NCBI GenBank assembly: GCA_004296805.1
Contig: SCVR01000175.1
Span: 1 to 56,999, forward strand
Length of the DNA stretch: 56,999 bases
Origin: Dehalococcoidia bacterium
Lineage (GTDB): Bacteria > Chloroflexota > Dehalococcoidia > UBA2979
Reading direction: 5' to 3'
The translations under genes and the position numbers were made by a program. Below the pieces are notes generated by a model, which ran no database searches, had not been told where the DNA came from, and was given only the letters and a program-made list of their open reading frames with translations. Shown here in pieces: positions 1-56,999 of this stretch (positions are counted from its first letter, which is position 1; each line of letters starts with the position of its first letter).

Positions 1-385
1 GCAGATGTCGAACTTCCTGTACCTGAGCCTGATCGTGGGTGTGACGGGGCTGGCGTTCGGGACCTCGGGGCCGGCGGCGAACAACGCGGCGATCGAGCTG
101 GCGCCGGACAAGATCGCGGCGATCACGGGGTTGCGCGGGATGTTCCGGACGCTGGGCGGGACGCTGGGTACGGCGGTGGTGGTGCTGGTGGCGTCCCGGG
201 CGTCCTCGGAGGCGTCGGGGTTGCAGACGGCGTTCCTGGGGCTGGCGTTCGTGAACGTGGTGACGATCGGGCTGGTGTTCGGGATTTCGGACAAGGTGGG
301 CGCGCGCGAGGCGGTGACGCTGGCGGCGAATCGCGCGGCGGCGGAGGCTCGTCTGGAGTCGGAGGCAGCGAAGGGCGCGCCGTAA
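1..385 (+). CDS. MFS transporter, C-terminal fragment (5' end lies outside the window)
   Basis: ORF 5..385 is in an open frame from the window edge. It is hydrophobic and TM-rich (LSLIVGVTGLAFG..., GTLGTAVVVLVAS) with a charged tail, typical of the last helices of an MFS protein. Confidence 0.55.
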   Translation, partial: QMSNFLYLSLIVGVTGLAFGTSGPAANNAAIELAPDKIAAITGLRGMFRTLGGTLGTAVVVLVASRASSEASGLQTAFLGLAFVNVVTIGLVFGISDKVGAREAVTLAANRAAAEARLESEAAKGAP

Positions 386-407
386 AGGGACTGCGGTTGG
401 GCCTCGG

Positions 408-896
408 CTAGTCGTTGCCGAGGGGGTGCGTGGTGGGGGCGTCGGCGCGGTGGCCCTTTTCGACGGAGCGGCCCTGTTTGGCCTCGAGGCGCGCGAGGGC
501 GCGGCCTTTGTCGGGGGTCGGGTCAGGGCGGACGCCGTAGGCCTCGCGGCCTTCGTGGTCCTCTGGCAGGTGTTCGGTGATGGGAAGACCTTCCTCATCG
601 CAGAAGAGCAGTCAGTGGCAGTACTTCCAGCGCTGCATCTCTTCGCAGGGGCAGATCCAGAACTTCTTTTCGATCTCCGCCTGCTTGTCCTCGAAGAACA
701 TGCAGGGGCAGAGGGGCTTGCCGAGTTCGTCGGCGTTTTTGGCGAGGCCGATGACGAGGAATTCGGTGATTTCGCGCTGCGGGTGGAGGTGGGTGCCGGA
801 CTTTTCGGCGAAGTTCTCGACGAACTTCCACATCTTCGCCATGGTCTCGGGCTTCGCGACGGCGCGGTCGGCGTCGGAGGGCTGATCGAGGGTCAT
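408..896 (-). CDS. Ferredoxin:thioredoxin reductase catalytic-subunit-like protein, probable selenoprotein (UGA at 612..614 read as Sec)
   Basis: ORF-track entry 612..896 ends ...LCPCMFFEDKQAEIEKKFWICPCEEMQRWKYCH at TGA. The same frame has no further stop for 67 codons until TAG at 408..410 and continues LLFCDEEGLPITEH.... The spacing matches CPC-X16-CPC-X8-CH[C] exactly, with TGA at the last Cys position. Third codon positions stay G/C-rich after the TGA. GGGAG lies 5 nt upstream of the ATG at 896. Confidence 0.65.
579..599 (-). promoter_or_regulatory. Candidate bacterial SECIS hairpin
   Basis: The mRNA reads GAUGAGGAAGGUCUUCCCAUC, starting 13 nt after the UGA. It forms an 8 bp stem with one bulged A on the 5' side and a GGUC apical tetraloop. 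This is the same architecture as the E. coli fdhF minimal SECIS as I recall it (bulged U, GGUC loop), shifted by one codon. Confidence 0.5.
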
Positions 897-993
897 CGCG
901 GCTCCCGTGCAGGCGGTTCGGATTCAGTGTGGGGCCGGGTGGCGGGGGTCGCAACCGGGGGCCGGGGGGTGCTTCGGGCGCTAGGATTGCGGC

Positions 994-1090
994 GGGAGTG
1001 GATGGCGTCCGGTGATGTCCTCGATCTTCAAAATCGGTGTGGGGTCGCGTTGCGGTCCCAGGTGGGTTCGACACCCACGCACTCCCGCCA
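994..1090 (+). tRNA. selC: tRNA-Sec (anticodon UCA)
   Basis: Hand-folded. The acceptor GGGAGUG(G) pairs with CACUCCC, followed by discriminator G and an encoded CCA. The D-stem is 6 bp (GGCGUC/GAUGUC) with a CGGU loop. The anticodon loop is CUUCAAA (UCA at 1028..1030). The extra arm is 9 bp (1040..1060). The T-arm is GUGGG-UUCGACA-CCCAC. The overall layout closely parallels E. coli selC. The 8th acceptor pair would be a G/G mismatch. Confidence 0.85.
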
Positions 1091-1575
1091 TATTGAACAG
1101 ACCCTCACCCTCCGTGTTTTCTGGATCTTCACCCTCCAAACCTCCCTCTCCCTCCATGAGGGCGAGGGAGGCTTCAGAGTCCCTCCCCCTGCCCTCCCTC
1201 AAGGGAGGGTGGTTCGCTTTGCGTCTGCGGGTGCGAGGAGGGGCGTCGTGTGCAGCGCGCTCGCCTCGACGTGGGGTGGGCTGGTGGTGTCGTCTGCGTG
1301 GGGGTAGGTCGAGGTGGGGCCGGTCTTGCGTGTTGCGTGGGCGAGAGGGTTTCGGGGGGGACGTGGAGCGAGGCACCCCTCCGTCGCGACTGCGACAGGG
1401 AGGTGCCTCGGATGCGCTCGGGTGTGAGGGTTAGAAGACCCAGACGAGCAGAACGATGATGAGGATGAGCGCGACTGCGCCACCGCCGATGTACATGGGT
1501 GTCCTGTCTCAGCGCGGTGTCGTCGCTGATGGTGTGGTTGAGGGAGGGCGTCCAGCGGACGCCCTCGTTGTGTGC

Positions 1576-1773
1576 CTAGCGCTTGATGGCGTCGGAGGCT
1601 TTGCCGACGGCGTCTTTGGCGCCGCCGATGGCCTGCTGGGCCTTGCCCTTTGCCTGCTGCGCGTTGCCACGCTGTTCGAGACCTTCGTTGCCGGTGGCCT
1701 TACCGGCGGCTTCGCGGGCGGCGCCCGCAGCCTCGTTGCCCTTGCCCATGACCTTGTCGCGCTTACCTGACAT
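1576..1773 (-). CDS. CsbD-family general stress protein
   Basis: MSGKRDKVMGKGNEAAGAAREAAGKATGNEGLEQRGNAQQAKGKAQQAIGGAKDAVGKASDAIKR shows the typical CsbD composition and length. The internal ATG at 1773 is preceded by AGGAG. The longer 1576..1839 ORF start is unlikely. Confidence 0.8.
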   Translation of the reverse strand: MSGKRDKVMGKGNEAAGAAREAAGKATGNEGLEQRGNAQQAKGKAQQAIGGAKDAVGKASDAIKR

Positions 1774-1947
1774 CGATATCGCTCCTGGTTCTGACGCCAC
1801 GGCGGTGCCGGGGCTGGTCGTTTCGTCTCGTGGCTCCATGCTGTCATCGGGAGCGTCGCAATCTCGTCGTGGATCGGGCGTGGGTGCATCACTGCCGTTG
1901 CATTCGGGCAGGTGAGGCGGGCGCGAGCCGGGGGGAGGCCTCGAGGG

Positions 1948-3231
1948 CTACTGGATCCGGCGGACGGGGGTCCAGGTGAGCATGAAGGCGAGGAAGCAGA
2001 TGGTGGCGGCGACCATGAAGGCGCCGATGCCTTTCTGGGCGCCCCAGGCGGAGATGGCGAAGGCCATGGGGAATGAGCCGATGGCCTGGATGCCGCTGGT
2101 CATCTGGTTGACGGCCATGACGCGGCCTCGCATCTCGTTGCGGGTGACCTGGTGGAGCAGGGTGCTCTGCAGGGCGGTGGCAACGGAGTGGAAGATGCCG
2201 CCGGTGGCGAGGATGGCGAGTGAGAGGACGTAGGTGGACGAGGTGGAGAAGCCGATGAGGATGACGGCATAGGCGAGGTAGCAGCCGATCATGAGCCAGC
2301 CTCGATGTCGCGCGCTTCCGAGGTAGGCGAGGGAGAAGAGTCCGAGGAGTGAGCCCCAGCCCATCATGGAGGAGAGCATCCCGAAGCCGGCGTTACCTCG
2401 ATGGAGGACTTCCTCGGAGACGATCTTGAGGAAGGGGATGTAGGGGTAGATCAGGAGCGAGGGGATCATCGTGATGATGAGGAGGCCGAGGATCCGCTTG
2501 TCCGCCCAGGAGTAGGCGAAGCCCTGTCCGATCATGCGCCACGGGGAGACCGTGGTGACGCGGACCTGTCGGGTGGTGTGACTGATGCGCAGCGTGGCGA
2601 TGGTGGCAGCAACCTGGAGCGCCACGAGCATGACGAGGGCGGACGCGACGCCCCACGCGGCCATCATGATCCCGAAGCCCGACGGCCCGAGGACGCGCGA
2701 GACGTTCTGGACCATGGAGTTCACGGCGACGGCGTTCGGCAACGTCTCGTCCGTGGTGACGTCGTAGACGAAGGCCTGACGTGCGGGTTGGTTGATGGAC
2801 TGCGCGAGCCCGCCACCGAAGGCGATGAGGTAGACGTGCCAGACGTGCGCGAGGTCGAGCAGGACGAGCGCAGCGAGGCTCGCGGCCATGGTGGCATCGA
2901 GGAGGGTGGAGGCGACGATGATGCGGCGGCGAGGGAAGCGATCCGAGAGGTAGCCGCCGTAGGGGGCGATGAGCGTGCCGACACCGCCTCGGAAGGCGGC
3001 GACGGCGCCGAGTTGCACGGCGGAGCCGGTCATCTCGTAGACGAGGGCGAAGAGGGCGAGTTGCTTGGCCCATTGCGCGAAGCCGGCGGCGAGGGTGGAG
3101 AGCGTGAGGTAGCGGAAGTCGCGCAGTCTGAACGAGATGAAGATTTCGCCCGTGGAGGCTCGCGCCCGCTGCTGTGGCGGTTGCGTTTGAGGCGCGTGGG
3201 ATCCCGACTCAGGTAGGCGGCCTGTTGCCAT
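1948..3231 (-). CDS. MFS transporter
   Basis: 427 aa with about 12 predicted hydrophobic segments. It has an MFS loop motif (GGYLSDRFPRRRII). Confidence 0.8.
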   Translation of the reverse strand: MATGRLPESGSHAPQTQPPQQRARASTGEIFISFRLRDFRYLTLSTLAAGFAQWAKQLALFALVYEMTGSAVQLGAVAAFRGGVGTLIAPYGGYLSDRFPRRRIIVASTLLDATMAASLAALVLLDLAHVWHVYLIAFGGGLAQSINQPARQAFVYDVTTDETLPNAVAVNSMVQNVSRVLGPSGFGIMMAAWGVASALVMLVALQVAATIATLRISHTTRQVRVTTVSPWRMIGQGFAYSWADKRILGLLIITMIPSLLIYPYIPFLKIVSEEVLHRGNAGFGMLSSMMGWGSLLGLFSLAYLGSARHRGWLMIGCYLAYAVILIGFSTSSTYVLSLAILATGGIFHSVATALQSTLLHQVTRNEMRGRVMAVNQMTSGIQAIGSFPMAFAISAWGAQKGIGAFMVAATICFLAFMLTWTPVRRIQ

Positions 3232-3329
3232 GGCTTGCCTCGATTGCGGCGGACGATATCAGGTGGCTGGTGGTCACACGCACTTCGCTGGTGGGGCGCG
3301 ACTAGGATCGCGGCGCAGGTGAGGGGGAA

Positions 3330-4235
3330 GTGATGCGTGCACTGGTGGTGGACCCGGACGTCGAGGGGAAGTTGCGGCTGGGGGAGGCGCCCGAGCCGGA
3401 GCCTCACGCTGGCCAGGTGCTGGTGTCCGTGCAGCACATCTCCCTGAACTACGGTGACCTGCGTGGGGCGCAGGCGCGGCCCGCGGGGTTCGTGCCGGGG
3501 TGGGACGCCTCAGGTGTGGTGCTGCGGGCGGCCTCCGGTGGCGGCGGGCCGGCGGTGGGGACGCGGGTGGTGACGACGATGTCGACGCAGGCAGGCTGGG
3601 CCGAGCGTCGTGCGGTGGACCTGGACGAGCTCGCGGTGGTGCCGGGAGAGATCGATCTGGGTGTGGCGTCGACGTTGCCGGTGGCGGGGGTGTCGGCGCT
3701 GCGGGCGCTGCGCCGGTCGGGCGCGCTGCTGGGGCGTCGCGTGTTGGTGACGGGCGCCTCGGGTGGCGTGGGACGCTTCGCGGTGCAGTTGGCGGCGCTG
3801 GGTGGCGCGCATGTGATCGCGAGCGTGGGGTCGGTGGCGCGCGGCGAGGGGTTGCGCGCGCTCGGCGCCTCGGAGGTGGTGGTGGGCCTCGACGGTGTGA
3901 CGAGCCCGATCCATGTGGTGATCGACAGCGTAGGCGGCTCGCAGTTGGTGAAGGTGTGGGGGCTGCTAGGTGAGGGCGGCGTAGTGCAGTGCATCGGCAC
4001 CACATCACAGGAGCCAGCGGCGTTCCCTTCGCTGGTGGGGATGAAGCGTTCGATCGAGGCGTTCACGAAGGGCCCGCACTCGGGCGAGGACATCGCGTAC
4101 CTGTTGAGCCTGATGCAGGCGGGGAAGTTGCAGGTGGACGTCGGCTGGCGGGGGTCGTGGTCGCGGATCGCGGAGGCGGGCGCGGCGCTGTTCGGGCGTC
4201 AGGTGGCGGGGAAGGCTGTGCTGGACGTGGACTGA
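3330..4235 (+). CDS. Zinc-type alcohol dehydrogenase / quinone oxidoreductase family (MDR) protein
   Basis: MRALVVDP...GQVLVSVQHISLNYGDL... followed by a Rossmann motif VLVTGASGGVGRFAVQLA. Confidence 0.8.
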   Translation: MMRALVVDPDVEGKLRLGEAPEPEPHAGQVLVSVQHISLNYGDLRGAQARPAGFVPGWDASGVVLRAASGGGGPAVGTRVVTTMSTQAGWAERRAVDLDELAVVPGEIDLGVASTLPVAGVSALRALRRSGALLGRRVLVTGASGGVGRFAVQLAALGGAHVIASVGSVARGEGLRALGASEVVVGLDGVTSPIHVVIDSVGGSQLVKVWGLLGEGGVVQCIGTTSQEPAAFPSLVGMKRSIEAFTKGPHSGEDIAYLLSLMQAGKLQVDVGWRGSWSRIAEAGAALFGRQVAGKAVLDVD

Positions 4236-4258
4236 CCAGCCCCCTCTCAGGGGGCTGG
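4236..4258. terminator. Hairpin between convergent genes (possible bidirectional terminator)
   Basis: CCAGCCCCC-TCTCA-GGGGGCTGG, a 9 bp perfect stem immediately after the stop at 4235 and before the convergent gene end at 4283. Confidence 0.5.
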
Positions 4259-4282
4259 TCTGCACCTCTATGGAGGTGATGT

Positions 4283-4624
4283 CTACGCGGGCGAGCCGTA
4301 GGCGTTCGCGCCTTCGCTCGGCTGGATCATCAGGTAGACGAGGTAGATCCATCCCAGGATCGGGATCAGGATCAACAGCATCCACTTCCAGGACTTGCCG
4401 ATGTCGTGCAGGCGTCGCACGCCAACGCCGAGGGACGGCAGCAGCAACCCCAGGCTCGCCAGCGGCGCCACGAGTTGCATCCCCAGACCGCCGTCGATCG
4501 CGCTCGCAATCGTGCTCACCAGAATCTGGAAGAGTACGAAGTACCAGTAGGCGCTGCGGCTCGCGCGGCCGGTGAAGACTGCATAGTTGGTGAGACCGGA
4601 CCGGACTGCTTCGGTAAATGTCAT
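4283..4624 (-). CDS. DUF805-family inner membrane protein
   Basis: RASRSAYWYFVLFQ...VRRLHDIGKSWKWMLLILIPILGW is the characteristic DUF805 (YhaH/YhaI-like) pattern. Confidence 0.8.
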   Translation of the reverse strand: MTFTEAVRSGLTNYAVFTGRASRSAYWYFVLFQILVSTIASAIDGGLGMQLVAPLASLGLLLPSLGVGVRRLHDIGKSWKWMLLILIPILGWIYLVYLMIQPSEGANAYGSPA

Positions 4625-4747
4625 GGCTGACCCCTCATTCCACGACCCACCGCGCCCCTACGGTACTCCTTCGCACCGCCTTTCACGCGTCTCCTGCGGT
4701 CGTCGTACTCTTGCGCGCGCACCGCGCAGATTCGAGGGAGGCCGGGG

Positions 4748-5578
4748 ATGGCGTACGAGGACATCATCTATGAGGTGGACGGGCCGATCGCGACGATCCG
4801 GCTGAACCGGCCGCACTACCGAAACGCGCAGTCGTACAAGCTGCTCGATGAGGTGGGGCTCGCGTTCGACGAGGCGGAGCGCAGCAAGGATGTGCGTGTC
4901 GTCATCGTGCGCGGGTCGGGCGGGAACTTCTCGTCAGGGCATGACCTCGGTACCCCTGAGGGGACGGCGTACCGCGAGTCGCTGGGCGCCGTCGATGGGC
5001 TCGACCGGTACGACCAGTTCAAGCGCTACAACCTCGACCTGCTGCTGAAGTGGCGGAATCTGCAGAAGCCGACGATCGCGATGGTGGAGGGGTACTGCAT
5101 CTACGCGGGGTGGATGCTGGCGGGGTGCCTCGACCTCGTCTTCGCGGCGCAGGACGCGCGGTTCCTTCCGGGGTTCATCGAGTACATGTCGGTGCCGTGG
5201 GACCTGGGTGTGAAGCGGGCGAAGGAGCTGGTGTTCGAGAGTCGGTTCCTGAGCGCGCAGGAGGCGCACGACTACGGGTTCGTGAACCGCGTGCTGGCGC
5301 CAGAGGACCTGGAACGTGAGACGTACGCGTACGCGCGTCGCGTGGCGGAGAACCACCCGATGACGGTGCGGATCTCAAAGGTCGCGATGAACAAGGCGCA
5401 GGACATCCAGGGCTACACGAGCCACCTGGAAGATGTGCTGGGTGACTACATGGCGTGGTCGTCCTACATGGCGGGCGAGTCGCGGATGCAGGGGCAGCGA
5501 CGGCTCGCGGCAGTGGACCTCGCGGTGCGGGGGCTGAAGGGCGACCGGTTCGGTCTGTCGGGGGCCTCGGGCGTCTAG
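4748..5578 (+). CDS. Enoyl-CoA hydratase/isomerase (crotonase) family protein
   Basis: GPIATIRLNRPHYRNAQS...VVIVRGSGGNFSSGHDL...PTIAMVEGYCIYAGW is a crotonase fold signature. Confidence 0.85.
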   Translation: MAYEDIIYEVDGPIATIRLNRPHYRNAQSYKLLDEVGLAFDEAERSKDVRVVIVRGSGGNFSSGHDLGTPEGTAYRESLGAVDGLDRYDQFKRYNLDLLLKWRNLQKPTIAMVEGYCIYAGWMLAGCLDLVFAAQDARFLPGFIEYMSVPWDLGVKRAKELVFESRFLSAQEAHDYGFVNRVLAPEDLERETYAYARRVAENHPMTVRISKVAMNKAQDIQGYTSHLEDVLGDYMAWSSYMAGESRMQGQRRLAAVDLAVRGLKGDRFGLSGASGV

Positions 5579-5588
5579 CGCGCGAGGC

Positions 5589-6929
5589 CTATCTGGTTGC
5601 GGTGAGCGCCTCGTCCGGTTGGACGGGGCGCTTTGGTGTGGGGGTGAGCATGATGAGGGCGGCGGCGGCGATGTAGGTGCCGATGAAGAGGTGGAAGGCC
5701 GAGGTGTACGACCCGAAGTGGTCGTAGGCGAAGCCGGCGAAGACGGGGCCGCCGGCGCTGGAGACGATGGTGAACGGCTGGGCGAGGCTGCGGACGGTGC
5801 CGAGGCTGAGGCGTCCGAAGAAGTCAGCCCAGACCACCTCCTGCACGGTGACGACGCCACCGATGCCGATGCCCATGGTGAAGATGGATGCGTAGAGCGG
5901 CGCGAGCGTGTGGGACGCGAGGATGAGGGTGATGCCGAGGCCCATGAGCAGGAACTCGGCGGCGGCACATCGACGGATGGGGAAGCGGTCCAGGGCGATG
6001 CCCCAGAGGGGCTTCGAGAGCAGGCCGGAGACGCCGATCATGCCGAAGGCGCCGGCGGCCTCGCCGCGCGTGAAGCCAGCGTCGGTCATGTAGGGGATGA
6101 GGTGGAGTAGCAGCGCACCCATGCCGGTACTCGCGAGGCCGAAGGTGGCGACGAGCATCCACAGCGTGGGTGTGCGCGCGGCGGCCTGCCTCGTCCAGCG
6201 CACATCTGAGGCGACGCGCGCGGAAACACGGGCGCCGGCGAGCGGTGCGGCGTCGCCGTCCGGGCGGAGGCCGAAGTCCTCGGGGCGCCGCCGCATCGCG
6301 AGGAGTGCGGCAGGGATGACGGTGCACCAGACGGCGACGCCGATGGCGAGCCAGGCGTTGCGCCAACCCCAGGCATCGATCATGCGGTCCGCCACCGTCG
6401 GCAGCAGGAGTGCGGCGACGGAGGTGCCCATGACGCCGATGGCGATGGCGCGGCCTCGACGGCGGACGAACCAGTTGGAGAGGGCGACGTTGACCACGAG
6501 GTTGCCCATGCCGATGGAGCCGACGGCGACGAGGCCGGCACGGACGAGGTAGTACTGCCAGAGCTCGTGGACGTGCCCGAGCATGATGAAGCCGAAGCCA
6601 CCGATGATCGCGCCGCCGACCATCAACGCCCGCCCGCCGCGCGCGTCCATGCGCCGTCCGATGGCGACGCCGAGGATGCCGGTGACGAAGGTGGTGAGGG
6701 TCTGGCCGAGCGAGATGTCCGTGCGCGACCAGCCGAGTTCCTGGGTCATCGGCTTGAGGAAAACACCCATCGAGTAGGCCGTGATGCCCATGGACATCAT
6801 CGACGAGACGAAGGCGACGCCGACGATGTACCAGCCGTAATAGAAGGAGCGTCCGAGCAACTGCGTGGGCAGCGGGAGGCGGGCAGGCCTCTCGATGGGA
6901 TCAGCGGCTGGGCTGGCGGGCAGCGCCAT
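5589..6929 (-). CDS. MFS transporter (oxalate/formate antiporter-like)
   Basis: FYYGWYIVGVAFVSSMMSMG... and 12-TM-like hydrophobicity. I chose the start at ATG 6929 (MALPAS...) because the N-terminal 53 aa of the 499-aa ORF are Arg/Pro-rich and non-protein-like. Confidence 0.75.
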   Translation of the reverse strand: MALPASPAADPIERPARLPLPTQLLGRSFYYGWYIVGVAFVSSMMSMGITAYSMGVFLKPMTQELGWSRTDISLGQTLTTFVTGILGVAIGRRMDARGGRALMVGGAIIGGFGFIMLGHVHELWQYYLVRAGLVAVGSIGMGNLVVNVALSNWFVRRRGRAIAIGVMGTSVAALLLPTVADRMIDAWGWRNAWLAIGVAVWCTVIPAALLAMRRRPEDFGLRPDGDAAPLAGARVSARVASDVRWTRQAAARTPTLWMLVATFGLASTGMGALLLHLIPYMTDAGFTRGEAAGAFGMIGVSGLLSKPLWGIALDRFPIRRCAAAEFLLMGLGITLILASHTLAPLYASIFTMGIGIGGVVTVQEVVWADFFGRLSLGTVRSLAQPFTIVSSAGGPVFAGFAYDHFGSYTSAFHLFIGTYIAAAALIMLTPTPKRPVQPDEALTATR

Positions 6930-6969
6930 CGCGCACCTCGATGCTCGGCGGGAGTGTACGCCGCGGCGT

Positions 6970-7785
6970 CTAGCGCCCCGTCCACTTCGGGGGGCGGTTT
7001 TCCAGGAAGGCGTTACGACCCTCGCCAGCGTCCTCGGAGAGTGCGGCCCGGGTGCCCGCCCATGCCTCGTTCTGGAGCTGGCGCTCAAGGCCCTCGCGGG
7101 TGAGGTCGTTGACGATTTGCTTGGTCAGTTCGATGGCGACGGAGGGGCCGTTCGCGAGTCTGCGGGCGAGGGCCATGGTTTCGTCCATGAGGCGTTCGGG
7201 TTCGACGAGGCGATTCGCGAGGCCCCACTGGTAGGCGGTGGTGGCGTCCACCTCGTCGCCGGTGATGAGCATCTCGATCATGCGCCCGCGGCCGATGAGC
7301 TGGTTGAGGTGATAGGTGGTGCCGGTGTCCGGGATGATGCCGCGTCGCATGAAGACGGCGATGAAGCGGGCGGCGGTGGAGGCGATGCGGATGTCGGCGG
7401 CGAGGGCGAGCGAGAGGCCCGCGCCCGCGGAGACGCCGTTGACCGCGGCGATCATCGGCTTGGGATAGTGGCCGAGGGCGGCATAGAGGACGCCCCAATG
7501 GCCGATCGGGCCGCGGAGCATGCGGCGATGGCCGGCGTCGTTGTCCATGTGGACATCGGCTTCGCGCTCCGCGGCGGTGGCGGCGAGGTCGGCGCCGGCG
7601 CAGAAGCCTCTGCCAGCACCGGTGATGACGAGGACCTTGGTGGCGTCGTCGTGCTGGGTGGTCTCGACGACGTGAAGGAGTTCGTGGACGAGTCGGGGAT
7701 TGATGGCGTTGAGTCGTTCCGGGCGGTTGAGGGTGACCACGGCGACGCCGTCCTCGTGCTGGAAGAGGAGTTCCTGATAGTCCAC
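6970..7785 (-). CDS. Enoyl-CoA hydratase/isomerase family protein
   Basis: DGVAVVTLNRPERLNAINP...VLVITGAGRGFCAGADL...KPMIAAVNGVSAGAGLSLALA. I chose GTG 7785 as the start because it has a GAGGTGGA SD upstream. The upstream part of the 364-aa ORF looks non-coding. Confidence 0.8.
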   Translation of the reverse strand: MDYQELLFQHEDGVAVVTLNRPERLNAINPRLVHELLHVVETTQHDDATKVLVITGAGRGFCAGADLAATAAEREADVHMDNDAGHRRMLRGPIGHWGVLYAALGHYPKPMIAAVNGVSAGAGLSLALAADIRIASTAARFIAVFMRRGIIPDTGTTYHLNQLIGRGRMIEMLITGDEVDATTAYQWGLANRLVEPERLMDETMALARRLANGPSVAIELTKQIVNDLTREGLERQLQNEAWAGTRAALSEDAGEGRNAFLENRPPKWTGR

Positions 7786-8031
7786 GCGCCGTCCACCTCT
7801 CTGCGCCTTGCCGCGGCCTCGATGGCCGTCGGACTGGTGGGCGCAGTATGCCGGGTGCAGCGCGTGGATTTGTGACGCGCTACGCGAATCGCGCGGTGCG
7901 GGTGCTGCGGCGGGTGATATCGAAGTTCTTGTGACTGAGCGTGGGCCCTCGCGTAGTTCCTTGACAGGCCCCGGCTTGCGTCCGACGCTCGCCGCTCGCG
8001 CGTGAGGCGCGGAGGAGCAGGGAGCATTGGG

Positions 8032-9093
8032 ATGAAGACACGCGCCGCCGTCCTCGTGGAGCACGGGCAGCCGCTGGCTGTTGAGGAGATCGAACTGGGG
8101 AACCCGGGGCCGTTCGAGGTCCTGGTGAAGCTGTACGCCTCAGGCATCTGCCACTCGCAGTTGCACCAGATCCACAACCCTGCGCAGCCGCGCCCAGCCC
8201 TCCTGGGGCACGAGGCGACGGGTGTGGTGATCGCGAAGGGGCGCGACGTCACGCACGTGAAGGAAGGCGACCGCGTCATGGTGACGTGGGTGCCCCGCGA
8301 CATCACGCCGGAGACGGCGGCGCTGAAGCGCTCGTCGTTCGGGTTCCGCGGTGGGGCGCACGAGAACGGCGTCTACACGTGGGCGGAGCACGTGCTGACG
8401 CACGAGCAGTTGGTGCTGCCGCTGGACGCCTCGGTGCCGGTGGACGTGACGGCGATCATCGGCTGCGCGACGGTGACGGGCGTGGGCGCGGTGCTGGGGA
8501 CGGCGAAGGTCCAGGCCGGGCAGACGGTAGCGGTGTTCGGCGTCGGCGGTGTGGGGATCAACGTGATCGCCGGCGCGAAGATCGCCGGGGCCTCGAAGAT
8601 CATCGCGGTCGACTTGGCCGACGAGAAACTTGCGTGGGCGAAGGAGTTCGGAGCGACGGACGTGATCAACGGACGCGCGAACGACCCGGTGGAGGCGATC
8701 CGGTCGCTGACCGCTGGCGGTGTGGACTTCGCGTTCGACGCGATCGGCATGGAGTCCGTGATCAACCAGTGCCTCAAGTCGATCACGCCGGGCATCCTCG
8801 GCGCGCGTCGCGGTGGGACGGCGGTAGTGGTCGGGATCCCGCAGGGGCCGGTGACCCTCGATGCCCGGTTGTTCCCGACAGGGGAGCGGCACCTGATCGG
8901 TTCGCTCGGTGGTTCGAGCCACCCGATCGAGGACTACCCGCAGTACGTGGAGTGGTACAAGCAGGGCGCGTTGCCGCTGGAGAAGATGATCACGAAGGTG
9001 TACGAGGGCCTCGACCACATCAACGAAGGCGTGCGGGCGTTGGAGAAGGGCGAGATCACGGGGCGGTCGATCATGGTGTACGACCGGCCGTAG
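8032..9093 (+). CDS. Zn-dependent alcohol dehydrogenase family protein
   Basis: MKTRAAVLVEHGQPLAVEEIELGNPGPFEVLVKLYASGICHSQLH...GHEATGVV...VFGVGGVGINVIAGAK. ATG 8032 follows GGGAG. Confidence 0.85.
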   Translation: MKTRAAVLVEHGQPLAVEEIELGNPGPFEVLVKLYASGICHSQLHQIHNPAQPRPALLGHEATGVVIAKGRDVTHVKEGDRVMVTWVPRDITPETAALKRSSFGFRGGAHENGVYTWAEHVLTHEQLVLPLDASVPVDVTAIIGCATVTGVGAVLGTAKVQAGQTVAVFGVGGVGINVIAGAKIAGASKIIAVDLADEKLAWAKEFGATDVINGRANDPVEAIRSLTAGGVDFAFDAIGMESVINQCLKSITPGILGARRGGTAVVVGIPQGPVTLDARLFPTGERHLIGSLGGSSHPIEDYPQYVEWYKQGALPLEKMITKVYEGLDHINEGVRALEKGEITGRSIMVYDRP

Positions 9094-9112
9094 TCGCGAG
9101 GCGAGATGAAGA

Positions 9113-9144
9113 AAGAAGGGCCGCCCGAAGGGGCGGTCCTTCTT
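9113..9144. terminator. Hairpin between convergent genes
   Basis: AAGAAGGGCCGCCC-GAAG-GGGCGGTCCTTCTT, a 14 bp stem with one G-U pair, followed by a T-rich GTTGTGT. It lies between the stops at 9093 (+) and 9151 (-). Confidence 0.6.
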
Positions 9145-9150
9145 GTTGTG

Positions 9151-10152
9151 TCATTCCTCGATGGGGCCGGAACGGCAGCCGGTGATGCCGCCAGTCCACG
9201 TCGCTTCGTTGTAGAGCGTGGAGTCGCCAGCGTAGGCCTCCCAATCGGAGATGAGGCGCGCGAGGATCGCGAGTTGCGTGCCTCGCGCGGAGGGGTCGAA
9301 ATAGGCGTACGGGCAGACGTGGAGAGGGCGCCCGTTTCCGGCGCCCGTGAGAATGCCAAACTCGACGAGGCCGAGTCCCTGACTGCCCTGGCTGTTGAGC
9401 GGGCCTACCTCGGCGATGGCCTGGCCGGCGACGACGCGATCGCCGACGCGGACGGTGGGCTTCACGACGTGTTCGAACTCGATGACTGCATAGCAGCGAC
9501 CGACGAGGCCGTCAGGCTTCACCATCACTGAGACGTCGCCGAGGGTGGGGGTGCTCCAGAGATCGGAGATCCGGTCGACGACTCCATCGACCGCGGAGCG
9601 CACCGTGGTGCCCATGGGCGCGAGGTAGGTGGGCTGAGGGTTGGCCTTGTCGTTGCCGGTCGACGTGGTGGATCCCGGAATGACGAAACCGAACTCCGTG
9701 TACACGCGGTTGAGGAAGAGCGGACGTACGAACCTAGCGTCTCCCGCGCGTCCGGAGGCTGCGTCGAATGGAGCGAGGTCGATCGGATGGCGCTTCAGCA
9801 CGGATGGGATGCAGTCGACCCCGCCGGTCTGACCCCCTGACGCGGGCGTTTGCGCGGGAGGGGCGCCCTGTGCAGGTGGTGAGGCTGCTGGTGATGATGA
9901 CGCACGGCCCGGCGTGGAGGGTCCGGCGGCCGCGGTACCGGTCGCGGCACCTGTCGCCGTGGCGGAGGTGCGCGGAGCCTCCGTCGGTGGCGGTGCCGAG
10001 GCCTGCGGGCGAGCGGCGAGCGAAGCCGTCGCGGTGGGTGCGTTGTTTGGCGGTGCGTCGACGGACGGGGAGTTGCTCGCCGCCCCGCAGGCAGCGAGCA
10101 ACCACGCTGATGCAGCGAGTACCGCCCAGAGGCGTGCACGCGGGGGCCGCAC
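9151..10152 (-). CDS. Secreted lipoprotein with Pro/Ala-rich linker and degenerate LytM (M23-like) C-terminal domain
   Basis: Lipobox ...AWLLAACGAAS. The domain pattern is GTTVRSAVDGVV...YAVIEFEHVVKPTVRVGDRVVAGQAIAEVG...GLVEFGI, which follows M23 topology but lacks the HxH zinc ligands. The GTG 10152 start is tentative and has no clear SD. Only the last ~333 aa of the 745-aa ORF look real. Confidence 0.55.
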   Translation of the reverse strand: MRPPRARLWAVLAASAWLLAACGAASNSPSVDAPPNNAPTATASLAARPQASAPPPTEAPRTSATATGAATGTAAAGPSTPGRASSSPAASPPAQGAPPAQTPASGGQTGGVDCIPSVLKRHPIDLAPFDAASGRAGDARFVRPLFLNRVYTEFGFVIPGSTTSTGNDKANPQPTYLAPMGTTVRSAVDGVVDRISDLWSTPTLGDVSVMVKPDGLVGRCYAVIEFEHVVKPTVRVGDRVVAGQAIAEVGPLNSQGSQGLGLVEFGILTGAGNGRPLHVCPYAYFDPSARGTQLAILARLISDWEAYAGDSTLYNEATWTGGITGCRSGPIEE

Positions 10153-10157
10153 GGAGG

Positions 10158-11336
10158 CTATGCGCTCGGGTCGTTGGTGCTGCCACGCAGTGCGGGGAGC
10201 GCGGTGGCGACTGCGAGCAGGATGGCGCCGCCCATGATGGGTGTAGCGGTCTGCTTCAGCGGGGCGGACTCGGCGAGCAAGCCAACGAGGAATACGGCAA
10301 GGCCTGCATTGAGCCCGACGAAGACGATGTCGTCGACGATCGCCGCGACGGGGCGGCGGAACCTCATGATGAGGGCGAGGATCCCGTTCGTCATGACGCC
10401 GATGAAGATCGAGTGGTCGAGCGCGAGGAGGAGATGCACCGGCGGGTCGATCTCCTTGGAGAAGTACTTGCCGATGAGGTAGATGAGGATGCCGAGGTTC
10501 ACGATGAGGTAGACGAGAGCAGTGAGTCCGTGGCGCGCAGTGCTCCGTGCGGTGAGCGACACGCGCATCACGGCGGGCCGGACTCGAACGATCAGGATGA
10601 CGAGCCCGATGACCTCGAACGGCAGGCTGAAGGTGACGAGGGCGACGATATCCAGCAGCAGGCCAATGATGACGAGGATGCCACCGAGGACGGGAAGCCC
10701 GATCTGGAACCAGCCGGCACGGCCCGCTTTGCGCAGGACGGAGCCGCCATCGAGGGCCCACTCCACGAAGGACATGCCAACGGGGACGAGGAAGCCAACG
10801 ACCATCGCCGCGGGGTGGGCGTCTGCGGTGCGGATCGTGATGGACTCGTTCCCGGCGAGGCGGAGGCCCAACAGGATGCCGAGGACTGCGCCGAGTACGG
10901 ACATCAGGACGGCGGCCAGCATGCCGAGGTGGGGGACGCTGAGTGTGCGGCCCTGGGCCTGTCGAACGGTCCAGAGGAAGGTGGTGAGGATGACGAGGCC
11001 GACGAGTGTGCCGAGCAGCGGTCGGACGACGCCGGCGGTGGTGAGGAAGGCGAGTGCATAGGCGGTGATGCTGAGTGGCGTGGCGTAGCCGAGGAGGCGG
11101 ATGAGGCTGGCGTCCTTGCCAGACTGATCGCCCAGGCCGAAGAGCCAGAAGGAAGCGGCGATCACGCTCATGGTGATCCAGCCGAGCGTGCCGACGTGGA
11201 CGTGCGTGAGCAGCGCCTTGTGGTTGAAGTCCACGAGGTCGGTGCCGTTGAGGATGCCGATGACGACGGTGAAGGTGAAGAGGGCGAGCGCTGCGCTGAG
11301 CAGCAGTCTGATCTGGGCGGCGTGCGGGCTGGTCAT
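10158..11336 (-). CDS. Polytopic integral membrane protein, function unknown (conserved intramembrane His residues)
   Basis: 392 aa from ATG 11336 and almost entirely hydrophobic helices. His-containing motifs: LLTHVHVGTLGW, DAHPAAMVVGF, LALDHSIFIGVM. Confidence 0.65.
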   Translation of the reverse strand: MTSPHAAQIRLLLSAALALFTFTVVIGILNGTDLVDFNHKALLTHVHVGTLGWITMSVIAASFWLFGLGDQSGKDASLIRLLGYATPLSITAYALAFLTTAGVVRPLLGTLVGLVILTTFLWTVRQAQGRTLSVPHLGMLAAVLMSVLGAVLGILLGLRLAGNESITIRTADAHPAAMVVGFLVPVGMSFVEWALDGGSVLRKAGRAGWFQIGLPVLGGILVIIGLLLDIVALVTFSLPFEVIGLVILIVRVRPAVMRVSLTARSTARHGLTALVYLIVNLGILIYLIGKYFSKEIDPPVHLLLALDHSIFIGVMTNGILALIMRFRRPVAAIVDDIVFVGLNAGLAVFLVGLLAESAPLKQTATPIMGGAILLAVATALPALRGSTNDPSA

Positions 11337-11528
11337 GTGGTGAGCCTCGATATGACGCGACGCTTCGAGGGGTGCCGAGCGGAGGCACGTTCCAGCGTCA
11401 GGCGGCGCGACTATAGCGGATGGTGCGGGCGTGGCAATCGGTGTCTTGATGCGAGGTGGTGGGGGCCGTTGGGCAGATTTGGAGGGGCTGGCGGCTGGAT
11501 TTGCGGGCGGGGGTAGTATGCGCGCGGC

Positions 11529-12866
11529 GTGCGAGGAGGCGGTCCGATGGCAACCGAGACGCCGGTGAGCGGTGCTCCGGTGGGGCGGCACGCCCGGCCG
11601 AAGCTGTATTACGGCTACTACATCGTGGGCGCGTCACTGATCGCGCAGTTGATCTCGACGGGTGCGCAGAACTCGGTGGCAGGGGCGTTCCTGCGGCCGA
11701 TGACGCACGACCTGGGTTGGACGCGGGCGCAGTTCACGTACGGGCTGACCGTGAGCCGGTTCGTGGCAGCCGGCGCCGGTGTGTTCGTCGGGGTGTGGGT
11801 CGACAAGTACGGCGGGCGCCGGCTGATGATGGCCGGCTCTGCGCTGTTCTTTATCTCCACGTGGCTCACAGGGTCGGTCACGGAGTTGTGGCAGTGGGTG
11901 GTGCTGCGCGGCTTCGTGCTGACCATCGGCGCTTCGCTGGTCGGGAACCTCGTCGTCAACGTGACGATGTCGAAGTGGTGGGTGGAGAAGCGCGGCCGGA
12001 TGATCGGCTTCGCGGCGATGGGGGTCTCGCTGGCGGGGGTCGTGTTCCCGCCACTGATGTCGTTCCTGATCGAGGACTTCGGCTGGCGGATGGCGTGGCG
12101 GATCCTGGCGTTCCTGTGTGTGGCACTGATCATCCCGACGTCATTGCTGATGCGGCGTGCCCCCGAGGACTTCGGGTTGCACCCGGACGGGCGAACTCCG
12201 GAGGAGATGCAGGGACGCGCGGGCGCGGTGCTGGCGGCAGACTTCGCGAACTCGTTCACGCGCAAGGAGGCGCTGCGGACGCCGGCGCTGTACCTCATCG
12301 TGCTGTCCTTCGGCCTCGGTGGTGTGGGGCTGGGGACGATGTTGTTGCAGACCATCCCCTTCCTGACGGACCAGAACTTCTCGCTGGCGCAGGCGGCCTC
12401 GTACTCCAGCCTGATGTCGTTCTTCGCACTGATCTCGAAGGCGTTCTGGGGGTGGATGACAGACCGGATGGCGCCAAACAAGTTGGCGGCGTTCGCGTTC
12501 GTGCTGTCCGGCTTCGCGATCAGCGAGATTGTGTATGCGGCGGAGGCGCACTCGGCGATCGCGTTGGTCATCGGGTTCTCAGCCGTGGGCTGGGGGTTCG
12601 GCGGACAAATCCCGCTACAGGAGACGATCTGGGGGTCGTACTTCGGGCGGCGGTACCTCGGATCTGTGCGGAGCGTGGCGATGCCGATCGCGTTGTTGAT
12701 CGGGGCGGGCGCGCCGTTGTTCGTGTCCTGGTATTACGACGCGGTGGGGAACTACCACGGGGTATTCCTGGGCATCGGTGTGCTGTGGTTCATCGCGGCG
12801 GGTATCGTGCTGCTGGTGCGAAAGCCGGTGAAGCGTCCCCCGGTGGAGGCGGCCGCGGCGGCGTGA
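11529..12866 (+). CDS. MFS transporter (oxalate/formate antiporter-like)
   Basis: LYYGYYIVGASLIAQLIS... and about 12 TM segments. It is a paralog-like match to 5589..6929. An alternative start is ATG 11547. Confidence 0.8.
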   Translation: MRGGGPMATETPVSGAPVGRHARPKLYYGYYIVGASLIAQLISTGAQNSVAGAFLRPMTHDLGWTRAQFTYGLTVSRFVAAGAGVFVGVWVDKYGGRRLMMAGSALFFISTWLTGSVTELWQWVVLRGFVLTIGASLVGNLVVNVTMSKWWVEKRGRMIGFAAMGVSLAGVVFPPLMSFLIEDFGWRMAWRILAFLCVALIIPTSLLMRRAPEDFGLHPDGRTPEEMQGRAGAVLAADFANSFTRKEALRTPALYLIVLSFGLGGVGLGTMLLQTIPFLTDQNFSLAQAASYSSLMSFFALISKAFWGWMTDRMAPNKLAAFAFVLSGFAISEIVYAAEAHSAIALVIGFSAVGWGFGGQIPLQETIWGSYFGRRYLGSVRSVAMPIALLIGAGAPLFVSWYYDAVGNYHGVFLGIGVLWFIAAGIVLLVRKPVKRPPVEAAAAA

Positions 12867-12885
12867 CGTTGGGTGGAGGTCTGAG

Positions 12886-13386
12886 ATGAACGCTGAACTG
12901 GTCGTGATGCGGATCCTGCACATCCTGCCGGGGGTGCTGTGGGTGGGCGGCGCCTCCTTGATGGCGTGGGTGATCGAGCCGGGACTGCGCGCGGCCGGGC
13001 CGGCGGTGCAGGGACCAGCGATGAGGTCGTTGGCGAAGCCGCTGACGAAGTTCCTGGTCGTCGCGGCGACGCTTACGATCATCATGGGTTTCGGGCTGAT
13101 CGTGCGGACGCCGGGTCGTGGGTTTGACCAGGTGTTCACGAATGGGTGGGGCGTGACGATCGGTGTCGGCATGGTGCTCGGGATCGCCGCTGGCGGGATC
13201 GGCAGCACGGCTGGCAGCGAGTTGAAGAAGATCGAGGCGCTGAGCGCGCAGATCACGGGCGCGCCTACGCCGGCACAGGCGGCGGAGATGGAAGGGCACC
13301 AGGCGGTGCTGCGTCGGAACTCCCGGCTCGCCTCGGTCCTTGGTCTCATCGCCGTCGCGCTGATGGCCGCGGCGCGATACGTCTAA
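12886..13386 (+). CDS. Small integral membrane protein, unknown function
   Basis: 166 aa with four hydrophobic segments and GC3-rich codons. It is tightly packed before corA (4 nt gap). Confidence 0.6.
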   Translation: MNAELVVMRILHILPGVLWVGGASLMAWVIEPGLRAAGPAVQGPAMRSLAKPLTKFLVVAATLTIIMGFGLIVRTPGRGFDQVFTNGWGVTIGVGMVLGIAAGGIGSTAGSELKKIEALSAQITGAPTPAQAAEMEGHQAVLRRNSRLASVLGLIAVALMAAARYV

Positions 13387-13389
13387 CGC

Positions 13390-14355
13390 GTGCTGACCGT
13401 CCGGGCGCGACGCGGCGACGGTTCGCTCGACCTCGACCTGACGCTGGCCGAGGGGATCGCGCTCCTCGCTGACCCGAGCGCCCTGATCTGGATCGACATC
13501 GACGAGGAGTCGATCGAGGAGATCGACGCGGTGTCGGCCGCGCTGTCACTCAACGAACTGACGGTCGAAGACCTGAAGCACCGCGGGCAGCGGGGCAAAC
13601 TCGAGACGTTCGACGGGTACACCGTGCTGGTGATGCACGGTGTGGGGTACGACTCCGCAGCGCCGTCGCTCGATGAGCACGAGCTCGACGCAATCATTGG
13701 GCCTAACTGGGTGCTGACGGGGCGCGACCCACACCTGGCAGCGCTACTGCCCGGGCGCGACCTCGACCTCCGGCTCGCCTCGATGCTGGCGAAGGATGCG
13801 GGCTACCTGCTGTATGCGATCACGGACCGGGTGGTGGACTCGCTGTTCCCGGTGCTCGACAAGATGCTGGACGACGTGGACGACGTCGAGGACCGGGTAA
13901 TCCTCGGCGGCGGTCAGGAGTTGCTGGAGCGGATCTTCGCGATGAAGCGGAACGGGGTGACGCTGCGGAAACTGATTTCGCCGCACCTCGAGATCTTCGG
14001 ACGGTTCACCACACCGGCGTACGGGATTGTGAGCAGCGAGCACATGATCTACTTCCGCGACGTGCATGACCACATCATCCGGGTGTTCGAGATCGTGGAC
14101 TCGTACCGCGAGTTGATGACGGGGGCCCTGGAAGTTCACCTGTCAACGGTCAACAACCAGTTGAGCGACGTGATGAAGCGCCTGACGGTGCTGACGGCGA
14201 TGTTCCTGCCGCTCACGTTCATCACCGGTGCTTTTGGGATGAATATGGTGGAGTCGCCCGTGTGGACCGACCCGGCGTTCTGGATCATCGGCGGCTGCAT
14301 GGCGGCGGTCGCGGCGGGTCAGTGGTTCTACTTCCGCGCGAAGCGCTGGGCATAA
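13390..14355 (+). CDS. corA: CorA-family magnesium/cobalt transporter
   Basis: Cytoplasmic N-domain plus two C-terminal TM helices carrying the GMN signature (ITGAFGMNMV). Confidence 0.85.
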   Translation: MLTVRARRGDGSLDLDLTLAEGIALLADPSALIWIDIDEESIEEIDAVSAALSLNELTVEDLKHRGQRGKLETFDGYTVLVMHGVGYDSAAPSLDEHELDAIIGPNWVLTGRDPHLAALLPGRDLDLRLASMLAKDAGYLLYAITDRVVDSLFPVLDKMLDDVDDVEDRVILGGGQELLERIFAMKRNGVTLRKLISPHLEIFGRFTTPAYGIVSSEHMIYFRDVHDHIIRVFEIVDSYRELMTGALEVHLSTVNNQLSDVMKRLTVLTAMFLPLTFITGAFGMNMVESPVWTDPAFWIIGGCMAAVAAGQWFYFRAKRWA

Positions 14356-14368
14356 CCCTCGGGTTCGC

Positions 14369-15073
14369 CTACTTCTGCCGTTCGGCGCGGACGATGAGGC
14401 GGCTGCTGTACTCGTGGGTGTCCGGATTGAACTTGCCGCTGCATGTGAACAGCGTGATCGAGTCCACCTTCACGTCGCTGCTCCAGTACTGACCCCAGTC
14501 AGTGGTGGTCGCGCTGACCTCTTTCGCCCAGACCACGGAGTACTTCAGCGACTGTCCGTTGAGTTCGAGTTCGACACGATCGCCCGCCTTCAGGCTGTCG
14601 AGGTCCCAGAAGACGGCGGGGCCGGTGTAGTGCTGCCCGACGCCGGCGATGTCTCGGTTGAGATCGGCGTGTGCGCCGAAGATGGCGTTCTTGCCGGTGC
14701 CGGGGTAGCCGCCCTGTCCGGGGAATGCGGTGAGGTCGTACCAGGCGACATCGATCGGGCCGTAGGGCTCGGGCATCGCGTTGCCTTTGACGGCCCATGC
14801 GCCGACGGGGGCGTTGACGCCGATGGAGGGGATCTTCAGGCGGGCGAAATCGGTGCCCCTGGGCTCGCCGTACTTCTTGGTCCACGCGGCCACCGAGTCC
14901 TGGATACGGGGCGTGGCGGTGGCGCCGGGGGCCGTGGGCGTGGCGTTCTTGGCCGATGCGGCACGGAGGGAGATGCCACCGCCCCCGACCGTGCCGGTCG
15001 CGATGAGCACCGCGCCGAGGAGTGCGCCTGCGCCGATCAGCGCGAGGACGAGCAGTTGGGCCTGTCGGGACAT
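14369..15073 (-). CDS. Sortase-family transpeptidase
   Basis: N-terminal TM anchor (LLVLALIGAGALLGAVLIA). Catalytic-type motifs are IFGAHADL (His), ITLFTCSG (TLxTC Cys) and RLIVRAE (Arg). ATG 15073 follows GGAG. Confidence 0.8.
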   Translation of the reverse strand: MSRQAQLLVLALIGAGALLGAVLIATGTVGGGGISLRAASAKNATPTAPGATATPRIQDSVAAWTKKYGEPRGTDFARLKIPSIGVNAPVGAWAVKGNAMPEPYGPIDVAWYDLTAFPGQGGYPGTGKNAIFGAHADLNRDIAGVGQHYTGPAVFWDLDSLKAGDRVELELNGQSLKYSVVWAKEVSATTTDWGQYWSSDVKVDSITLFTCSGKFNPDTHEYSSRLIVRAERQK

Positions 15074-15381
15074 CGGCAGTCTCCGGTTGATCCGGTGATG
15101 GGTGTCAGCGGATGAGTGGATCCATCTTAGGCAGGCAATCGCGTGAGGGGACAGCGGCGTCCTTTCAGTGTGACGCCAGACGGGCCTCAGGGGTTCCCCG
15201 GGGCTGCGGGATCGATGTGCGGGAGCCGACGATCGAGACATGGCAGACGTGATCGTCGCGCTGGTGTCGTCGTTGGTGCTGGCCTTCGTGGTGGCCGGAC
15301 CGAAGGCGCGGCGTGCGCCGGCGGCGGCCCCGGCTCCGGCTGCAAAGCCGAAGGCGGCGAAGAAGTAGTGGCCGCCTCGGC

Positions 15382-16266
15382 CTAGCGAGGGCGGCGCGGC
15401 ATCTTCATTCCTCGCCAGGTGAGTGCATCGATGAGGCGGTCCGGCAGGATGCGCATCGCCAGTGCGCGCAGTCTCGCGTCCCGTCCCACGAAGTAGCGGG
15501 CCCTTGGCCGCGCAGAGCGCACGGCATGCGCGATGACCTCAGCGACACGTTCGGCCGGAATCCCTCGCCGGCCGGCGTTCTCACCGGAGCGACGGGCGGC
15601 CTCGATGTAAGGGGCGTAGCTGGCGCGGGCGTCCCGGGGCATCTCGTCCAGCACCTCCCCGGCGACGGCGAGTCCCTTCTCCCAGATCGGTGTGTCGATG
15701 GCGCCGGGCTCGATGAGCGTGACGGGGATGCGCCAGTGGCGGAGTTCGAGGCGGAGCGAGTCACCGAAAGCCTCGAGTGCGTGCTTGGAGGCGGCGTAGG
15801 GACCGAAAAACGGTGGCGCGTGTTTCCCGGCGATCGAGGAGATGGTGATGATGCGCCCCCGGCCCCGCCGCACGAGAGGCAAGAAGGCCTGCGTGACGGC
15901 GATGGTGCCGAGCAGGTTGACCTCGAACTGCTGGCGCAGACGGTCACGGCTGATGTGTTCCCACGCGCCCGTGACGGCGATGCCGGCGTTGTTCACGAGC
16001 GCGCCGAGGCCGCCAACGCCGGTAGCGGCAGCCACATGCTGCACGGCGGCATCGATCGACGCGGGGTCGGTCACATCGATCACGACGGGGTGAATGAGGG
16101 CGCCTCCCTGACGCTTCAACGCTTCGCCGTCCTCGACGCGCCGCACGCCGGCGAAAACGCGGTGTCCGAGGGCGGCAAGGTGCAGGGCCGCTGCGGCGCC
16201 GATGCCGGTCGACGCCCCGGTGATGAGGACGGCGCCGGTGTTGACGGGTGTGGCTGGCCTCCGCAC
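15382..16266 (-). CDS. Short-chain dehydrogenase/reductase (SDR)
   Basis: VLITGASTGIGAAAALHLA (TGxxxGxG), NNAG, and YAASKHAL (YxxxK). Confidence 0.9.
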   Translation of the reverse strand: MRRPATPVNTGAVLITGASTGIGAAAALHLAALGHRVFAGVRRVEDGEALKRQGGALIHPVVIDVTDPASIDAAVQHVAAATGVGGLGALVNNAGIAVTGAWEHISRDRLRQQFEVNLLGTIAVTQAFLPLVRRGRGRIITISSIAGKHAPPFFGPYAASKHALEAFGDSLRLELRHWRIPVTLIEPGAIDTPIWEKGLAVAGEVLDEMPRDARASYAPYIEAARRSGENAGRRGIPAERVAEVIAHAVRSARPRARYFVGRDARLRALAMRILPDRLIDALTWRGMKMPRRPR

Positions 16267-16269
16267 GCG

Positions 16270-16659
16270 TCAGTCGCGCACGACGGTGCGTGAGGCGAAG
16301 CGCCAGGCGCCGTCCACGCGGCGGAGGGTGTCCTCGTACCGGGCGGTAGTGACGAGGGTGGCGGGCTCGCCGTTGCCGGTCTTCAGCAGCTGGAGGTAGC
16401 AGCGCATGGTGGCGCTGTCGCCTTCGCCCTCGATGACGATGTTGTTGTTCCAGTGGCGCGACCCGGGCATGCGGCTGTGGAAGTTGGCGGCGAACTCTTC
16501 CAGTTCCTTCGTGCCGGTGCTGGTGCGGCCGCCAGAGGTAAACGCGCCGTCCGCGGTGAAGCATGCAGCCCACGTGGTGATGTCGCCGGAGTCGATGGCG
16601 TGGTTGTAGCGCGCGAGCAGTTCCTGAATGTCCAGGCGGTCAGCGAGTGTGAGCGGCAT
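16270..16659 (-). CDS. SnoaL-like / NTF2-fold protein
   Basis: MPLTLADRLDIQELLARYNHAIDSGDITTWAACFTADGAF...RYEDTLRRVDGAWRFASR. ATG 16659 follows GGAGG. Confidence 0.75.
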   Translation of the reverse strand: MPLTLADRLDIQELLARYNHAIDSGDITTWAACFTADGAFTSGGRTSTGTKELEEFAANFHSRMPGSRHWNNNIVIEGEGDSATMRCYLQLLKTGNGEPATLVTTARYEDTLRRVDGAWRFASRTVVRD

Positions 16660-16714
16660 ACGGGGGCCTCCTTCAGCGGAGGCGGATCGTAGCGTGCCGG
16701 CGTGGGGCCTCGGG

Positions 16715-17713
16715 TTAGACCCCGACGAGGTGGAGGTGACCTCGGCGCGGGGTGGTGTGCTGGCCGCCGCCGGCGAGGACGGTCCACTGGGGACGGCGCA
16801 CGCCGGGTGCGGAGGGCGCCCCGAGCGAGGTCTGGAGCGCGCGGAGGAGTGAGGCCTCGGTGAAGAGGACGTCGGTGTCGACGCCGCCACTGGCGAGTTC
16901 GTCGATGGCGTCACCGATCACGAGGTCTGTGAGGTCGCCCGCGGTGAGACGCGTGACTTCTGTGCGTCCGCCGGTGGTGAGTGTGAGCGAGCCGCCGTGG
17001 CTGTCACCGATCGCGCGGACGGTCACCCCGCGAGCGACCAGTTCGGCCTCGACGCGGGTGCCGATGACGTTCCGGGCGGCGAGGAGGGCACTGGCGCCAC
17101 CGACGAAGGCAACCTCGGTGACGATGGATGCCGTTTCGCCTCGATCGGGGCCGTAAGCGGTGGCGGTGACCTTCTCGACAGGGACTCCCGCGATTCGGGA
17201 GGCGAGGGTGAGGAGATCGCCCGCGATGTCGAGGGCGGGACGGTCGTCTTCGACCGTGAGGTGGATCTGGCGGAGGCGGTCCAGGTTGTGGGCCGCGTCC
17301 ACGATGGCGACGACGGGTGCGAGCCAGAAGAGCGGTCGGAGGACGGTAGCGCTGGACGCGCATCGCGCGAGCATGTCCAGGGTGTCCGGCTCGATGGCGT
17401 CGCCGGTGGCGAGGATGAGGGTGCCGCGCTGCGCTGCAGCGGCGACCTCGGCGGCGGCATCGGTCATGTCGAGGAGGACCGCGTCGCCGCGACCGCGCCG
17501 GAGCATCTCCCGAGGGTGCTGGTAACGAGCAGGTGTGGCCGGGTGGCCACGGAGGGCGGTGGCGGCGGCGGCGAGCGCGGTCGCGGAGCGGTCGCCGATG
17601 GCGACGGGGAGTACGCCGCGCGCTTCGAGGGCGCGGAGGAGATCAGGGGTGCGTTCGGTCCACCCGCAGATGGCGAGGGTGGAGAGGCCGCCGAGGGAGT
17701 ACGGGGCTTGCAT
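16715..17713 (-). CDS. Hypothetical protein (possibly a degenerate Gfo/Idh/MocA-like fold)
   Basis: 332-aa ORF with coding-like GC3. There is no clear GxGxxG, so the product assignment is weak. Confidence 0.5.
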   Translation of the reverse strand: MQAPYSLGGLSTLAICGWTERTPDLLRALEARGVLPVAIGDRSATALAAAATALRGHPATPARYQHPREMLRRGRGDAVLLDMTDAAAEVAAAAQRGTLILATGDAIEPDTLDMLARCASSATVLRPLFWLAPVVAIVDAAHNLDRLRQIHLTVEDDRPALDIAGDLLTLASRIAGVPVEKVTATAYGPDRGETASIVTEVAFVGGASALLAARNVIGTRVEAELVARGVTVRAIGDSHGGSLTLTTGGRTEVTRLTAGDLTDLVIGDAIDELASGGVDTDVLFTEASLLRALQTSLGAPSAPGVRRPQWTVLAGGGQHTTPRRGHLHLVGV

Positions 17714-17888
17714 GGGGGGACGGTACGGGCGTGCGTCGGGTGGTCTGGATGGGGGAGTCCCCGATGAGGAGGGGGGACTTCCCTGATCTCGCCGCAGGGA
17801 GGGTCGCAGGGCGTGCCCTCCGCTGGCGTCGATCGTGCGCGGCCTCGGAGGAGTGGATGAGGGTGTTCCCCGGCGTTTGATGGGGGGC

Positions 17889-17915
17889 TAAAGGCGGGAG
17901 AAGGGCTGCCGATGA
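17889..17915 (+). promoter_or_regulatory. Sigma-28 (FliA)-type promoter upstream of flagellin 1
   Basis: TAAA-N15-GCCGATGA (17889..17892 and 17908..17915), against the consensus TAAA-N15-GCCGATAA. It lies ~95 nt upstream of the flagellin ATG. Confidence 0.6.
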
Positions 17916-17964
17916 TGGCGGATGGAGGAGCGGCGGAGTCCGGAACCCCGCGAGTCCGAACCAT

Positions 17965-17980
17965 CCGGCATGGATGCCGG
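17965..17980 (+). promoter_or_regulatory. 5'-leader hairpin presenting GGA in its loop (CsrA-type site candidate)
   Basis: CCGGCA-UGGA-UGCCGG, a 6 bp stem. A second GGA lies in the SD AGGAGG (17996..18001). Confidence 0.4.
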
Positions 17981-18009
17981 GGAGATCCAGGCTATAGGAG
18001 GCCACTGAC

Positions 18010-19206
18010 ATGGGAATGATCATCAACACGAACATCGCCGCGCTGAACGCGCAGCGAAACCTGGGTGCCACCAGCGCCCAGATGGGCAAGACGCTTGAGA
18101 AGCTCTCCAGCGGCCTGCGCATCAACCGCGCGGCGGACGACGCTGCCGGCCTGGTGATTTCGGAGAAGATGCGGTCGCAGATCCGCGGCATGCAGCAGGG
18201 TATGCGGAACGCCCAGAACGGCGTTTCGATGCTGCAGACCGGTGAAGGCGCGCTGAACGAGGTGCACAACATCCTCGGCCGCGTGCGTGAGCTGGCCGTG
18301 CAGGCCGGCAACACCACGCTCTCCTCGTCCGACCGCGACGCGATCGGTGAAGAGATGCTCGCCCTCCGCTCGGAGATCGACAACATCGCAACCCGCACGC
18401 GTTTCAACGGCCAGAGCCTCCTGAACGGGTCGCTCGCGGTGACGTTGGACTCCGCGAACTCGACCGCCGACAACGTGACGTACGCCAACGGTGGCGCGAC
18501 GACCTCGGTGTCTTCGGTCAGCGTTGCGGACGCGCAGGCTGGCGAGACGTACACGTTCTCTGCGGCCGGTGCGGTCCTGACCCTGACGCACGATGACGGC
18601 AACGGCTACGTGCGCACGGAGACGGCGACGGTCCAGGACATGGGCGCGAGCGGCTCGCAGGCGGTCACGTTCGAGGAGTTGGGCGTCACGTTGAACCTCT
18701 CGCACGACGCGGTCGCTGCGAACCACACCGGTGCGAACCTCGCGAACGCGTTCGCGGCGACCACGGTGGTCACCTCGGGCAGCGGCAACGCGACGTTCCG
18801 CGTGGGCGCTGAAGTCGGCGACGACATCTCGCTCGCGTTCTCGGACATGCGTTCGAGCGCTCTGGGCAACGCTTCCAAGCTGGACACCCTGATCGCGGAC
18901 AACGCTGCGGTGTCGACGACCGCGAAGGCGGACACGCTGCTCGCCTCCGTGGACGCGGCCATCGACCAGGTGTCGACCTTCCGCGCGAAGATCGGTGCCC
19001 GTCAGAACCAGCTCGACGTGGCGACGAACTCCCTCGGCGTCTCGATCGAAAACCTGTCGGCGTCGGAGTCGCGCATCCGCGACGCGGACGTCGCGGAACT
19101 GTCCAGCCAGATGATCACGAAGCAGATCATCCAGCAGGCCGGTGTGGCCGTCCTCGCCCAGGCGAACTCGGCCCCGCAGGCTGTCCTGTCTCTGCTCCGC
19201 GGCTAG
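18010..19206 (+). CDS. fliC: Flagellin (copy 1)
   Basis: MIINTNIAALNAQRNL...LSSGLRINRAADDAAGL...SRIRDADVA...QAGVAVLAQANSAPQAVLSLLRG shows canonical N- and C-terminal flagellin domains. Confidence 0.95.
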   Translation: MGMIINTNIAALNAQRNLGATSAQMGKTLEKLSSGLRINRAADDAAGLVISEKMRSQIRGMQQGMRNAQNGVSMLQTGEGALNEVHNILGRVRELAVQAGNTTLSSSDRDAIGEEMLALRSEIDNIATRTRFNGQSLLNGSLAVTLDSANSTADNVTYANGGATTSVSSVSVADAQAGETYTFSAAGAVLTLTHDDGNGYVRTETATVQDMGASGSQAVTFEELGVTLNLSHDAVAANHTGANLANAFAATTVVTSGSGNATFRVGAEVGDDISLAFSDMRSSALGNASKLDTLIADNAAVSTTAKADTLLASVDAAIDQVSTFRAKIGARQNQLDVATNSLGVSIENLSASESRIRDADVAELSSQMITKQIIQQAGVAVLAQANSAPQAVLSLLRG

Positions 19207-19233
19207 TCCGCCACTGTCACCGGACGGCAGTGA

Positions 19234-19261
19234 GGAGCCCCCACCGCAAGGTGAGGGCTCC
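19234..19261 (+). terminator. Intrinsic terminator after flagellin 1
   Basis: GGAGCCC-C-CACC-GCAA-GGTG-A-GGGCTCC hairpin followed by TTCGTGTT. Confidence 0.6.
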
Positions 19262-19361
19262 TTCGTGTTGCCGTCAGGTGGGGTTTTCCCCGATGGGCGG
19301 TCCCCCGAGGGTTGACCACACTGGTCGCGAAGGTCCCTCCGGGCCCAGCGAGGAGTGTGCG

Positions 19362-20645
19362 ATGGTCGCCGTGGAGAAGCCGCAGACCGAGGTCGTGCGG
19401 GAGACCGTGCACCAGCAGTACGAGTCCCTGCCATATCCGGCGCGCGATCCGGAGCAGGAACTGGAAATGCTCCGACAGCCGACGGTGTGCGAGTTGCCTC
19501 GCGTGAACGCACTGCTGGGCGGTGGGCACCGGGTGTTCGACTCCACGTTCCGGGTCCTGGACGCGGGTTGCGGTACGGGTGACGCGACGGTGTTCCTGGC
19601 GCATCAGTTGCGCGGGACCGGAGCGCGGATCGTGGCGCTGGACCTGTCTGGTGCCTCGTTGGATATCGCGCGGCGTCGCCTGCGGGCGCGCGGGCTTGAG
19701 GACGCGGTGGACTTCGTGCAGGCGCCGATCGAAGAGGCGCCGTCCCTGGGGCTGGGCGAGTTTGACTTCATCTCGTCGTCCGGGGTGCTGCACCACCTGC
19801 CCTCGCCTGAGGCGGGGATGCGAGCGCTGCGCGACATGCTGAAGCCAGACGGCGCCATCGCGGTGATGGTGTATGCGAAGTATGGCCGTGAGCCGGTGTA
19901 CCTCATGCAGTCGTTGCTGCGGATGCTGGCCCCGGCGGAGTTTGGCGAGGAGCGGCGGTTGCGGATCTTGAGGCGGGCGCTGCAGGCGCTGCCACAGGAG
20001 AACCGCGGAGTACGCGGTTTGCTGGACACGCCGCTGTTCCATTCCGAGATCGCGCGGTCAGACGCCGGTGCGTATGACCTGCTGCTCCACTCGCAGGATC
20101 GGCCGTATACGGTGCCAGAGATATACGACTGGCTGGACGGTGCAGGGCTGCGACTCCTGGACTGGGGTGTGCCTCGGGCGTACCGGCCGGAGACGTATTG
20201 GCCAGGTTCCGACCTGGGACATCTGGATGTGGCCCAGCGGGCGGCCGTGGCGGAGTTGATGCACGGGCGGATGGCGAAGCATCAGTTCTATGCGGCACAC
20301 GCGGAGGTCTCGATGCCGGTGCAGCCGCAGGCGGACGAGCGCGGGGCGGTGCCGGTGTGGACCGCGTGGGGGTTCGACGCGCAGCTGGGACCAGCGCTGG
20401 CGGGGGCGGGGGCACGGCTGAAGTTCACGATGGGCGAGGAGCGTGAGGTAACCGTGAACGGTGACGCGCTGAACCGCCGGCTGCTGGGCGACGTGGATGG
20501 GCAGCGGACGGTGGGGGCGATCCTCGATTCGGCGCGGGGGGCGTTCCCGGCCCAGACGGCGGACCAGATCCGACGTCGGTGGGTGGAGCTGTGCGACTCG
20601 ATGCGGGAGATCGCAGCGCTGGTGCTATACGCGCCGGCGGCATAG
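19362..20645 (+). CDS. Class I SAM-dependent methyltransferase with a C-terminal extension (possible PqqD/RRE-like tail)
   Basis: SAM motif I VLDAGCGTGDATVFLA, plus DFISSSGVLHHL and LKPDGAIAVMVY. The C-terminal ~60 aa (LNRRLLGDVDGQRTVGAILDSARGAF...IRRRWVELCDSMREIAALVLY) resemble PqqD-like peptide-binding domains by eye. ATG 19362 follows GAGGAG. Confidence 0.8.
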   Translation: MVAVEKPQTEVVRETVHQQYESLPYPARDPEQELEMLRQPTVCELPRVNALLGGGHRVFDSTFRVLDAGCGTGDATVFLAHQLRGTGARIVALDLSGASLDIARRRLRARGLEDAVDFVQAPIEEAPSLGLGEFDFISSSGVLHHLPSPEAGMRALRDMLKPDGAIAVMVYAKYGREPVYLMQSLLRMLAPAEFGEERRLRILRRALQALPQENRGVRGLLDTPLFHSEIARSDAGAYDLLLHSQDRPYTVPEIYDWLDGAGLRLLDWGVPRAYRPETYWPGSDLGHLDVAQRAAVAELMHGRMAKHQFYAAHAEVSMPVQPQADERGAVPVWTAWGFDAQLGPALAGAGARLKFTMGEEREVTVNGDALNRRLLGDVDGQRTVGAILDSARGAFPAQTADQIRRRWVELCDSMREIAALVLYAPAA

Positions 20646-20692
20646 CGTCCGGACACCTTCAGGAAGGCGTCAGGGCCGCCGAAGATGGCGGT

Positions 20693-20932
20693 ATGACGTT
20701 GTCCACCCCCTGCGATGCCTGCGGTACGCCGCTGCGCCGTGACGTAGTCACGCTGCGGTTCATGACGAGCCCGATCTCGTATGGGACCGCTTCGCAGACC
20801 CGTGCGGTGCCGGACCTTAAGCAGGAGTACCTGGTTTGCCCGGGGTGTGCCTCGTACGTACAGGCGTGCGTGGCGGTGCTCGAAGGGCGTGTGGGCGCGG
20901 AGCCGTTCAGCGTGCGGGAGATGGCGTCATGA
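20693..20932 (+). CDS. Small CxxC...CxxC (zinc-ribbon-like) protein, paralog A
   Basis: 79 aa with C7-x2-C10 and C49-x2-C52. Its stop overlaps the next start (ATGA). Confidence 0.55.
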   Translation: MTLSTPCDACGTPLRRDVVTLRFMTSPISYGTASQTRAVPDLKQEYLVCPGCASYVQACVAVLEGRVGAEPFSVREMAS

Positions 20933-21174
20933 GCCCCTCGTTCTCCGCGTGTGACCTGTGCCTCGCTACGCTGGGCCCGCAGGTGACGGAGGTCCAGATT
21001 TCGCCTGCGCGCATGGTGCAGTTGACCGAAGAGGGCAGCATTGCGCACCAGGCGACGGGGCTGCGCAGCCTGCGGCTCTGCACGTCGTGCGGGGACTACC
21101 TCATAGCCGGTTTCGAACGCCTGCTGAACGCGTATGGGCGAGTAGTCCCGGAGCAGCAGCGGATGGCCGGGTAG
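20929..21174 (+). CDS. Small CxxC...CxxC (zinc-ribbon-like) protein, paralog B
   Basis: 81 aa with C8-x2-C11 and C51-x2-C54. It has the same layout as paralog A (CDxC...L...V.....L.C..C..Y) and is translationally coupled to it. Confidence 0.55.
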   Translation: MSPSFSACDLCLATLGPQVTEVQISPARMVQLTEEGSIAHQATGLRSLRLCTSCGDYLIAGFERLLNAYGRVVPEQQRMAG

Positions 21175-21184
21175 CCTTCGAGGG

Positions 21185-21862
21185 CTACTGGAACCGTTCG
21201 AGCCAGCGCACGGCGCGTTCGACGGACTTCGGCTCTTCCTTGTAGATGCCGTGCCCGATGCCCGGGAAGATCTCGAGTTCCGAGTTGGCGATCAGGCGGG
21301 ACATGATGACGGAGCCCCCCGGAGGCGTCTGCGGGTCCGCGCTGCCGACGAGGATGAGCGTGGGCGCGGTGACCTTCTTCAGTTCTTCGTCCATGCGGTA
21401 AGCGGCGACGGCGCGGTTGGTCGCCGCCATGGGGCCGTTGCCGGCAGCCTCGAATTCCTCGGCCTTCTTCAGCCATCCGGCGGCGAGTGCACCGCCGACG
21501 CGGCTGGAGGTGGAGAACAGGATCATGCCCTCCACACGGTGGGGGAAGTCGATGGCGAACCGCTGCGTGATCGCGCCGCCCATCGAGTGTCCGGCGATGA
21601 TCGCCCTGGGGATGCCGAGCGCCTCCATGAGGGCATCGAGGTCTTTGGCCCAGGTGGCGAGGGAGACGGGGCCGGGCTCGCTGCTGCTCTCGCCCATCCC
21701 TCGGACGGAGTAGACGAGGTGGCGGAAGCCCTTGAAGGCGGGGGTGGTTTCGGCCCACGTTTCGAGACGGGAGCCGATGCCGTGGACGAAGACGATGGTC
21801 TTGGTGCCTTCGCCGCGGAGTTCGTACTGGTGACTGATCCCATTGGCGGTGATGAAGGGCAT
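21185..21862 (-). CDS. Alpha/beta-fold hydrolase
   Basis: IVFVHGIGSRLETW plus the nucleophile elbow GHSMGG and a C-terminal GIGHGI. Confidence 0.85.
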   Translation of the reverse strand: MPFITANGISHQYELRGEGTKTIVFVHGIGSRLETWAETTPAFKGFRHLVYSVRGMGESSSEPGPVSLATWAKDLDALMEALGIPRAIIAGHSMGGAITQRFAIDFPHRVEGMILFSTSSRVGGALAAGWLKKAEEFEAAGNGPMAATNRAVAAYRMDEELKKVTAPTLILVGSADPQTPPGGSVIMSRLIANSELEIFPGIGHGIYKEEPKSVERAVRWLERFQ

Positions 21863-21969
21863 CGCGGCCTCCCCGGCAGCGTTCGGTGTGGCGGGCGGAG
21901 TATACGCATGGTGCGGTGGCGGATGGGCCGAATCTGCGTGCTAGGATTCCGGGGCTCAGGAGGCGCCCC

Positions 21970-22464
21970 GTGGCGGAGATCGACTCGCGCGAGTTCCGGA
22001 ACTGGGGTGGGCACTTCGCCACCGGTGTGACGGTCCTGACCGTCCATGTGGGCAACACCGTGCGAGGGATGACGGCGAACGCCTTCTGCTCGCTCTCCCT
22101 ACACCCGCCACTCGTCCTGGTCTGCATCCAGCACGGGGTGTCCATGCATCCGTTCTTCGAGGTGGCGGAGTCGTTCGGGGTGAACGTGCTGGCCGATGAC
22201 CAGAAGTCGCTTTCCGACCTGTTCGCGCAGCACGGTGAACACGCCGAGCCGATGAGCGGTGCTCCCTACCGCCTGGGGAACCTTGGGTCCCCGATCCTCG
22301 AGGGCGTGCTGGGGTGGGCGGAGTGCCGTGTGGTGGAGCGGTACGCCGGCGGCGACCACATGATTGTGGTGGGCCAGGTGGAGGAGATGGCAACTGCGCG
22401 TCCAGACGCAGGCCCGTTGCTGTTCTATGCGGGCAAGTACCGCACCGTTGGAGAGACGCTGTAG
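21970..22464 (+). CDS. Flavin reductase-like (FMN-binding split-barrel) protein
   Basis: FRNWGGHFATGVTVLTV...GMTANAFCSLSLHPPLVLVCI. I chose GTG 21970 as the start because AGGAGG sits 6 nt upstream. The 21886 start would crowd the divergent gene. Confidence 0.8.
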   Translation: MAEIDSREFRNWGGHFATGVTVLTVHVGNTVRGMTANAFCSLSLHPPLVLVCIQHGVSMHPFFEVAESFGVNVLADDQKSLSDLFAQHGEHAEPMSGAPYRLGNLGSPILEGVLGWAECRVVERYAGGDHMIVVGQVEEMATARPDAGPLLFYAGKYRTVGETL

Positions 22465-22591
22465 TCGACGCCCCGCCGACCCCGGGTGTGAGGGTGTCGA
22501 AGTCCTCGGGCGCGGGATGTCCCCAATACGGAGCAGGGTGTGGCAGCCGATAGGCTGACTTCGCGGCGGTCATCCGTCGCGAGGAGCGCAC

Positions 22592-23674
22592 GTGGACGCA
22601 GTGTCCCCCACCTCGACCTCGCCCGCGCCGAGCGTCTCACCATATGAGGGGGTGCGCAGCGCGCCGGCCCCGGTCACGCAGGCCTCGTTTGCCGCGATCT
22701 TCGAGAAGCACCTTGCGAGCGCCCGCTCCGAGATCGAAGGCGTGCGTGCGGAGATCGCGTCGCTCCGTGATGGTGGAGCGCGCAACCTGGCGATGTCGCC
22801 GCGTGCCTCCGAGTCCTCGAAGCCGATGTCGGTAGCGGACGTGGTGGCACGACTGAAGACGATGTCGACGGGGGACAGCGCGGACCCGTACGGGTGGCGC
22901 CAGATGGCGCGCGGCACGGGCGAGCAGGTGATCGGCCCGGGATACGGCGCGATCTTCGAGCGGCAGATCCAGCAGGAGTCCGGGTTCGCGCCGGACGTGG
23001 TGTTCGGCCTGCGGAAGTCCTCGGCTGGCGCGGAGGGCATCGCGCAGTTGATGCCGCAGTACTACCCGAACGTGAACCGCGCGGACCCGCAGGCTGCGCT
23101 CATCGCCGGCGCGAAGTCCATGGACCACTACCTGGGAGCATGGGACGGCGACGTGCGCAAGGCGCTCGCCTCGTACAACGCGGGGCTGGGGAAGGTGCGC
23201 CAGGTGGTGGCATCGCACGGCGAGAAGTGGGAGAGCGCACTGCCGTTGGAGACACGCCAGTACCTGTCCGCGATCGTGGGGAACATGAGCCCGGTCTTTT
23301 CACGACCCTCGAGCATGGCGGCGGTGTTCGGCGGCCGGGGGCCGGGCGGGGTGCTAACGATGCCCGTAGACCGCACAGGGAGCCGGCCTGCGGCGGGAGG
23401 CCTCGACCTCTTTGCGCATGCGGGTAGCGCGGTGCGAGCGCCAGCCGACGGCACGGTACGCATCGCCACTGGTGACGAGGGCCCGGTGGTCACGATCGAC
23501 CACGGGAATGGCTGGCAGAGCACGCTGCGCGGGGTCGATGGCGTGTTGCCCTCGGACGGTGCGACGGTGCGTCGGGGCGAAGTCGTGGGTGCGGTGGACA
23601 CGGGCGCACGGGTTGCGCTGGGGCTGACGCTGAACGGCCGGGCAGTGGACCCGATCCGGTATCTGCTGGGATAG
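22592..23674 (+). CDS. Lytic transglycosylase (SLT) domain fused to a degenerate LytM/M23 domain; no signal peptide
   Basis: SLT motifs are IQQESGF, AEGIAQLMP and ASYNAGLG. The C-terminal LDLFAHAGSAVRAPADGTV...IDHGNGWQSTLRG...VRRGEVVGAVD...VALGLTLNGRAVDP follows M23 topology, but HLHFE is replaced by ALGLTL. Confidence 0.8.
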   Translation: MDAVSPTSTSPAPSVSPYEGVRSAPAPVTQASFAAIFEKHLASARSEIEGVRAEIASLRDGGARNLAMSPRASESSKPMSVADVVARLKTMSTGDSADPYGWRQMARGTGEQVIGPGYGAIFERQIQQESGFAPDVVFGLRKSSAGAEGIAQLMPQYYPNVNRADPQAALIAGAKSMDHYLGAWDGDVRKALASYNAGLGKVRQVVASHGEKWESALPLETRQYLSAIVGNMSPVFSRPSSMAAVFGGRGPGGVLTMPVDRTGSRPAAGGLDLFAHAGSAVRAPADGTVRIATGDEGPVVTIDHGNGWQSTLRGVDGVLPSDGATVRRGEVVGAVDTGARVALGLTLNGRAVDPIRYLLG

Positions 23675-23735
23675 GCGAGGCGGTTCCCACCTCGATTCCC
23701 GGTGCCGATGGTGGATGCTACGATCCTCGTCCCGT

Positions 23736-23812
23736 GGTGGGTGTGGCCTAGCGGTTAGGGCGTCAGGTTGTGGCCCTGAAGATCGGGGGTTCAAATCCCC
23801 TCACCCACCCCA
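23736..23812 (+). tRNA. tRNA-His (anticodon GUG)
   Basis: Hand-folded cloverleaf. It has an encoded G-1 opposite C73, acceptor GUGGGUG/CACCCAC and D-arm GCCU-AGCGGUUA-GGGC. The anticodon arm is UCAGG-UUGUGGC-CCUGA, the T-arm is GGGGG-UUCAAAU-CCCCU, and CCA is encoded. Confidence 0.95.
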
Positions 23813-23931
23813 TGGAGACCTCTGCCCGCCGCGCTCACTCGACCGATCCAGTCAACGACTGAATCCGGCCGGGGGCGCGGCGGTGCTATATTGGCGCTCG
23901 AAAGCCCCCCACTCCATCGAAGGACACAGAC

Positions 23932-25080
23932 GTGCGGCGCGGACTCCTCGCCCTCCTCGCCGTGCTTGCGCTCACCCCGCTCGCGGCCGCGTGCAACGAC
24001 AAGAAGGACAGCGGCGCCGGGGACGTGGCCCTGACAGACCGCTGGCTGCGCGCGAACGAAGACCCCTCCGCGGACATCACGATCTTCGAGGCGAAGCTGC
24101 CGGCGAACCTCGTCGAGTTGTTGAACCCAGGATCGTCCGCTGACGCGAAGGACCAGTTGCAGTTCCCCGTGCATCCGAACGGGAAGCTAATTGGTTCGTA
24201 TGTGATCCGACGGCCAGAGGTGGGGAACCTCGTCGGACTGGTGTACGACGTTGCGGAGCCGACCGGGGACGTGACGAAGAAGGTGCAAGAGCAGTTGGAC
24301 GCGCGGCCATGGCAGGTGGTCGGCGCGCAGGCTGACGCCTCTGGCACCTTGCTCCGGTTCCAGACGACGACGGGCGGGGAGTTGCGCGGGCAGGCACTGG
24401 TGAACCAGCGTCCGGGCACCTCGACGTACACCCTGGTGGTGGAGCGTGATGGGAAGCAGACGACGTTGACCGTGGCACGGTCGAGCGCGATCCCGGAGAT
24501 TGCGGCCTCGCTCGCGGACGACCTGACGGTGAAGCGCGTGGACGCCGGGCCGGCGAAGACCGCAGGACTGAAGGAAGGCGACAAGATCGTCAAGGTCGGT
24601 GCGACGGCTGTGACGGACCGTAAGAGCCTGGCAGCGGCACAGCGCGCCCTCTCCGCGGAGAAGCCAGCGAGCACGAGCATCACGTACCTCCTGCTGGTGA
24701 CGCCGCCCGTGGAGGAGGACCAGCGGACGTTCTCCGAACCGGCGACCCTGGCGCTACCGGAGAAGTTCCCGTTGAAGGCGTTCTTCGATGGCATGGTGGT
24801 GATCGATTACCAGTGGGTCCAGGAGCCGGGGAACTCGGGCTTCAAGGCGACGGCGATCACGAAGGACGGTTCCACCTCGACGGCGGGCAAGTTGAAAGAG
24901 GCCCTGCAGAAGGGCGGCTGGCAAGTGGTGCAGGACGTGCCACAGGGCGGTGCGACCCAGATGCAGTTCCAGCACTCGGATGGCCGCGCCGGGGTGGCGC
25001 AGATCGGGCCGTTCGAGGGGGACTCGGCGTACAGCCAGGTGGCCTTCACGGTGCAGTCCGGCCAGGGTGGGGGGAGATAG
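23932..25080 (+). CDS. Lipoprotein with a PDZ-like domain
   Basis: Signal and lipobox MRRGLLALLAVLALTPLAAACN. PDZ-like segment VKRVDAGPAKTAGLKEGDKIVKVGATAV. Confidence 0.7.
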   Translation: MRRGLLALLAVLALTPLAAACNDKKDSGAGDVALTDRWLRANEDPSADITIFEAKLPANLVELLNPGSSADAKDQLQFPVHPNGKLIGSYVIRRPEVGNLVGLVYDVAEPTGDVTKKVQEQLDARPWQVVGAQADASGTLLRFQTTTGGELRGQALVNQRPGTSTYTLVVERDGKQTTLTVARSSAIPEIAASLADDLTVKRVDAGPAKTAGLKEGDKIVKVGATAVTDRKSLAAAQRALSAEKPASTSITYLLLVTPPVEEDQRTFSEPATLALPEKFPLKAFFDGMVVIDYQWVQEPGNSGFKATAITKDGSTSTAGKLKEALQKGGWQVVQDVPQGGATQMQFQHSDGRAGVAQIGPFEGDSAYSQVAFTVQSGQGGGR

Positions 25081-25149
25081 CCCGCCCATCGCGGGGTGTC
25101 CCTGATCCCGAAGCGAGTTTCCCTGCGGAATGATCTCCCGTGTCCGGAG

Positions 25150-25169
25150 CCGCGGCATGGATGCCGTGG
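25150..25169 (+). promoter_or_regulatory. 5'-leader hairpin presenting GGA (CsrA-type site candidate), flagellin 2
   Basis: CCGCGGCA-UGGA-UGCCGUGG, an 8 bp stem with one G-U pair. It shares the GGCAUGGAUGCC core with 17965..17980. The SD GGGAGG lies at 25177..25182. Confidence 0.4.
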
Positions 25170-25186
25170 CCGGAGCGGGAGGTCGT

Positions 25187-26386
25187 ATGTCGCTTCAGAT
25201 CAACACGAACGTCGCCGCGCTGAACGCGCAGCGGAACCTCGCAGGCACGAACCGTCGCCTGGGTGGCATCTTCGAGAAGCTGTCGAGCGGCATGCGGATC
25301 AACCGCGCCGCGGACGACGCGGCCGGACTGGCCATCTCCGAGAAGATGCGGGCCCAGATCCGCGGCATGCAGCAGGGCCAGCGCAACGCGCAGGACGGCG
25401 TGTCCATGCTGCAGACCACGGAAGGCGCACTGAACGAGGTGCACAACACCTTGCAGCGTATCCGTGAGCTCTCCGTGGAAGCGGGCAACACGACGCTTTC
25501 GGCGTCTGACCGTCAGGCCATCGGTGAGGAAATGCTCGCCCTCCGGACCGAGATCGACAACATCGGCAACCGGACGCGCTTCAACGGCCAGCAACTGCTG
25601 ACCGGTGCCCTGGCCGTGACGCTGGACTCCGCGAACTCGACGGCGGACACGGTGACGTACGCCAACGGTGGCGCGACGACTTCGGTGTCCTCGATCGACG
25701 TGTCGCGCGCAGACGCCGGTGAGACGTACACGTTCTCGGCGGCCGGCGCGGTCCTCACCCTGACCCACGACGACGGCAACGGCTACGTGCGGACGGAGAC
25801 GGCGACGGTCCAGGCGATGGGCGCCAGCGGCTCGCAGTCCGTGATCTTCGAAGAGCTCGGCGTGACACTGAACCTCGCGCACGACGCGAACGCGGCAAAC
25901 CACACGGGTGCGAACCTCGCGAACGCGCTCGACACGACGACCATCGTGACGGGTGGCAGCGGGAACGCGACGTTCCGCGTGGGCGCGGAAGTCGGTGACG
26001 ACATCTCGGTGGCGTTCCAGGACATGCGGTCGAGTGCACTGGGCAACGCCTCGAAATTGGACACGCTGATCCCGGACAACGATGCGGTGTCGACCGGGGC
26101 GAAGGCGGACACGCTGCTCGCTTCGGTGGACGCGGCGATGGCGCAGGTCTCGTTGTTCCGCGCGAAGTTGGGCGCCGTGCAGAACCAGATGGACACGGCG
26201 GTGAACAGTCTGGCCGTGTCGGTGGAGAACCTGTCGGCGTCTGAGTCTCGTATCCGCGACGCGGACATTGCCGAGGTGTCCAGCAAGATGATCTCGCAGC
26301 AGATCATGCAGCAGGCCGGTGTAGCGGTCCTGGCGCAAGCGAACACGGCCCCGCAGGCGGTGCTGTCGCTGCTCCGCGGCGGGTAG
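25187..26386 (+). CDS. fliC: Flagellin (copy 2)
   Basis: MSLQINTNVAALNAQRNL...RINRAADDAAGL...SRIRDADIAEVSS...AQANTAPQAVLSLLRGG. I chose ATG 25187 as the start. Confidence 0.95.
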   Translation: MSLQINTNVAALNAQRNLAGTNRRLGGIFEKLSSGMRINRAADDAAGLAISEKMRAQIRGMQQGQRNAQDGVSMLQTTEGALNEVHNTLQRIRELSVEAGNTTLSASDRQAIGEEMLALRTEIDNIGNRTRFNGQQLLTGALAVTLDSANSTADTVTYANGGATTSVSSIDVSRADAGETYTFSAAGAVLTLTHDDGNGYVRTETATVQAMGASGSQSVIFEELGVTLNLAHDANAANHTGANLANALDTTTIVTGGSGNATFRVGAEVGDDISVAFQDMRSSALGNASKLDTLIPDNDAVSTGAKADTLLASVDAAMAQVSLFRAKLGAVQNQMDTAVNSLAVSVENLSASESRIRDADIAEVSSKMISQQIMQQAGVAVLAQANTAPQAVLSLLRGG

Positions 26387-26408
26387 CCCCCGACCGATGT
26401 CCCCCCTC

Positions 26409-26438
26409 CCGGGCGGCCCGTGATCGCGGGCCGCCCGG
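26409..26438 (+). terminator. GC-rich hairpin after flagellin 2
   Basis: CCGGGCGGCCCG-TGATCG-CGGGCCGCCCGG, a 12 bp perfect stem with no clear U-tract. Confidence 0.5.
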
Positions 26439-26553
26439 TGTGATCTGCGGGTAATTCCCGACGCTGCGCGGCAGGGCACCGGACGATGATTCGGACGGGA
26501 TCGCCTCGGCTGTTGCGGCAGCGCACGGCGCGGCGTTTCAGCGAGGACGGTGC

Positions 26554-26895
26554 GTGATGCCCGACCTGCGGATTGAGCGCGGCCCGACTCCGCTGGGCCC
26601 GGCGGCAGTCAACGCCGAGCAACGGCGGAGCGGCGGCGACGGATCTCGGCGGGACCGTCGGGACGGTGAGCCGCACTCGGCGCCGGGCGTGGAGGAGTTG
26701 TCGGTGGCGCTGCATGAAGAGGGGCGAAAGCACCTCGTCGCGCGGCTGGTGACGGACGACTCGGGCGAGACGCGGGTGCGGATTGTGGACACGGAGCGAG
26801 ACGAGACGGTGGCCGTGCTGACACCTGACGAGTTGCGCGCGCTGGCGGCGCAGACGGGGCTCCCGCCCGGCCTGCTGCTGCAGGCGCGGTCTTAG
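26554..26895 (+). CDS. flaG: FlaG-family flagellar protein
   Basis: RVRIVDTERDETVAVLTPDELRALA resembles the FlaG C-terminal motif. It sits directly upstream of fliD. Confidence 0.65.
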   Translation: MMPDLRIERGPTPLGPAAVNAEQRRSGGDGSRRDRRDGEPHSAPGVEELSVALHEEGRKHLVARLVTDDSGETRVRIVDTERDETVAVLTPDELRALAAQTGLPPGLLLQARS

Positions 26896-26905
26896 AGGGC
26901 CTCGG

Positions 26906-29293
26906 ATGGCGATCTCGGGCAGCAGTTCGAGTGGACGGATCACGTTCGGGGGCCTGGCGTCAGGCCTCGACACGAACTCGATCATCGAGCAGTTGATGTC
27001 CGTGGCGCAGCGTCCGATCACGCTGGCGCAAAGGCAGCGCAACACGATTGAGACGAAGTCAGCGGCGATCGGGAAAGTCGCCTCGGCGCTGTCTGCGCTT
27101 CAGACGAGGGTGCAGACGCTCAACACGACGAACACCTACCGGACGCGGGTCGCGAACGTCCTTGCGGCAACGGCGGATGCGAACAAGGTCAGCGTGAGCG
27201 CGGCCCCGGGCGCGTCCGTGGGCGGGTTCACCCTCAACGTGACGGCGCTGGCAACGGCGACGAAGGCGACCAGCGCGCAGGCTGCCGGGTCCGCGGTGGA
27301 CGTGAACGCGCCGCTGGACCAGTCCGGGATGAGCCCCACCGTCTCCGCCGGGACGTTCTCGATCAACGGGACGGCGTTCACCATCGACCCTGCGACGGCC
27401 GAGGCGCTCACGAGCGCAGCGAGCATTGGTGCCACGACGACGGCGGCGCAGACACTGTCCACGGCAGGCCTCGACATCACGCCGGCGGCGTCCGGGACGT
27501 TCACGGTGAACGGCGAGACGATCACGTGGGCGGACAGTGACACGATCAACGACGTGATCGGCTACATCAACGCCTCGGCGGCGGGTGTCACGGCGTCGTT
27601 CGACACCAACACGAAGCAGTTCACGCTGACGCATGACACGCTGGGCACCGGCCAGGTGATCACGATCGCCGACACGTCCGGGAACTTCCTGGAGGCGATG
27701 AAGCTGGTCAATGGTGGTGGCGGGGTCATCGGCACGGCGACCGCCGGCACCGACATGCCGTCGCTCAGCGACCTCGTGGCGGACATCAATGGGGCAGCGC
27801 TCGGCGTGACGGCGACGGTGGAGAACGACGCGTGGGCGCGCCCGAACCTGCTGCAGATCGCCGGCGCCTCTCCGGTGCAACTCGGATCCGCGGCTGACAC
27901 CAGCAACTTCCTCCGCGCGGCGAGCCTGCTGTCGTCCCCGACGGGGAACACCCGGATCAGCCAGCGTGGCCTCGGCGGGCTCGATATCACATCCGACCTG
28001 ACCGACTCGCGGCTGTCGACCGCGCTGACGCAGGCGACGGGGTCGTTCAAGGTGAACGGGGTTTCGTTCGACTACGACTCCGCGGTGGACTCGATCAGCA
28101 ACATCATTTCGCGCATCAACTCGTCGTCTGCGGGGGTCACGGCCAGTTACGACCCGTTCGCGGACGGCCTCACGTTGACGAACAACGCCACTGGCGCGAT
28201 CGCGGTGGGCGTGGAAAACGTCGCGGGGAACTTCCTGACGGCGGTCGGGATCATCGGGGCGACGCAAAGCATCGGTGGGAACGCGGCATACTCGATCGAC
28301 GGCGGCGCGACGCGGTACTCGACCTCGAACGTCATCGACGACGCTCTGACCGGTGTGACGATCACGGTGCGCGACACGACGTCGCAGGCGGTCAAGGTGG
28401 ACATCTCCGTCCAGACGCAGAACGTGGTGGATGCGGTGACGCAGTTCGTGTCCTCGTATAACGACGCGAACAAGGTGATGGGCGACCTCACGAAGTATGA
28501 CCCGACGGGGAAGGCGAACGGCATCCTGTTCGGGGACGGCACGGTGCGCCAGATCCAGACGAACATCCGGCGACCGGTGACCAGCGCGGTGGCCGGGATG
28601 ACCGGAAGCATCCGATCGCTGTCGGACGTGGGCATCTCGTTCGGCGCGGTGGGGTCGGCGGTCGGGTCCACCGACACGCTGGTGTTCGACTCGGCGAAGT
28701 TGATCGCGGCGCTGAAGAGCCAGCCGGAGGCGGTGGCGAAGCTGTTCACGGCGTTCAGCCCGGCTGCGTCGCTGGTCGCGGCGGGGACCGGCTCGATCGC
28801 CTCGCTGTCGGGGACGCCGACGCAGGCGACGAAGTCGGGTTCGTACAGCGTGGTGTCTACGGGGACGGGGGCACTGACGGCGACGTTCACACCGAACGAC
28901 GGATCGGCGGCGGTGACCACGAGCGGGAACATCACGGCGGGCGGTACGAACACCTCGTTGATCCCGGGGGTGACGCTGACCGGGAAGCCGGTCCTCGTGG
29001 CCGGCACGGACACCATCGCGATCACGGCGACCCAGCAGGGCTTCGCCAAGACGCTGTTCGAGTACATCGGCGTGCTGACGAAGACGAACGGGATGCTCAC
29101 CGCACGGACCGATGAGATGTCCACGACGATGAAGGACATCGACGAGCAGATCACGAAGATGCAGGCACGCCTGGACGTGCGCGAGCAGCAACTGGTGAAG
29201 AAGTTCTCCCAGATGGAGTCCACGATTGCGCGGATGCAGAGCCAGCAGCAGGCGCTGACAAAGATGCAGGCGCAGACGGGCGGGAACGGTTAA
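26906..29293 (+). CDS. fliD: Flagellar filament cap protein FliD (hook-associated protein 2), unusually long (795 aa)
   Basis: N-terminus ITFGGLASGLDTNSIIEQLMSVAQRPITLAQRQRNTIETK and a C-terminal coiled region ...QLVKKFSQMESTIARMQSQQQAL. Confidence 0.9.
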   Translation: MAISGSSSSGRITFGGLASGLDTNSIIEQLMSVAQRPITLAQRQRNTIETKSAAIGKVASALSALQTRVQTLNTTNTYRTRVANVLAATADANKVSVSAAPGASVGGFTLNVTALATATKATSAQAAGSAVDVNAPLDQSGMSPTVSAGTFSINGTAFTIDPATAEALTSAASIGATTTAAQTLSTAGLDITPAASGTFTVNGETITWADSDTINDVIGYINASAAGVTASFDTNTKQFTLTHDTLGTGQVITIADTSGNFLEAMKLVNGGGGVIGTATAGTDMPSLSDLVADINGAALGVTATVENDAWARPNLLQIAGASPVQLGSAADTSNFLRAASLLSSPTGNTRISQRGLGGLDITSDLTDSRLSTALTQATGSFKVNGVSFDYDSAVDSISNIISRINSSSAGVTASYDPFADGLTLTNNATGAIAVGVENVAGNFLTAVGIIGATQSIGGNAAYSIDGGATRYSTSNVIDDALTGVTITVRDTTSQAVKVDISVQTQNVVDAVTQFVSSYNDANKVMGDLTKYDPTGKANGILFGDGTVRQIQTNIRRPVTSAVAGMTGSIRSLSDVGISFGAVGSAVGSTDTLVFDSAKLIAALKSQPEAVAKLFTAFSPAASLVAAGTGSIASLSGTPTQATKSGSYSVVSTGTGALTATFTPNDGSAAVTTSGNITAGGTNTSLIPGVTLTGKPVLVAGTDTIAITATQQGFAKTLFEYIGVLTKTNGMLTARTDEMSTTMKDIDEQITKMQARLDVREQQLVKKFSQMESTIARMQSQQQALTKMQAQTGGNG

Positions 29294-29429
29294 CGGGCGC
29301 AGATTGGTGGCGCGTGTCAGGGTTTCCCCGACGTGTAAGCGTGCTCCGGAGCCGATGGTCTCTCTGACGGGCAGCCCACACCGACAGGCGTGGCGCAGCC
29401 GTCTGAGACTCGGACGAGCCGGAGGCACG

Positions 29430-29852
29430 ATGAACCAGGCCGCGCACGACACGTACCTGCGCATCCAGACGGAGACGGCCTCTCCGGGCCAGTTGATCAT
29501 CATGCTGTACGACGCCCTGCTGCGGAGCCTGGGCAAGGCGGAGATGGCGATCACCGCGAACGACATCGAGAGCGCGCACGCGTCGCTGCTGCGGAGCCAG
29601 GACGTGGTGCTGGAGTTGATCGCGAGCCTGGACATGACGGCGGAGGGCGAGGCGGGCGTGATGGCACGGAAGTTGGCCCCGCTCTACGAGTACATCTACC
29701 GCCGGACGCTGGACGCGAGCCTGCGCAAGGACGTGGCCCCGGTGCAGGAGGCGGTGCGCCTGATCACGCCGCTGCGCGCGTCCTGGCAGTCCGCCCTGGA
29801 GTCGCTGGCATACGAGGCGGGTGGCGCAGCCACGGGGGCCCTCCGTGGGTAG
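29430..29852 (+). CDS. fliS: Flagellin-specific chaperone FliS
   Basis: YLRIQTETASPGQLIIMLYDALLRSL...IESAHASLLRSQDVVLELIASLD...LAPLYEYIYRRT. ATG 29430 follows GGAGG. Confidence 0.9.
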   Translation: MNQAAHDTYLRIQTETASPGQLIIMLYDALLRSLGKAEMAITANDIESAHASLLRSQDVVLELIASLDMTAEGEAGVMARKLAPLYEYIYRRTLDASLRKDVAPVQEAVRLITPLRASWQSALESLAYEAGGAATGALRG

Positions 29853-30249
29853 CGCGGCGCTCCAGTTCGAGCTGCTGCGGGAGATCTTCGATCTCGCCCG
29901 TGCCCAGCGCGCGAGCCTGGAGGCGGACGACATCGACCGCGTGATGGATCTGATGTCCGAGCGGGAGACGCTGCTGGAGCGGCTGACGCGTCTTGCGGAG
30001 GCGCACGCGGAGTTCCCGGAGAACGTGGTGGTGTTCCCGCGCGCCGTGGACGTGATGCAGCAGGACGCGATCGCCCTCGACACGGTGATCCGCGGGATCC
30101 TGGAGCACGACCGCCAGAACGAGGCGTTGCTGCAGGAGAAGATGGCCCAGATCCGCGAGGAGTTGCCTCGGGTACGCCAGGCGTTCCGTGCGGCGAACGC
30201 ATACCGCTCGCCTGACGTCGCACCGGCATACGTGAACCGCCAGTCGTAG
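29845..30249 (+). CDS. Putative flagellar export chaperone (FlgN/FliT-like helical protein)
   Basis: All-helical ~134 aa with a heptad-like LQFELLREIFDLARAQRASLEADDIDRVMDLMSERETLLERL. The assignment rests on position after fliS. The GTG 29845 start overlaps the fliS stop. Family assignment is tentative. Confidence 0.45.
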   Translation: MGSAALQFELLREIFDLARAQRASLEADDIDRVMDLMSERETLLERLTRLAEAHAEFPENVVVFPRAVDVMQQDAIALDTVIRGILEHDRQNEALLQEKMAQIREELPRVRQAFRAANAYRSPDVAPAYVNRQS

Positions 30250-30260
30250 GCGAGATCAGG

Positions 30261-30992
30261 GTGCCCGGCATGTCCGAGATCCACCCACCCAGTGTCCGAG
30301 GGGCATCACGCACCGGCCGCCGCGCCTCGCGCAGCGTGCGATGGGGCGCGACCGCGGCGGTGGTGGTGCTCGCCTCGGCGTGCGGGTTCCTGATGGCAGG
30401 GACCGGGCTGGAGGTGTCACCTCAGTCCGCGGCATACCAGCAGGCGGCGGCGGGCGCGGCGGCGCGGATCGCCTCGGGTGGTGGAGTGCGGCCGCAGCCG
30501 GCACCGTGGCGGCCTGCAGTGGCGGCGGAGGCGAACCCGGTCGAGTTCATCAAGGGCTCGAAGGCGGTGCTGTCTCCGGCGTTCGCGAACCGGGTGGTGA
30601 TCCGCTCGGTGGGCATCGACGCCGTGGTGCAGCCGGTGGGGCTGGTCTTCACGGGTGGGAAGTTGCAGTACGACGTGCCGTACCTGGAGGCCGGGCAGTA
30701 CGTCGGGAGCGCCCAGCCGGGGCGGCCAGGGAACGCGGTCATCGGCGGGCACGTGTCGCGCCGGGGGACGCCGGGGGTGTTCGCGAAGCTGCCGAAAGTT
30801 GCGGCAGGGGATGTAGTGGAGGTCTTCAGGGGCGACCAAATCTTCCGATACTCCGTAACAGAAATCCGTGTCGTCGCATCGGATGCGACGGGCGTGATGA
30901 GTCAAACGCAGGACGCGACTTTGACGCTCATCACCTGCTTCCCGGATGACGCGCTGCGCGAGCGGCTCGTCGTGGTGGGGAAGTTGATGTAG
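30261..30992 (+). CDS. Sortase-family transpeptidase embedded in the late flagellar operon
   Basis: TM anchor (AAVVVLASACGFLMAG). Catalytic-type motifs are VIGGHVS (His), LTLITCFP (TLxTC) and RERLVVVGK (Arg). There is an 11 nt gap to the upstream gene. Confidence 0.8.
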   Translation: MPGMSEIHPPSVRGASRTGRRASRSVRWGATAAVVVLASACGFLMAGTGLEVSPQSAAYQQAAAGAAARIASGGGVRPQPAPWRPAVAAEANPVEFIKGSKAVLSPAFANRVVIRSVGIDAVVQPVGLVFTGGKLQYDVPYLEAGQYVGSAQPGRPGNAVIGGHVSRRGTPGVFAKLPKVAAGDVVEVFRGDQIFRYSVTEIRVVASDATGVMSQTQDATLTLITCFPDDALRERLVVVGKLM

Positions 30993-31062
30993 CGCGACCC
31001 CGCGCCCCCTCCGGACGGACCGGTGAGGCGTAGGATGGTCGAGGTCGAAGGAGCAGTCAGCG

Positions 31063-31329
31063 TTGGAGATTTCCGACTTCTCGGCGGCGCGTGTGCGCCG
31101 CGCCAGTGACCCGTCCACCCCTCGGCTGCCGCGTCAGGCCGCAGCTTCGCCGGAGGCCGCGCCTACGGACCGCATCGAGGTCTCTGCGGAAGGCCGCGCG
31201 TTGATCGGCGCGGACGAGTTGGCCCGCGCCCGGCGCGTGGCGGAACTCCGCGCGAAGGTGGACGCGGGCACGTACTCCGTGGACCCCGCCGAGGTGGCTC
31301 GCCGGATGGCGGAGCGCGGCGAAGCGTAA
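31063..31329 (+). CDS. flgM: Anti-sigma-28 factor FlgM
   Basis: C-terminal RRVAELRAKVDAGTYSVDPAEVARRMAE matches the FlgM signature. The TTG start comes from the ORF track and the exact start is uncertain. Confidence 0.7.
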   Translation: MEISDFSAARVRRASDPSTPRLPRQAAASPEAAPTDRIEVSAEGRALIGADELARARRVAELRAKVDAGTYSVDPAEVARRMAERGEA

Positions 31330-31355
31330 GCGCTCGATCCTCACGAAGCCTGTCC

Positions 31356-31380
31356 AGCCCCCCGCCAGAAGCGGGGGGCT
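31356..31380 (+). terminator. Intrinsic terminator after flgM
   Basis: AGCCCCCCGC-CAGAA-GCGGGGGGCT, a 10 bp perfect stem, followed by CTTCGTGT. Confidence 0.6.
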
Positions 31381-31479
31381 CTTCGTGTCCTCGTCAGGCA
31401 CTCCTGACCATGCGTCGCGGGGATTCCCTCATACGGATGGCGGGGCCTCGTCCGTAACCTCGTCCGCGAGGCAAGGAGT

Positions 31480-33093
31480 GTGCGCGTGGGCTCGACGACG
31501 TCTCGTCTCTTCGACATCTGGGGTGGCCTCTCGCCCGCGCGCAAGGGGATGCTGACGGCGACCGCCATCGGCCTCGTGGCGATCTTCTTCTTCGTGTACT
31601 CATGGTCCGGCCGTACCGAGTTCGTGACCCTCTACTCCGGCCTGGACCCCGCGGACAGCGGGCGGATCGTGGAGCAACTGCGGGCACAGGGTGTGCCGTA
31701 CCAGGTGGACGGTGGCGGGACCTCTGTCCGTGTGGACGCGGCGAAGGCCGACGACATGCGGGTGAACTTCGCGGCGCAGGGGCTGCCTCAGGGTGGTTCC
31801 GTCGGCTTCGAGATCTTCCAGAACAACCAGTTCACGGCGACGGACTTCGTCCAGCGTTTGAACTTCCAGCGCGGCCTGCAGGGCGAACTCGCGCGGACGA
31901 TCGAGTCGTTCCCGGCCGTGGAGCACGCGCGCGTGCATTTGGTGTTGCCAGAGAAGTCGCTGTTCGCGAAGGACCAGCAGCCGGCGACCGCCTCCGTGGT
32001 CGTCGCGCTGCGTCCGGGGAAGCGGCTGCAGGGCAACGAGGTGAACGGCATCGCCCACCTGGTGTCCGGCGCGGTGCAGGGGCTCTCAAAGGACCGGATC
32101 ACGATCCTCGACCAGAGCGGCGCGATGATCTTCGACGGCGGCACGCAGAAGGAAGACGGCTTCGGGATGACGGCGTCCCAGCTCGGCCTGCAGCAGCAGT
32201 ACGAGCAGTCGTTGTCGGACAGCGCGCAGGGGATGCTCGACCGTGCCCTTGGACCCTCGAAGGCGACGGTCTCGGTGCGCGCGGCGATGAACTTCGACCG
32301 TGGCGAGGTGGAGAAAGAGACGTTCACGACGCCGGAGAAGGGCACGCCCCGATCCAGCAGCACCGTGACTGAGCAGTACACGACGGCGGCTGGCCTGGAT
32401 ACCGCAGGACAGATCCCGGGCGCGCTGGCGAACGTGCCGGGCGCGAACGGCAACCTGCCGGCGGCGGCGACACCCGCAGCGAGCGCTGGCGGTGGGACGA
32501 ACTACCAGCGGTCCGAGACCACCTCGAACTTCGAGGTCGACCGCACGAAGACGAAGTCGACGCTGGCGCCGGGGAAGGTTCAGCGGCTCACCGTGTCGTT
32601 GATCCTCGACGAGTCGGTCCCGCAGGAGCAGTTGGACGCGCTGAAGGCGAACGTCTCCGCGGCTGTGGGCCTGGACGACAAGCGCGGGGACACCATCGCA
32701 GTGTCGCGTGTGAAGTTCGACCGCTCGGCGATCGAGGAAGCACAGAAGGCGTTCAAGTCGGACGCGTCGCAACAGCGGCTGATGGGCTACGCCCGGCTGC
32801 TGCTCCCGGTGATCGTGCTGGCGCTGGGCTTTGTGTTCTTCCGGACGCTGATGAAGTCCGTGGGCCGTCGGGCAGGGGGCTTCAGTGCCTACGACTCGAA
32901 CGGCGTGATGTTGCCGGTGGGTGTCGGTGGCTCCTCGATGCAGCTGGCGCAGGCGCAGGCGGCGATCCGCGCGCTGCCGTCGCCGGACGCGGTGATCCAG
33001 AAGAGTGACCTGGAGATCTCGGTGGAGCGACTGGCGTCCTCCAACCCGGACAGCGTGGTCGAAGTAGTCCAGTCATGGCTGCGCGAGGACTAG
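31480..33093 (+). CDS. fliF: Flagellar M-ring protein FliF
   Basis: N-terminal TM, then YSGLDPADSGRIVEQLRAQGVPYQV...DMRVNFAAQGLPQGGSVGFEIF...LQGELARTI...ARVHLVLPEKSLF. A second TM lies near the C-terminus. Confidence 0.9.
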   Translation: MRVGSTTSRLFDIWGGLSPARKGMLTATAIGLVAIFFFVYSWSGRTEFVTLYSGLDPADSGRIVEQLRAQGVPYQVDGGGTSVRVDAAKADDMRVNFAAQGLPQGGSVGFEIFQNNQFTATDFVQRLNFQRGLQGELARTIESFPAVEHARVHLVLPEKSLFAKDQQPATASVVVALRPGKRLQGNEVNGIAHLVSGAVQGLSKDRITILDQSGAMIFDGGTQKEDGFGMTASQLGLQQQYEQSLSDSAQGMLDRALGPSKATVSVRAAMNFDRGEVEKETFTTPEKGTPRSSSTVTEQYTTAAGLDTAGQIPGALANVPGANGNLPAAATPAASAGGGTNYQRSETTSNFEVDRTKTKSTLAPGKVQRLTVSLILDESVPQEQLDALKANVSAAVGLDDKRGDTIAVSRVKFDRSAIEEAQKAFKSDASQQRLMGYARLLLPVIVLALGFVFFRTLMKSVGRRAGGFSAYDSNGVMLPVGVGGSSMQLAQAQAAIRALPSPDAVIQKSDLEISVERLASSNPDSVVEVVQSWLRED

Positions 33094-33121
33094 TGCGCGC
33101 GCAGCAGACTCGGAGGAACTG

Positions 33122-34165
33122 ATGGTGTCAGCGCCCGGCGAGGTCCGTAAGAACGCCTTCACCGATTCACGTGGCCGCCGCCGCGCGGCCGCGTTGCTGA
33201 TCGCGCTGGGGCCGGAGACGGCCGCGAAGGTGATGCGCACGCTGGCGGACGAGGACATTGGCCGGCTGACGTGGGAGATCGTCGGCATCGGCCAGTTGTC
33301 GTCGCAGGAGCGCGAGGACATCCTCGCGAACTTCTACGAGACGGCGATCGGGCGTGACTTCGTCTCCGTGGGTGGCCTCGAATACGCGCAGGAGATGTTA
33401 ACTCGCGCCATCGGCAAGGAGCGTGCGGACGAGATCACCTCTCGCCTCGGCAAGCACGCCGGGCCGCAGCCGTTCGCGTTCCTGCAGCAGGTGGACATCA
33501 AGGACCTGGTGAACTTCCTGCAGGGCGAGCACCCGCAGATGGTGGCGCTCATCCTCGCCTACTTGCACGTGGACAAGGCGTCCGAGGTGCTGTCCAACCT
33601 GCCCGAGGAGTTGCAGACGGAAGTCTCCGTGCGCATCGCGATGATGGAGCGCACGAGCCCGGACGTGATCGAAGAGGTGGAGGCGGTAATCCGCACCCGC
33701 CTCGGGTCCGTGTTCTCGCCGCGTGCAGATGTGGCGATGGCGGGCGGCATCGACGCCGTGGTGGAACTGCTGCGGAAGGTCGACCTCGCGACGGAGCGGG
33801 TGATCCTCGAAGGCCTCGAGCGGACGGACCCGGAGACGGCGAACGAAGTCCGGAAGCGGATGTTCGTCTTCGAGAACATCACCCTCCTGGACAACCGCTC
33901 GATCCAGCGCGTGCTGCGCGAGGTGGACTCGAAGGACCTCGGCCTGGCGCTCAAGGGCGCGACGGCAGAGGTGCGTTCGCGGGTCATCACGAACATGTCC
34001 GAGCGCGCGTCCAAGATGCTCGAGGACGACATCGCAGCGCTGGGCCCGGTACGCCTCGCACAGGTCGAGGAGGCACAGGGCCGCATCGTGAGTGTGATCC
34101 GACGCCTGGAAGAGGCCGAGGAGATCTTCGTGATGCGTGGCGGAGAGGAAGACATGCTTGTCTGA
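33122..34165 (+). CDS. fliG: Flagellar motor switch protein FliG
   Basis: AAALLIALGPETAAKVMRTL...EHPQMVALILAYL...IRKRMFVFENI...DNRSIQRVLREVDSKDLGLALKGA. Confidence 0.95.
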   Translation: MVSAPGEVRKNAFTDSRGRRRAAALLIALGPETAAKVMRTLADEDIGRLTWEIVGIGQLSSQEREDILANFYETAIGRDFVSVGGLEYAQEMLTRAIGKERADEITSRLGKHAGPQPFAFLQQVDIKDLVNFLQGEHPQMVALILAYLHVDKASEVLSNLPEELQTEVSVRIAMMERTSPDVIEEVEAVIRTRLGSVFSPRADVAMAGGIDAVVELLRKVDLATERVILEGLERTDPETANEVRKRMFVFENITLLDNRSIQRVLREVDSKDLGLALKGATAEVRSRVITNMSERASKMLEDDIAALGPVRLAQVEEAQGRIVSVIRRLEEAEEIFVMRGGEEDMLV

Positions 34166-34868
34166 CTCGGCTGCCCTGCGGTTCCTGCGCGGTCCGCGCC
34201 GCGCCACCGAGGTCGTGCTGGGTGCGGACGGACGCCTCACGCCAGGCGACGCGCCGCCGGTGTACGAGGGCGACCCGGAGCAGATGGCGCTGGCAGGCGA
34301 CATTGTGGAGGAGGCACGTCGGCGCGCCGAGGAGATTGTCCGTCGCGCGGCCATCGAAGCCGGTGCGATCGAGCGCGACGCACAGGCCGATGGCTACCGG
34401 GCGGGCCTCGAGGCCGGGACGGCAGAGGCCAGGGCGGAACTCGCGGGGGCGATGGCGCTGGTGCAGCGGGCGCTGGCGGCCTCGAAGGCGACGCACGACG
34501 CGCTGTTGCGCGGGGCGGAGCGCGAGGCGGTGGAATTGGTGATCGAGGCGGCACGTCAGGTGATCGGCATGGCTGTGGAGCGCGACCCGGGCCTCGCGGT
34601 GGCGACCGTGAGGCGTGCGTTGGAGCGCGCGGGCGCCCTCAACGTGGTGCGCGTGCGCGTGCATGAGGACGACGAGGCGCTGGTGCAGGCCTCGCTGCTG
34701 GAGGAGCGCGGGTTGGTGCTCCCGTTCGAGGTGGTGAGCGACAGCCTGGTCACGGTCGGCGGCTGCATCATCGACACGGACGCGGGCCGGATCGACGCGC
34801 GCCTCGACGTGCAGTTGGAGCAGATCGCGATCGTGCTGCTGCAGGCGACGCCGGCGGTGGCCGCATGA
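34137..34868 (+). CDS. fliH: Flagellar export apparatus protein FliH
   Basis: Lies between fliG and fliI. It has a Glu/Ala/Arg-rich coiled region (EEARRRAEEIVRRAAIEAGAIERDAQADGYRAGLEAG) and a C-terminal GGCIIDTDAGRIDARLDVQLEQI. The start is uncertain. Confidence 0.75.
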   Translation: MAERKTCLSDSAALRFLRGPRRATEVVLGADGRLTPGDAPPVYEGDPEQMALAGDIVEEARRRAEEIVRRAAIEAGAIERDAQADGYRAGLEAGTAEARAELAGAMALVQRALAASKATHDALLRGAEREAVELVIEAARQVIGMAVERDPGLAVATVRRALERAGALNVVRVRVHEDDEALVQASLLEERGLVLPFEVVSDSLVTVGGCIIDTDAGRIDARLDVQLEQIAIVLLQATPAVAA

Positions 34869-36208
34869 GCGCACCGACGACGCTCCCGACGCGGATCGAC
34901 CTGAAGCGGTACGCCGCCCTCGTGCAGTCGGTGACGCCGATGCGCGTCGAGGGACGGGTGAGCGAGGTGACGGGGTTGCTCGCGGAGGTCGCGGGGATCC
35001 CGGGACGCCTCGGTGAGATGTGTGTCATCGAGCGCGCGGGCGAGTCCGTGCAGGCGGAGATCGTGGGGTTCCGCGGCGACCGGACGCTGGTGATGCCGCT
35101 GGGCGACCTTCGAGGTGTGCAAGCGGGAACGCCGGTGTCGAGCGCGAGCGGGTTGATGACGGTGCCGATCGGGGATGCAGTCCTCGGGCGCGTGCTCGAC
35201 GGCCTCGGGCGACCGATCGATGGGCTCGGCCCGGTGCTTGGCCCTCGGCGGTCGGCGCGCGAGGGCGGGAGCCCGCACGTGCTTGGGCGACAGACGATCA
35301 CCGAGCCGCTCTCGACCGGTGTGCGGGCCATCGACGGCTTACTGACGTGCGGCCTCGGGCAGCGGATCGGGATCTTCGCCGGGTCCGGCGTCGGCAAGAG
35401 CACGGTGCTCGCGATGATCGCGCGGCACGCCTCGACGGATGTGAACGTAATCGGATTGATCGGTGAGCGCGGCCGCGAGGTGCGCGAGTTCATCGAACGC
35501 GACCTGGGGCCGGAAGGGCTGGCACGGTCCGTGGTGGTGGTATCCACCTCCGACGAGCCGGCGCCGATGCGGCTGAACGCGGCCTGGGTGGCGACGACGA
35601 TCGCGGAAGCGTTCCGTGACACGGGCGCAGACGTGACGCTACTGATGGACTCCGTGACGCGCTTCGCGATGGCGGGACGCGAGATCGGTCTGGCGCTCGG
35701 CGAGCCGCCGGCGATGAAGGGCTACACGCCCTCGGTGTTCGCGCAGATGGCGCGGCTACTGGAGCGCGCGGGGACCGGCCTGCAGGGGACGATCACCGCC
35801 TTCTACACCGTGCTGGTCGAGGGCGACGACCTCTCCGAGCCGATCACCGACACGGTGCGCGGCACGCTGGACGGCCACATCGTGCTGTCGCGGTCGCTCG
35901 CGGCGCAGAACCACTATCCGGCGATCGACGTGCTGGCGAGCGTTTCGCGCGTGATGCCCTCGGTGACCTCACGCGAGCACCGGCACGACGCGGGGCGGCT
36001 GCGCGAATTGCTGGCGCGGTACGAGCGCTCGCGCGATCTGGTGCAGATCGGCGCATACCAGCGCGGGACGGACCCGGCGCTGGACGAGGCGCTGGAGCAG
36101 TTGCCGGGCATCGAGGCGTTCCTGCGGCAGACACCGGAGGAGCATGACAGCCTCCCGGGCACCATCGAGCGGCTCACCGGCGCGGTGTATCCCGCGCGTG
36201 TGGCGTAG
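34865..36208 (+). CDS. fliI: Flagellum-specific ATPase FliI
   Basis: Walker A GIFAGSGVGKST, Walker B-region VTLLMDSVTRFA, and F1/T3SS ATPase-like sequence throughout. Its start overlaps the fliH stop (ATGA). Confidence 0.95.
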   Translation: MSAPTTLPTRIDLKRYAALVQSVTPMRVEGRVSEVTGLLAEVAGIPGRLGEMCVIERAGESVQAEIVGFRGDRTLVMPLGDLRGVQAGTPVSSASGLMTVPIGDAVLGRVLDGLGRPIDGLGPVLGPRRSAREGGSPHVLGRQTITEPLSTGVRAIDGLLTCGLGQRIGIFAGSGVGKSTVLAMIARHASTDVNVIGLIGERGREVREFIERDLGPEGLARSVVVVSTSDEPAPMRLNAAWVATTIAEAFRDTGADVTLLMDSVTRFAMAGREIGLALGEPPAMKGYTPSVFAQMARLLERAGTGLQGTITAFYTVLVEGDDLSEPITDTVRGTLDGHIVLSRSLAAQNHYPAIDVLASVSRVMPSVTSREHRHDAGRLRELLARYERSRDLVQIGAYQRGTDPALDEALEQLPGIEAFLRQTPEEHDSLPGTIERLTGAVYPARVA

Positions 36209-36220
36209 GCGAGACGCGCG

Positions 36221-36664
36221 ATGGGCAAGCCGTTCCGCCTGCAGTCACTGCTGGAGTTCCGCCGTCAGGTGGAGGACGAGCAGGCCCGCGCGCTGGGCCA
36301 GGTGTTGGCGGAAGAGCAGCGGATCCGCGAAGCCATCGAGGCGCTGAACCTCCGGCGTGAGGAGCAGACCACGGCGCTGGCGGCGCTGATGTCCGGCGGG
36401 ACGTTCGACACGGAGGGGTACACGCAGCATGCGGCGTACCTGGACGCTCTGGGGCGCACGCTGGACCAGCACGCCTCGGCACTGGATGCGGCGATGGCGC
36501 TCGTGGTGGAGCGCCGGGCGGCGCTGGTGGAGGCGCTGAAGGACCGACGCGTCCTCGAACGGTTGCGCGACCGGCAGGCCGAAGAGGCCGCGGTCGAGGA
36601 CAACCGCCACGAGGCGCGCGATGTGGACGACCTGGTGATGTCACGCCACCAGCGTGGTCAGTAA
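36221..36664 (+). CDS. fliJ: Flagellar export protein FliJ
   Basis: 147-aa coiled-coil: FRLQSLLEFRRQVEDEQARALGQVLAEEQRIREA.... It lies after fliI. Confidence 0.75.
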   Translation: MGKPFRLQSLLEFRRQVEDEQARALGQVLAEEQRIREAIEALNLRREEQTTALAALMSGGTFDTEGYTQHAAYLDALGRTLDQHASALDAAMALVVERRAALVEALKDRRVLERLRDRQAEEAAVEDNRHEARDVDDLVMSRHQRGQ

Positions 36665-36679
36665 GGACAGGAGGCGCAG

Positions 36680-37111
36680 ATGCTCTCCAACATTCTGGGT
36701 GGACAGGCGTTCACGGTGGCGCGGGCAGCCCTCGGGGGGCTCGCGCGGCGACAGGAGGCGATCGCCTCGAACCTCGCGAACATCGATACGCCGGGCTACA
36801 CGCGAAAGGCCGTGGACTTCGAGGCGGCGTTGCGGAACCGGCTGACGTCCGGTGCGGCGGCGGGGGGCCTCGAAGGCGGGTCGTTGTTGCGTACGGATGG
36901 GCGACACCTCGGCCGTCCGGAGTTGCCGGGCAGCAACAGCGGGTCGCAGGCAATGGGACGGGACGTGATCTCGTCACGGAACGACTCGAACTCGGTCAGC
37001 GTGGACGAGGAGATGTCTTTGATGGCGGAGACACAACTTCGCTATCAGGCACTGACTCAGACGGTGGGTACGCGGATGAGCACGCTGCGCAGCGTGATCC
37101 GCGGCCAGTAA
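36680..37111 (+). CDS. flgB: Flagellar basal-body rod protein FlgB
   Basis: RQEAIASNLANIDTPGYTRK...VSVDEEMSLMAETQLRYQALTQ. Confidence 0.85.
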   Translation: MLSNILGGQAFTVARAALGGLARRQEAIASNLANIDTPGYTRKAVDFEAALRNRLTSGAAAGGLEGGSLLRTDGRHLGRPELPGSNSGSQAMGRDVISSRNDSNSVSVDEEMSLMAETQLRYQALTQTVGTRMSTLRSVIRGQ

Positions 37112-37132
37112 CGAAGCGGTAGGAGGACCGTC

Positions 37133-37582
37133 ATGGGACTCATCAGCAGCATGCGGGTGTCCGCCAGCGCCCTGATGGCGCAGCGGCTGCGCATGGACGT
37201 GGTGGCGAACAACGTCGCCAACATGAACTCGACGCGGGCAGCCGACGGCAGCGACGGGCCGTACCGACGCCAGTCGGTGGTGTTCAAGGCGGCGAACGCA
37301 GGCCAGTCGTTCGGTGACGTCCTTGGACGTGCGACGGGCGGCAGCGCGCCGGCAGGTGTTGAGGTGTCCTCGATCCACCTGGACACGGCAGCGCCGCGGA
37401 AGGTGCACGACCCCACCCACCCGGACGCGGATGCAGACGGGTACGTGCTGATGCCGAACATCGATGTGGTCACGGAGATGACCGACCTGGTGGGCGCGAA
37501 CCGCGCGTACGAGGCGAGCGTGACGGTGCTCAACGCGACGAAGGCGCTGGCCCAGGCAGCGTTGCAGATCGGCCGGCGGTAA
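37133..37582 (+). CDS. flgC: Flagellar basal-body rod protein FlgC
   Basis: MRVSASALMAQRLRMDVVANNVANMNSTR...PDADADGYVLMPNIDVVTEMTDLVGANRAYEASV. Confidence 0.9.
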   Translation: MGLISSMRVSASALMAQRLRMDVVANNVANMNSTRAADGSDGPYRRQSVVFKAANAGQSFGDVLGRATGGSAPAGVEVSSIHLDTAAPRKVHDPTHPDADADGYVLMPNIDVVTEMTDLVGANRAYEASVTVLNATKALAQAALQIGRR

Positions 37583-37602
37583 GCGGCGGGCAGGAGGCTC
37601 TC

Positions 37603-37920
37603 ATGGCGATCGGTGGCATTGGTCCGAACCTCAGCGCGCTCGGCCTCGGCGGGGCGCACGGCACGGGCGCGGGTGGCGCGCAGAAAACGACCGACACTGG
37701 CGGCGGGGCGTCCGGTGGCTTCGCGCAGATCCTCGCGGGCCTGAACGGCTCGTCGAACTCGGCGGACGACGCGGTGAGCAAGCTGGCGACTGGGCAGGAC
37801 AACGACCTGCACGACGTGATGCTGTCGGTCGAGAGTGAGGGTTTGGCCTTCGACTTGGCAGTACAGATCCGTAATCGTTTGGTGGACGCGTATTCAGAGA
37901 TCTTCCGGATGCAGGTCTAG
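37603..37920 (+). CDS. fliE: Flagellar hook-basal body complex protein FliE
   Basis: 105 aa. C-terminal LHDVMLSVESEGLAFDLAVQIRNRLVDAYSEIFRMQV matches the FliE signature. Confidence 0.8.
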   Translation: MAIGGIGPNLSALGLGGAHGTGAGGAQKTTDTGGGASGGFAQILAGLNGSSNSADDAVSKLATGQDNDLHDVMLSVESEGLAFDLAVQIRNRLVDAYSEIFRMQV

Positions 37921-37958
37921 GGCCGGGGCCGCCACGCTGTTCGGACGGCGCTCCACGC

Positions 37959-39494
37959 GTGTGCGTGGGGGCCGGAGCGAGGAGCGAGGCACTGACCACA
38001 GCGATCGCAGCAGCCCTGATGGGGCTGTCAGCGCCCGCGGTGGATGCGCCCCCCGGCCCATCGGGTCCCCCTGACGATCAGGGGTTCGCCCGAGCGATGG
38101 ACCGGGCTACGGCGCCCCCATCAGAGGCATCGACCACCCAGGAAGCACCCCCGCCCGAAACGGCGGTCGCAGAGCCCACGGGCGATGCGAGTCACGAGGC
38201 CGGGACGGCCGCCTCACCCACCCAGGAGACCACGACTGCATCGGAGTCCTCGGACACGAGCGCAGTCACCGATGAAACCTCCTCGCTGCCGGACCGCCCC
38301 GCGGGGGCTGCGGAGGAGACACCAGACACCGACGTGCCGTTGGACGGCGCGCTGGAGGCGATGATGGCAGCGGTGCTCTTCCGACCCGCCCCCGCCCCGG
38401 AACAGGCCGGCCTTGCGCCGTCGCTGCCCGATGCGGATGCCGTCGCACCCTCCGGCGGAGCCGATGTCGCACGTGTGATCGAGGCTGCCGTCACAGGGGC
38501 CGCGGCGATCACGAATGATCTGCGTAAGTCCTCGACTGAACCGGTTGACCTCGGCGCCGACATGATCGGGACCGAAGCACCATCGGTCGTGCCCAACGCC
38601 TCGGATGAGGCGCTGGGTGATGCCATGCGACTTGCGGCTCAGGCGATGCAGCGCTCCGCGACCACTCGGGCGAGGGGCACGAGTGTCACGGATGACGCGA
38701 GTGCCACCTCGATCTCTGAGACGGAGATGCCGTCCGACACGATGTCCAACATCATCGAGGTCGGGACGGACGGGGCACCCGTGGTCGTCGCAGATGGCCC
38801 GACAGGGACGAGCTCAACGTCGCTCAGCCTGCTCGAGGGCATGAGCGACGTTGAGTTCGTTGAGGTGCGTGTCGCGGGCCCGCTCACCAGCGCCGTCATC
38901 GATGACCCGTCGAAGGCCGCGGGTGAGCGGGACGAAGCGGCGACGTCGTTACAGGGCACCCTCGCGGGGATGCCGGGTGCGGCGGCCAACGCGGGCGCGA
39001 CGGTTCCGGTGGCTGCGGTGAAGCCGGGCGGGGTGACCTCGCTCCCGGTGGCGGCGCAGGTGGCGGAGACGGTGCGGTCCGCGGTGCTGCGGGGCGACCA
39101 CGAGATCCGGTTGGTGCTGAACCCGGGCGACCTGGGACAGATCGACATCCGGATCTCGCAGCAGGGCGGCGTGCTCCAACTGCGGCTGGAGGCGACGAAG
39201 GGATCCACGCACGACTTGCTCGCGCGGGAGATGCCGGCGTTGCGCCAGGCGCTGGAGGCACGTGACCTACGGATCGAGCGGATCCAGGTATCGAACTCGG
39301 GGTCGACTTCGACGGACGGCTCGGGCTCGGCCTGGGCGCAGGGGTTCGGGCGTCACGGGCAGCAGCGGCAGGCGCGCGACGGTTCGCCGGCGTGGTCTCC
39401 GATCGCGGCACTCGATGGCGCGATCAGCCAGCCCTCGGCGCGTCGGGCGCCGCGGGTGATCCGGCACCACGGGGTGCTGGACCGCGTGGCGTAA
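37959..39494 (+). CDS. fliK: Flagellar hook-length control protein FliK
   Basis: Long low-complexity Ala/Pro/Ser/Thr N-region. The C-terminal Flg_hook-type domain is VLRGDHEIRLVLNPGDLGQIDIRISQQGGVLQLRLEATKGSTHDLLAREMPALRQALE. The start is uncertain. Confidence 0.75.
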   Translation: MCVGAGARSEALTTAIAAALMGLSAPAVDAPPGPSGPPDDQGFARAMDRATAPPSEASTTQEAPPPETAVAEPTGDASHEAGTAASPTQETTTASESSDTSAVTDETSSLPDRPAGAAEETPDTDVPLDGALEAMMAAVLFRPAPAPEQAGLAPSLPDADAVAPSGGADVARVIEAAVTGAAAITNDLRKSSTEPVDLGADMIGTEAPSVVPNASDEALGDAMRLAAQAMQRSATTRARGTSVTDDASATSISETEMPSDTMSNIIEVGTDGAPVVVADGPTGTSSTSLSLLEGMSDVEFVEVRVAGPLTSAVIDDPSKAAGERDEAATSLQGTLAGMPGAAANAGATVPVAAVKPGGVTSLPVAAQVAETVRSAVLRGDHEIRLVLNPGDLGQIDIRISQQGGVLQLRLEATKGSTHDLLAREMPALRQALEARDLRIERIQVSNSGSTSTDGSGSAWAQGFGRHGQQRQARDGSPAWSPIAALDGAISQPSARRAPRVIRHHGVLDRVA

Positions 39495-39508
39495 GCGAGG
39501 AGCAGGCG

Positions 39509-39967
39509 ATGGGCGTTGGCAGCATCAACAACTTCGGGAACACGTTGAACGACGTGCTGAACCAGCCTGCGCAGCGGACGAAGGGCGCTGACCTGGGCCA
39601 GCAGGACTTCCTGAAGATCATGATCGAGCAGATGAAGGGCGCCAACCCGCTCGACGAGAAGAGCGGGGACAACAACCAGTTCTTCGCGCAGTTGGTGCAG
39701 TTCCAGACGCTGGACGCGATGACGGCGATGCAGAAGGCGATCCAGACGCTGTCGGAAGTCAGCGGCCTGAGCCAGGCGGCGTCGCTGGTCGGGAAGACCG
39801 TGAGCGCCTCGGTGACGCGGAGCGCAGACCCGACCACGGGCCTGCCGCGTCCGAACGAGATCGTGAGCGGCGTGGTCCGGCAGGTCACGTTCGGCGAATC
39901 CGGTGCGGTCGTCCACCTGGACGACGGCCGGAGTGTGCCGATGCATGACGTGAAGGCAGTCGGCTAG
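39509..39967 (+). CDS. flgD: Flagellar hook assembly/capping protein FlgD
   Basis: LGQQDFLKIMIEQMKGANPLDEKSGDNNQFFAQLVQFQTLDAM...AASLVGKTV. ATG 39509 follows GAGGAG. Confidence 0.85.
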   Translation: MGVGSINNFGNTLNDVLNQPAQRTKGADLGQQDFLKIMIEQMKGANPLDEKSGDNNQFFAQLVQFQTLDAMTAMQKAIQTLSEVSGLSQAASLVGKTVSASVTRSADPTTGLPRPNEIVSGVVRQVTFGESGAVVHLDDGRSVPMHDVKAVG

Positions 39968-40320
39968 TGGCAAACATCGATGGCGTCGGCGGCATCGCGA
40001 ACGTCGGGGGGTTGCCCTCGCCGTCCGTGGGGACTCCGGCGCGCGCAGCGGGCGCCGGGGAGTTCGGCCTGCAGTTCTCCAAGCACGCACAGAAGCGGCT
40101 GGAGCAGCGCGGGATCGACCTCGATGGCGCCCGGATGGCACGCCTGGAGCAGGCCGTGGGACAGGCGGCGGCGAAGGGCTCTCGGGACAGCCTGATCCTG
40201 CTGGACGAGATGGCACTGGTGGTGAGCGTGCAGAACCGCACGGTCGTCACGGCGATGGACCAGCAGTCAACGAAGGAGCAAGTGTTCACGAACATCGACT
40301 CGGTGGTGATCGCGCCGTAA
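39967..40320 (+). CDS. Small flagellar operon protein (resembles the TIGR02530 family found between flgD and flgE in Firmicutes)
   Basis: 117 aa: FSKHAQKRLEQRGIDLDGARMARLEQAVGQAAAKGSRDSLILLDEMALVVSVQNRTVVTAMD. The GTG start overlaps the flgD stop by 1 nt. The family call comes from position and remembered motif only. Confidence 0.55.
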   Translation: MANIDGVGGIANVGGLPSPSVGTPARAAGAGEFGLQFSKHAQKRLEQRGIDLDGARMARLEQAVGQAAAKGSRDSLILLDEMALVVSVQNRTVVTAMDQQSTKEQVFTNIDSVVIAP

Positions 40321-40456
40321 CCGGCGCAGCAACAAGGACCACTGCACCGGCTGGACCTTCCCAGGGGGCCGGGGCAGACGAACAGTCATACGCAGGGCAT
40401 GCAGACCTCGAGTCGCTCGAGGCGAGCCGGCCCCCGGGGAATGGACAGTACCGGCC

Positions 40457-41740
40457 ATGATGAAGGCACTCTTCGCGGCGATCGCGGGCCTGCAGAACCA
40501 CATCACCTACATGGACGTGGTGGGCAACAACATCGCCAACGTGAACACGCAGGGCTTCAAGGCCAGCCGTGTCACCTTCCAGGACATGCTCACGCAGACG
40601 ATTTCCGGCGCATCCGCGCCGACGGAGACCCGAGGCGGTACGAACCCGCAGCAGGTCGGCCTGGGCATCAAGATCGGCGGCATCGACGTCCTGCACACGC
40701 AGGGTTCGCTGCAGGCCACGGGACGCAACACGGACTTCGCGATCCAGGGCAGCGGGTTCTTCATCATGAAGGACCAGAACCGCACCTTCTACACGCGTGA
40801 CGGCGCGTTCGACATTGCCGTGACCGGCGAGCTGGTGAACCCGACGAACGCGTTCAAGGTGCAGGGCTGGCGCGCGGACACCAACGGCGTGGTGAACATT
40901 GACCAGCCGTTGAACTCGATCATGATCCCGATGGGTCAGAGCATCGCTGCCCAGGCGACCACGCAGGTCACGGTCCAGGGCAACCTGGACGCCGGTGCGA
41001 GCGCCGTGGCGCCGGTGGGGTCGTTCTCGACCACCATCGATGTCTACGACTCGCTCGGTTCCGCGCACGCAGTCACGATTAAGTACTCGAAGACGGTGAA
41101 CCCGAACGAATGGGACGTGACGGCGACGACGTCCGACCCGATGGTGAACGCGCTGACGCTGGATACGGGCGCAGGCGGCACGACGGTGACGTTCGACGCT
41201 CAGGGACGCCGCATCACGCCGGCGCTGGGCACGAAGATGACGATCGACGTGGACCTGCTCACGGCCTCCGGCGCCGGCACCACCGGTACCCCGGCGTTCA
41301 CAGTGGACGTGGACCAGGACTCGATCACGCAGTTCACAGGCCCGGGCAGCGTGGCTCCGACGTTTAACAACGGCTACTCGGCCGGTTCGCTGGTCAGTTT
41401 CTCGGTGGGCCCGGCCGGTGACATCACCGGCATCTTCTCCAACGGGACCACGCGTCCGCTGGGGCAGATCGCCATGGCGCTGTTCACGAACCCGGCGGGC
41501 CTCCAGCGCGCCGGTTCGAACAACTTCGAGTCGACCTCGAACTCCGGAGTGCCCGCGATCGGGCGGCCCAGTTCCGGTGGCCGCGGTTCGATTGGCGCCG
41601 GGGTGCTGGAAGGTTCGAACACAGACCTGGCACGGGAGTTCACCAACGTCGTGATCGCCCAGCGCGGTTTCCAGGCGTCCAGCCGGATCATTTCGACGGC
41701 TGACCAGATGCTCGAAGGTCTGGTGAACCTGATCCGGTAG
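40457..41740 (+). CDS. flgE: Flagellar hook protein FlgE
   Basis: AGLQNHITYMDVVGNNIANVNTQGFKASRVTFQD...GFFIM...FYTRDGAF...GVLEGSNTDLAREFTNVVIAQRGFQASSRIISTADQMLEGLVNL. Confidence 0.9.
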   Translation: MMKALFAAIAGLQNHITYMDVVGNNIANVNTQGFKASRVTFQDMLTQTISGASAPTETRGGTNPQQVGLGIKIGGIDVLHTQGSLQATGRNTDFAIQGSGFFIMKDQNRTFYTRDGAFDIAVTGELVNPTNAFKVQGWRADTNGVVNIDQPLNSIMIPMGQSIAAQATTQVTVQGNLDAGASAVAPVGSFSTTIDVYDSLGSAHAVTIKYSKTVNPNEWDVTATTSDPMVNALTLDTGAGGTTVTFDAQGRRITPALGTKMTIDVDLLTASGAGTTGTPAFTVDVDQDSITQFTGPGSVAPTFNNGYSAGSLVSFSVGPAGDITGIFSNGTTRPLGQIAMALFTNPAGLQRAGSNNFESTSNSGVPAIGRPSSGGRGSIGAGVLEGSNTDLAREFTNVVIAQRGFQASSRIISTADQMLEGLVNLIR

Positions 41741-41877
41741 TCGATCGAATGATCGGTAGGGGGTGCAGGCGGCGCCTCTCCTGTCGATGATTACGGTTGC
41801 AATCCTGCGGTGCGGGGTTCCGTGTGTCCCACGGGACTCCGCGCTCGCGGGCCTCGACGGTGTCGAGGGAGGCATGA

Positions 41878-43014
41878 ATGGCCGCAGAAGCCGAAGGGCT
41901 CAACCGTCTGACGCGCTTCGCGCAGCGTGTCCCCGATGGCGCGCTGATTTACGACCAGGGGGAGGTGCCCCGGCGGATCGTCGTGGTCCTGCGTGGCCAC
42001 CTGCAGTTCGAGGTGGTGGGCGAGGACGGCGTGGTCACGGTGGTGGGCGGTGCGGGCGCGGGGCAGATGGCGGGCCACATCGCGGCTGTGAACGCACGCC
42101 CGACCTCCGCAGCGGCGCGCGCCTCGGAAGAGACGATCCTACTGTCGATCCCCCTCGGCTCTCTCGCCGAGGCATTCAAGGACGCCCCCGGGCTTGCGGT
42201 GCAGCTGGCCGAGGCGCTGGAGGCAGCCGACCGGATCGGGAAGTCGCACACCTCGAACGACGCTCAGCGGCGGGCGGCACGGGACGCCGTGACCATCCCC
42301 GTGCCAGCGGGCGTGGACGAGCAGACGTTCTTCGTGGACATTGCGGACTGCCCGATCTGCGACTCGGCGTTCGAGTACGTCCGGATCCGGACGCGCGGCG
42401 TCCGACCTGCGCACCGCGACTCCGATCTACGGGTGTCATACAACGGCGTCGACCCAACGTGGTACGCGGTCGTGGTCTGCCCGCAGTGTTCGTTCGCCTC
42501 GTACCGTGACGACTTCGACGCGGTCACCCCCGGCGAGCACGACCGGCTGGTCGCGACCACGGCAGACCGGCGCGCGATCTCCGCGAAGGCGATGACCGGA
42601 GCACGCTCAGCACAGGACGCGGAGATCGCCCTCGAACTCGCGATGCGCTCGTATGCCCTGCGGCAACCGAACGAGCGGCGGCAAGCGGTGCTGCTGCATC
42701 GGCGGGCGTGGCTGGCGCGCGCGGCCGATGACACCGTCCGCGAGATGGAGTGGCTCGAGCGTGCGCGCGACGCGTACCAGAGCGCATACGAGCGCGACCC
42801 AGAGGTGGACGAGGACAGCGCGCTGCGGGCGGCTTACCTGATCGGTGACCTGACCTTGCGGCTCGGCGACCCGCGCGCGGCTGGGCGGTGGTTCGAGGTG
42901 TGCACGAAAGCCGGGGCGAGCGAGCAGAGCGGTCTGGTGCGGATGGCGCGCGAACGCCTGCACGATGCCCGCGAGGCCGCGAAGGCGCAGGCGGACGTGG
43001 CGAAGGCCTCCTGA
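41878..43014 (+). CDS. Fusion of a degenerate cyclic-nucleotide-binding-like domain with a DUF2225-like zinc-ribbon/helical-repeat domain
   Basis: The N-terminus follows the cNMP-domain pattern (ALIYDQGEVPRRIVVVLRGHLQFEVVGEDG...GAGQMAGHIAAVNARPTSAAARASEETILLSIP). Here GE is replaced by GH, and the R of R[ST]A is missing. The middle, CPICDSAFEYVRIRTRGVRPAHRDSDLRVSYNGVDPTWYAVVVCPQCSFAS, matches my memory of DUF2225. The C-terminus is TPR-like helical. Confidence 0.65.
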   Translation: MAAEAEGLNRLTRFAQRVPDGALIYDQGEVPRRIVVVLRGHLQFEVVGEDGVVTVVGGAGAGQMAGHIAAVNARPTSAAARASEETILLSIPLGSLAEAFKDAPGLAVQLAEALEAADRIGKSHTSNDAQRRAARDAVTIPVPAGVDEQTFFVDIADCPICDSAFEYVRIRTRGVRPAHRDSDLRVSYNGVDPTWYAVVVCPQCSFASYRDDFDAVTPGEHDRLVATTADRRAISAKAMTGARSAQDAEIALELAMRSYALRQPNERRQAVLLHRRAWLARAADDTVREMEWLERARDAYQSAYERDPEVDEDSALRAAYLIGDLTLRLGDPRAAGRWFEVCTKAGASEQSGLVRMARERLHDAREAAKAQADVAKAS

Positions 43015-44012
43015 TGACGGCCGTGCGCGCGCTGCGGTGGTGCTGGACGCGGGTCATGGATCACCTGCTGGTCGTGGCGATCGTCGTCGCGATCGCGCTG
43101 GCTGCGCTCGCCGCGCTGCCGTCCGCGACGCAGGCGGCGGATGGTGAGCATCTGTTGGTGGCAGACCTGCGCGGGCGCGCGCTCGTGGTCCTCGACCCGA
43201 CGCGTCCCGACGCGACGCGGCGCATTCCACTACCTGGCGGCCCTCACGAGTTGCTGCGGCTGGTCGATGGGCGGATCGCCGTGTCGCTGGAGCAGGCGGG
43301 CGCTGTCGCCGTCGTAGACCTCGACAGCGGCCAGGTGGAGACGCTGGTGACGGGCGGCTTGCCGCACGGTCTGGCGCTTCAGCACGACGTCACAGGCGAC
43401 CGGTTGCTGGTGACAGACCGGGAACATGACGCGGTGCGCCGCTTCGTGATGGCGGGGTCGGCATCGATGTGGCGCGAGGTGTCGTCGACCTACGCGGACG
43501 GATGGCCGCATGCAGTGGTGTCCCGCGACGATGGCGCGTTCGCCTATGTCCGCGCGAACGATGCAGTGATCGCGATCGACGGGCGCGAGGTCGGCGTGTC
43601 GTCGCTGCCGGAGACACTGACGCTATCGCCGGATGGCGCGCGCCTGGCGACGGCGGGCGCGACCGGCGGGTCGGTACACATCGTCGGGTGGGATGGGCTC
43701 GATCGCGTGGACGCGGCGGTAGGCGGGCGCCCGGTGCGGACCGTGTTCTCGCCTGATGGCTCGCTGGTGGCGGTGGCGCGGTCGGCAGCATCGAGCGTGG
43801 CGTTCGTCGATCTGCACGGGGGCGTGCGTGTGGCTTCCGTGGCCGGGACGCCGGACGGCCTGGCGTTCTCCTCGGACGGACGCCGGCTGTACGCGGCGGA
43901 CATGGCCGGTGGTCGCATCACGGTGATCGAGGTGTCCACGGGCCGCGCGCTGGCGACGTTCTCCATGGGCGGGCTGTCCGCCGGGAGCCTGATGGTGTTG
44001 CCCGCGCGGTAG
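43014..44012 (+). CDS. Membrane-anchored or secreted beta-propeller repeat protein (YncE/YVTN-like)
   Basis: N-terminal hydrophobic segment (LLVVAIVVAIALAALAAL). Repeated ~40-aa units carry PHGLA / SPDGARLA / SPDGSLVAV / SSDGRRLYAAD motifs. The ATG overlaps the upstream stop (TGATG). Confidence 0.7.
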   Translation: MTAVRALRWCWTRVMDHLLVVAIVVAIALAALAALPSATQAADGEHLLVADLRGRALVVLDPTRPDATRRIPLPGGPHELLRLVDGRIAVSLEQAGAVAVVDLDSGQVETLVTGGLPHGLALQHDVTGDRLLVTDREHDAVRRFVMAGSASMWREVSSTYADGWPHAVVSRDDGAFAYVRANDAVIAIDGREVGVSSLPETLTLSPDGARLATAGATGGSVHIVGWDGLDRVDAAVGGRPVRTVFSPDGSLVAVARSAASSVAFVDLHGGVRVASVAGTPDGLAFSSDGRRLYAADMAGGRITVIEVSTGRALATFSMGGLSAGSLMVLPAR

Positions 44013-44096
44013 GCTCGCCACAGGCGGCGTGCGGGTAATCCGTGTGCGACAATCGCCGCCTCACCGTTCCTCGTTCCCGGATGGAGCCGCGCGACG

Positions 44097-44507
44097 ATGG
44101 CAGTCGAGGGTACCTGCGCGTCAGGCGGGGGATTCTTGCGCCGCAGTTGCGGGCGGGCGTCCGTGGGGTTGTGCGTGTACTGCGCTCAGCCGTTCTGCGC
44201 GGACCACGGGACGTTGCACGCGGACTACTACCAGGTGTGCCAGCGGAAGACCTGCCTCGCCAAGTTCGCGGACGTCGAGGCCCACCACCGCTGGCTCGAA
44301 GCGCACGAGTCCGCGAACCGGATGTCGATGTGCGCAGAGGACGGGTGTCAGGAGCGGATGGCGCATTCCTGCCAGCGCTGCCGGCTGCGGTTCTGCGAGA
44401 CGCACCTCGTTGACCGGCCCGTGACGGAACACAGGCTCGAGGGGCGTGTGCGTGTGGTGCAACTGATGTGCCCGCATTGCGCGGAGCGCCGAGCGCTCTG
44501 GGACTGA
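44097..44507 (+). CDS. Cysteine-rich putative zinc-binding protein (14 Cys in 136 aa)
   Basis: An internally duplicated motif: CVYCAQPFCADHG and CQRCRLRFCETHL. A terminal CPHC is also present. No family recognised. Confidence 0.55.
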   Translation: MAVEGTCASGGGFLRRSCGRASVGLCVYCAQPFCADHGTLHADYYQVCQRKTCLAKFADVEAHHRWLEAHESANRMSMCAEDGCQERMAHSCQRCRLRFCETHLVDRPVTEHRLEGRVRVVQLMCPHCAERRALWD

Positions 44508-44525
44508 TCGTCACCCGGGCTGACG

Positions 44526-45977
44526 CTAGAGCAGACGCGCCGACGCCACGAGCGCATCGCCTGGCGGTGTGGCTGCGAGCACGCGCCCGGTAGCGTCCAC
44601 AACGAAGGCGCCTCCCGCGCGAGAAGTGGACCCGGCGGCGACGACAGTAACTCCGTCCTCGATCGCGATTGCACGTGCGGTGCCGCCGACGGGCGCAGCC
44701 GCGTCACCCGCGCACCAGACCGCGATGCCGGCGCCGGCTGGGGTGCCGAGCGCGAGGCCCTCCGCGCCGCTGAGCAGGCCAACTGCGCCGAGTGCGGTCC
44801 GCACGATCTGCGGCGCGCGATCCCCGGCACGGAATCCGGCTGCTCGTTCGTCCCGGTCGAGGACGGACTGGCGGTGCTCGAAGAGGACCTGTCCATCCTC
44901 GATGGCGTAGGCGGTCTTGAAGGTCTGGCCCTCGGAACGTTCGGCGAGTCCGGCGAAGAGGGTGATGCCCGAGCCCTCCGTGACCGCACGGAGAAACGGC
45001 AATGTCTCGGCGGCAGTGACGGCACGCGGATCGGTCCCAGCGAGGTCGGGCAGCACCACGAGGCGCGCGCCTGACGCAACGGCAGCGCCGACGAGGGCAC
45101 GGACGCGCTCCATCGATTCGACGGCGGACGGATGCGGGTCGAAGGCGATGGCCGCGGCGTGGCCGGTGGCCGCGTCGCGGCCGGTGTCCTCTGCACGCAT
45201 CGCTGGCAGGGACGCGAAGTCAAGGGCGGACCCCGGCGCGGCGTCGATGTCAATCTCCGTCGCGGCGATGCCGGGTTGATCGGCGGGCGCGCGCACGACC
45301 CACTGGCCCGCCGGGTCGAGGATGCCGGCGCCGCCGCAGAAGCGGACGAGGCCGCCTTCGCTGCCGCTCTTCCCGCCCACGATCCCCCAGGCACCGAGGA
45401 GTGCGACACGTGCGGCGAGGAGATCGGACTCCGCACTGGCCTCGAAGGTAGGGACGCGCCCGGTGTCGCGCGGGGCGGCCGCGGCGATCAGGAGTTGCAC
45501 GCCCGCGAGACCGCGCATCAGGTCACGGCGTGCGAGGTCGTGGCCCACGATGAGCCCGACGCGGACGCCCTCGATGTCAGCGACGGCCGGGCCGCGACCG
45601 CGGGCAAACCAGCCCGAGGCCGTGCGCTCCCCCGCATGGGCCAGCGTGCTGCCGTCCCGGCCGAAGAGGACCAACTCGTTGCGGAGGGCGCCATCGCTGT
45701 CACGGCGGACGATGCCCGCGGCGATCGCGCACCCGGATCGGCGCGCCCGATCGGCGAGGGCCTGGAACCACACTTCGTCCGCAGGGAGGTTGAGGGCCGC
45801 GGCAGCGTCTCGCGAAAGCAACGCCCACCCTGGGATCGCCGCCTCCGGGAGGACGAGCAGGTGGTGCCCCGCGATCGACTCGTCGATGCGCGCGAGCAGG
45901 GCCTCCCACGCACGGACGTGCTCACGCGGCTCGAACGTCCGAGGTTGAAGCGCAGCGATGCGGAAGGGGCGGGGCAT
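44526..45977 (-). CDS. Tandem carbon-nitrogen hydrolase (nitrilase-superfamily) fold protein, catalytic residues apparently degenerate
   Basis: There are two CN-hydrolase-like halves: FRIAALQ...LLVLPEAAIPG...VRVGLIVGHDL and AAIAFDP...RLVVLPDLAGTD...AVGLLSGAEG. Gly sits where the nucleophile Cys is expected in both halves. Confidence 0.7.
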   Translation of the reverse strand: MPRPFRIAALQPRTFEPREHVRAWEALLARIDESIAGHHLLVLPEAAIPGWALLSRDAAAALNLPADEVWFQALADRARRSGCAIAAGIVRRDSDGALRNELVLFGRDGSTLAHAGERTASGWFARGRGPAVADIEGVRVGLIVGHDLARRDLMRGLAGVQLLIAAAAPRDTGRVPTFEASAESDLLAARVALLGAWGIVGGKSGSEGGLVRFCGGAGILDPAGQWVVRAPADQPGIAATEIDIDAAPGSALDFASLPAMRAEDTGRDAATGHAAAIAFDPHPSAVESMERVRALVGAAVASGARLVVLPDLAGTDPRAVTAAETLPFLRAVTEGSGITLFAGLAERSEGQTFKTAYAIEDGQVLFEHRQSVLDRDERAAGFRAGDRAPQIVRTALGAVGLLSGAEGLALGTPAGAGIAVWCAGDAAAPVGGTARAIAIEDGVTVVAAGSTSRAGGAFVVDATGRVLAATPPGDALVASARLL

Positions 45978-45986
45978 CGGCTCGCG

Positions 45987-46739
45987 CTACCCCCGTCGCA
46001 CGGGGTTGCGCAGGATCCCGACGCCGCCGACCTCGACCTCGCAAATGTCGCCGTCGACGATGGCGGCTGTCTGGCCGGGGGTACCGGTGTAGATCAGGTC
46101 GCCCGGTTCGAGTGTGACGAAGCGCGAGATGTGGGCGATGCACTTACGGACGGAGTGGATGAGCAGGCTGGTGTCAGACTGCTGCTGCGTGCGGCCGCTG
46201 ATCCGGCCCGCGACGGTGATGGCCTCCGGCGTGAGGTCGGTCTCGATCCACGGGCCGGCTGCGGCGAAGGTGTCGCTCGACTTGGCGCGCAGCCACTGCA
46301 GGTCGCTCTGCTGCCAGTCGCGCTCGGAGACGTCGTTCCCGGCGGTGTAGCCGAGGACGTGGGCATCCACCTGCGCTTCGGTGATGGCCTTCGCCTGCCG
46401 GCCGATGACGGCGACCACCTCGGCCTCCATGTGGCAGTTCTTGCTGTCTGCGGGGATGACGATGGATTCGCCGTGCGCGATTAGCGAGGAAGGCGCCTTG
46501 AGGAAGCCCTGCGGGTCGCCAGGCGCGGGGCGATCCCCCGCGTGGCTCTTGTAGTTGATGCCGATGGCGATGATCTTCGTCGGTACGCTGGGGACGAGGA
46601 GCTTCACCTGAGAGAGCGGAAGCGACCGCCCCATGTGGATGGGGCGGTCAAAGATGTCGCCCTCCAGAAGGTGCGCGGTGTCGCCCTCGATGCGCGCGGA
46701 GTACACGCCGCCTTCGACCTGAACGCGTGCGAGTTTCAT
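45987..46739 (-). CDS. Fumarylacetoacetate hydrolase (FAH) family protein
   Basis: KIIAIGINYKSHAGD...MEAEVVAVIGR...GYTAGNDVSERDWQ...PGDLIYTGTPG. Confidence 0.85.
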   Translation of the reverse strand: MKLARVQVEGGVYSARIEGDTAHLLEGDIFDRPIHMGRSLPLSQVKLLVPSVPTKIIAIGINYKSHAGDRPAPGDPQGFLKAPSSLIAHGESIVIPADSKNCHMEAEVVAVIGRQAKAITEAQVDAHVLGYTAGNDVSERDWQQSDLQWLRAKSSDTFAAAGPWIETDLTPEAITVAGRISGRTQQQSDTSLLIHSVRKCIAHISRFVTLEPGDLIYTGTPGQTAAIVDGDICEVEVGGVGILRNPVRRG

Positions 46740-46797
46740 GGATCACTCCGTCTCTGCGGTACCTGCGTGCCTATCTGGGGTGTGCTTCGACGCGATG

Positions 46798-47331
46798 CTA
46801 CAGCGCGCGCGGGCCCTCGGGCGGGATGACGCTGAGGGCGAGGATGGCGTCGGCCAGCATCCCGTCCGCCATGGCCCGGACGACGAGGAGTGCGGTGACG
46901 CTGTCCTCGATGTCTGGGTCCCACGGCGTCCGGAGGGTTTCCTCCCAGCGATCCGACCGCAGATTTCCGGCGGCTTCGAGCATGGCGAACCGCGCCGCAT
47001 CGATCTCCGCGCGGACGGCATCCCAATCGGCGATGTCGATGGTGATCGTTGCGGCGGCACCGCCGATCCCGCCGGGCGCGTCGAGTGACTCGAAGAACCC
47101 GGCGTGTGCGCGGTCTCTCGCGGCATGAGCGGCGAGCATCGCGAGCAGCGTGCCCGTGGTCTCTCCGATGGCGGCGAACTCCGGGATCGCCAGCATGCGC
47201 GCACCCGAGCGGGGGTCACAGGCCTCGAGGGCGGCGAGGAGTTGGCGGCGTCCGTCCTGCAGCGCGACCCACGGATCAATCTGTGCGAGGAGGTCGAAGG
47301 TGTTGGCACTCGAATGTGGTTCGTCGGTCAT
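46798..47331 (-). CDS. Hypothetical protein (possibly DinB/MDMPI-like helical bundle)
   Basis: 177-aa helical ORF with coding-like composition. The family call is weak. Confidence 0.45.
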   Translation of the reverse strand: MTDEPHSSANTFDLLAQIDPWVALQDGRRQLLAALEACDPRSGARMLAIPEFAAIGETTGTLLAMLAAHAARDRAHAGFFESLDAPGGIGGAAATITIDIADWDAVRAEIDAARFAMLEAAGNLRSDRWEETLRTPWDPDIEDSVTALLVVRAMADGMLADAILALSVIPPEGPRAL

Positions 47332-47491
47332 GCGGCGAGTCTACGCAGCGGATGCGATGCCGGCATGGGCAGCATTCGAATGGGCGATGCGCCTCGATCG
47401 ATCGTCGATCGGCATCGATGGAGGTGGGGCGATCACGATCGTGGGGAGCGATCCGCGCGATCAGGGGGCTGATGGGCGGGTAAGGGGCCCC

Positions 47492-47512
47492 GAAAAAGTT
47501 GTCAACTTTTTC
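47492..47512. promoter_or_regulatory. Perfect 10-1-10 palindrome in an AT-rich island upstream of the PAAKK-repeat gene
   Basis: GAAAAAGTTG-T-CAACTTTTTC. It is followed by candidate -35 TTGCGA (47535..47540) and -10 TAGCAT (47557..47562) with a 16 nt spacer. Confidence 0.4.
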
Positions 47513-47601
47513 CACACAATCCCCCGAAAAAATATTGCGAGTACGCACATTCGTGTTAGCATTTCGTTCGTCCGGGGCCTCGTGACGGTGAGGTGTAACT
47601 G

Positions 47602-47922
47602 ATGGTCACAGCAAAGAAGCCCGCTGCGAAGAAGCCGGCAGCCAAGAAGCCGGCAGCGAAGAAGCCAGCCGCCAAGAAGCCGGCGGCGAAGAAGCCCGCA
47701 GCCAAAAAGGCTGCGGTGAAGAAGACAGCGGCCCGAAAGCCGGCGGCCAAGAAGCCCGCCGTCAAGAAGGCCGCGGCGAAGAAGCCTGCTGCAAAGAAGC
47801 CGGCCGCCAAGAAGGCGGCGGCGAAGAAGCCAGCGGCGCGCAAGCCCGCTGCGAAGAAGCCTGCTGCCAAGAAGGCAGCGGCGAAGAAGCCGGCGGCGCG
47901 CAAGCCCGCCGCCAAGAAGTAA
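47602..47922 (+). CDS. Lys/Ala/Pro pentapeptide-repeat basic protein (histone H1-like / HU-tail-like)
   Basis: 106 aa composed almost entirely of (P/A)AAKK-type repeats ([17 protein letters not shown]...). An SD-like GGTGAGGTG lies upstream and a strong terminator downstream. Confidence 0.75.
47611..47919 (+). repeat. In-frame 15-bp tandem repeat array (aagaagccNgcNgcN) encoding PAAKK units
   Basis: About 20 imperfect 15-nt units. The variation is mostly at synonymous positions or gives K/R, P/A/V/T replacements. Confidence 0.8.
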
Positions 47923-47952
47923 CAAGAACCACTCGAGCCCCCTGGACAACGA

Positions 47953-47980
47953 AACACCCCCGGCAGACGCCGGGGGTGTT
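47953..47980 (+). terminator. Intrinsic terminator after the PAAKK-repeat gene
   Basis: AACACCCCCGGC-AGAC-GCCGGGGGTGTT, a 12 bp perfect stem, followed by CTCGTTTCC. Confidence 0.65.
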
Positions 47981-48096
47981 CTCGTTTCCAGCGGTCATGT
48001 GGCCGTGATGGCGCACCGGCCCTCGGTGTTACGATCCCGCGCGCTCCAACATCGAGGCGCCCACGACGTCCCGAGGCGACCACGGACGAGGTTCGA

Positions 48097-49320
48097 GTGC
48101 TCCAGCCCCAGCCGTACGACAACCTGCACCTGTACAACTCGCTGACCCGACGGGTCGAGCGGTTCGTGTCGCGCGAGGACCACAAGGCATCAATCTACGT
48201 GTGCGGGATCACGCCGTACGACGTCGGCCACCTCGGACACGCGCTGGTCTACGTCGCGTTCGACACGATCCGGCGGTGGCTGGAGTTCAACGCGTACGAG
48301 GTGCGACACGTCCAGAACATCACCGACGTGGACGACGACATGGTGCGCGTCTCGCGTCGCCTCGGGCTGTCGATCAAGGAACTGACGGACCGGAACCATC
48401 AGGTCTACCTGGACGAGATGCGGGAGTTGAACGTCCTGCAGCCGGACGTCTACCCCCGCGTGTCCGAAACGATCCCCGAGATCATCGAGACCGTGCAGCG
48501 GCTGGTCGCGAACGGGTTTGCGTACGAGGTAGAGGGGTATGTCTTCTTCGACGTGACGCGGACGCCGGAGTTCGGGGTGCTGGCGGGGTTGAGCGGGCAG
48601 GCCCTGCTTGAGTTCAAGAGCGACTCGATGCCGGAGGAGCCGCAGCACTTGAAGCGGCACCCGCTGGACTTCCTGGTGTGGCAGCCATGTACGGACGAGG
48701 GCGCCACGTTCCCGTCGCCGTGGGGTGCGGGGCGTCCGGGGTGGCACATCGAGTGCTCGGCGATGGCGTGCCGGCACCTCGGCGACCAGATCGACATCCA
48801 CGGCGGCGGCAAGGACCTCCGCTACCCCCACCACGATTCGGAGATCGTGCAGTCCGAGGCCGCGAGCGGGCTGAAGCCGTATGCCGCGTTCTGGCTGCAC
48901 AACGGCACGATGGGCCTCGACGGCCAGAAGATGTCGAAGTCCCTCGGCAACCTGGTGAAGGTGAGCGACCTGCTGGGCGAGGGGCACACGGGGAACGGGA
49001 TCCGGCTCTCCCTCCTCGCGAAGCGGTGGCGGGACGATCGGGACTTCGACCGCGGCGTGCTCGCGGCGTGCGAGGAGACTGCGCGGCTGCTCGAACGGGC
49101 CGCACTCGCGCCCGGCGGGCCCGCCGACCAACTGCGCGTACAGCCGTACCGTGTCGCGTTCCAGACAGCGATGGACGACGATCTCGACACCCCGAAGGCG
49201 ATCGAAGTGCTGCGTGACCTCGCGCAGGCGCTCCTCGCAGGGCGCGTGTCCGGTGAGACGGGCGCCCCTGCGCTGGTCGAGATGGCGGACGTGATGGGGA
49301 TCGTGCTGCGGGGCGAGTAG
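48097..49320 (+). CDS. mshC: Cysteine ligase of the CysRS family, short MshC-like form (no anticodon-binding domain)
   Basis: IYVCGITPYDVGHLGHA (HIGH-type), HVQNITDVDDD, PSPWGAGRPGWHIECSAM, GGGKDLRYPHHDSE, QKMSKSLGN and a C-terminal DDDLDTPKAIEVL. At 407 aa it is shorter than canonical CysRS. The GITPYD/HLGHA/VQN variants resemble mycobacterial MshC as I remember it. Confidence 0.7.
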   Translation: MLQPQPYDNLHLYNSLTRRVERFVSREDHKASIYVCGITPYDVGHLGHALVYVAFDTIRRWLEFNAYEVRHVQNITDVDDDMVRVSRRLGLSIKELTDRNHQVYLDEMRELNVLQPDVYPRVSETIPEIIETVQRLVANGFAYEVEGYVFFDVTRTPEFGVLAGLSGQALLEFKSDSMPEEPQHLKRHPLDFLVWQPCTDEGATFPSPWGAGRPGWHIECSAMACRHLGDQIDIHGGGKDLRYPHHDSEIVQSEAASGLKPYAAFWLHNGTMGLDGQKMSKSLGNLVKVSDLLGEGHTGNGIRLSLLAKRWRDDRDFDRGVLAACEETARLLERAALAPGGPADQLRVQPYRVAFQTAMDDDLDTPKAIEVLRDLAQALLAGRVSGETGAPALVEMADVMGIVLRGE

Positions 49321-49378
49321 CGCACGCAGTAGAGCGCGCGCCCGTCCGCGCCTAGCCTGTACCGATGAGCCCCCACCG

Positions 49379-49864
49379 ATGAGCCGAGACGCCCGCCTCG
49401 CCCGCCTGTCGCGCGACCATCACCATGCGCTGACGCTTGCGCTGCGGATCCAGCGCGAGCTGGGGACAGCGGAACCACGCGAGGTGTCCGCGATGGTCCG
49501 CGATGTCCTGCGCTACTGGGACGAGGCGATGACGCCGCACTTCGCGGTGGAGGCACGGGCGCTGTTCCCGCTGCTCGCGGCTGTCGAGGAAGGCGGGCTC
49601 GCACTGGCCGCGCGTGCGCAGGGCGGGCAGCGCGAGCTACTGGACCTGGTCACCGAGGTGCGGGCCTCGAACGCCGCGACACGCACGGGGATCCTCGTGC
49701 GGTTCGGCGCGGCGCTCGCGACGCAGATCCGCTGGGAGGAACGCGAGCTCCTCGAATGGGCGCAGGGGCACCTCGATGAGGCGGCGCTCGACACTGTGGC
49801 CAGCGCGGTCGCGGCGGCACTGCCTGCGGAGGCGGTGCCGTGCCCGGTACCGCACCTGGCGTAG
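49379..49864 (+). CDS. Hemerythrin-like (HHE cation-binding) domain protein
   Basis: LSRDHHHALTLALRIQ...HFAVEARALFPLL...QIRWEERELLEWAQ shows helical His/Glu-spaced motifs. Confidence 0.6.
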   Translation: MSRDARLARLSRDHHHALTLALRIQRELGTAEPREVSAMVRDVLRYWDEAMTPHFAVEARALFPLLAAVEEGGLALAARAQGGQRELLDLVTEVRASNAATRTGILVRFGAALATQIRWEERELLEWAQGHLDEAALDTVASAVAAALPAEAVPCPVPHLA

Positions 49865-49956
49865 CCTCGACGGGTTCCGCGCCGAGGCTTGGTCGCCGTT
49901 GTATGGTGGCGCGGCTCCGCCTCGAAGTGACACTCCCTGAGCCGAGGAGTCGGACC

Positions 49957-50553
49957 ATGGAACGGATGGACCTGCGGAAGGATTGGGCGCCGCTGTTCAC
50001 GGCCCGGAAGAAGCCGGACCTGATCGAGGTGCCCGCGCGCCACGCTATCGGGATCGTCGAGACCCGTCCGCCCGGCGCGGAGACGATGGGTCCGATCTTC
50101 GCGACGCTCTACCCGGTGGCCTACACGCTGAAGTTTGCGACGAAGGCAGAGCAGGCGGTGGACTACCCGGTCCTGCCGCCTGAGGCCGTGTTTCGCATCG
50201 CCGACTTCAAGAAGCCCGAGGGCTGGCGATGGATGGCCTGCATCGCGGTTCCGGACATCATCGACGCGGCGGCACTTCGTCGCGCGGTGAAAGCCGTCCG
50301 GGCGAAGCATCCGGAGACGCCACTCCTGGACCGCGTGAAGTTGGTGTCGCTTCCCGCGGGGACGCAGGCGCGCATCCTCCACGTCGGCGCGTACGACGCT
50401 GAACAGCCGACGATCGACCGCCTGATGGCCTTCGTGCGTGAGGCCGGCTATCGGGCCGGCCGTCACCACATCGAGGTCTACCTCAGCGACCCGGCCCGCG
50501 TGCCGGTCGAGCGGATGCGGACGGTGATCCGTATGTCGGTCACTGAGCGCTAG
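49957..50553 (+). CDS. GyrI-like small-molecule-binding domain protein
   Basis: ARILHVGAYDAEQPTIDRLMAFVREAGYRAGRHHIEVYLSDPARVPVERMRTVIRMSV. ATG 49957 follows GAGGAG. Confidence 0.7.
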   Translation: MERMDLRKDWAPLFTARKKPDLIEVPARHAIGIVETRPPGAETMGPIFATLYPVAYTLKFATKAEQAVDYPVLPPEAVFRIADFKKPEGWRWMACIAVPDIIDAAALRRAVKAVRAKHPETPLLDRVKLVSLPAGTQARILHVGAYDAEQPTIDRLMAFVREAGYRAGRHHIEVYLSDPARVPVERMRTVIRMSVTER

Positions 50554-51626
50554 CGCTGTGCGGCCGCGGGCTCCGCGCTCACCTCGGCGACGAGATCCAT
50601 CAGGTGCGCGAGGGAGTCCATGCGCTCCTTGAACGTTTCGCCGTGGAGCCCTGGGCGGAAGGTGGTGACGCCGGCATCGCGGTAGTCGCGCAGCCGCTGC
50701 TTCACCATGCCCTCGTCGCCGATCAAGTTGGTGCCGATGACAAGTTCGAGCGGGACGCGCGCGCGGGCCTCGTCACGCTTGCCGGAGAGCCAGAGACGCT
50801 GGATCTCCTTAGCCTCGTCGGCGTAGCCCTGACGTGAGTAGGCGTTGTTGTAGAAGTTGTGCTGCTTCGACCCCATCGCGCCGAGTGAGAAGGCAAGGCC
50901 GGGCCGCAGGGTCTCGGCGGCCTTCTCGACGTCGCTGGTGAACCAGACGGTGCCGCCGACCGCGATGTCGATCTTGCTGAAGTCGCGGCCCGCCTTGCGC
51001 GCGCCCTCGCGGATCGGGTCGAGGAACTGCGCAGCGTGCTCCGGGAGGAACGAAGTGCCGAGCCAGCCGTCGGCCAGTTCGCCCGTGAGTTCGAGGTTCT
51101 TCGGCCCGAGGGAGGCCACGTAGATCGGGAGGTCGGGCGTGGCCGGTGCACCGGAGCGGAGCGCCTTGCCCTCGCCGCTGCCGCCGTGTGCCTGATCCAG
51201 GGGCAGGTGGTAGAACTCGCCGTCGTAGGCGACGGTCTCGCCGTGGAAGACGCGGCGGCAGACCTCGATCACTTCGCGGGTGTGCTGGATCGGCTTCTTG
51301 AACGGGATACCGTGCCAGCCCTCGATGACCTGCGGCCCGCTGGTGCCGAGGCCGAGCATGAAGCGTCCGCCGGACATGGAGTCGAGGGTCATCGCGGTCA
51401 TGGCGACGAGGGCGGGCGTACGGGTGCCGACCTGCAGGATGCCGGTGCCGAACTTCAGTTTGGTGGTCTTGGCCATGAGGTAGGCGAGCGGGGTGGCGCC
51501 GTCGTGCGCCCAGGCCTCGGCGCTCCACAGGGAGTCGACGCCCAGGCGCTCGGCCTCCAGCGCGAGGCTAGTGACTTCGGGCCAGTTCTCAATGGCGTAG
51601 CGGTGGAGTCCGACGGCGACCTTCAT
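50550..51626 (-). CDS. Luciferase-like monooxygenase (LLM) class oxidoreductase (possibly F420-dependent)
   Basis: MKVAVGLHRY...LGVDSLWSAEAWAHDG...FGTGILQVGTRTPALVAMTAMTLDSMSGGRFMLGLGTSGPQVIEGWHG. I chose ATG 51626 as the start. Confidence 0.85.
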   Translation of the reverse strand: MKVAVGLHRYAIENWPEVTSLALEAERLGVDSLWSAEAWAHDGATPLAYLMAKTTKLKFGTGILQVGTRTPALVAMTAMTLDSMSGGRFMLGLGTSGPQVIEGWHGIPFKKPIQHTREVIEVCRRVFHGETVAYDGEFYHLPLDQAHGGSGEGKALRSGAPATPDLPIYVASLGPKNLELTGELADGWLGTSFLPEHAAQFLDPIREGARKAGRDFSKIDIAVGGTVWFTSDVEKAAETLRPGLAFSLGAMGSKQHNFYNNAYSRQGYADEAKEIQRLWLSGKRDEARARVPLELVIGTNLIGDEGMVKQRLRDYRDAGVTTFRPGLHGETFKERMDSLAHLMDLVAEVSAEPAAAQR

Positions 51627-51735
51627 GGCAAACCCCCTGTAGCGCGCATCGGGCGCGCGTGCGCTGCGGAGCGTAGCGCAGCGAGGGCGCAAAGGCCCTC
51701 GCTGGCGTTGGACGTGGGCCGATGGAGAGGCACGA

Positions 51736-51771
51736 AACGGCCCGCCGACCTCGGGAGGTGGGCGGGCCGTT
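51736..51771 (-). terminator. Intrinsic terminator downstream of 51793..52128 (minus strand)
   Basis: AACGGCCCGCC...GGCGGGCCGTT forms an 11 bp outer stem with an inner ACCTC/GAGGT pairing. On the minus strand it is followed by TTTCGTG. Confidence 0.55.
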
Positions 51772-51792
51772 GATGGGTAGTGGGCCGGAGGG

Positions 51793-52128
51793 CTACTTGC
51801 CCTGGTCGCGCTCCTTGGCGCGCTGGAGCGCGCGGACGAGCATGCCCTTTTCCGGGATCGGCTTCCAGCCAGCCATGGTGTTGAAGTAGCGGACGCCAGC
51901 GGAGCGCTCGTCGGGCTCACGCTCCATGTACTCGACGTCGAAGCCGTCGATGCGGATCGTCGGTGACCCGAGGCACTTGGTGGGGAGCGCCTCTTCGTCG
52001 TTGCGGATCATGGTCTCCTTGACCTCGAGGTCGGGGAGACCGGCTTCCGCAAGCGACTCGCGCAGCAGCTTGCGAATGTCGTCGTGGTACTTCTTGCCGA
52101 GTTCGGTCAAGACCATCGTGACTTCCAT
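51793..52128 (-). CDS. Small thioredoxin-fold-like protein lacking a CxxC motif (DUF2703-like?)
   Basis: 111 aa. ...CLGSPTIRIDGFDVE... resembles the C-terminal half of thioredoxin-like DUFs. No N-terminal CxxC is present. Confidence 0.5.
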   Translation of the reverse strand: MEVTMVLTELGKKYHDDIRKLLRESLAEAGLPDLEVKETMIRNDEEALPTKCLGSPTIRIDGFDVEYMEREPDERSAGVRYFNTMAGWKPIPEKGMLVRALQRAKERDQGK

Positions 52129-52199
52129 CGAACGTCCCTCCTCGGGAGCCGGCCTGCCTGCGGGCCGGGGCCTGGGCGGTGGCCGGCGGGCGCCGGCCG

Positions 52200-53246
52200 T
52201 CAGTCGGTCGGGGGGGTGTCCTTCCCGCCGCGGGCATCCTCGCGCATGGGGGCGGTCTGCGCCAGTCGGTAGCGGAAATCGCAGTACGCGGCCCCCTGCA
52301 TGATGGTCTGGGTGCGGTCCAGGTGCAGGCCGTCCGAGTAGCCCTCGGAGAGGGCGAAGTCCCGGCTGCAGGAGAGCAGGAATCCGAGGTCGGCGGCGCC
52401 CATCCGGCGGTACATCTCCGCAAAGCGGCAGCCGACGACGTTGAACTCGAGATGACGTTCGTCCTGCCGGAGCGTCTCGATAGCGAGGTCGCCACCGGCG
52501 CCGCCCCAGGAGTCCTTCACCTGCACGAACCCGGGGAGGTCAGTGCGGCCGAGGGCCTCGGCGACATCGCGGCCCTGCTGGCGCGCGATGCCCTCGATGG
52601 TGTCGCGGGCGATGGCGTGGGCGCGCTCGACGCCGAGGTCGGCCTCGAGCCGGCGGATGAGTGGCACGAGCACCTCGGCCTCGATGCCGCGTTGCTGGAG
52701 CAGGGTGATGGGACGTGCGGCGCCGTCCGATGCAGCGCGGACCGCACGCCATGCGGCGATGACCTCGGTGTCGTGGTCGAAGGCGAGCGGTGGGAGGGCG
52801 TCGGGGTCGAAGAACGCGACCTCGATCGCCTCATCCCCGGCCGACGGTTCACCGGCCTCGATCGTGCCCGCATACGCGACGAAGACCACGGGATCATCCG
52901 CGCTGCTCCATGCGCCGAGCAGGTGGTCGATGCGCACCTCGACGTTGGCTTCTTCGCGGGCCTCGCGGCGTGCCGCCTCCTGCAGGATCTCGCCAGCGTC
53001 GACGAAGCCGGAGGGGAAGGCCCAGCGGCCGAGGGCGGGCTCGTGGTTGCGCCGCACTAGGAGGATGCGCCCCTCGCGTTCGGCGACGACGCCGACGGCG
53101 ACCTTCGGGTCGGGGTACCAGACGTAGCCGCAGCCCTCGGTCGCGCACCGCGCGCCGGCAGCAGGCGTCGCAAACTCCGCACCGCAGCGCGGGCAGTAGC
53201 GGGCGGGCGTGGGGAGCGGCTGCGGCATCTGGGGCCTCAAGGTCAA
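52200..53246 (-). CDS. Fusion protein: zinc-ribbon + NUDIX hydrolase + ATC-hydrolase-like (L-2-amino-thiazoline-4-carboxylate hydrolase family) domain
   Basis: CPRCGAEF...CATEGCGY. The NUDIX box is GFVDAGEILQEAARREAREEANV. The C-terminal HLEFNVVGCRFAEMYRRMGAADLGFLLSCSRDFALSEGYSDGLHLDRTQTIMQGAAYCDFRYR matches the ATC_hydrolase pattern as I recall it. Confidence 0.7.
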   Translation of the reverse strand: MTLRPQMPQPLPTPARYCPRCGAEFATPAAGARCATEGCGYVWYPDPKVAVGVVAEREGRILLVRRNHEPALGRWAFPSGFVDAGEILQEAARREAREEANVEVRIDHLLGAWSSADDPVVFVAYAGTIEAGEPSAGDEAIEVAFFDPDALPPLAFDHDTEVIAAWRAVRAASDGAARPITLLQQRGIEAEVLVPLIRRLEADLGVERAHAIARDTIEGIARQQGRDVAEALGRTDLPGFVQVKDSWGGAGGDLAIETLRQDERHLEFNVVGCRFAEMYRRMGAADLGFLLSCSRDFALSEGYSDGLHLDRTQTIMQGAAYCDFRYRLAQTAPMREDARGGKDTPPTD

Positions 53247-53248
53247 CG

Positions 53249-53995
53249 CTAGATGAACATGATGACGCGGCGGAACTGCTCGTGGTAGCGGCCGTCCGCG
53301 TCGCGCCAGTACTCGCGCATGCGGTCCAGTAGCTCAGGCGGGAACTGCGAAGTGTGGGCCCGCATCGCGGCGATCTTCGTCTCGAAGACATCGGTGATGT
53401 CGACGGAGAAGTTCGATCCGTTGCCGCCGAAGATGTAGAGCTCGCGCACCTTGTGCGGCTGCAGGCCTTCAGCGACCTGTTCCGGGAAGTTGAGGCGGTC
53501 GCGCGCGGCGGGGTAGACGGCGTCCACGGTGGCGAGGCCGGTGGCGCGGTGGTCAGAGTGGCTGACGAAGGAGTTGGCGATGATCACGGCCTCGGGGTCG
53601 TGGGTGTAGACGGCGTACGGCCGGAACTCACGGATCTCGCGGACGATCTCCCCGATCAGGGCGTGCGACCAGACCAGTTCGCCGTCCGTGTGGCCGAGGA
53701 AGCGCACGTCGCGGACACCGAGAATCTGCGCGGCGTCACGCTGTTCCTGCGCGCGCATCGCGATCAGTTCGGGCTGGGCGATCGCGGGGTCGTCGGAGCC
53801 CTTCGAGCCATCAGTGACGACGATGAAGCGGACATCCCAACCGGCGCGTGCGAGCAGGGCAGCGGTGCCGGCTGTACCGAAGTCGGCATCGTCCGGGTGG
53901 GCGGCGACAACGAGGGCGCGACGGAACTCGCCAGCGGCTTCGTCCGGCTCGCCGGGGCGTTCTTTGCCGAAGAGGTCTTCGAGTCCCGCGGGCAT
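53249..53995 (-). CDS. PIG-L/LmbE-family N-acetylglucosaminyl deacetylase (MshB/Mca/BshB-like)
   Basis: ALVVAAHPDDADFGTAGTAALL...FIVVTDGSKGSDD...SHSDHRATG. An alternative upstream start is ATG 54043. Confidence 0.8.
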   Translation of the reverse strand: MPAGLEDLFGKERPGEPDEAAGEFRRALVVAAHPDDADFGTAGTAALLARAGWDVRFIVVTDGSKGSDDPAIAQPELIAMRAQEQRDAAQILGVRDVRFLGHTDGELVWSHALIGEIVREIREFRPYAVYTHDPEAVIIANSFVSHSDHRATGLATVDAVYPAARDRLNFPEQVAEGLQPHKVRELYIFGGNGSNFSVDITDVFETKIAAMRAHTSQFPPELLDRMREYWRDADGRYHEQFRRVIMFI

Positions 53996-54065
53996 GTGGC
54001 CGTCCGTCCGGTGATGTGACTGAGGATCGATCGTAACCGGCATCGCGCGGGAACCGGCCGGGGGG

Positions 54066-55118
54066 TCAGCGACCCTCGCGCAGGTCGACCACCATCGGGT
54101 TGAAGCAGGCCACGCGGTGCCCCGGCGCGATCGGTACATCGCTGCCCGGCGTCGCCTCGGGGACGGCCAGCGGCGGCGAGGGATCGACGCGGCAGCGGGT
54201 GACCGCCTTCGGGCAGCGATCGAGGAAGGCGCACTCCTCACCGAGGGTGGCGAGGTCGGGCGGGTTACCGCGCATCGGCGTGAGCCGCGCGCCCGCCATC
54301 ACGCCGGGCAAGCTGCTGAGCAGGCCGTAGGTATACGGATGGCGGGGGCGGCGGAAGATCGTGAAGACATCGGCCTCCTCGGCCACGACGCCGCCGTACA
54401 TCACCATCACACGGTCCGCGAGGCGGGCGACGACCCCGAAGTCGTGCGTAATCAGCAGCACCGCAGTGCCGTTGTCCCGCATCTCCTCGAGCCAGTTGAG
54501 GGTCTCCAGCCGCACGGCGGGGTCGAGGTTCGCCGTGGGCTCGTCCGCGATGACGATCTTGGGGTGGAGCGCGGTCGCCATCGCGACCATCACGCGCTGC
54601 GCCATACCGCCGGAGAGCTGGAACGGGTAGGCATCGACGATGCGCTCCGCGTCCGGGAGCAGCGGGCGGAGGGCCTCGATGGCGGCGGCGCGCGCCGCTT
54701 TCGCGTCGAGCTTCTCGTGCGCGAGGAAGAGTTCGGCGATCTGCTCGCCGACGCGCAGGGTGGGCGTGAGTCCGGCCATCGCGTCCTGGAAGATCATCGC
54801 GATCTCGCCGCCGCGGACGTGACGGCGGGCGTCGCCCTTGAGGTCGAGGAGCGACTGGCCCTCGTAGAGGATCGAGCCGGTGACCTCGGCGTTGGTGGGC
54901 AGCAGACCGAGGGTGGCGAGTGCAACCGAGGACTTGCCGGCGGCGGACTCGCCGACGAGGGCGAGCACCTCGCCCGGGTAGAGATCCAGCGAGACGCCAC
55001 GGACCGCGGGGATCATCCCCTCCGGCCCCTGGTAGGCGGCGCGCAGGTCGCGCACGGAGAGGATCGGCGTGCGTGGCTCGCCGGCGTCGGTCGTCCTGGT
55101 GTCGCCCGCCTCGGACAT
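54066..55118 (-). CDS. ABC transporter ATP-binding protein, OppD/DppD type
   Basis: Walker A GESAAGKSS, signature LSGGMAQR and Walker B IVIADEPTANLD. A C-terminal oligopeptide-type extension is present (HPYTYGLLSS...C...C). Confidence 0.9.
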   Translation of the reverse strand: MSEAGDTRTTDAGEPRTPILSVRDLRAAYQGPEGMIPAVRGVSLDLYPGEVLALVGESAAGKSSVALATLGLLPTNAEVTGSILYEGQSLLDLKGDARRHVRGGEIAMIFQDAMAGLTPTLRVGEQIAELFLAHEKLDAKAARAAAIEALRPLLPDAERIVDAYPFQLSGGMAQRVMVAMATALHPKIVIADEPTANLDPAVRLETLNWLEEMRDNGTAVLLITHDFGVVARLADRVMVMYGGVVAEEADVFTIFRRPRHPYTYGLLSSLPGVMAGARLTPMRGNPPDLATLGEECAFLDRCPKAVTRCRVDPSPPLAVPEATPGSDVPIAPGHRVACFNPMVVDLREGR

Positions 55119-55227
55119 CTCGCCCCCGTGATCGATCCCGTGGATACGGTACTGCGGAGACGTGGCGAGGGCCTCGCCGCAGCGAGGCCCTCGGGTGGTG
55201 TGGGGCGCGAGCGCCTCGTATGAGTGG

Positions 55228-55860
55228 CTAGAACTGACGGATGGTGGCGACGAGGCGGCCCTGCACTTGCACGTTGCTGGCGTCTTCCAGGATCGGCGCC
55301 ATCGTCGAGTTCATCGGCTGGAGACGGACCTTGCGGCCTTCCGGGTAGTACTTCTTCAGCGTGGTCTCGCCGCGGTCCACGATCCACGCGGCCACGACCT
55401 CGCCTGGGTCCGCCGTCTGGCGTGGTTCCAGGACCACGATGTCACCGTCATTGATCAGCGCGTCGATCATCGAGGTGCCCTGCACGCGCAGCGCGTAGAG
55501 GTTCGTCTTGCCGCGCACCTGCTCGTCCGTGAGCTCGATGATGTCCAGCGGCGCGACGCTGTCCGGGTGCGTGGGGATCGGGATGCCAGCCGCGATCGGG
55601 CCGAGCACGGGCACCTGTACCGTCCGCCGGCGCCGCTCGCCCTGCCCGTTGAGCAGTTCGATGGCGCGCGAGACCTCGCGGTCCCGGCGGATCAGGCCCT
55701 TCTCCTCGAGGCGCTTGAGGTTGTAGTCCACCACGCTGGTGGACGAGATCCCGCAGCCCTGCTGGATGTCACGGATGCTCGGCGGGTAGTCATGCTCCCC
55801 GATGAACTGCTCCAGGAAGCGGAGGATGTCCTGCTGCTTCTCCGACAGACCGTCCGACAT
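55228..55860 (-). CDS. lexA: LexA repressor
   Basis: MSDGLSEKQQDILRFLEQFIGEHDYPPSIRDIQQGCGISSTSVVDYNLKRLEEKGLI. The Ala-Gly cleavage region is PIAAGIPI and the S24 motifs are GTSM...KKYY. Confidence 0.9.
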   Translation of the reverse strand: MSDGLSEKQQDILRFLEQFIGEHDYPPSIRDIQQGCGISSTSVVDYNLKRLEEKGLIRRDREVSRAIELLNGQGERRRRTVQVPVLGPIAAGIPIPTHPDSVAPLDIIELTDEQVRGKTNLYALRVQGTSMIDALINDGDIVVLEPRQTADPGEVVAAWIVDRGETTLKKYYPEGRKVRLQPMNSTMAPILEDASNVQVQGRLVATIRQF

Positions 55861-55963
55861 ACTGCGCGCCTCTCTCACGTCACACGCCGCCCGGCCTCGC
55901 AGCCAGACGGCCCGTGCGTCCCACCCCCACCGCATGCCGCCGAGCCTCGCAGCCCCCGCCGAG

Positions 55964-55984
55964 ACATCTGTGCGGCACAGATGT
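55964..55984. promoter_or_regulatory. Perfect 10-1-10 palindrome upstream of lexA (candidate operator)
   Basis: ACATCTGTGC-G-GCACAGATGT, ~104 nt upstream of the lexA ATG. The right arm extends to GCACAGATGTTC, one mismatch from GAAC-N4-GTTC. Confidence 0.35.
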
Positions 55985-56072
55985 TCTGTTCGGAACGAAG
56001 GCTACGGGAGTTCTGTCAACTCGTCAACATCGCGGCGGCAGGGGCTCGGCCGGCGCGACGGGGCTGGCGCGC

Positions 56073-56999
56073 CTAGCGGCGGGCGCCGCGGCCGGTGGGG
56101 GCGAGTGTGGCGAGGTGCACGACCAGCAGTTCGAGGGCGAGGGTGTCCGTGCGCTTCCCTGTCTTGATCTCCGTGTCGGCGGCCTCGACGGCGCGCAGGG
56201 CAGACTCGGCCGCCGCCCGCGAGGTCGCACGCGCCTGACGCATGAGCTTGGTGAGCGGGTAGCCGCGCGAGCCCGTGGCCTCGCCGATCGCCTGCTCGCT
56301 CGCGCGTGCCTCCATCAGTTCGGTCGCGCGCACGAGGTTGCGGATGGCGCGCGCCACGCGGTTCATCACGGCGATCGGGGTCTCCGAGGTCTCCTCCAGC
56401 ACGCGGCGGAGCATCACGATCGCATGCGCGGCGCGGCCTTCGATGATCGCGTCCACGAGTTCGAAGGTGCTCTCGTCGCGGGCGAGCGGCGTCATCACCT
56501 CGACGTCCGTCGCGGTGATCGGACGGCCGTTGGTGTAGGCGACGAGCTTCTCGAGTTCCGTCGCGATCATCCGCAGGTTCGCGCCAGCGAGGTCGGCGAG
56601 CAGGCCGATGGCCGCGCGCTCGATCGCGATGCCGTGATCGCGTGCGCGCCGTTCGATCCAGGACTCGACCTCGCTCGGCCCGCCGCCGAACGCGCGCGCA
56701 CGCAGCGCCGCGCACTGGGTCACGGTGACGTTCGGCATCCGTTTCAGCGCGGTGACCAGCGCGTGCGCACCCACGACGTCACGATCGCCCTGCTCTTTCG
56801 GTGGTGGTTCGAGCAGGACGACGTGGTTGCTGTCGGGCATCAGTGGCACGAAGTCGAGCAGTGGTTGCCAGGCGTCCGCGCTGCCCCGCCGTCCGCTGAG
56901 CGATGTGACGAGGCCTTCGACGACGACGAGGCGCGACGGCGCGAGGAAGGGGAGTGCCGACGCATGCTGGAGCAGCGTTGCGGGAGCGAGACCGCGGCC
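56073..56999 (-). CDS. holA: DNA polymerase III delta subunit (HolA), N-terminus outside the window
   Basis: ...LPFLAPSRLVVVEG...(frame open to the window edge)...IERAAIGLLADLAGANLRMIATELEKLVAY...ITATDVEVM...FELVDAIIEGRAAHAIVMLRRVL. Confidence 0.8.
   Translation of the reverse strand, partial: GRGLAPATLLQHASALPFLAPSRLVVVEGLVTSLSGRRGSADAWQPLLDFVPLMPDSNHVVLLEPPPKEQGDRDVVGAHALVTALKRMPNVTVTQCAALRARAFGGGPSEVESWIERRARDHGIAIERAAIGLLADLAGANLRMIATELEKLVAYTNGRPITATDVEVMTPLARDESTFELVDAIIEGRAAHAIVMLRRVLEETSETPIAVMNRVARAIRNLVRATELMEARASEQAIGEATGSRGYPLTKLMRQARATSRAAAESALRAVEAADTEIKTGKRTDTLALELLVVHLATLAPTGRGARR

Follow-up and report, generated by a model that had tools for sequence, protein, structure and literature searches.

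Homologues of the catalytic subunit of ferredoxin:thioredoxin reductase (FTR) have been on record as a selenoprotein family since a 2008 publication (PMC2398784), and reviews from 2022 and 2026 list FTR selenoproteins with the motif CxU. NCBIfam further includes a model, NF041072, for a form of FtrB that carries two selenocysteines (double-Sec). The variable subunit that accompanies the catalytic chain, FTRV, has been reported as exclusive to oxygenic phototrophs (PMC9025218). For the RNA signal that directs Sec insertion, the published bacterial SECIS (bSECIS) model specifies an apical loop of 3-9 nt with G in the first two loop positions, an upper stem of 4-16 bp, a UGA-to-loop distance of 16-37 nt and a minimum free energy (MFE) of at most -7.5 kcal/mol (PMC13188914). 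The Dehalococcoidia, to which the genome studied here belongs, are documented as heavy users of Sec (PMC13326102).

Against this background, we analyzed a gene near one end of a 57-kb window (the whole stretch of DNA under study) that is very probably a real selenoprotein gene of the FTR type, with one of the two redox-active cysteines replaced by Sec. The original prediction, made from the letters alone, had taken its product for an FTR-like enzyme whose redox pair is Cys-Sec and had pointed to a SECIS and an adjoining selC, and sequence comparison supports that reading. Its implied novelty fails because FTR homologues were reported as selenoproteins in 2008, and both the reviews and an NCBIfam model cover them. 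The family has been known since then and is common in Dehalococcoidia, and the find is sound but ordinary.

An in-frame TGA in an FTR homologue

The gene lies on the reverse strand, and its features, each with the evidence behind it, are as follows.

408..896 (-): predicted full selenoprotein coding sequence, 162 codons plus a TAG stop at 408..410, homologue of the FTR catalytic subunit (FeThRed_B); translation, Pfam, PDB, Cys homologues
702..710 (-): first CPC motif, C63-P64-C65, equivalent to two Synechocystis FTR residues, the cluster ligand Cys55 and the surface redox cysteine Cys57; sequence, invariant columns, 1dj7_A alignment
645..653 (-): second CPC motif, C82-P83-C84, equivalent to the cluster ligands Cys74 and Cys76; sequence, invariant columns, 1dj7_A alignment
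615..620 (-): C93-H94 of the CH[U] motif, C93 being equivalent to the cluster ligand Cys85; sequence, invariant columns, 1dj7_A alignment
612..614 (-): in-frame TGA, in all probability read as Sec (residue U95), equivalent to Cys87, the last residue of the CHC motif, in Synechocystis FTR; 1dj7_A alignment, Cys at this column in homologues, TGA in metagenome orthologues and at least 119 GTDB species
411..611 (-): 67 post-Sec codons, including the subfamily-specific C-terminal extension GLPITEHLPEDHEGREAYG..DP.PDKGRAL; amino acids conserved with free third positions across 117 Sec and 75 Cys forms

The open reading frame at 612..896 (-) encodes 94 amino acids and ends ...CPC-MFFEDKQAEIEKKFWI-CPC-EEMQRWKY-CH-TGA. 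Read-through of the TGA adds 67 further codons, LLFCDEEGLPITEH..., until the TAG, and the product around U95 is ...WKYCH-U-LLFCDEEGLPITEHLPEDHEGR. Thus, translation and the 1dj7_A alignment bear out what had been claimed for the frame, namely an ORF ending KYCH-TGA with CPC-X16-CPC-X8-CHC spacing and an open frame of 67 codons to the TAG. Because C65 is encoded by TGC (702..704), U95 is the sole TGA-encoded residue, and the gene represents a single-Sec form.

Family membership is clear. A search with Pfam PF02943 (FeThRed_B), which had been proposed for the 162-aa product, matched it at 86.7 bits (E = 1.3e-24, cut-off 22), and the 94-aa part alone scored 74.4 bits. Among sequences of known structure, 1dj7_A was matched at E = 3.5e-23 with the motif spacing intact and the TGA opposite Cys87; all six motif residues, in C63-P-C65, C82-P-C84 and C93-H-U95, align with Cys55/57/74/76/85/87 of that chain, the last of them being the TGA. 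The fold was assessed on P0003, a Cys homologue that is 71% identical to the window protein and stands in for it. Its model (pLDDT 92.3) superposes on FTR catalytic chains at an rmsd of ~1 A over 86-89 columns, with a TM-score of 0.75-0.78 (normalised by target), the best PDB fold matches being 7c3f, 1dj7, 2pu9 and 7bzk. The region that follows the Sec position is modelled with high confidence in this homologue, and the C-terminal extension of ~60 residues lies beyond the reach of the Pfam FTR model. Membership in NF041072, the FtrB double-selenoprotein family, was considered and rejected: the window protein scores 53.1 bits against this 121-position profile (cut-off 160) and has one Sec instead of two.

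Recurrence of the TGA form and its Cys-type relatives

A pattern scan of GTDB species genomes found this in-frame TGA, with 52-88 conserved codons downstream of it, in at least 119 species (119 of the 120 matches listed were the FTR gene), a count that shows recurrence, not invariance, because the search pattern demanded TGA. Almost all of these carriers are Dehalococcoidia or other Chloroflexota. TGA also occupies the same site in orthologues from independent metagenomes, and the identical 94-aa product is found on 9 independent contigs, each less than 5 kb long. Public gene-caller annotations give a form of 94-106 aa; the shortened database homologues all end at KYCH, and their DNA continues with TGA and the conserved downstream frame.

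The original prediction held that homology carries on past the TGA, and Cys homologues of ~70% identity do run straight across it. Specifically, the Cys-type relatives read CHC-LLFVxExGLPITEYLPEDHEGRE.YG..DP.PDKGRAL, in agreement with the read-through frame. An alignment of orthologues, which had been suggested as a check, has either Cys or TGA at this column and a conserved frame beyond it. Codons +12 to +30 specify the same amino acids throughout the 117 Sec and 75 Cys forms, with third positions that vary freely. In a neighbour-joining tree, the two forms interleave with at least 10 switches. Such an exchange of Sec and Cys at a redox cysteine is the normal pattern among selenoproteins.

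At two orthologous loci (L001 and L003), a thioredoxin gene lies immediately downstream and a gene for a thioredoxin-reductase-like flavoprotein lies upstream, and a third (L005) has a thioredoxin gene only, ~1.9 kb downstream.

A SECIS-like hairpin within the coding sequence

Immediately past the UGA, the mRNA can form a hairpin with the layout of a bacterial SECIS. Nucleotides are counted from the U of UGA, which is nt 1.

579..599 (-): putative bacterial SECIS hairpin, GAUG-A-GGAA-GGUC-UUCC-CAUC; folds, pair counts, codon constraint, Sec/Cys contrast, fdhF layout
Its parts: lower stem nt 16-19/33-36; bulged A20 (window position 595); upper stem nt 21-24/29-32; apical loop GGUC (587..590)

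The hairpin begins at the 13th nt past the UGA and is the predicted MFE structure in a single-sequence fold; both its GGUC-loop, bulged design and its position had been predicted, and sequence and fold agree with them. Folded alone, it has no excess stability over shuffled sequences (z -0.27 to -0.83), and the single-sequence fold therefore proves nothing by itself. With 86 distinct 45-nt segments as input, RNAalifold missed the hairpin and returned a weak, unrelated alternative at -1.09 kcal/mol, probably because subclades use shifted registers. An Rfam search of 380..1000 at E up to 10 returned no SECIS family and chance matches only, such as mir-1677 and RtT. The case for the hairpin was built on pair counts with slid-partner controls, on per-sequence folds and on the Cys forms as a control.

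These comparisons separate the two forms of the gene. Hairpin pair cells are paired in 84.7% of instances among the Sec forms, as against 43.4% at the same columns of 74 Cys forms and 24-59% when the partners are slid out of register in the Sec forms. Cells changed on both sides number 52 at the true pairs versus 4-14 in the slid controls, with compensatory changes at four pairs (16-36, 18-34, 19-33 and 23-30). Conservation of the hairpin in TGA-bearing orthologues, on which the original prediction had been staked beforehand, is thus seen in both the pairing and the compensatory changes. The loop GGUC stands at nt 25 in 94 of the 117 Sec forms, and the Sec forms alone have the codons GAT, GAG, GAA, GGT and CTT near-fixed at +5 to +9, GGT and CTT being rare codons. 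The MFE of the hairpin region is -8.1 kcal/mol in Sec forms versus -5.6 in Cys forms (p = 6e-13), a p-value that overstates significance because the sequences in the two sets are related and not phylogenetically independent samples; the GC content of the region is lower in the Sec forms. With our own implementation of the published bSECIS model, 100 of the 117 Sec forms satisfy its constraints versus 13 of 75 Cys forms. The window hairpin itself fits the model with its GGUC loop, 4-bp upper stem and 21-nt spacing, and its MFE is -8.1 kcal/mol for a 27-nt segment and -10.0 kcal/mol for a 45-nt one. Taken across related sequences, the evidence supports selection on the hairpin that appears confined to TGA-bearing forms.

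A neighbouring tRNA-Sec gene and the Sec machinery

Upstream of the selenoprotein gene, on the opposite strand, lies a tRNA-Sec gene.

994..1090 (+): selC, tRNA-Sec with anticodon UCA, oriented away from the selenoprotein gene and separated from its ATG by 97 nt; ARAGORN, Rfam RF01852

ARAGORN, the use of which had been suggested, calls this tRNA with anticodon TCA, and Rfam RF01852 matches the same interval at 69.1 bits (E = 4e-12, threshold 47), so that the tRNA-Sec, its divergent orientation and its distance all stand as first described. Of the close orthologous loci, L001, L003, L005, L013 and L019 likewise have selC beside the gene. Adjacency as a general feature was rejected, given that selC occurs in the stretch around the gene at 7 of 60 loci, mostly in the closest clade. 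Genes for selA, selB and selD were found neither by a Pfam scan of the 30 largest ORFs of the window nor when the E. coli proteins served as tblastn queries on the window and on ~250 related loci.

Stop codons in the window show a marked bias, TAG ending 18 and TGA 4 of the 25 Pfam-confirmed genes. This strong preference for TAG over TGA might be linked to the heavy use of UGA for Sec in this lineage. A scan of the 57-kb window for other in-frame TGA codons with coding signal on both sides, in which the FTR gene itself fell just below the GC3 filter, yielded none, the only hit being an antisense artefact at ~3510.

Alternative explanations

The reading that we favour, and hold with high confidence from the comparative sequence evidence, is that 408..896 (-) specifies an FTR catalytic-subunit homologue of 162 residues, with the UGA at 612..614 decoded as Sec (U95), driven by the SECIS, to give a Cys-Sec redox pair. 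Were the TGA instead a true stop, the gene would yield a 94-residue truncated FTR-like protein or would be a decaying pseudogene with the downstream frame as its remnant, as the short form given by gene callers in public data and the TGA stops of 4 of the 25 window genes might suggest. Yet a remnant would have decayed, whereas 52-88 downstream codons have stayed open, conserved at the protein level with synonymous sites free, in at least 119 species. Further, the truncated product would lack the redox residue equivalent to Cys87, and the selected hairpin and the tRNA-Sec gene would go unexplained. The comparative data make a true stop very unlikely. A sequencing or assembly error at a codon that is truly TGC or TGT has a negligible chance of accounting for the TGA and is refuted by its recurrence, with the same product on 9 independent contigs and the same site in independent metagenomes and the genomes of at least 119 species. 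It is also very improbable that the UGA is read through by other means, either by a near-cognate tRNA that inserts Cys or Trp or by reassignment of UGA in the lineage. The rarity of TGA as a stop, with TAG ending 18 of 25 genes, could hint at weak UGA termination, but there is no general UGA reassignment, because no window gene apart from the FTR gene shows coding signal both before and after an in-frame TGA. Moreover, the TGA falls precisely on a redox Cys column, where Sec and Cys usually exchange; the hairpin fits the SelB-type bSECIS model and resembles that of fdhF; and a dedicated tRNA-Sec gene adjoins.

A different question is what such an enzyme would reduce. A genuine Sec enzyme of FTR fold might have a physiological substrate other than thioredoxin, acting as a ferredoxin-dependent reductase of some other thiol protein or small disulfide. 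Ferredoxin-disulfide-reductase-type structures (FDRs; 4tpu and 7pwe) are also matched by sequence and fold, the ~60-residue C-terminal extension lies outside the Pfam FTR model, a variable subunit is not expected outside oxygenic phototrophs (PMC9025218), and no thioredoxin gene is visible in the window, because the edge of the window truncates the locus. However, true FTR catalytic chains are the best matches by a wide margin (E ~1e-23 versus 6e-9 for 4tpu), and thioredoxin genes lie near the orthologue at the three loci described above, immediately beside it in L001 and L003 and ~1.9 kb away in L005. We consider a substrate other than thioredoxin unlikely on balance.

Proposed mechanism and significance

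Under the favoured reading of a Sec-containing FTR homologue, a mechanism can be proposed by analogy to the standard bacterial Sec pathway and by homology to solved FTR structures. SelB, carrying Sec-tRNA(Sec), would bind the GGUC-loop hairpin and deliver Sec to the ribosome, the Sec tRNA being supplied by selC at 994..1090. In the protein, C63, C82, C84 and C93 would hold a [4Fe-4S] cluster, and the Cys57-Cys87 disulfide would have its counterpart in a redox-active selenenylsulfide between C65 and U95. The first electron from ferredoxin would open the C65-U95 bond, with U95, at the Cys87 position, becoming a fifth ligand of a cluster iron; C65 could then attack the thioredoxin disulfide, and the second electron would free reduced thioredoxin.

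Dehalococcoidia may possess, in this single-Sec FTR with its C-terminal extension, a distinct, uncharacterised subfamily that the double-Sec model of NCBIfam misses, a suggestion that we regard as possible but doubtful. If it is true, the U95 selenolate would transiently ligate the [4Fe-4S] cluster in turnover, creating an Fe-Se catalytic intermediate, the conserved C-terminal extension would replace the missing variable subunit, and the single-Sec FTR would count as one of the class's most widespread selenoproteins. The gene is probably mis-annotated in many carrier genomes, because gene callers shorten it to 94-106 residues and NF041072, the sole curated NCBIfam model, misses the single-Sec subfamily. 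In addition, the 117 Sec and 75 Cys sequences offer a clean natural contrast with which to define a SECIS inside a coding sequence, and the enzyme is attractive for Fe-S/chalcogen chemistry because its Sec would sit at the cluster-contacting position of the FTR mechanism.

Comparison with known systems

The closest counterparts are the known FTR selenoproteins, which belong to the same Pfam family as the window gene, carry Sec for the redox-active Cys in CxU, have a bSECIS just past the UGA and come from uncultured, largely environmental bacteria. They include a single-Sec GOS read and the example accession given in one of the reviews, which may share the subfamily of the window gene. The double-Sec NF041072 family differs in having Sec at each redox-active Cys position, whereas the window protein has one Sec, a length of 162 aa and a conserved C-terminal extension. 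Cys-type FTR-like proteins from Dehalococcoidia, Nitrospirota and others (such as P0001-P0059, ~150-160 aa) are 57-74% identical over the full length, extension included, but have TGY for TGA and lack both a conserved hairpin and the codon bias at +5 to +9.

With the cyanobacterial and chloroplast FTR catalytic subunits (1DJ7, 2PU9, 7BZK), the window protein shares the CPC-X16-CPC-X8-CH[C/U] spacing and, as judged from the 71%-identical Cys homologue, the core fold at ~1 A rmsd over ~88 residues; the chemistry of a [4Fe-4S] cluster with an adjacent redox pair is presumably the same. Unlike them, it has Sec at the Cys87 position, a non-photosynthetic host and a longer C-terminus. The FDRs, represented by that of Methanosarcina acetivorans (4TPU) and a glutaredoxin-FDR fusion from Desulfotalea (7PWE), likewise combine an FTR-like Fe-S/disulfide domain with a non-photosynthetic, anaerobic host and the lack of a variable subunit. 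Their similarity is much weaker, at E = 6e-9 (4TPU) and 3e-3 (7PWE), and they carry rubredoxin or glutaredoxin domains that the window protein does not have.

Finally, the hairpin had been likened to the SECIS of E. coli fdhF, and that likeness extends to the whole architecture, with a shift of one codon. Read from the genome, the fdhF element shares the apical A-GGUC-U, the 4-bp upper stem, a single bulge below it, a lower stem and a location within the coding sequence. The module in the window gene is set back from the UGA by an extra 3 nt (its loop at nt 25-28, that of fdhF at 22-25), and its bulge is an A, where fdhF has a U and some orthologues of the window gene have C or G or pair the base away.

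Probable decoding of the TGA

The elements of the putative selenoprotein gene lie at the start of the window:

612..896, minus strand: ferredoxin:thioredoxin reductase (FTR) ORF up to the TGA, 94 residues, C-terminus ...PLCPCMFFEDKQAEIEKKFWICPCEEMQRWKYCH, then TGA at 612..614
to TAG 408..410, minus strand: read-through extension, same-frame translation LLFCDEEGLPITEHLPEDHEGREAYGVRPDPTPDKGRALARLEAKQGRSVEKGHRADAPTTHPLGND
579..599, minus strand: hairpin GAUG-A-GGAA-GGUC-UUCC-CAUC
994..1090, plus strand: tRNA-SeC, anticodon TCA

Sequence and translation agree with the original prediction on the ORF, its TGA and the open frame down to the TAG, and decoding of the TGA would give a product of 162 residues. 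The predicted tRNA-Sec is likewise called by ARAGORN and scores 69.1 bits against Rfam RF01852 (tRNA-Sec; gathering score 47), in a gene divergent from the FTR ORF, with 97 nt from ATG to tRNA start; the GGUC-loop hairpin is present as claimed and is the predicted minimum-free-energy structure of its region. A tRNA-His (GTG; 23737..23812, plus strand) is the sole other tRNA in the window, whose GC content is 68.6%. A small Gly/Ala/Lys-rich ORF (1576..1839, minus strand; KGKAQQAIGGAKDAVGKASDAIKR), which may resemble CsbD-type stress proteins, sits between selC and an MFS transporter gene (1948..3231).

Protein searches returned two kinds of relatives: full-length proteins of ~150-160 residues from Dehalococcoidia and Nitrospirota (57-74% identical), and short forms of 94-106 residues (89-96% identical), all ending at KYCH. 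The former carry Cys at the TGA column and continue as LLFVxExGLPITEYLPEDHEGRE.YG..DP.PDKGRAL, matching the window's read-through frame, and the DNA of the latter has a TGA followed by an open, conserved frame in six of six loci. Further, a scan of GTDB (one genome per species; pattern M-x3-K-Y-C-H-TGA-[L/M]-L-F) found this gene, with 52-88 conserved codons past the TGA, in at least 119 species (119 of the 120 matches listed), a count of recurrence rather than invariance, since the pattern itself demanded TGA. The proposed homology across the TGA is upheld. Almost all of the matches listed come from MAGs of Dehalococcoidia or other Chloroflexota, and one comes from a Candidatus Entotheonellaceae MAG; an Acholeplasmataceae MAG was rejected as a chance match to the pattern. 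In the orthologues with TGA at this column (Sec forms), amino acids 3' of the hairpin are invariant and third codon positions free (Thr: ACC 80, ACA 22, ACG 10; Leu: CTG 53, CTC 28, TTG 14; Pro: CCC 54, CCA 40, CCG 17), a pattern typical of translated sequence. One locus, L082 (Dehalococcoidia MAG S18_105, ~4393 onward), loses the conserved frame ~20 codons past the TGA (...LPEGHEEGRRELCAPQ...), probably through a frameshift in the assembly or because this copy is decaying.

Protein family and fold

The read-through product matches Pfam FeThRed_B (PF02943; E = 1.3e-24) and the Synechocystis FTR catalytic chain 1dj7_A (E = 3.5e-23), whose chain numbering is that of the literature. Specifically, C63/C65 align with Cys55/57, C82/C84 with Cys74/76, C93 with Cys85, and the TGA with Cys87, as expected of the FTR-like enzyme with a Cys-Sec pair that had been proposed. 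In the structures of Dai et al., Cys55, 74, 76 and 85 are the [4Fe-4S] ligands and Cys57-Cys87 is the redox-active disulfide. In the published FTR mechanism, once the first electron has been taken up, thioredoxin is attacked by one of the two active-site sulfurs, and the second binds a cluster iron as its fifth ligand (PMC3838966). The AlphaFold model of P0003, a 71%-identical Cys homologue of the window protein (pLDDT 92.3), has FTR catalytic chains as its top PDB matches (TM 0.75-0.78, normalised by target; rmsd ~1 A over 86-89 columns), followed by the ferredoxin-dependent disulfide reductases (FDRs) 4tpu and 7pwe.

A Cys stands four residues past the Sec (window 600..602; U-L-L-F-C). At this column, compared across L007-L246, 70% of Sec forms carry Cys, and 93% of the subfamily members with TGY at the TGA column (Cys forms) carry Val. 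LLFC also occurs in two Cys forms (L130 and L236), and this Cys may therefore mark a clade and not be linked to Sec; lying one helical turn away from Sec, it would provide another thiol that could matter chemically.

Comparative evidence for the SECIS hairpin

Folded alone, the window hairpin was not convincing against dinucleotide shuffles (z -0.27 to -0.83). We compared Sec forms with 75 distinct metagenomic Cys forms of the same subfamily, retrieved with the same pattern but TGY for TGA; the sequences are related, and these statistics therefore come from non-independent samples. Counted from the Sec codon, codons +5 to +9 are nearly fixed in Sec forms (GAT 52/56, GAG 69/70, GAA 86/89, GGT 107/117, CTT 84/111), whereas the same codons vary in Cys forms (Gly: GGC 33, GGG 18, GGT 14; Leu: CTG 30, CTT 9, CTC 8) and Gly and Leu elsewhere in Sec forms favour GGC and CTG. 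With the U of UGA as nt 1, nt 13-40 fold more stably in Sec forms (-8.1 versus -5.6 kcal/mol; Mann-Whitney p = 6e-13) despite lower GC (0.57 versus 0.64), an advantage absent from two flanking control segments. In 94 of 117 Sec forms the apical loop is GGUC with nt 25 as its first base, and nine more have GGUCU; per-sequence folds of Cys forms gave no consistent loop.

Across 86 distinct Sec segments, 84.7% of the cells at the hairpin pairs are paired; sliding the 3' partners by 1-3 columns lowers this to 24-59%. Changes on both sides fill 52 cells against 4-14 in the slid controls (e.g., G19-C33 to C-G or U-G; U18-A34 to C-G; A23-U30 to C-G; G16-C36 to A-U or U-A). In Cys forms, pairing at these eight column pairs is 43.4%, and all seven inner pairs are kept in 59/86 Sec forms versus 0/74 Cys forms. 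The predicted conservation of the hairpin in TGA-bearing orthologues is thus supported by pairing and compensatory change alike. RNAalifold did not recover it from the 86 segments, probably because registers shifted between subclades, and Rfam gave no SECIS family match to the FTR gene region.

The bSECIS model requires a 3-9-nt loop that has G in its first two positions and lies 16-37 nt past the UGA, a 4-16-bp upper stem and an MFE <= -7.5 kcal/mol (PMC13188914). The window hairpin agrees with it (GGUC loop, 4-bp upper stem, 21-nt spacing, -8.1 to -10.0 kcal/mol), and in our own implementation 100/117 Sec forms pass its constraints versus 13/75 Cys forms. The claimed likeness to the fdhF element also holds: the E. 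coli K-12 sequence (UGA-N11-GG-U-UGCA-GGUC-UGCA-CC, taken from the genome) shares the A-GGUC-U apex, 4-bp upper stem and single bulge; relative to the UGA, the window module is displaced downstream by exactly 3 nt.

Genomic surroundings

Among 60 loci tested, selC lies beside the FTR gene in the closest clade only (the window, L001, L003, L005, L013 and L019) and ~2 kb away in L046, so that their being neighbours is a matter of local synteny and does not hold generally. Neither Pfam searches of the 30 largest ORFs nor tblastn with E. coli proteins found selA, selB or selD in the 57-kb window. The window edge cuts its FTR locus before the thioredoxin neighbourhood seen around orthologues:

L001 4966..7441 and L003 5007..7476: convergent thioredoxin gene (109 aa), CsoR-like (Trns_repr_metal) repressor gene, divergent Pyr_redox_2 flavoprotein gene (thioredoxin-reductase-like, 312-316 residues)
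L005 4399..5270: thioredoxin gene ~1.9 kb downstream of the FTR orthologue

This neighbourhood supports a role for the FTR gene in a thioredoxin system.

The window, from a genome placed with Dehalococcoidia by its FTR gene, also holds a large flagellar cluster (18010..43014):

18010..19206 and 25130..26386: flagellin genes
26906..29293: FliD
31480..33093: FliF
33122..34165: FliG
34865..36208: FliI ATPase
37959..39494: FliK
40457..41740: FlgE, then a cNMP-binding/DUF2225 gene

GC-rich bacteria normally favour TGA stops. TAG is by far the commonest stop in the window (TAG/TAA/TGA 36/12/8 in 56 heuristic ORFs; 18/3/4 in 25 Pfam-confirmed genes), and L001, L003 and L005 give 8/2/4, 7/0/4 and 5/1/4. 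Dehalococcoidia are among the most selenoprotein-rich bacteria (PMC13326102), and a link between TAG preference and heavy Sec use is only speculation.

Alternative readings and relation to known selenoproteins

A true stop, a pseudogene and a sequencing error can all be dismissed for practical purposes, given the recurrence of the TGA and the conservation downstream. We consider it highly improbable that the UGA is read through with another residue or generally reassigned: no window gene besides the FTR gene shows coding signal on both flanks of an in-frame TGA, which makes general reassignment unlikely, and non-Sec insertion would account for neither the SelB-type hairpin nor the tRNA-Sec gene. 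The existence of FDR-like enzymes means that the physiological substrate might be other than thioredoxin, but true FTR chains are far closer than FDRs, and thioredoxin genes neighbour FTR in orthologous loci. Our results confirm the observation and, with high confidence, support its interpretation as a Sec-containing FTR-like enzyme.

On a neighbour-joining tree of L007-L246 proteins (~125 residues, without support values, pattern-biased sampling), Sec and Cys forms are intermixed, with a parsimony minimum of 10 switches and large Sec clades of 51, 27 and 21 sequences, as is usual for Sec/Cys families. Since the gene is truncated by public gene calls, the find has some value for annotation; further value lies in the unexplored chemistry of Sec at a cluster-contacting position.

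The novelty implied by the original prediction does not stand, given that a selenoprotein family of homologues of the FTR catalytic subunit was described as new from the GOS metagenome by Zhang and Gladyshev (2008), who had two sequences, one with Sec at both redox-active Cys positions (PMC2398784). Reviews of 2022 and 2026 list the family with a CxU motif, and the later one links it to NCBIfam NF041072, whose members have two Sec residues; the window protein, with a single Sec and 53 bits against a cut-off of 160, was rejected as an NF041072 equivalog. Its subfamily, of 150-160 residues with a conserved C-terminal extension common to Cys-type relatives, is perhaps uncurated, and the FTR gene adds a member to a selenoprotein family known since 2008.
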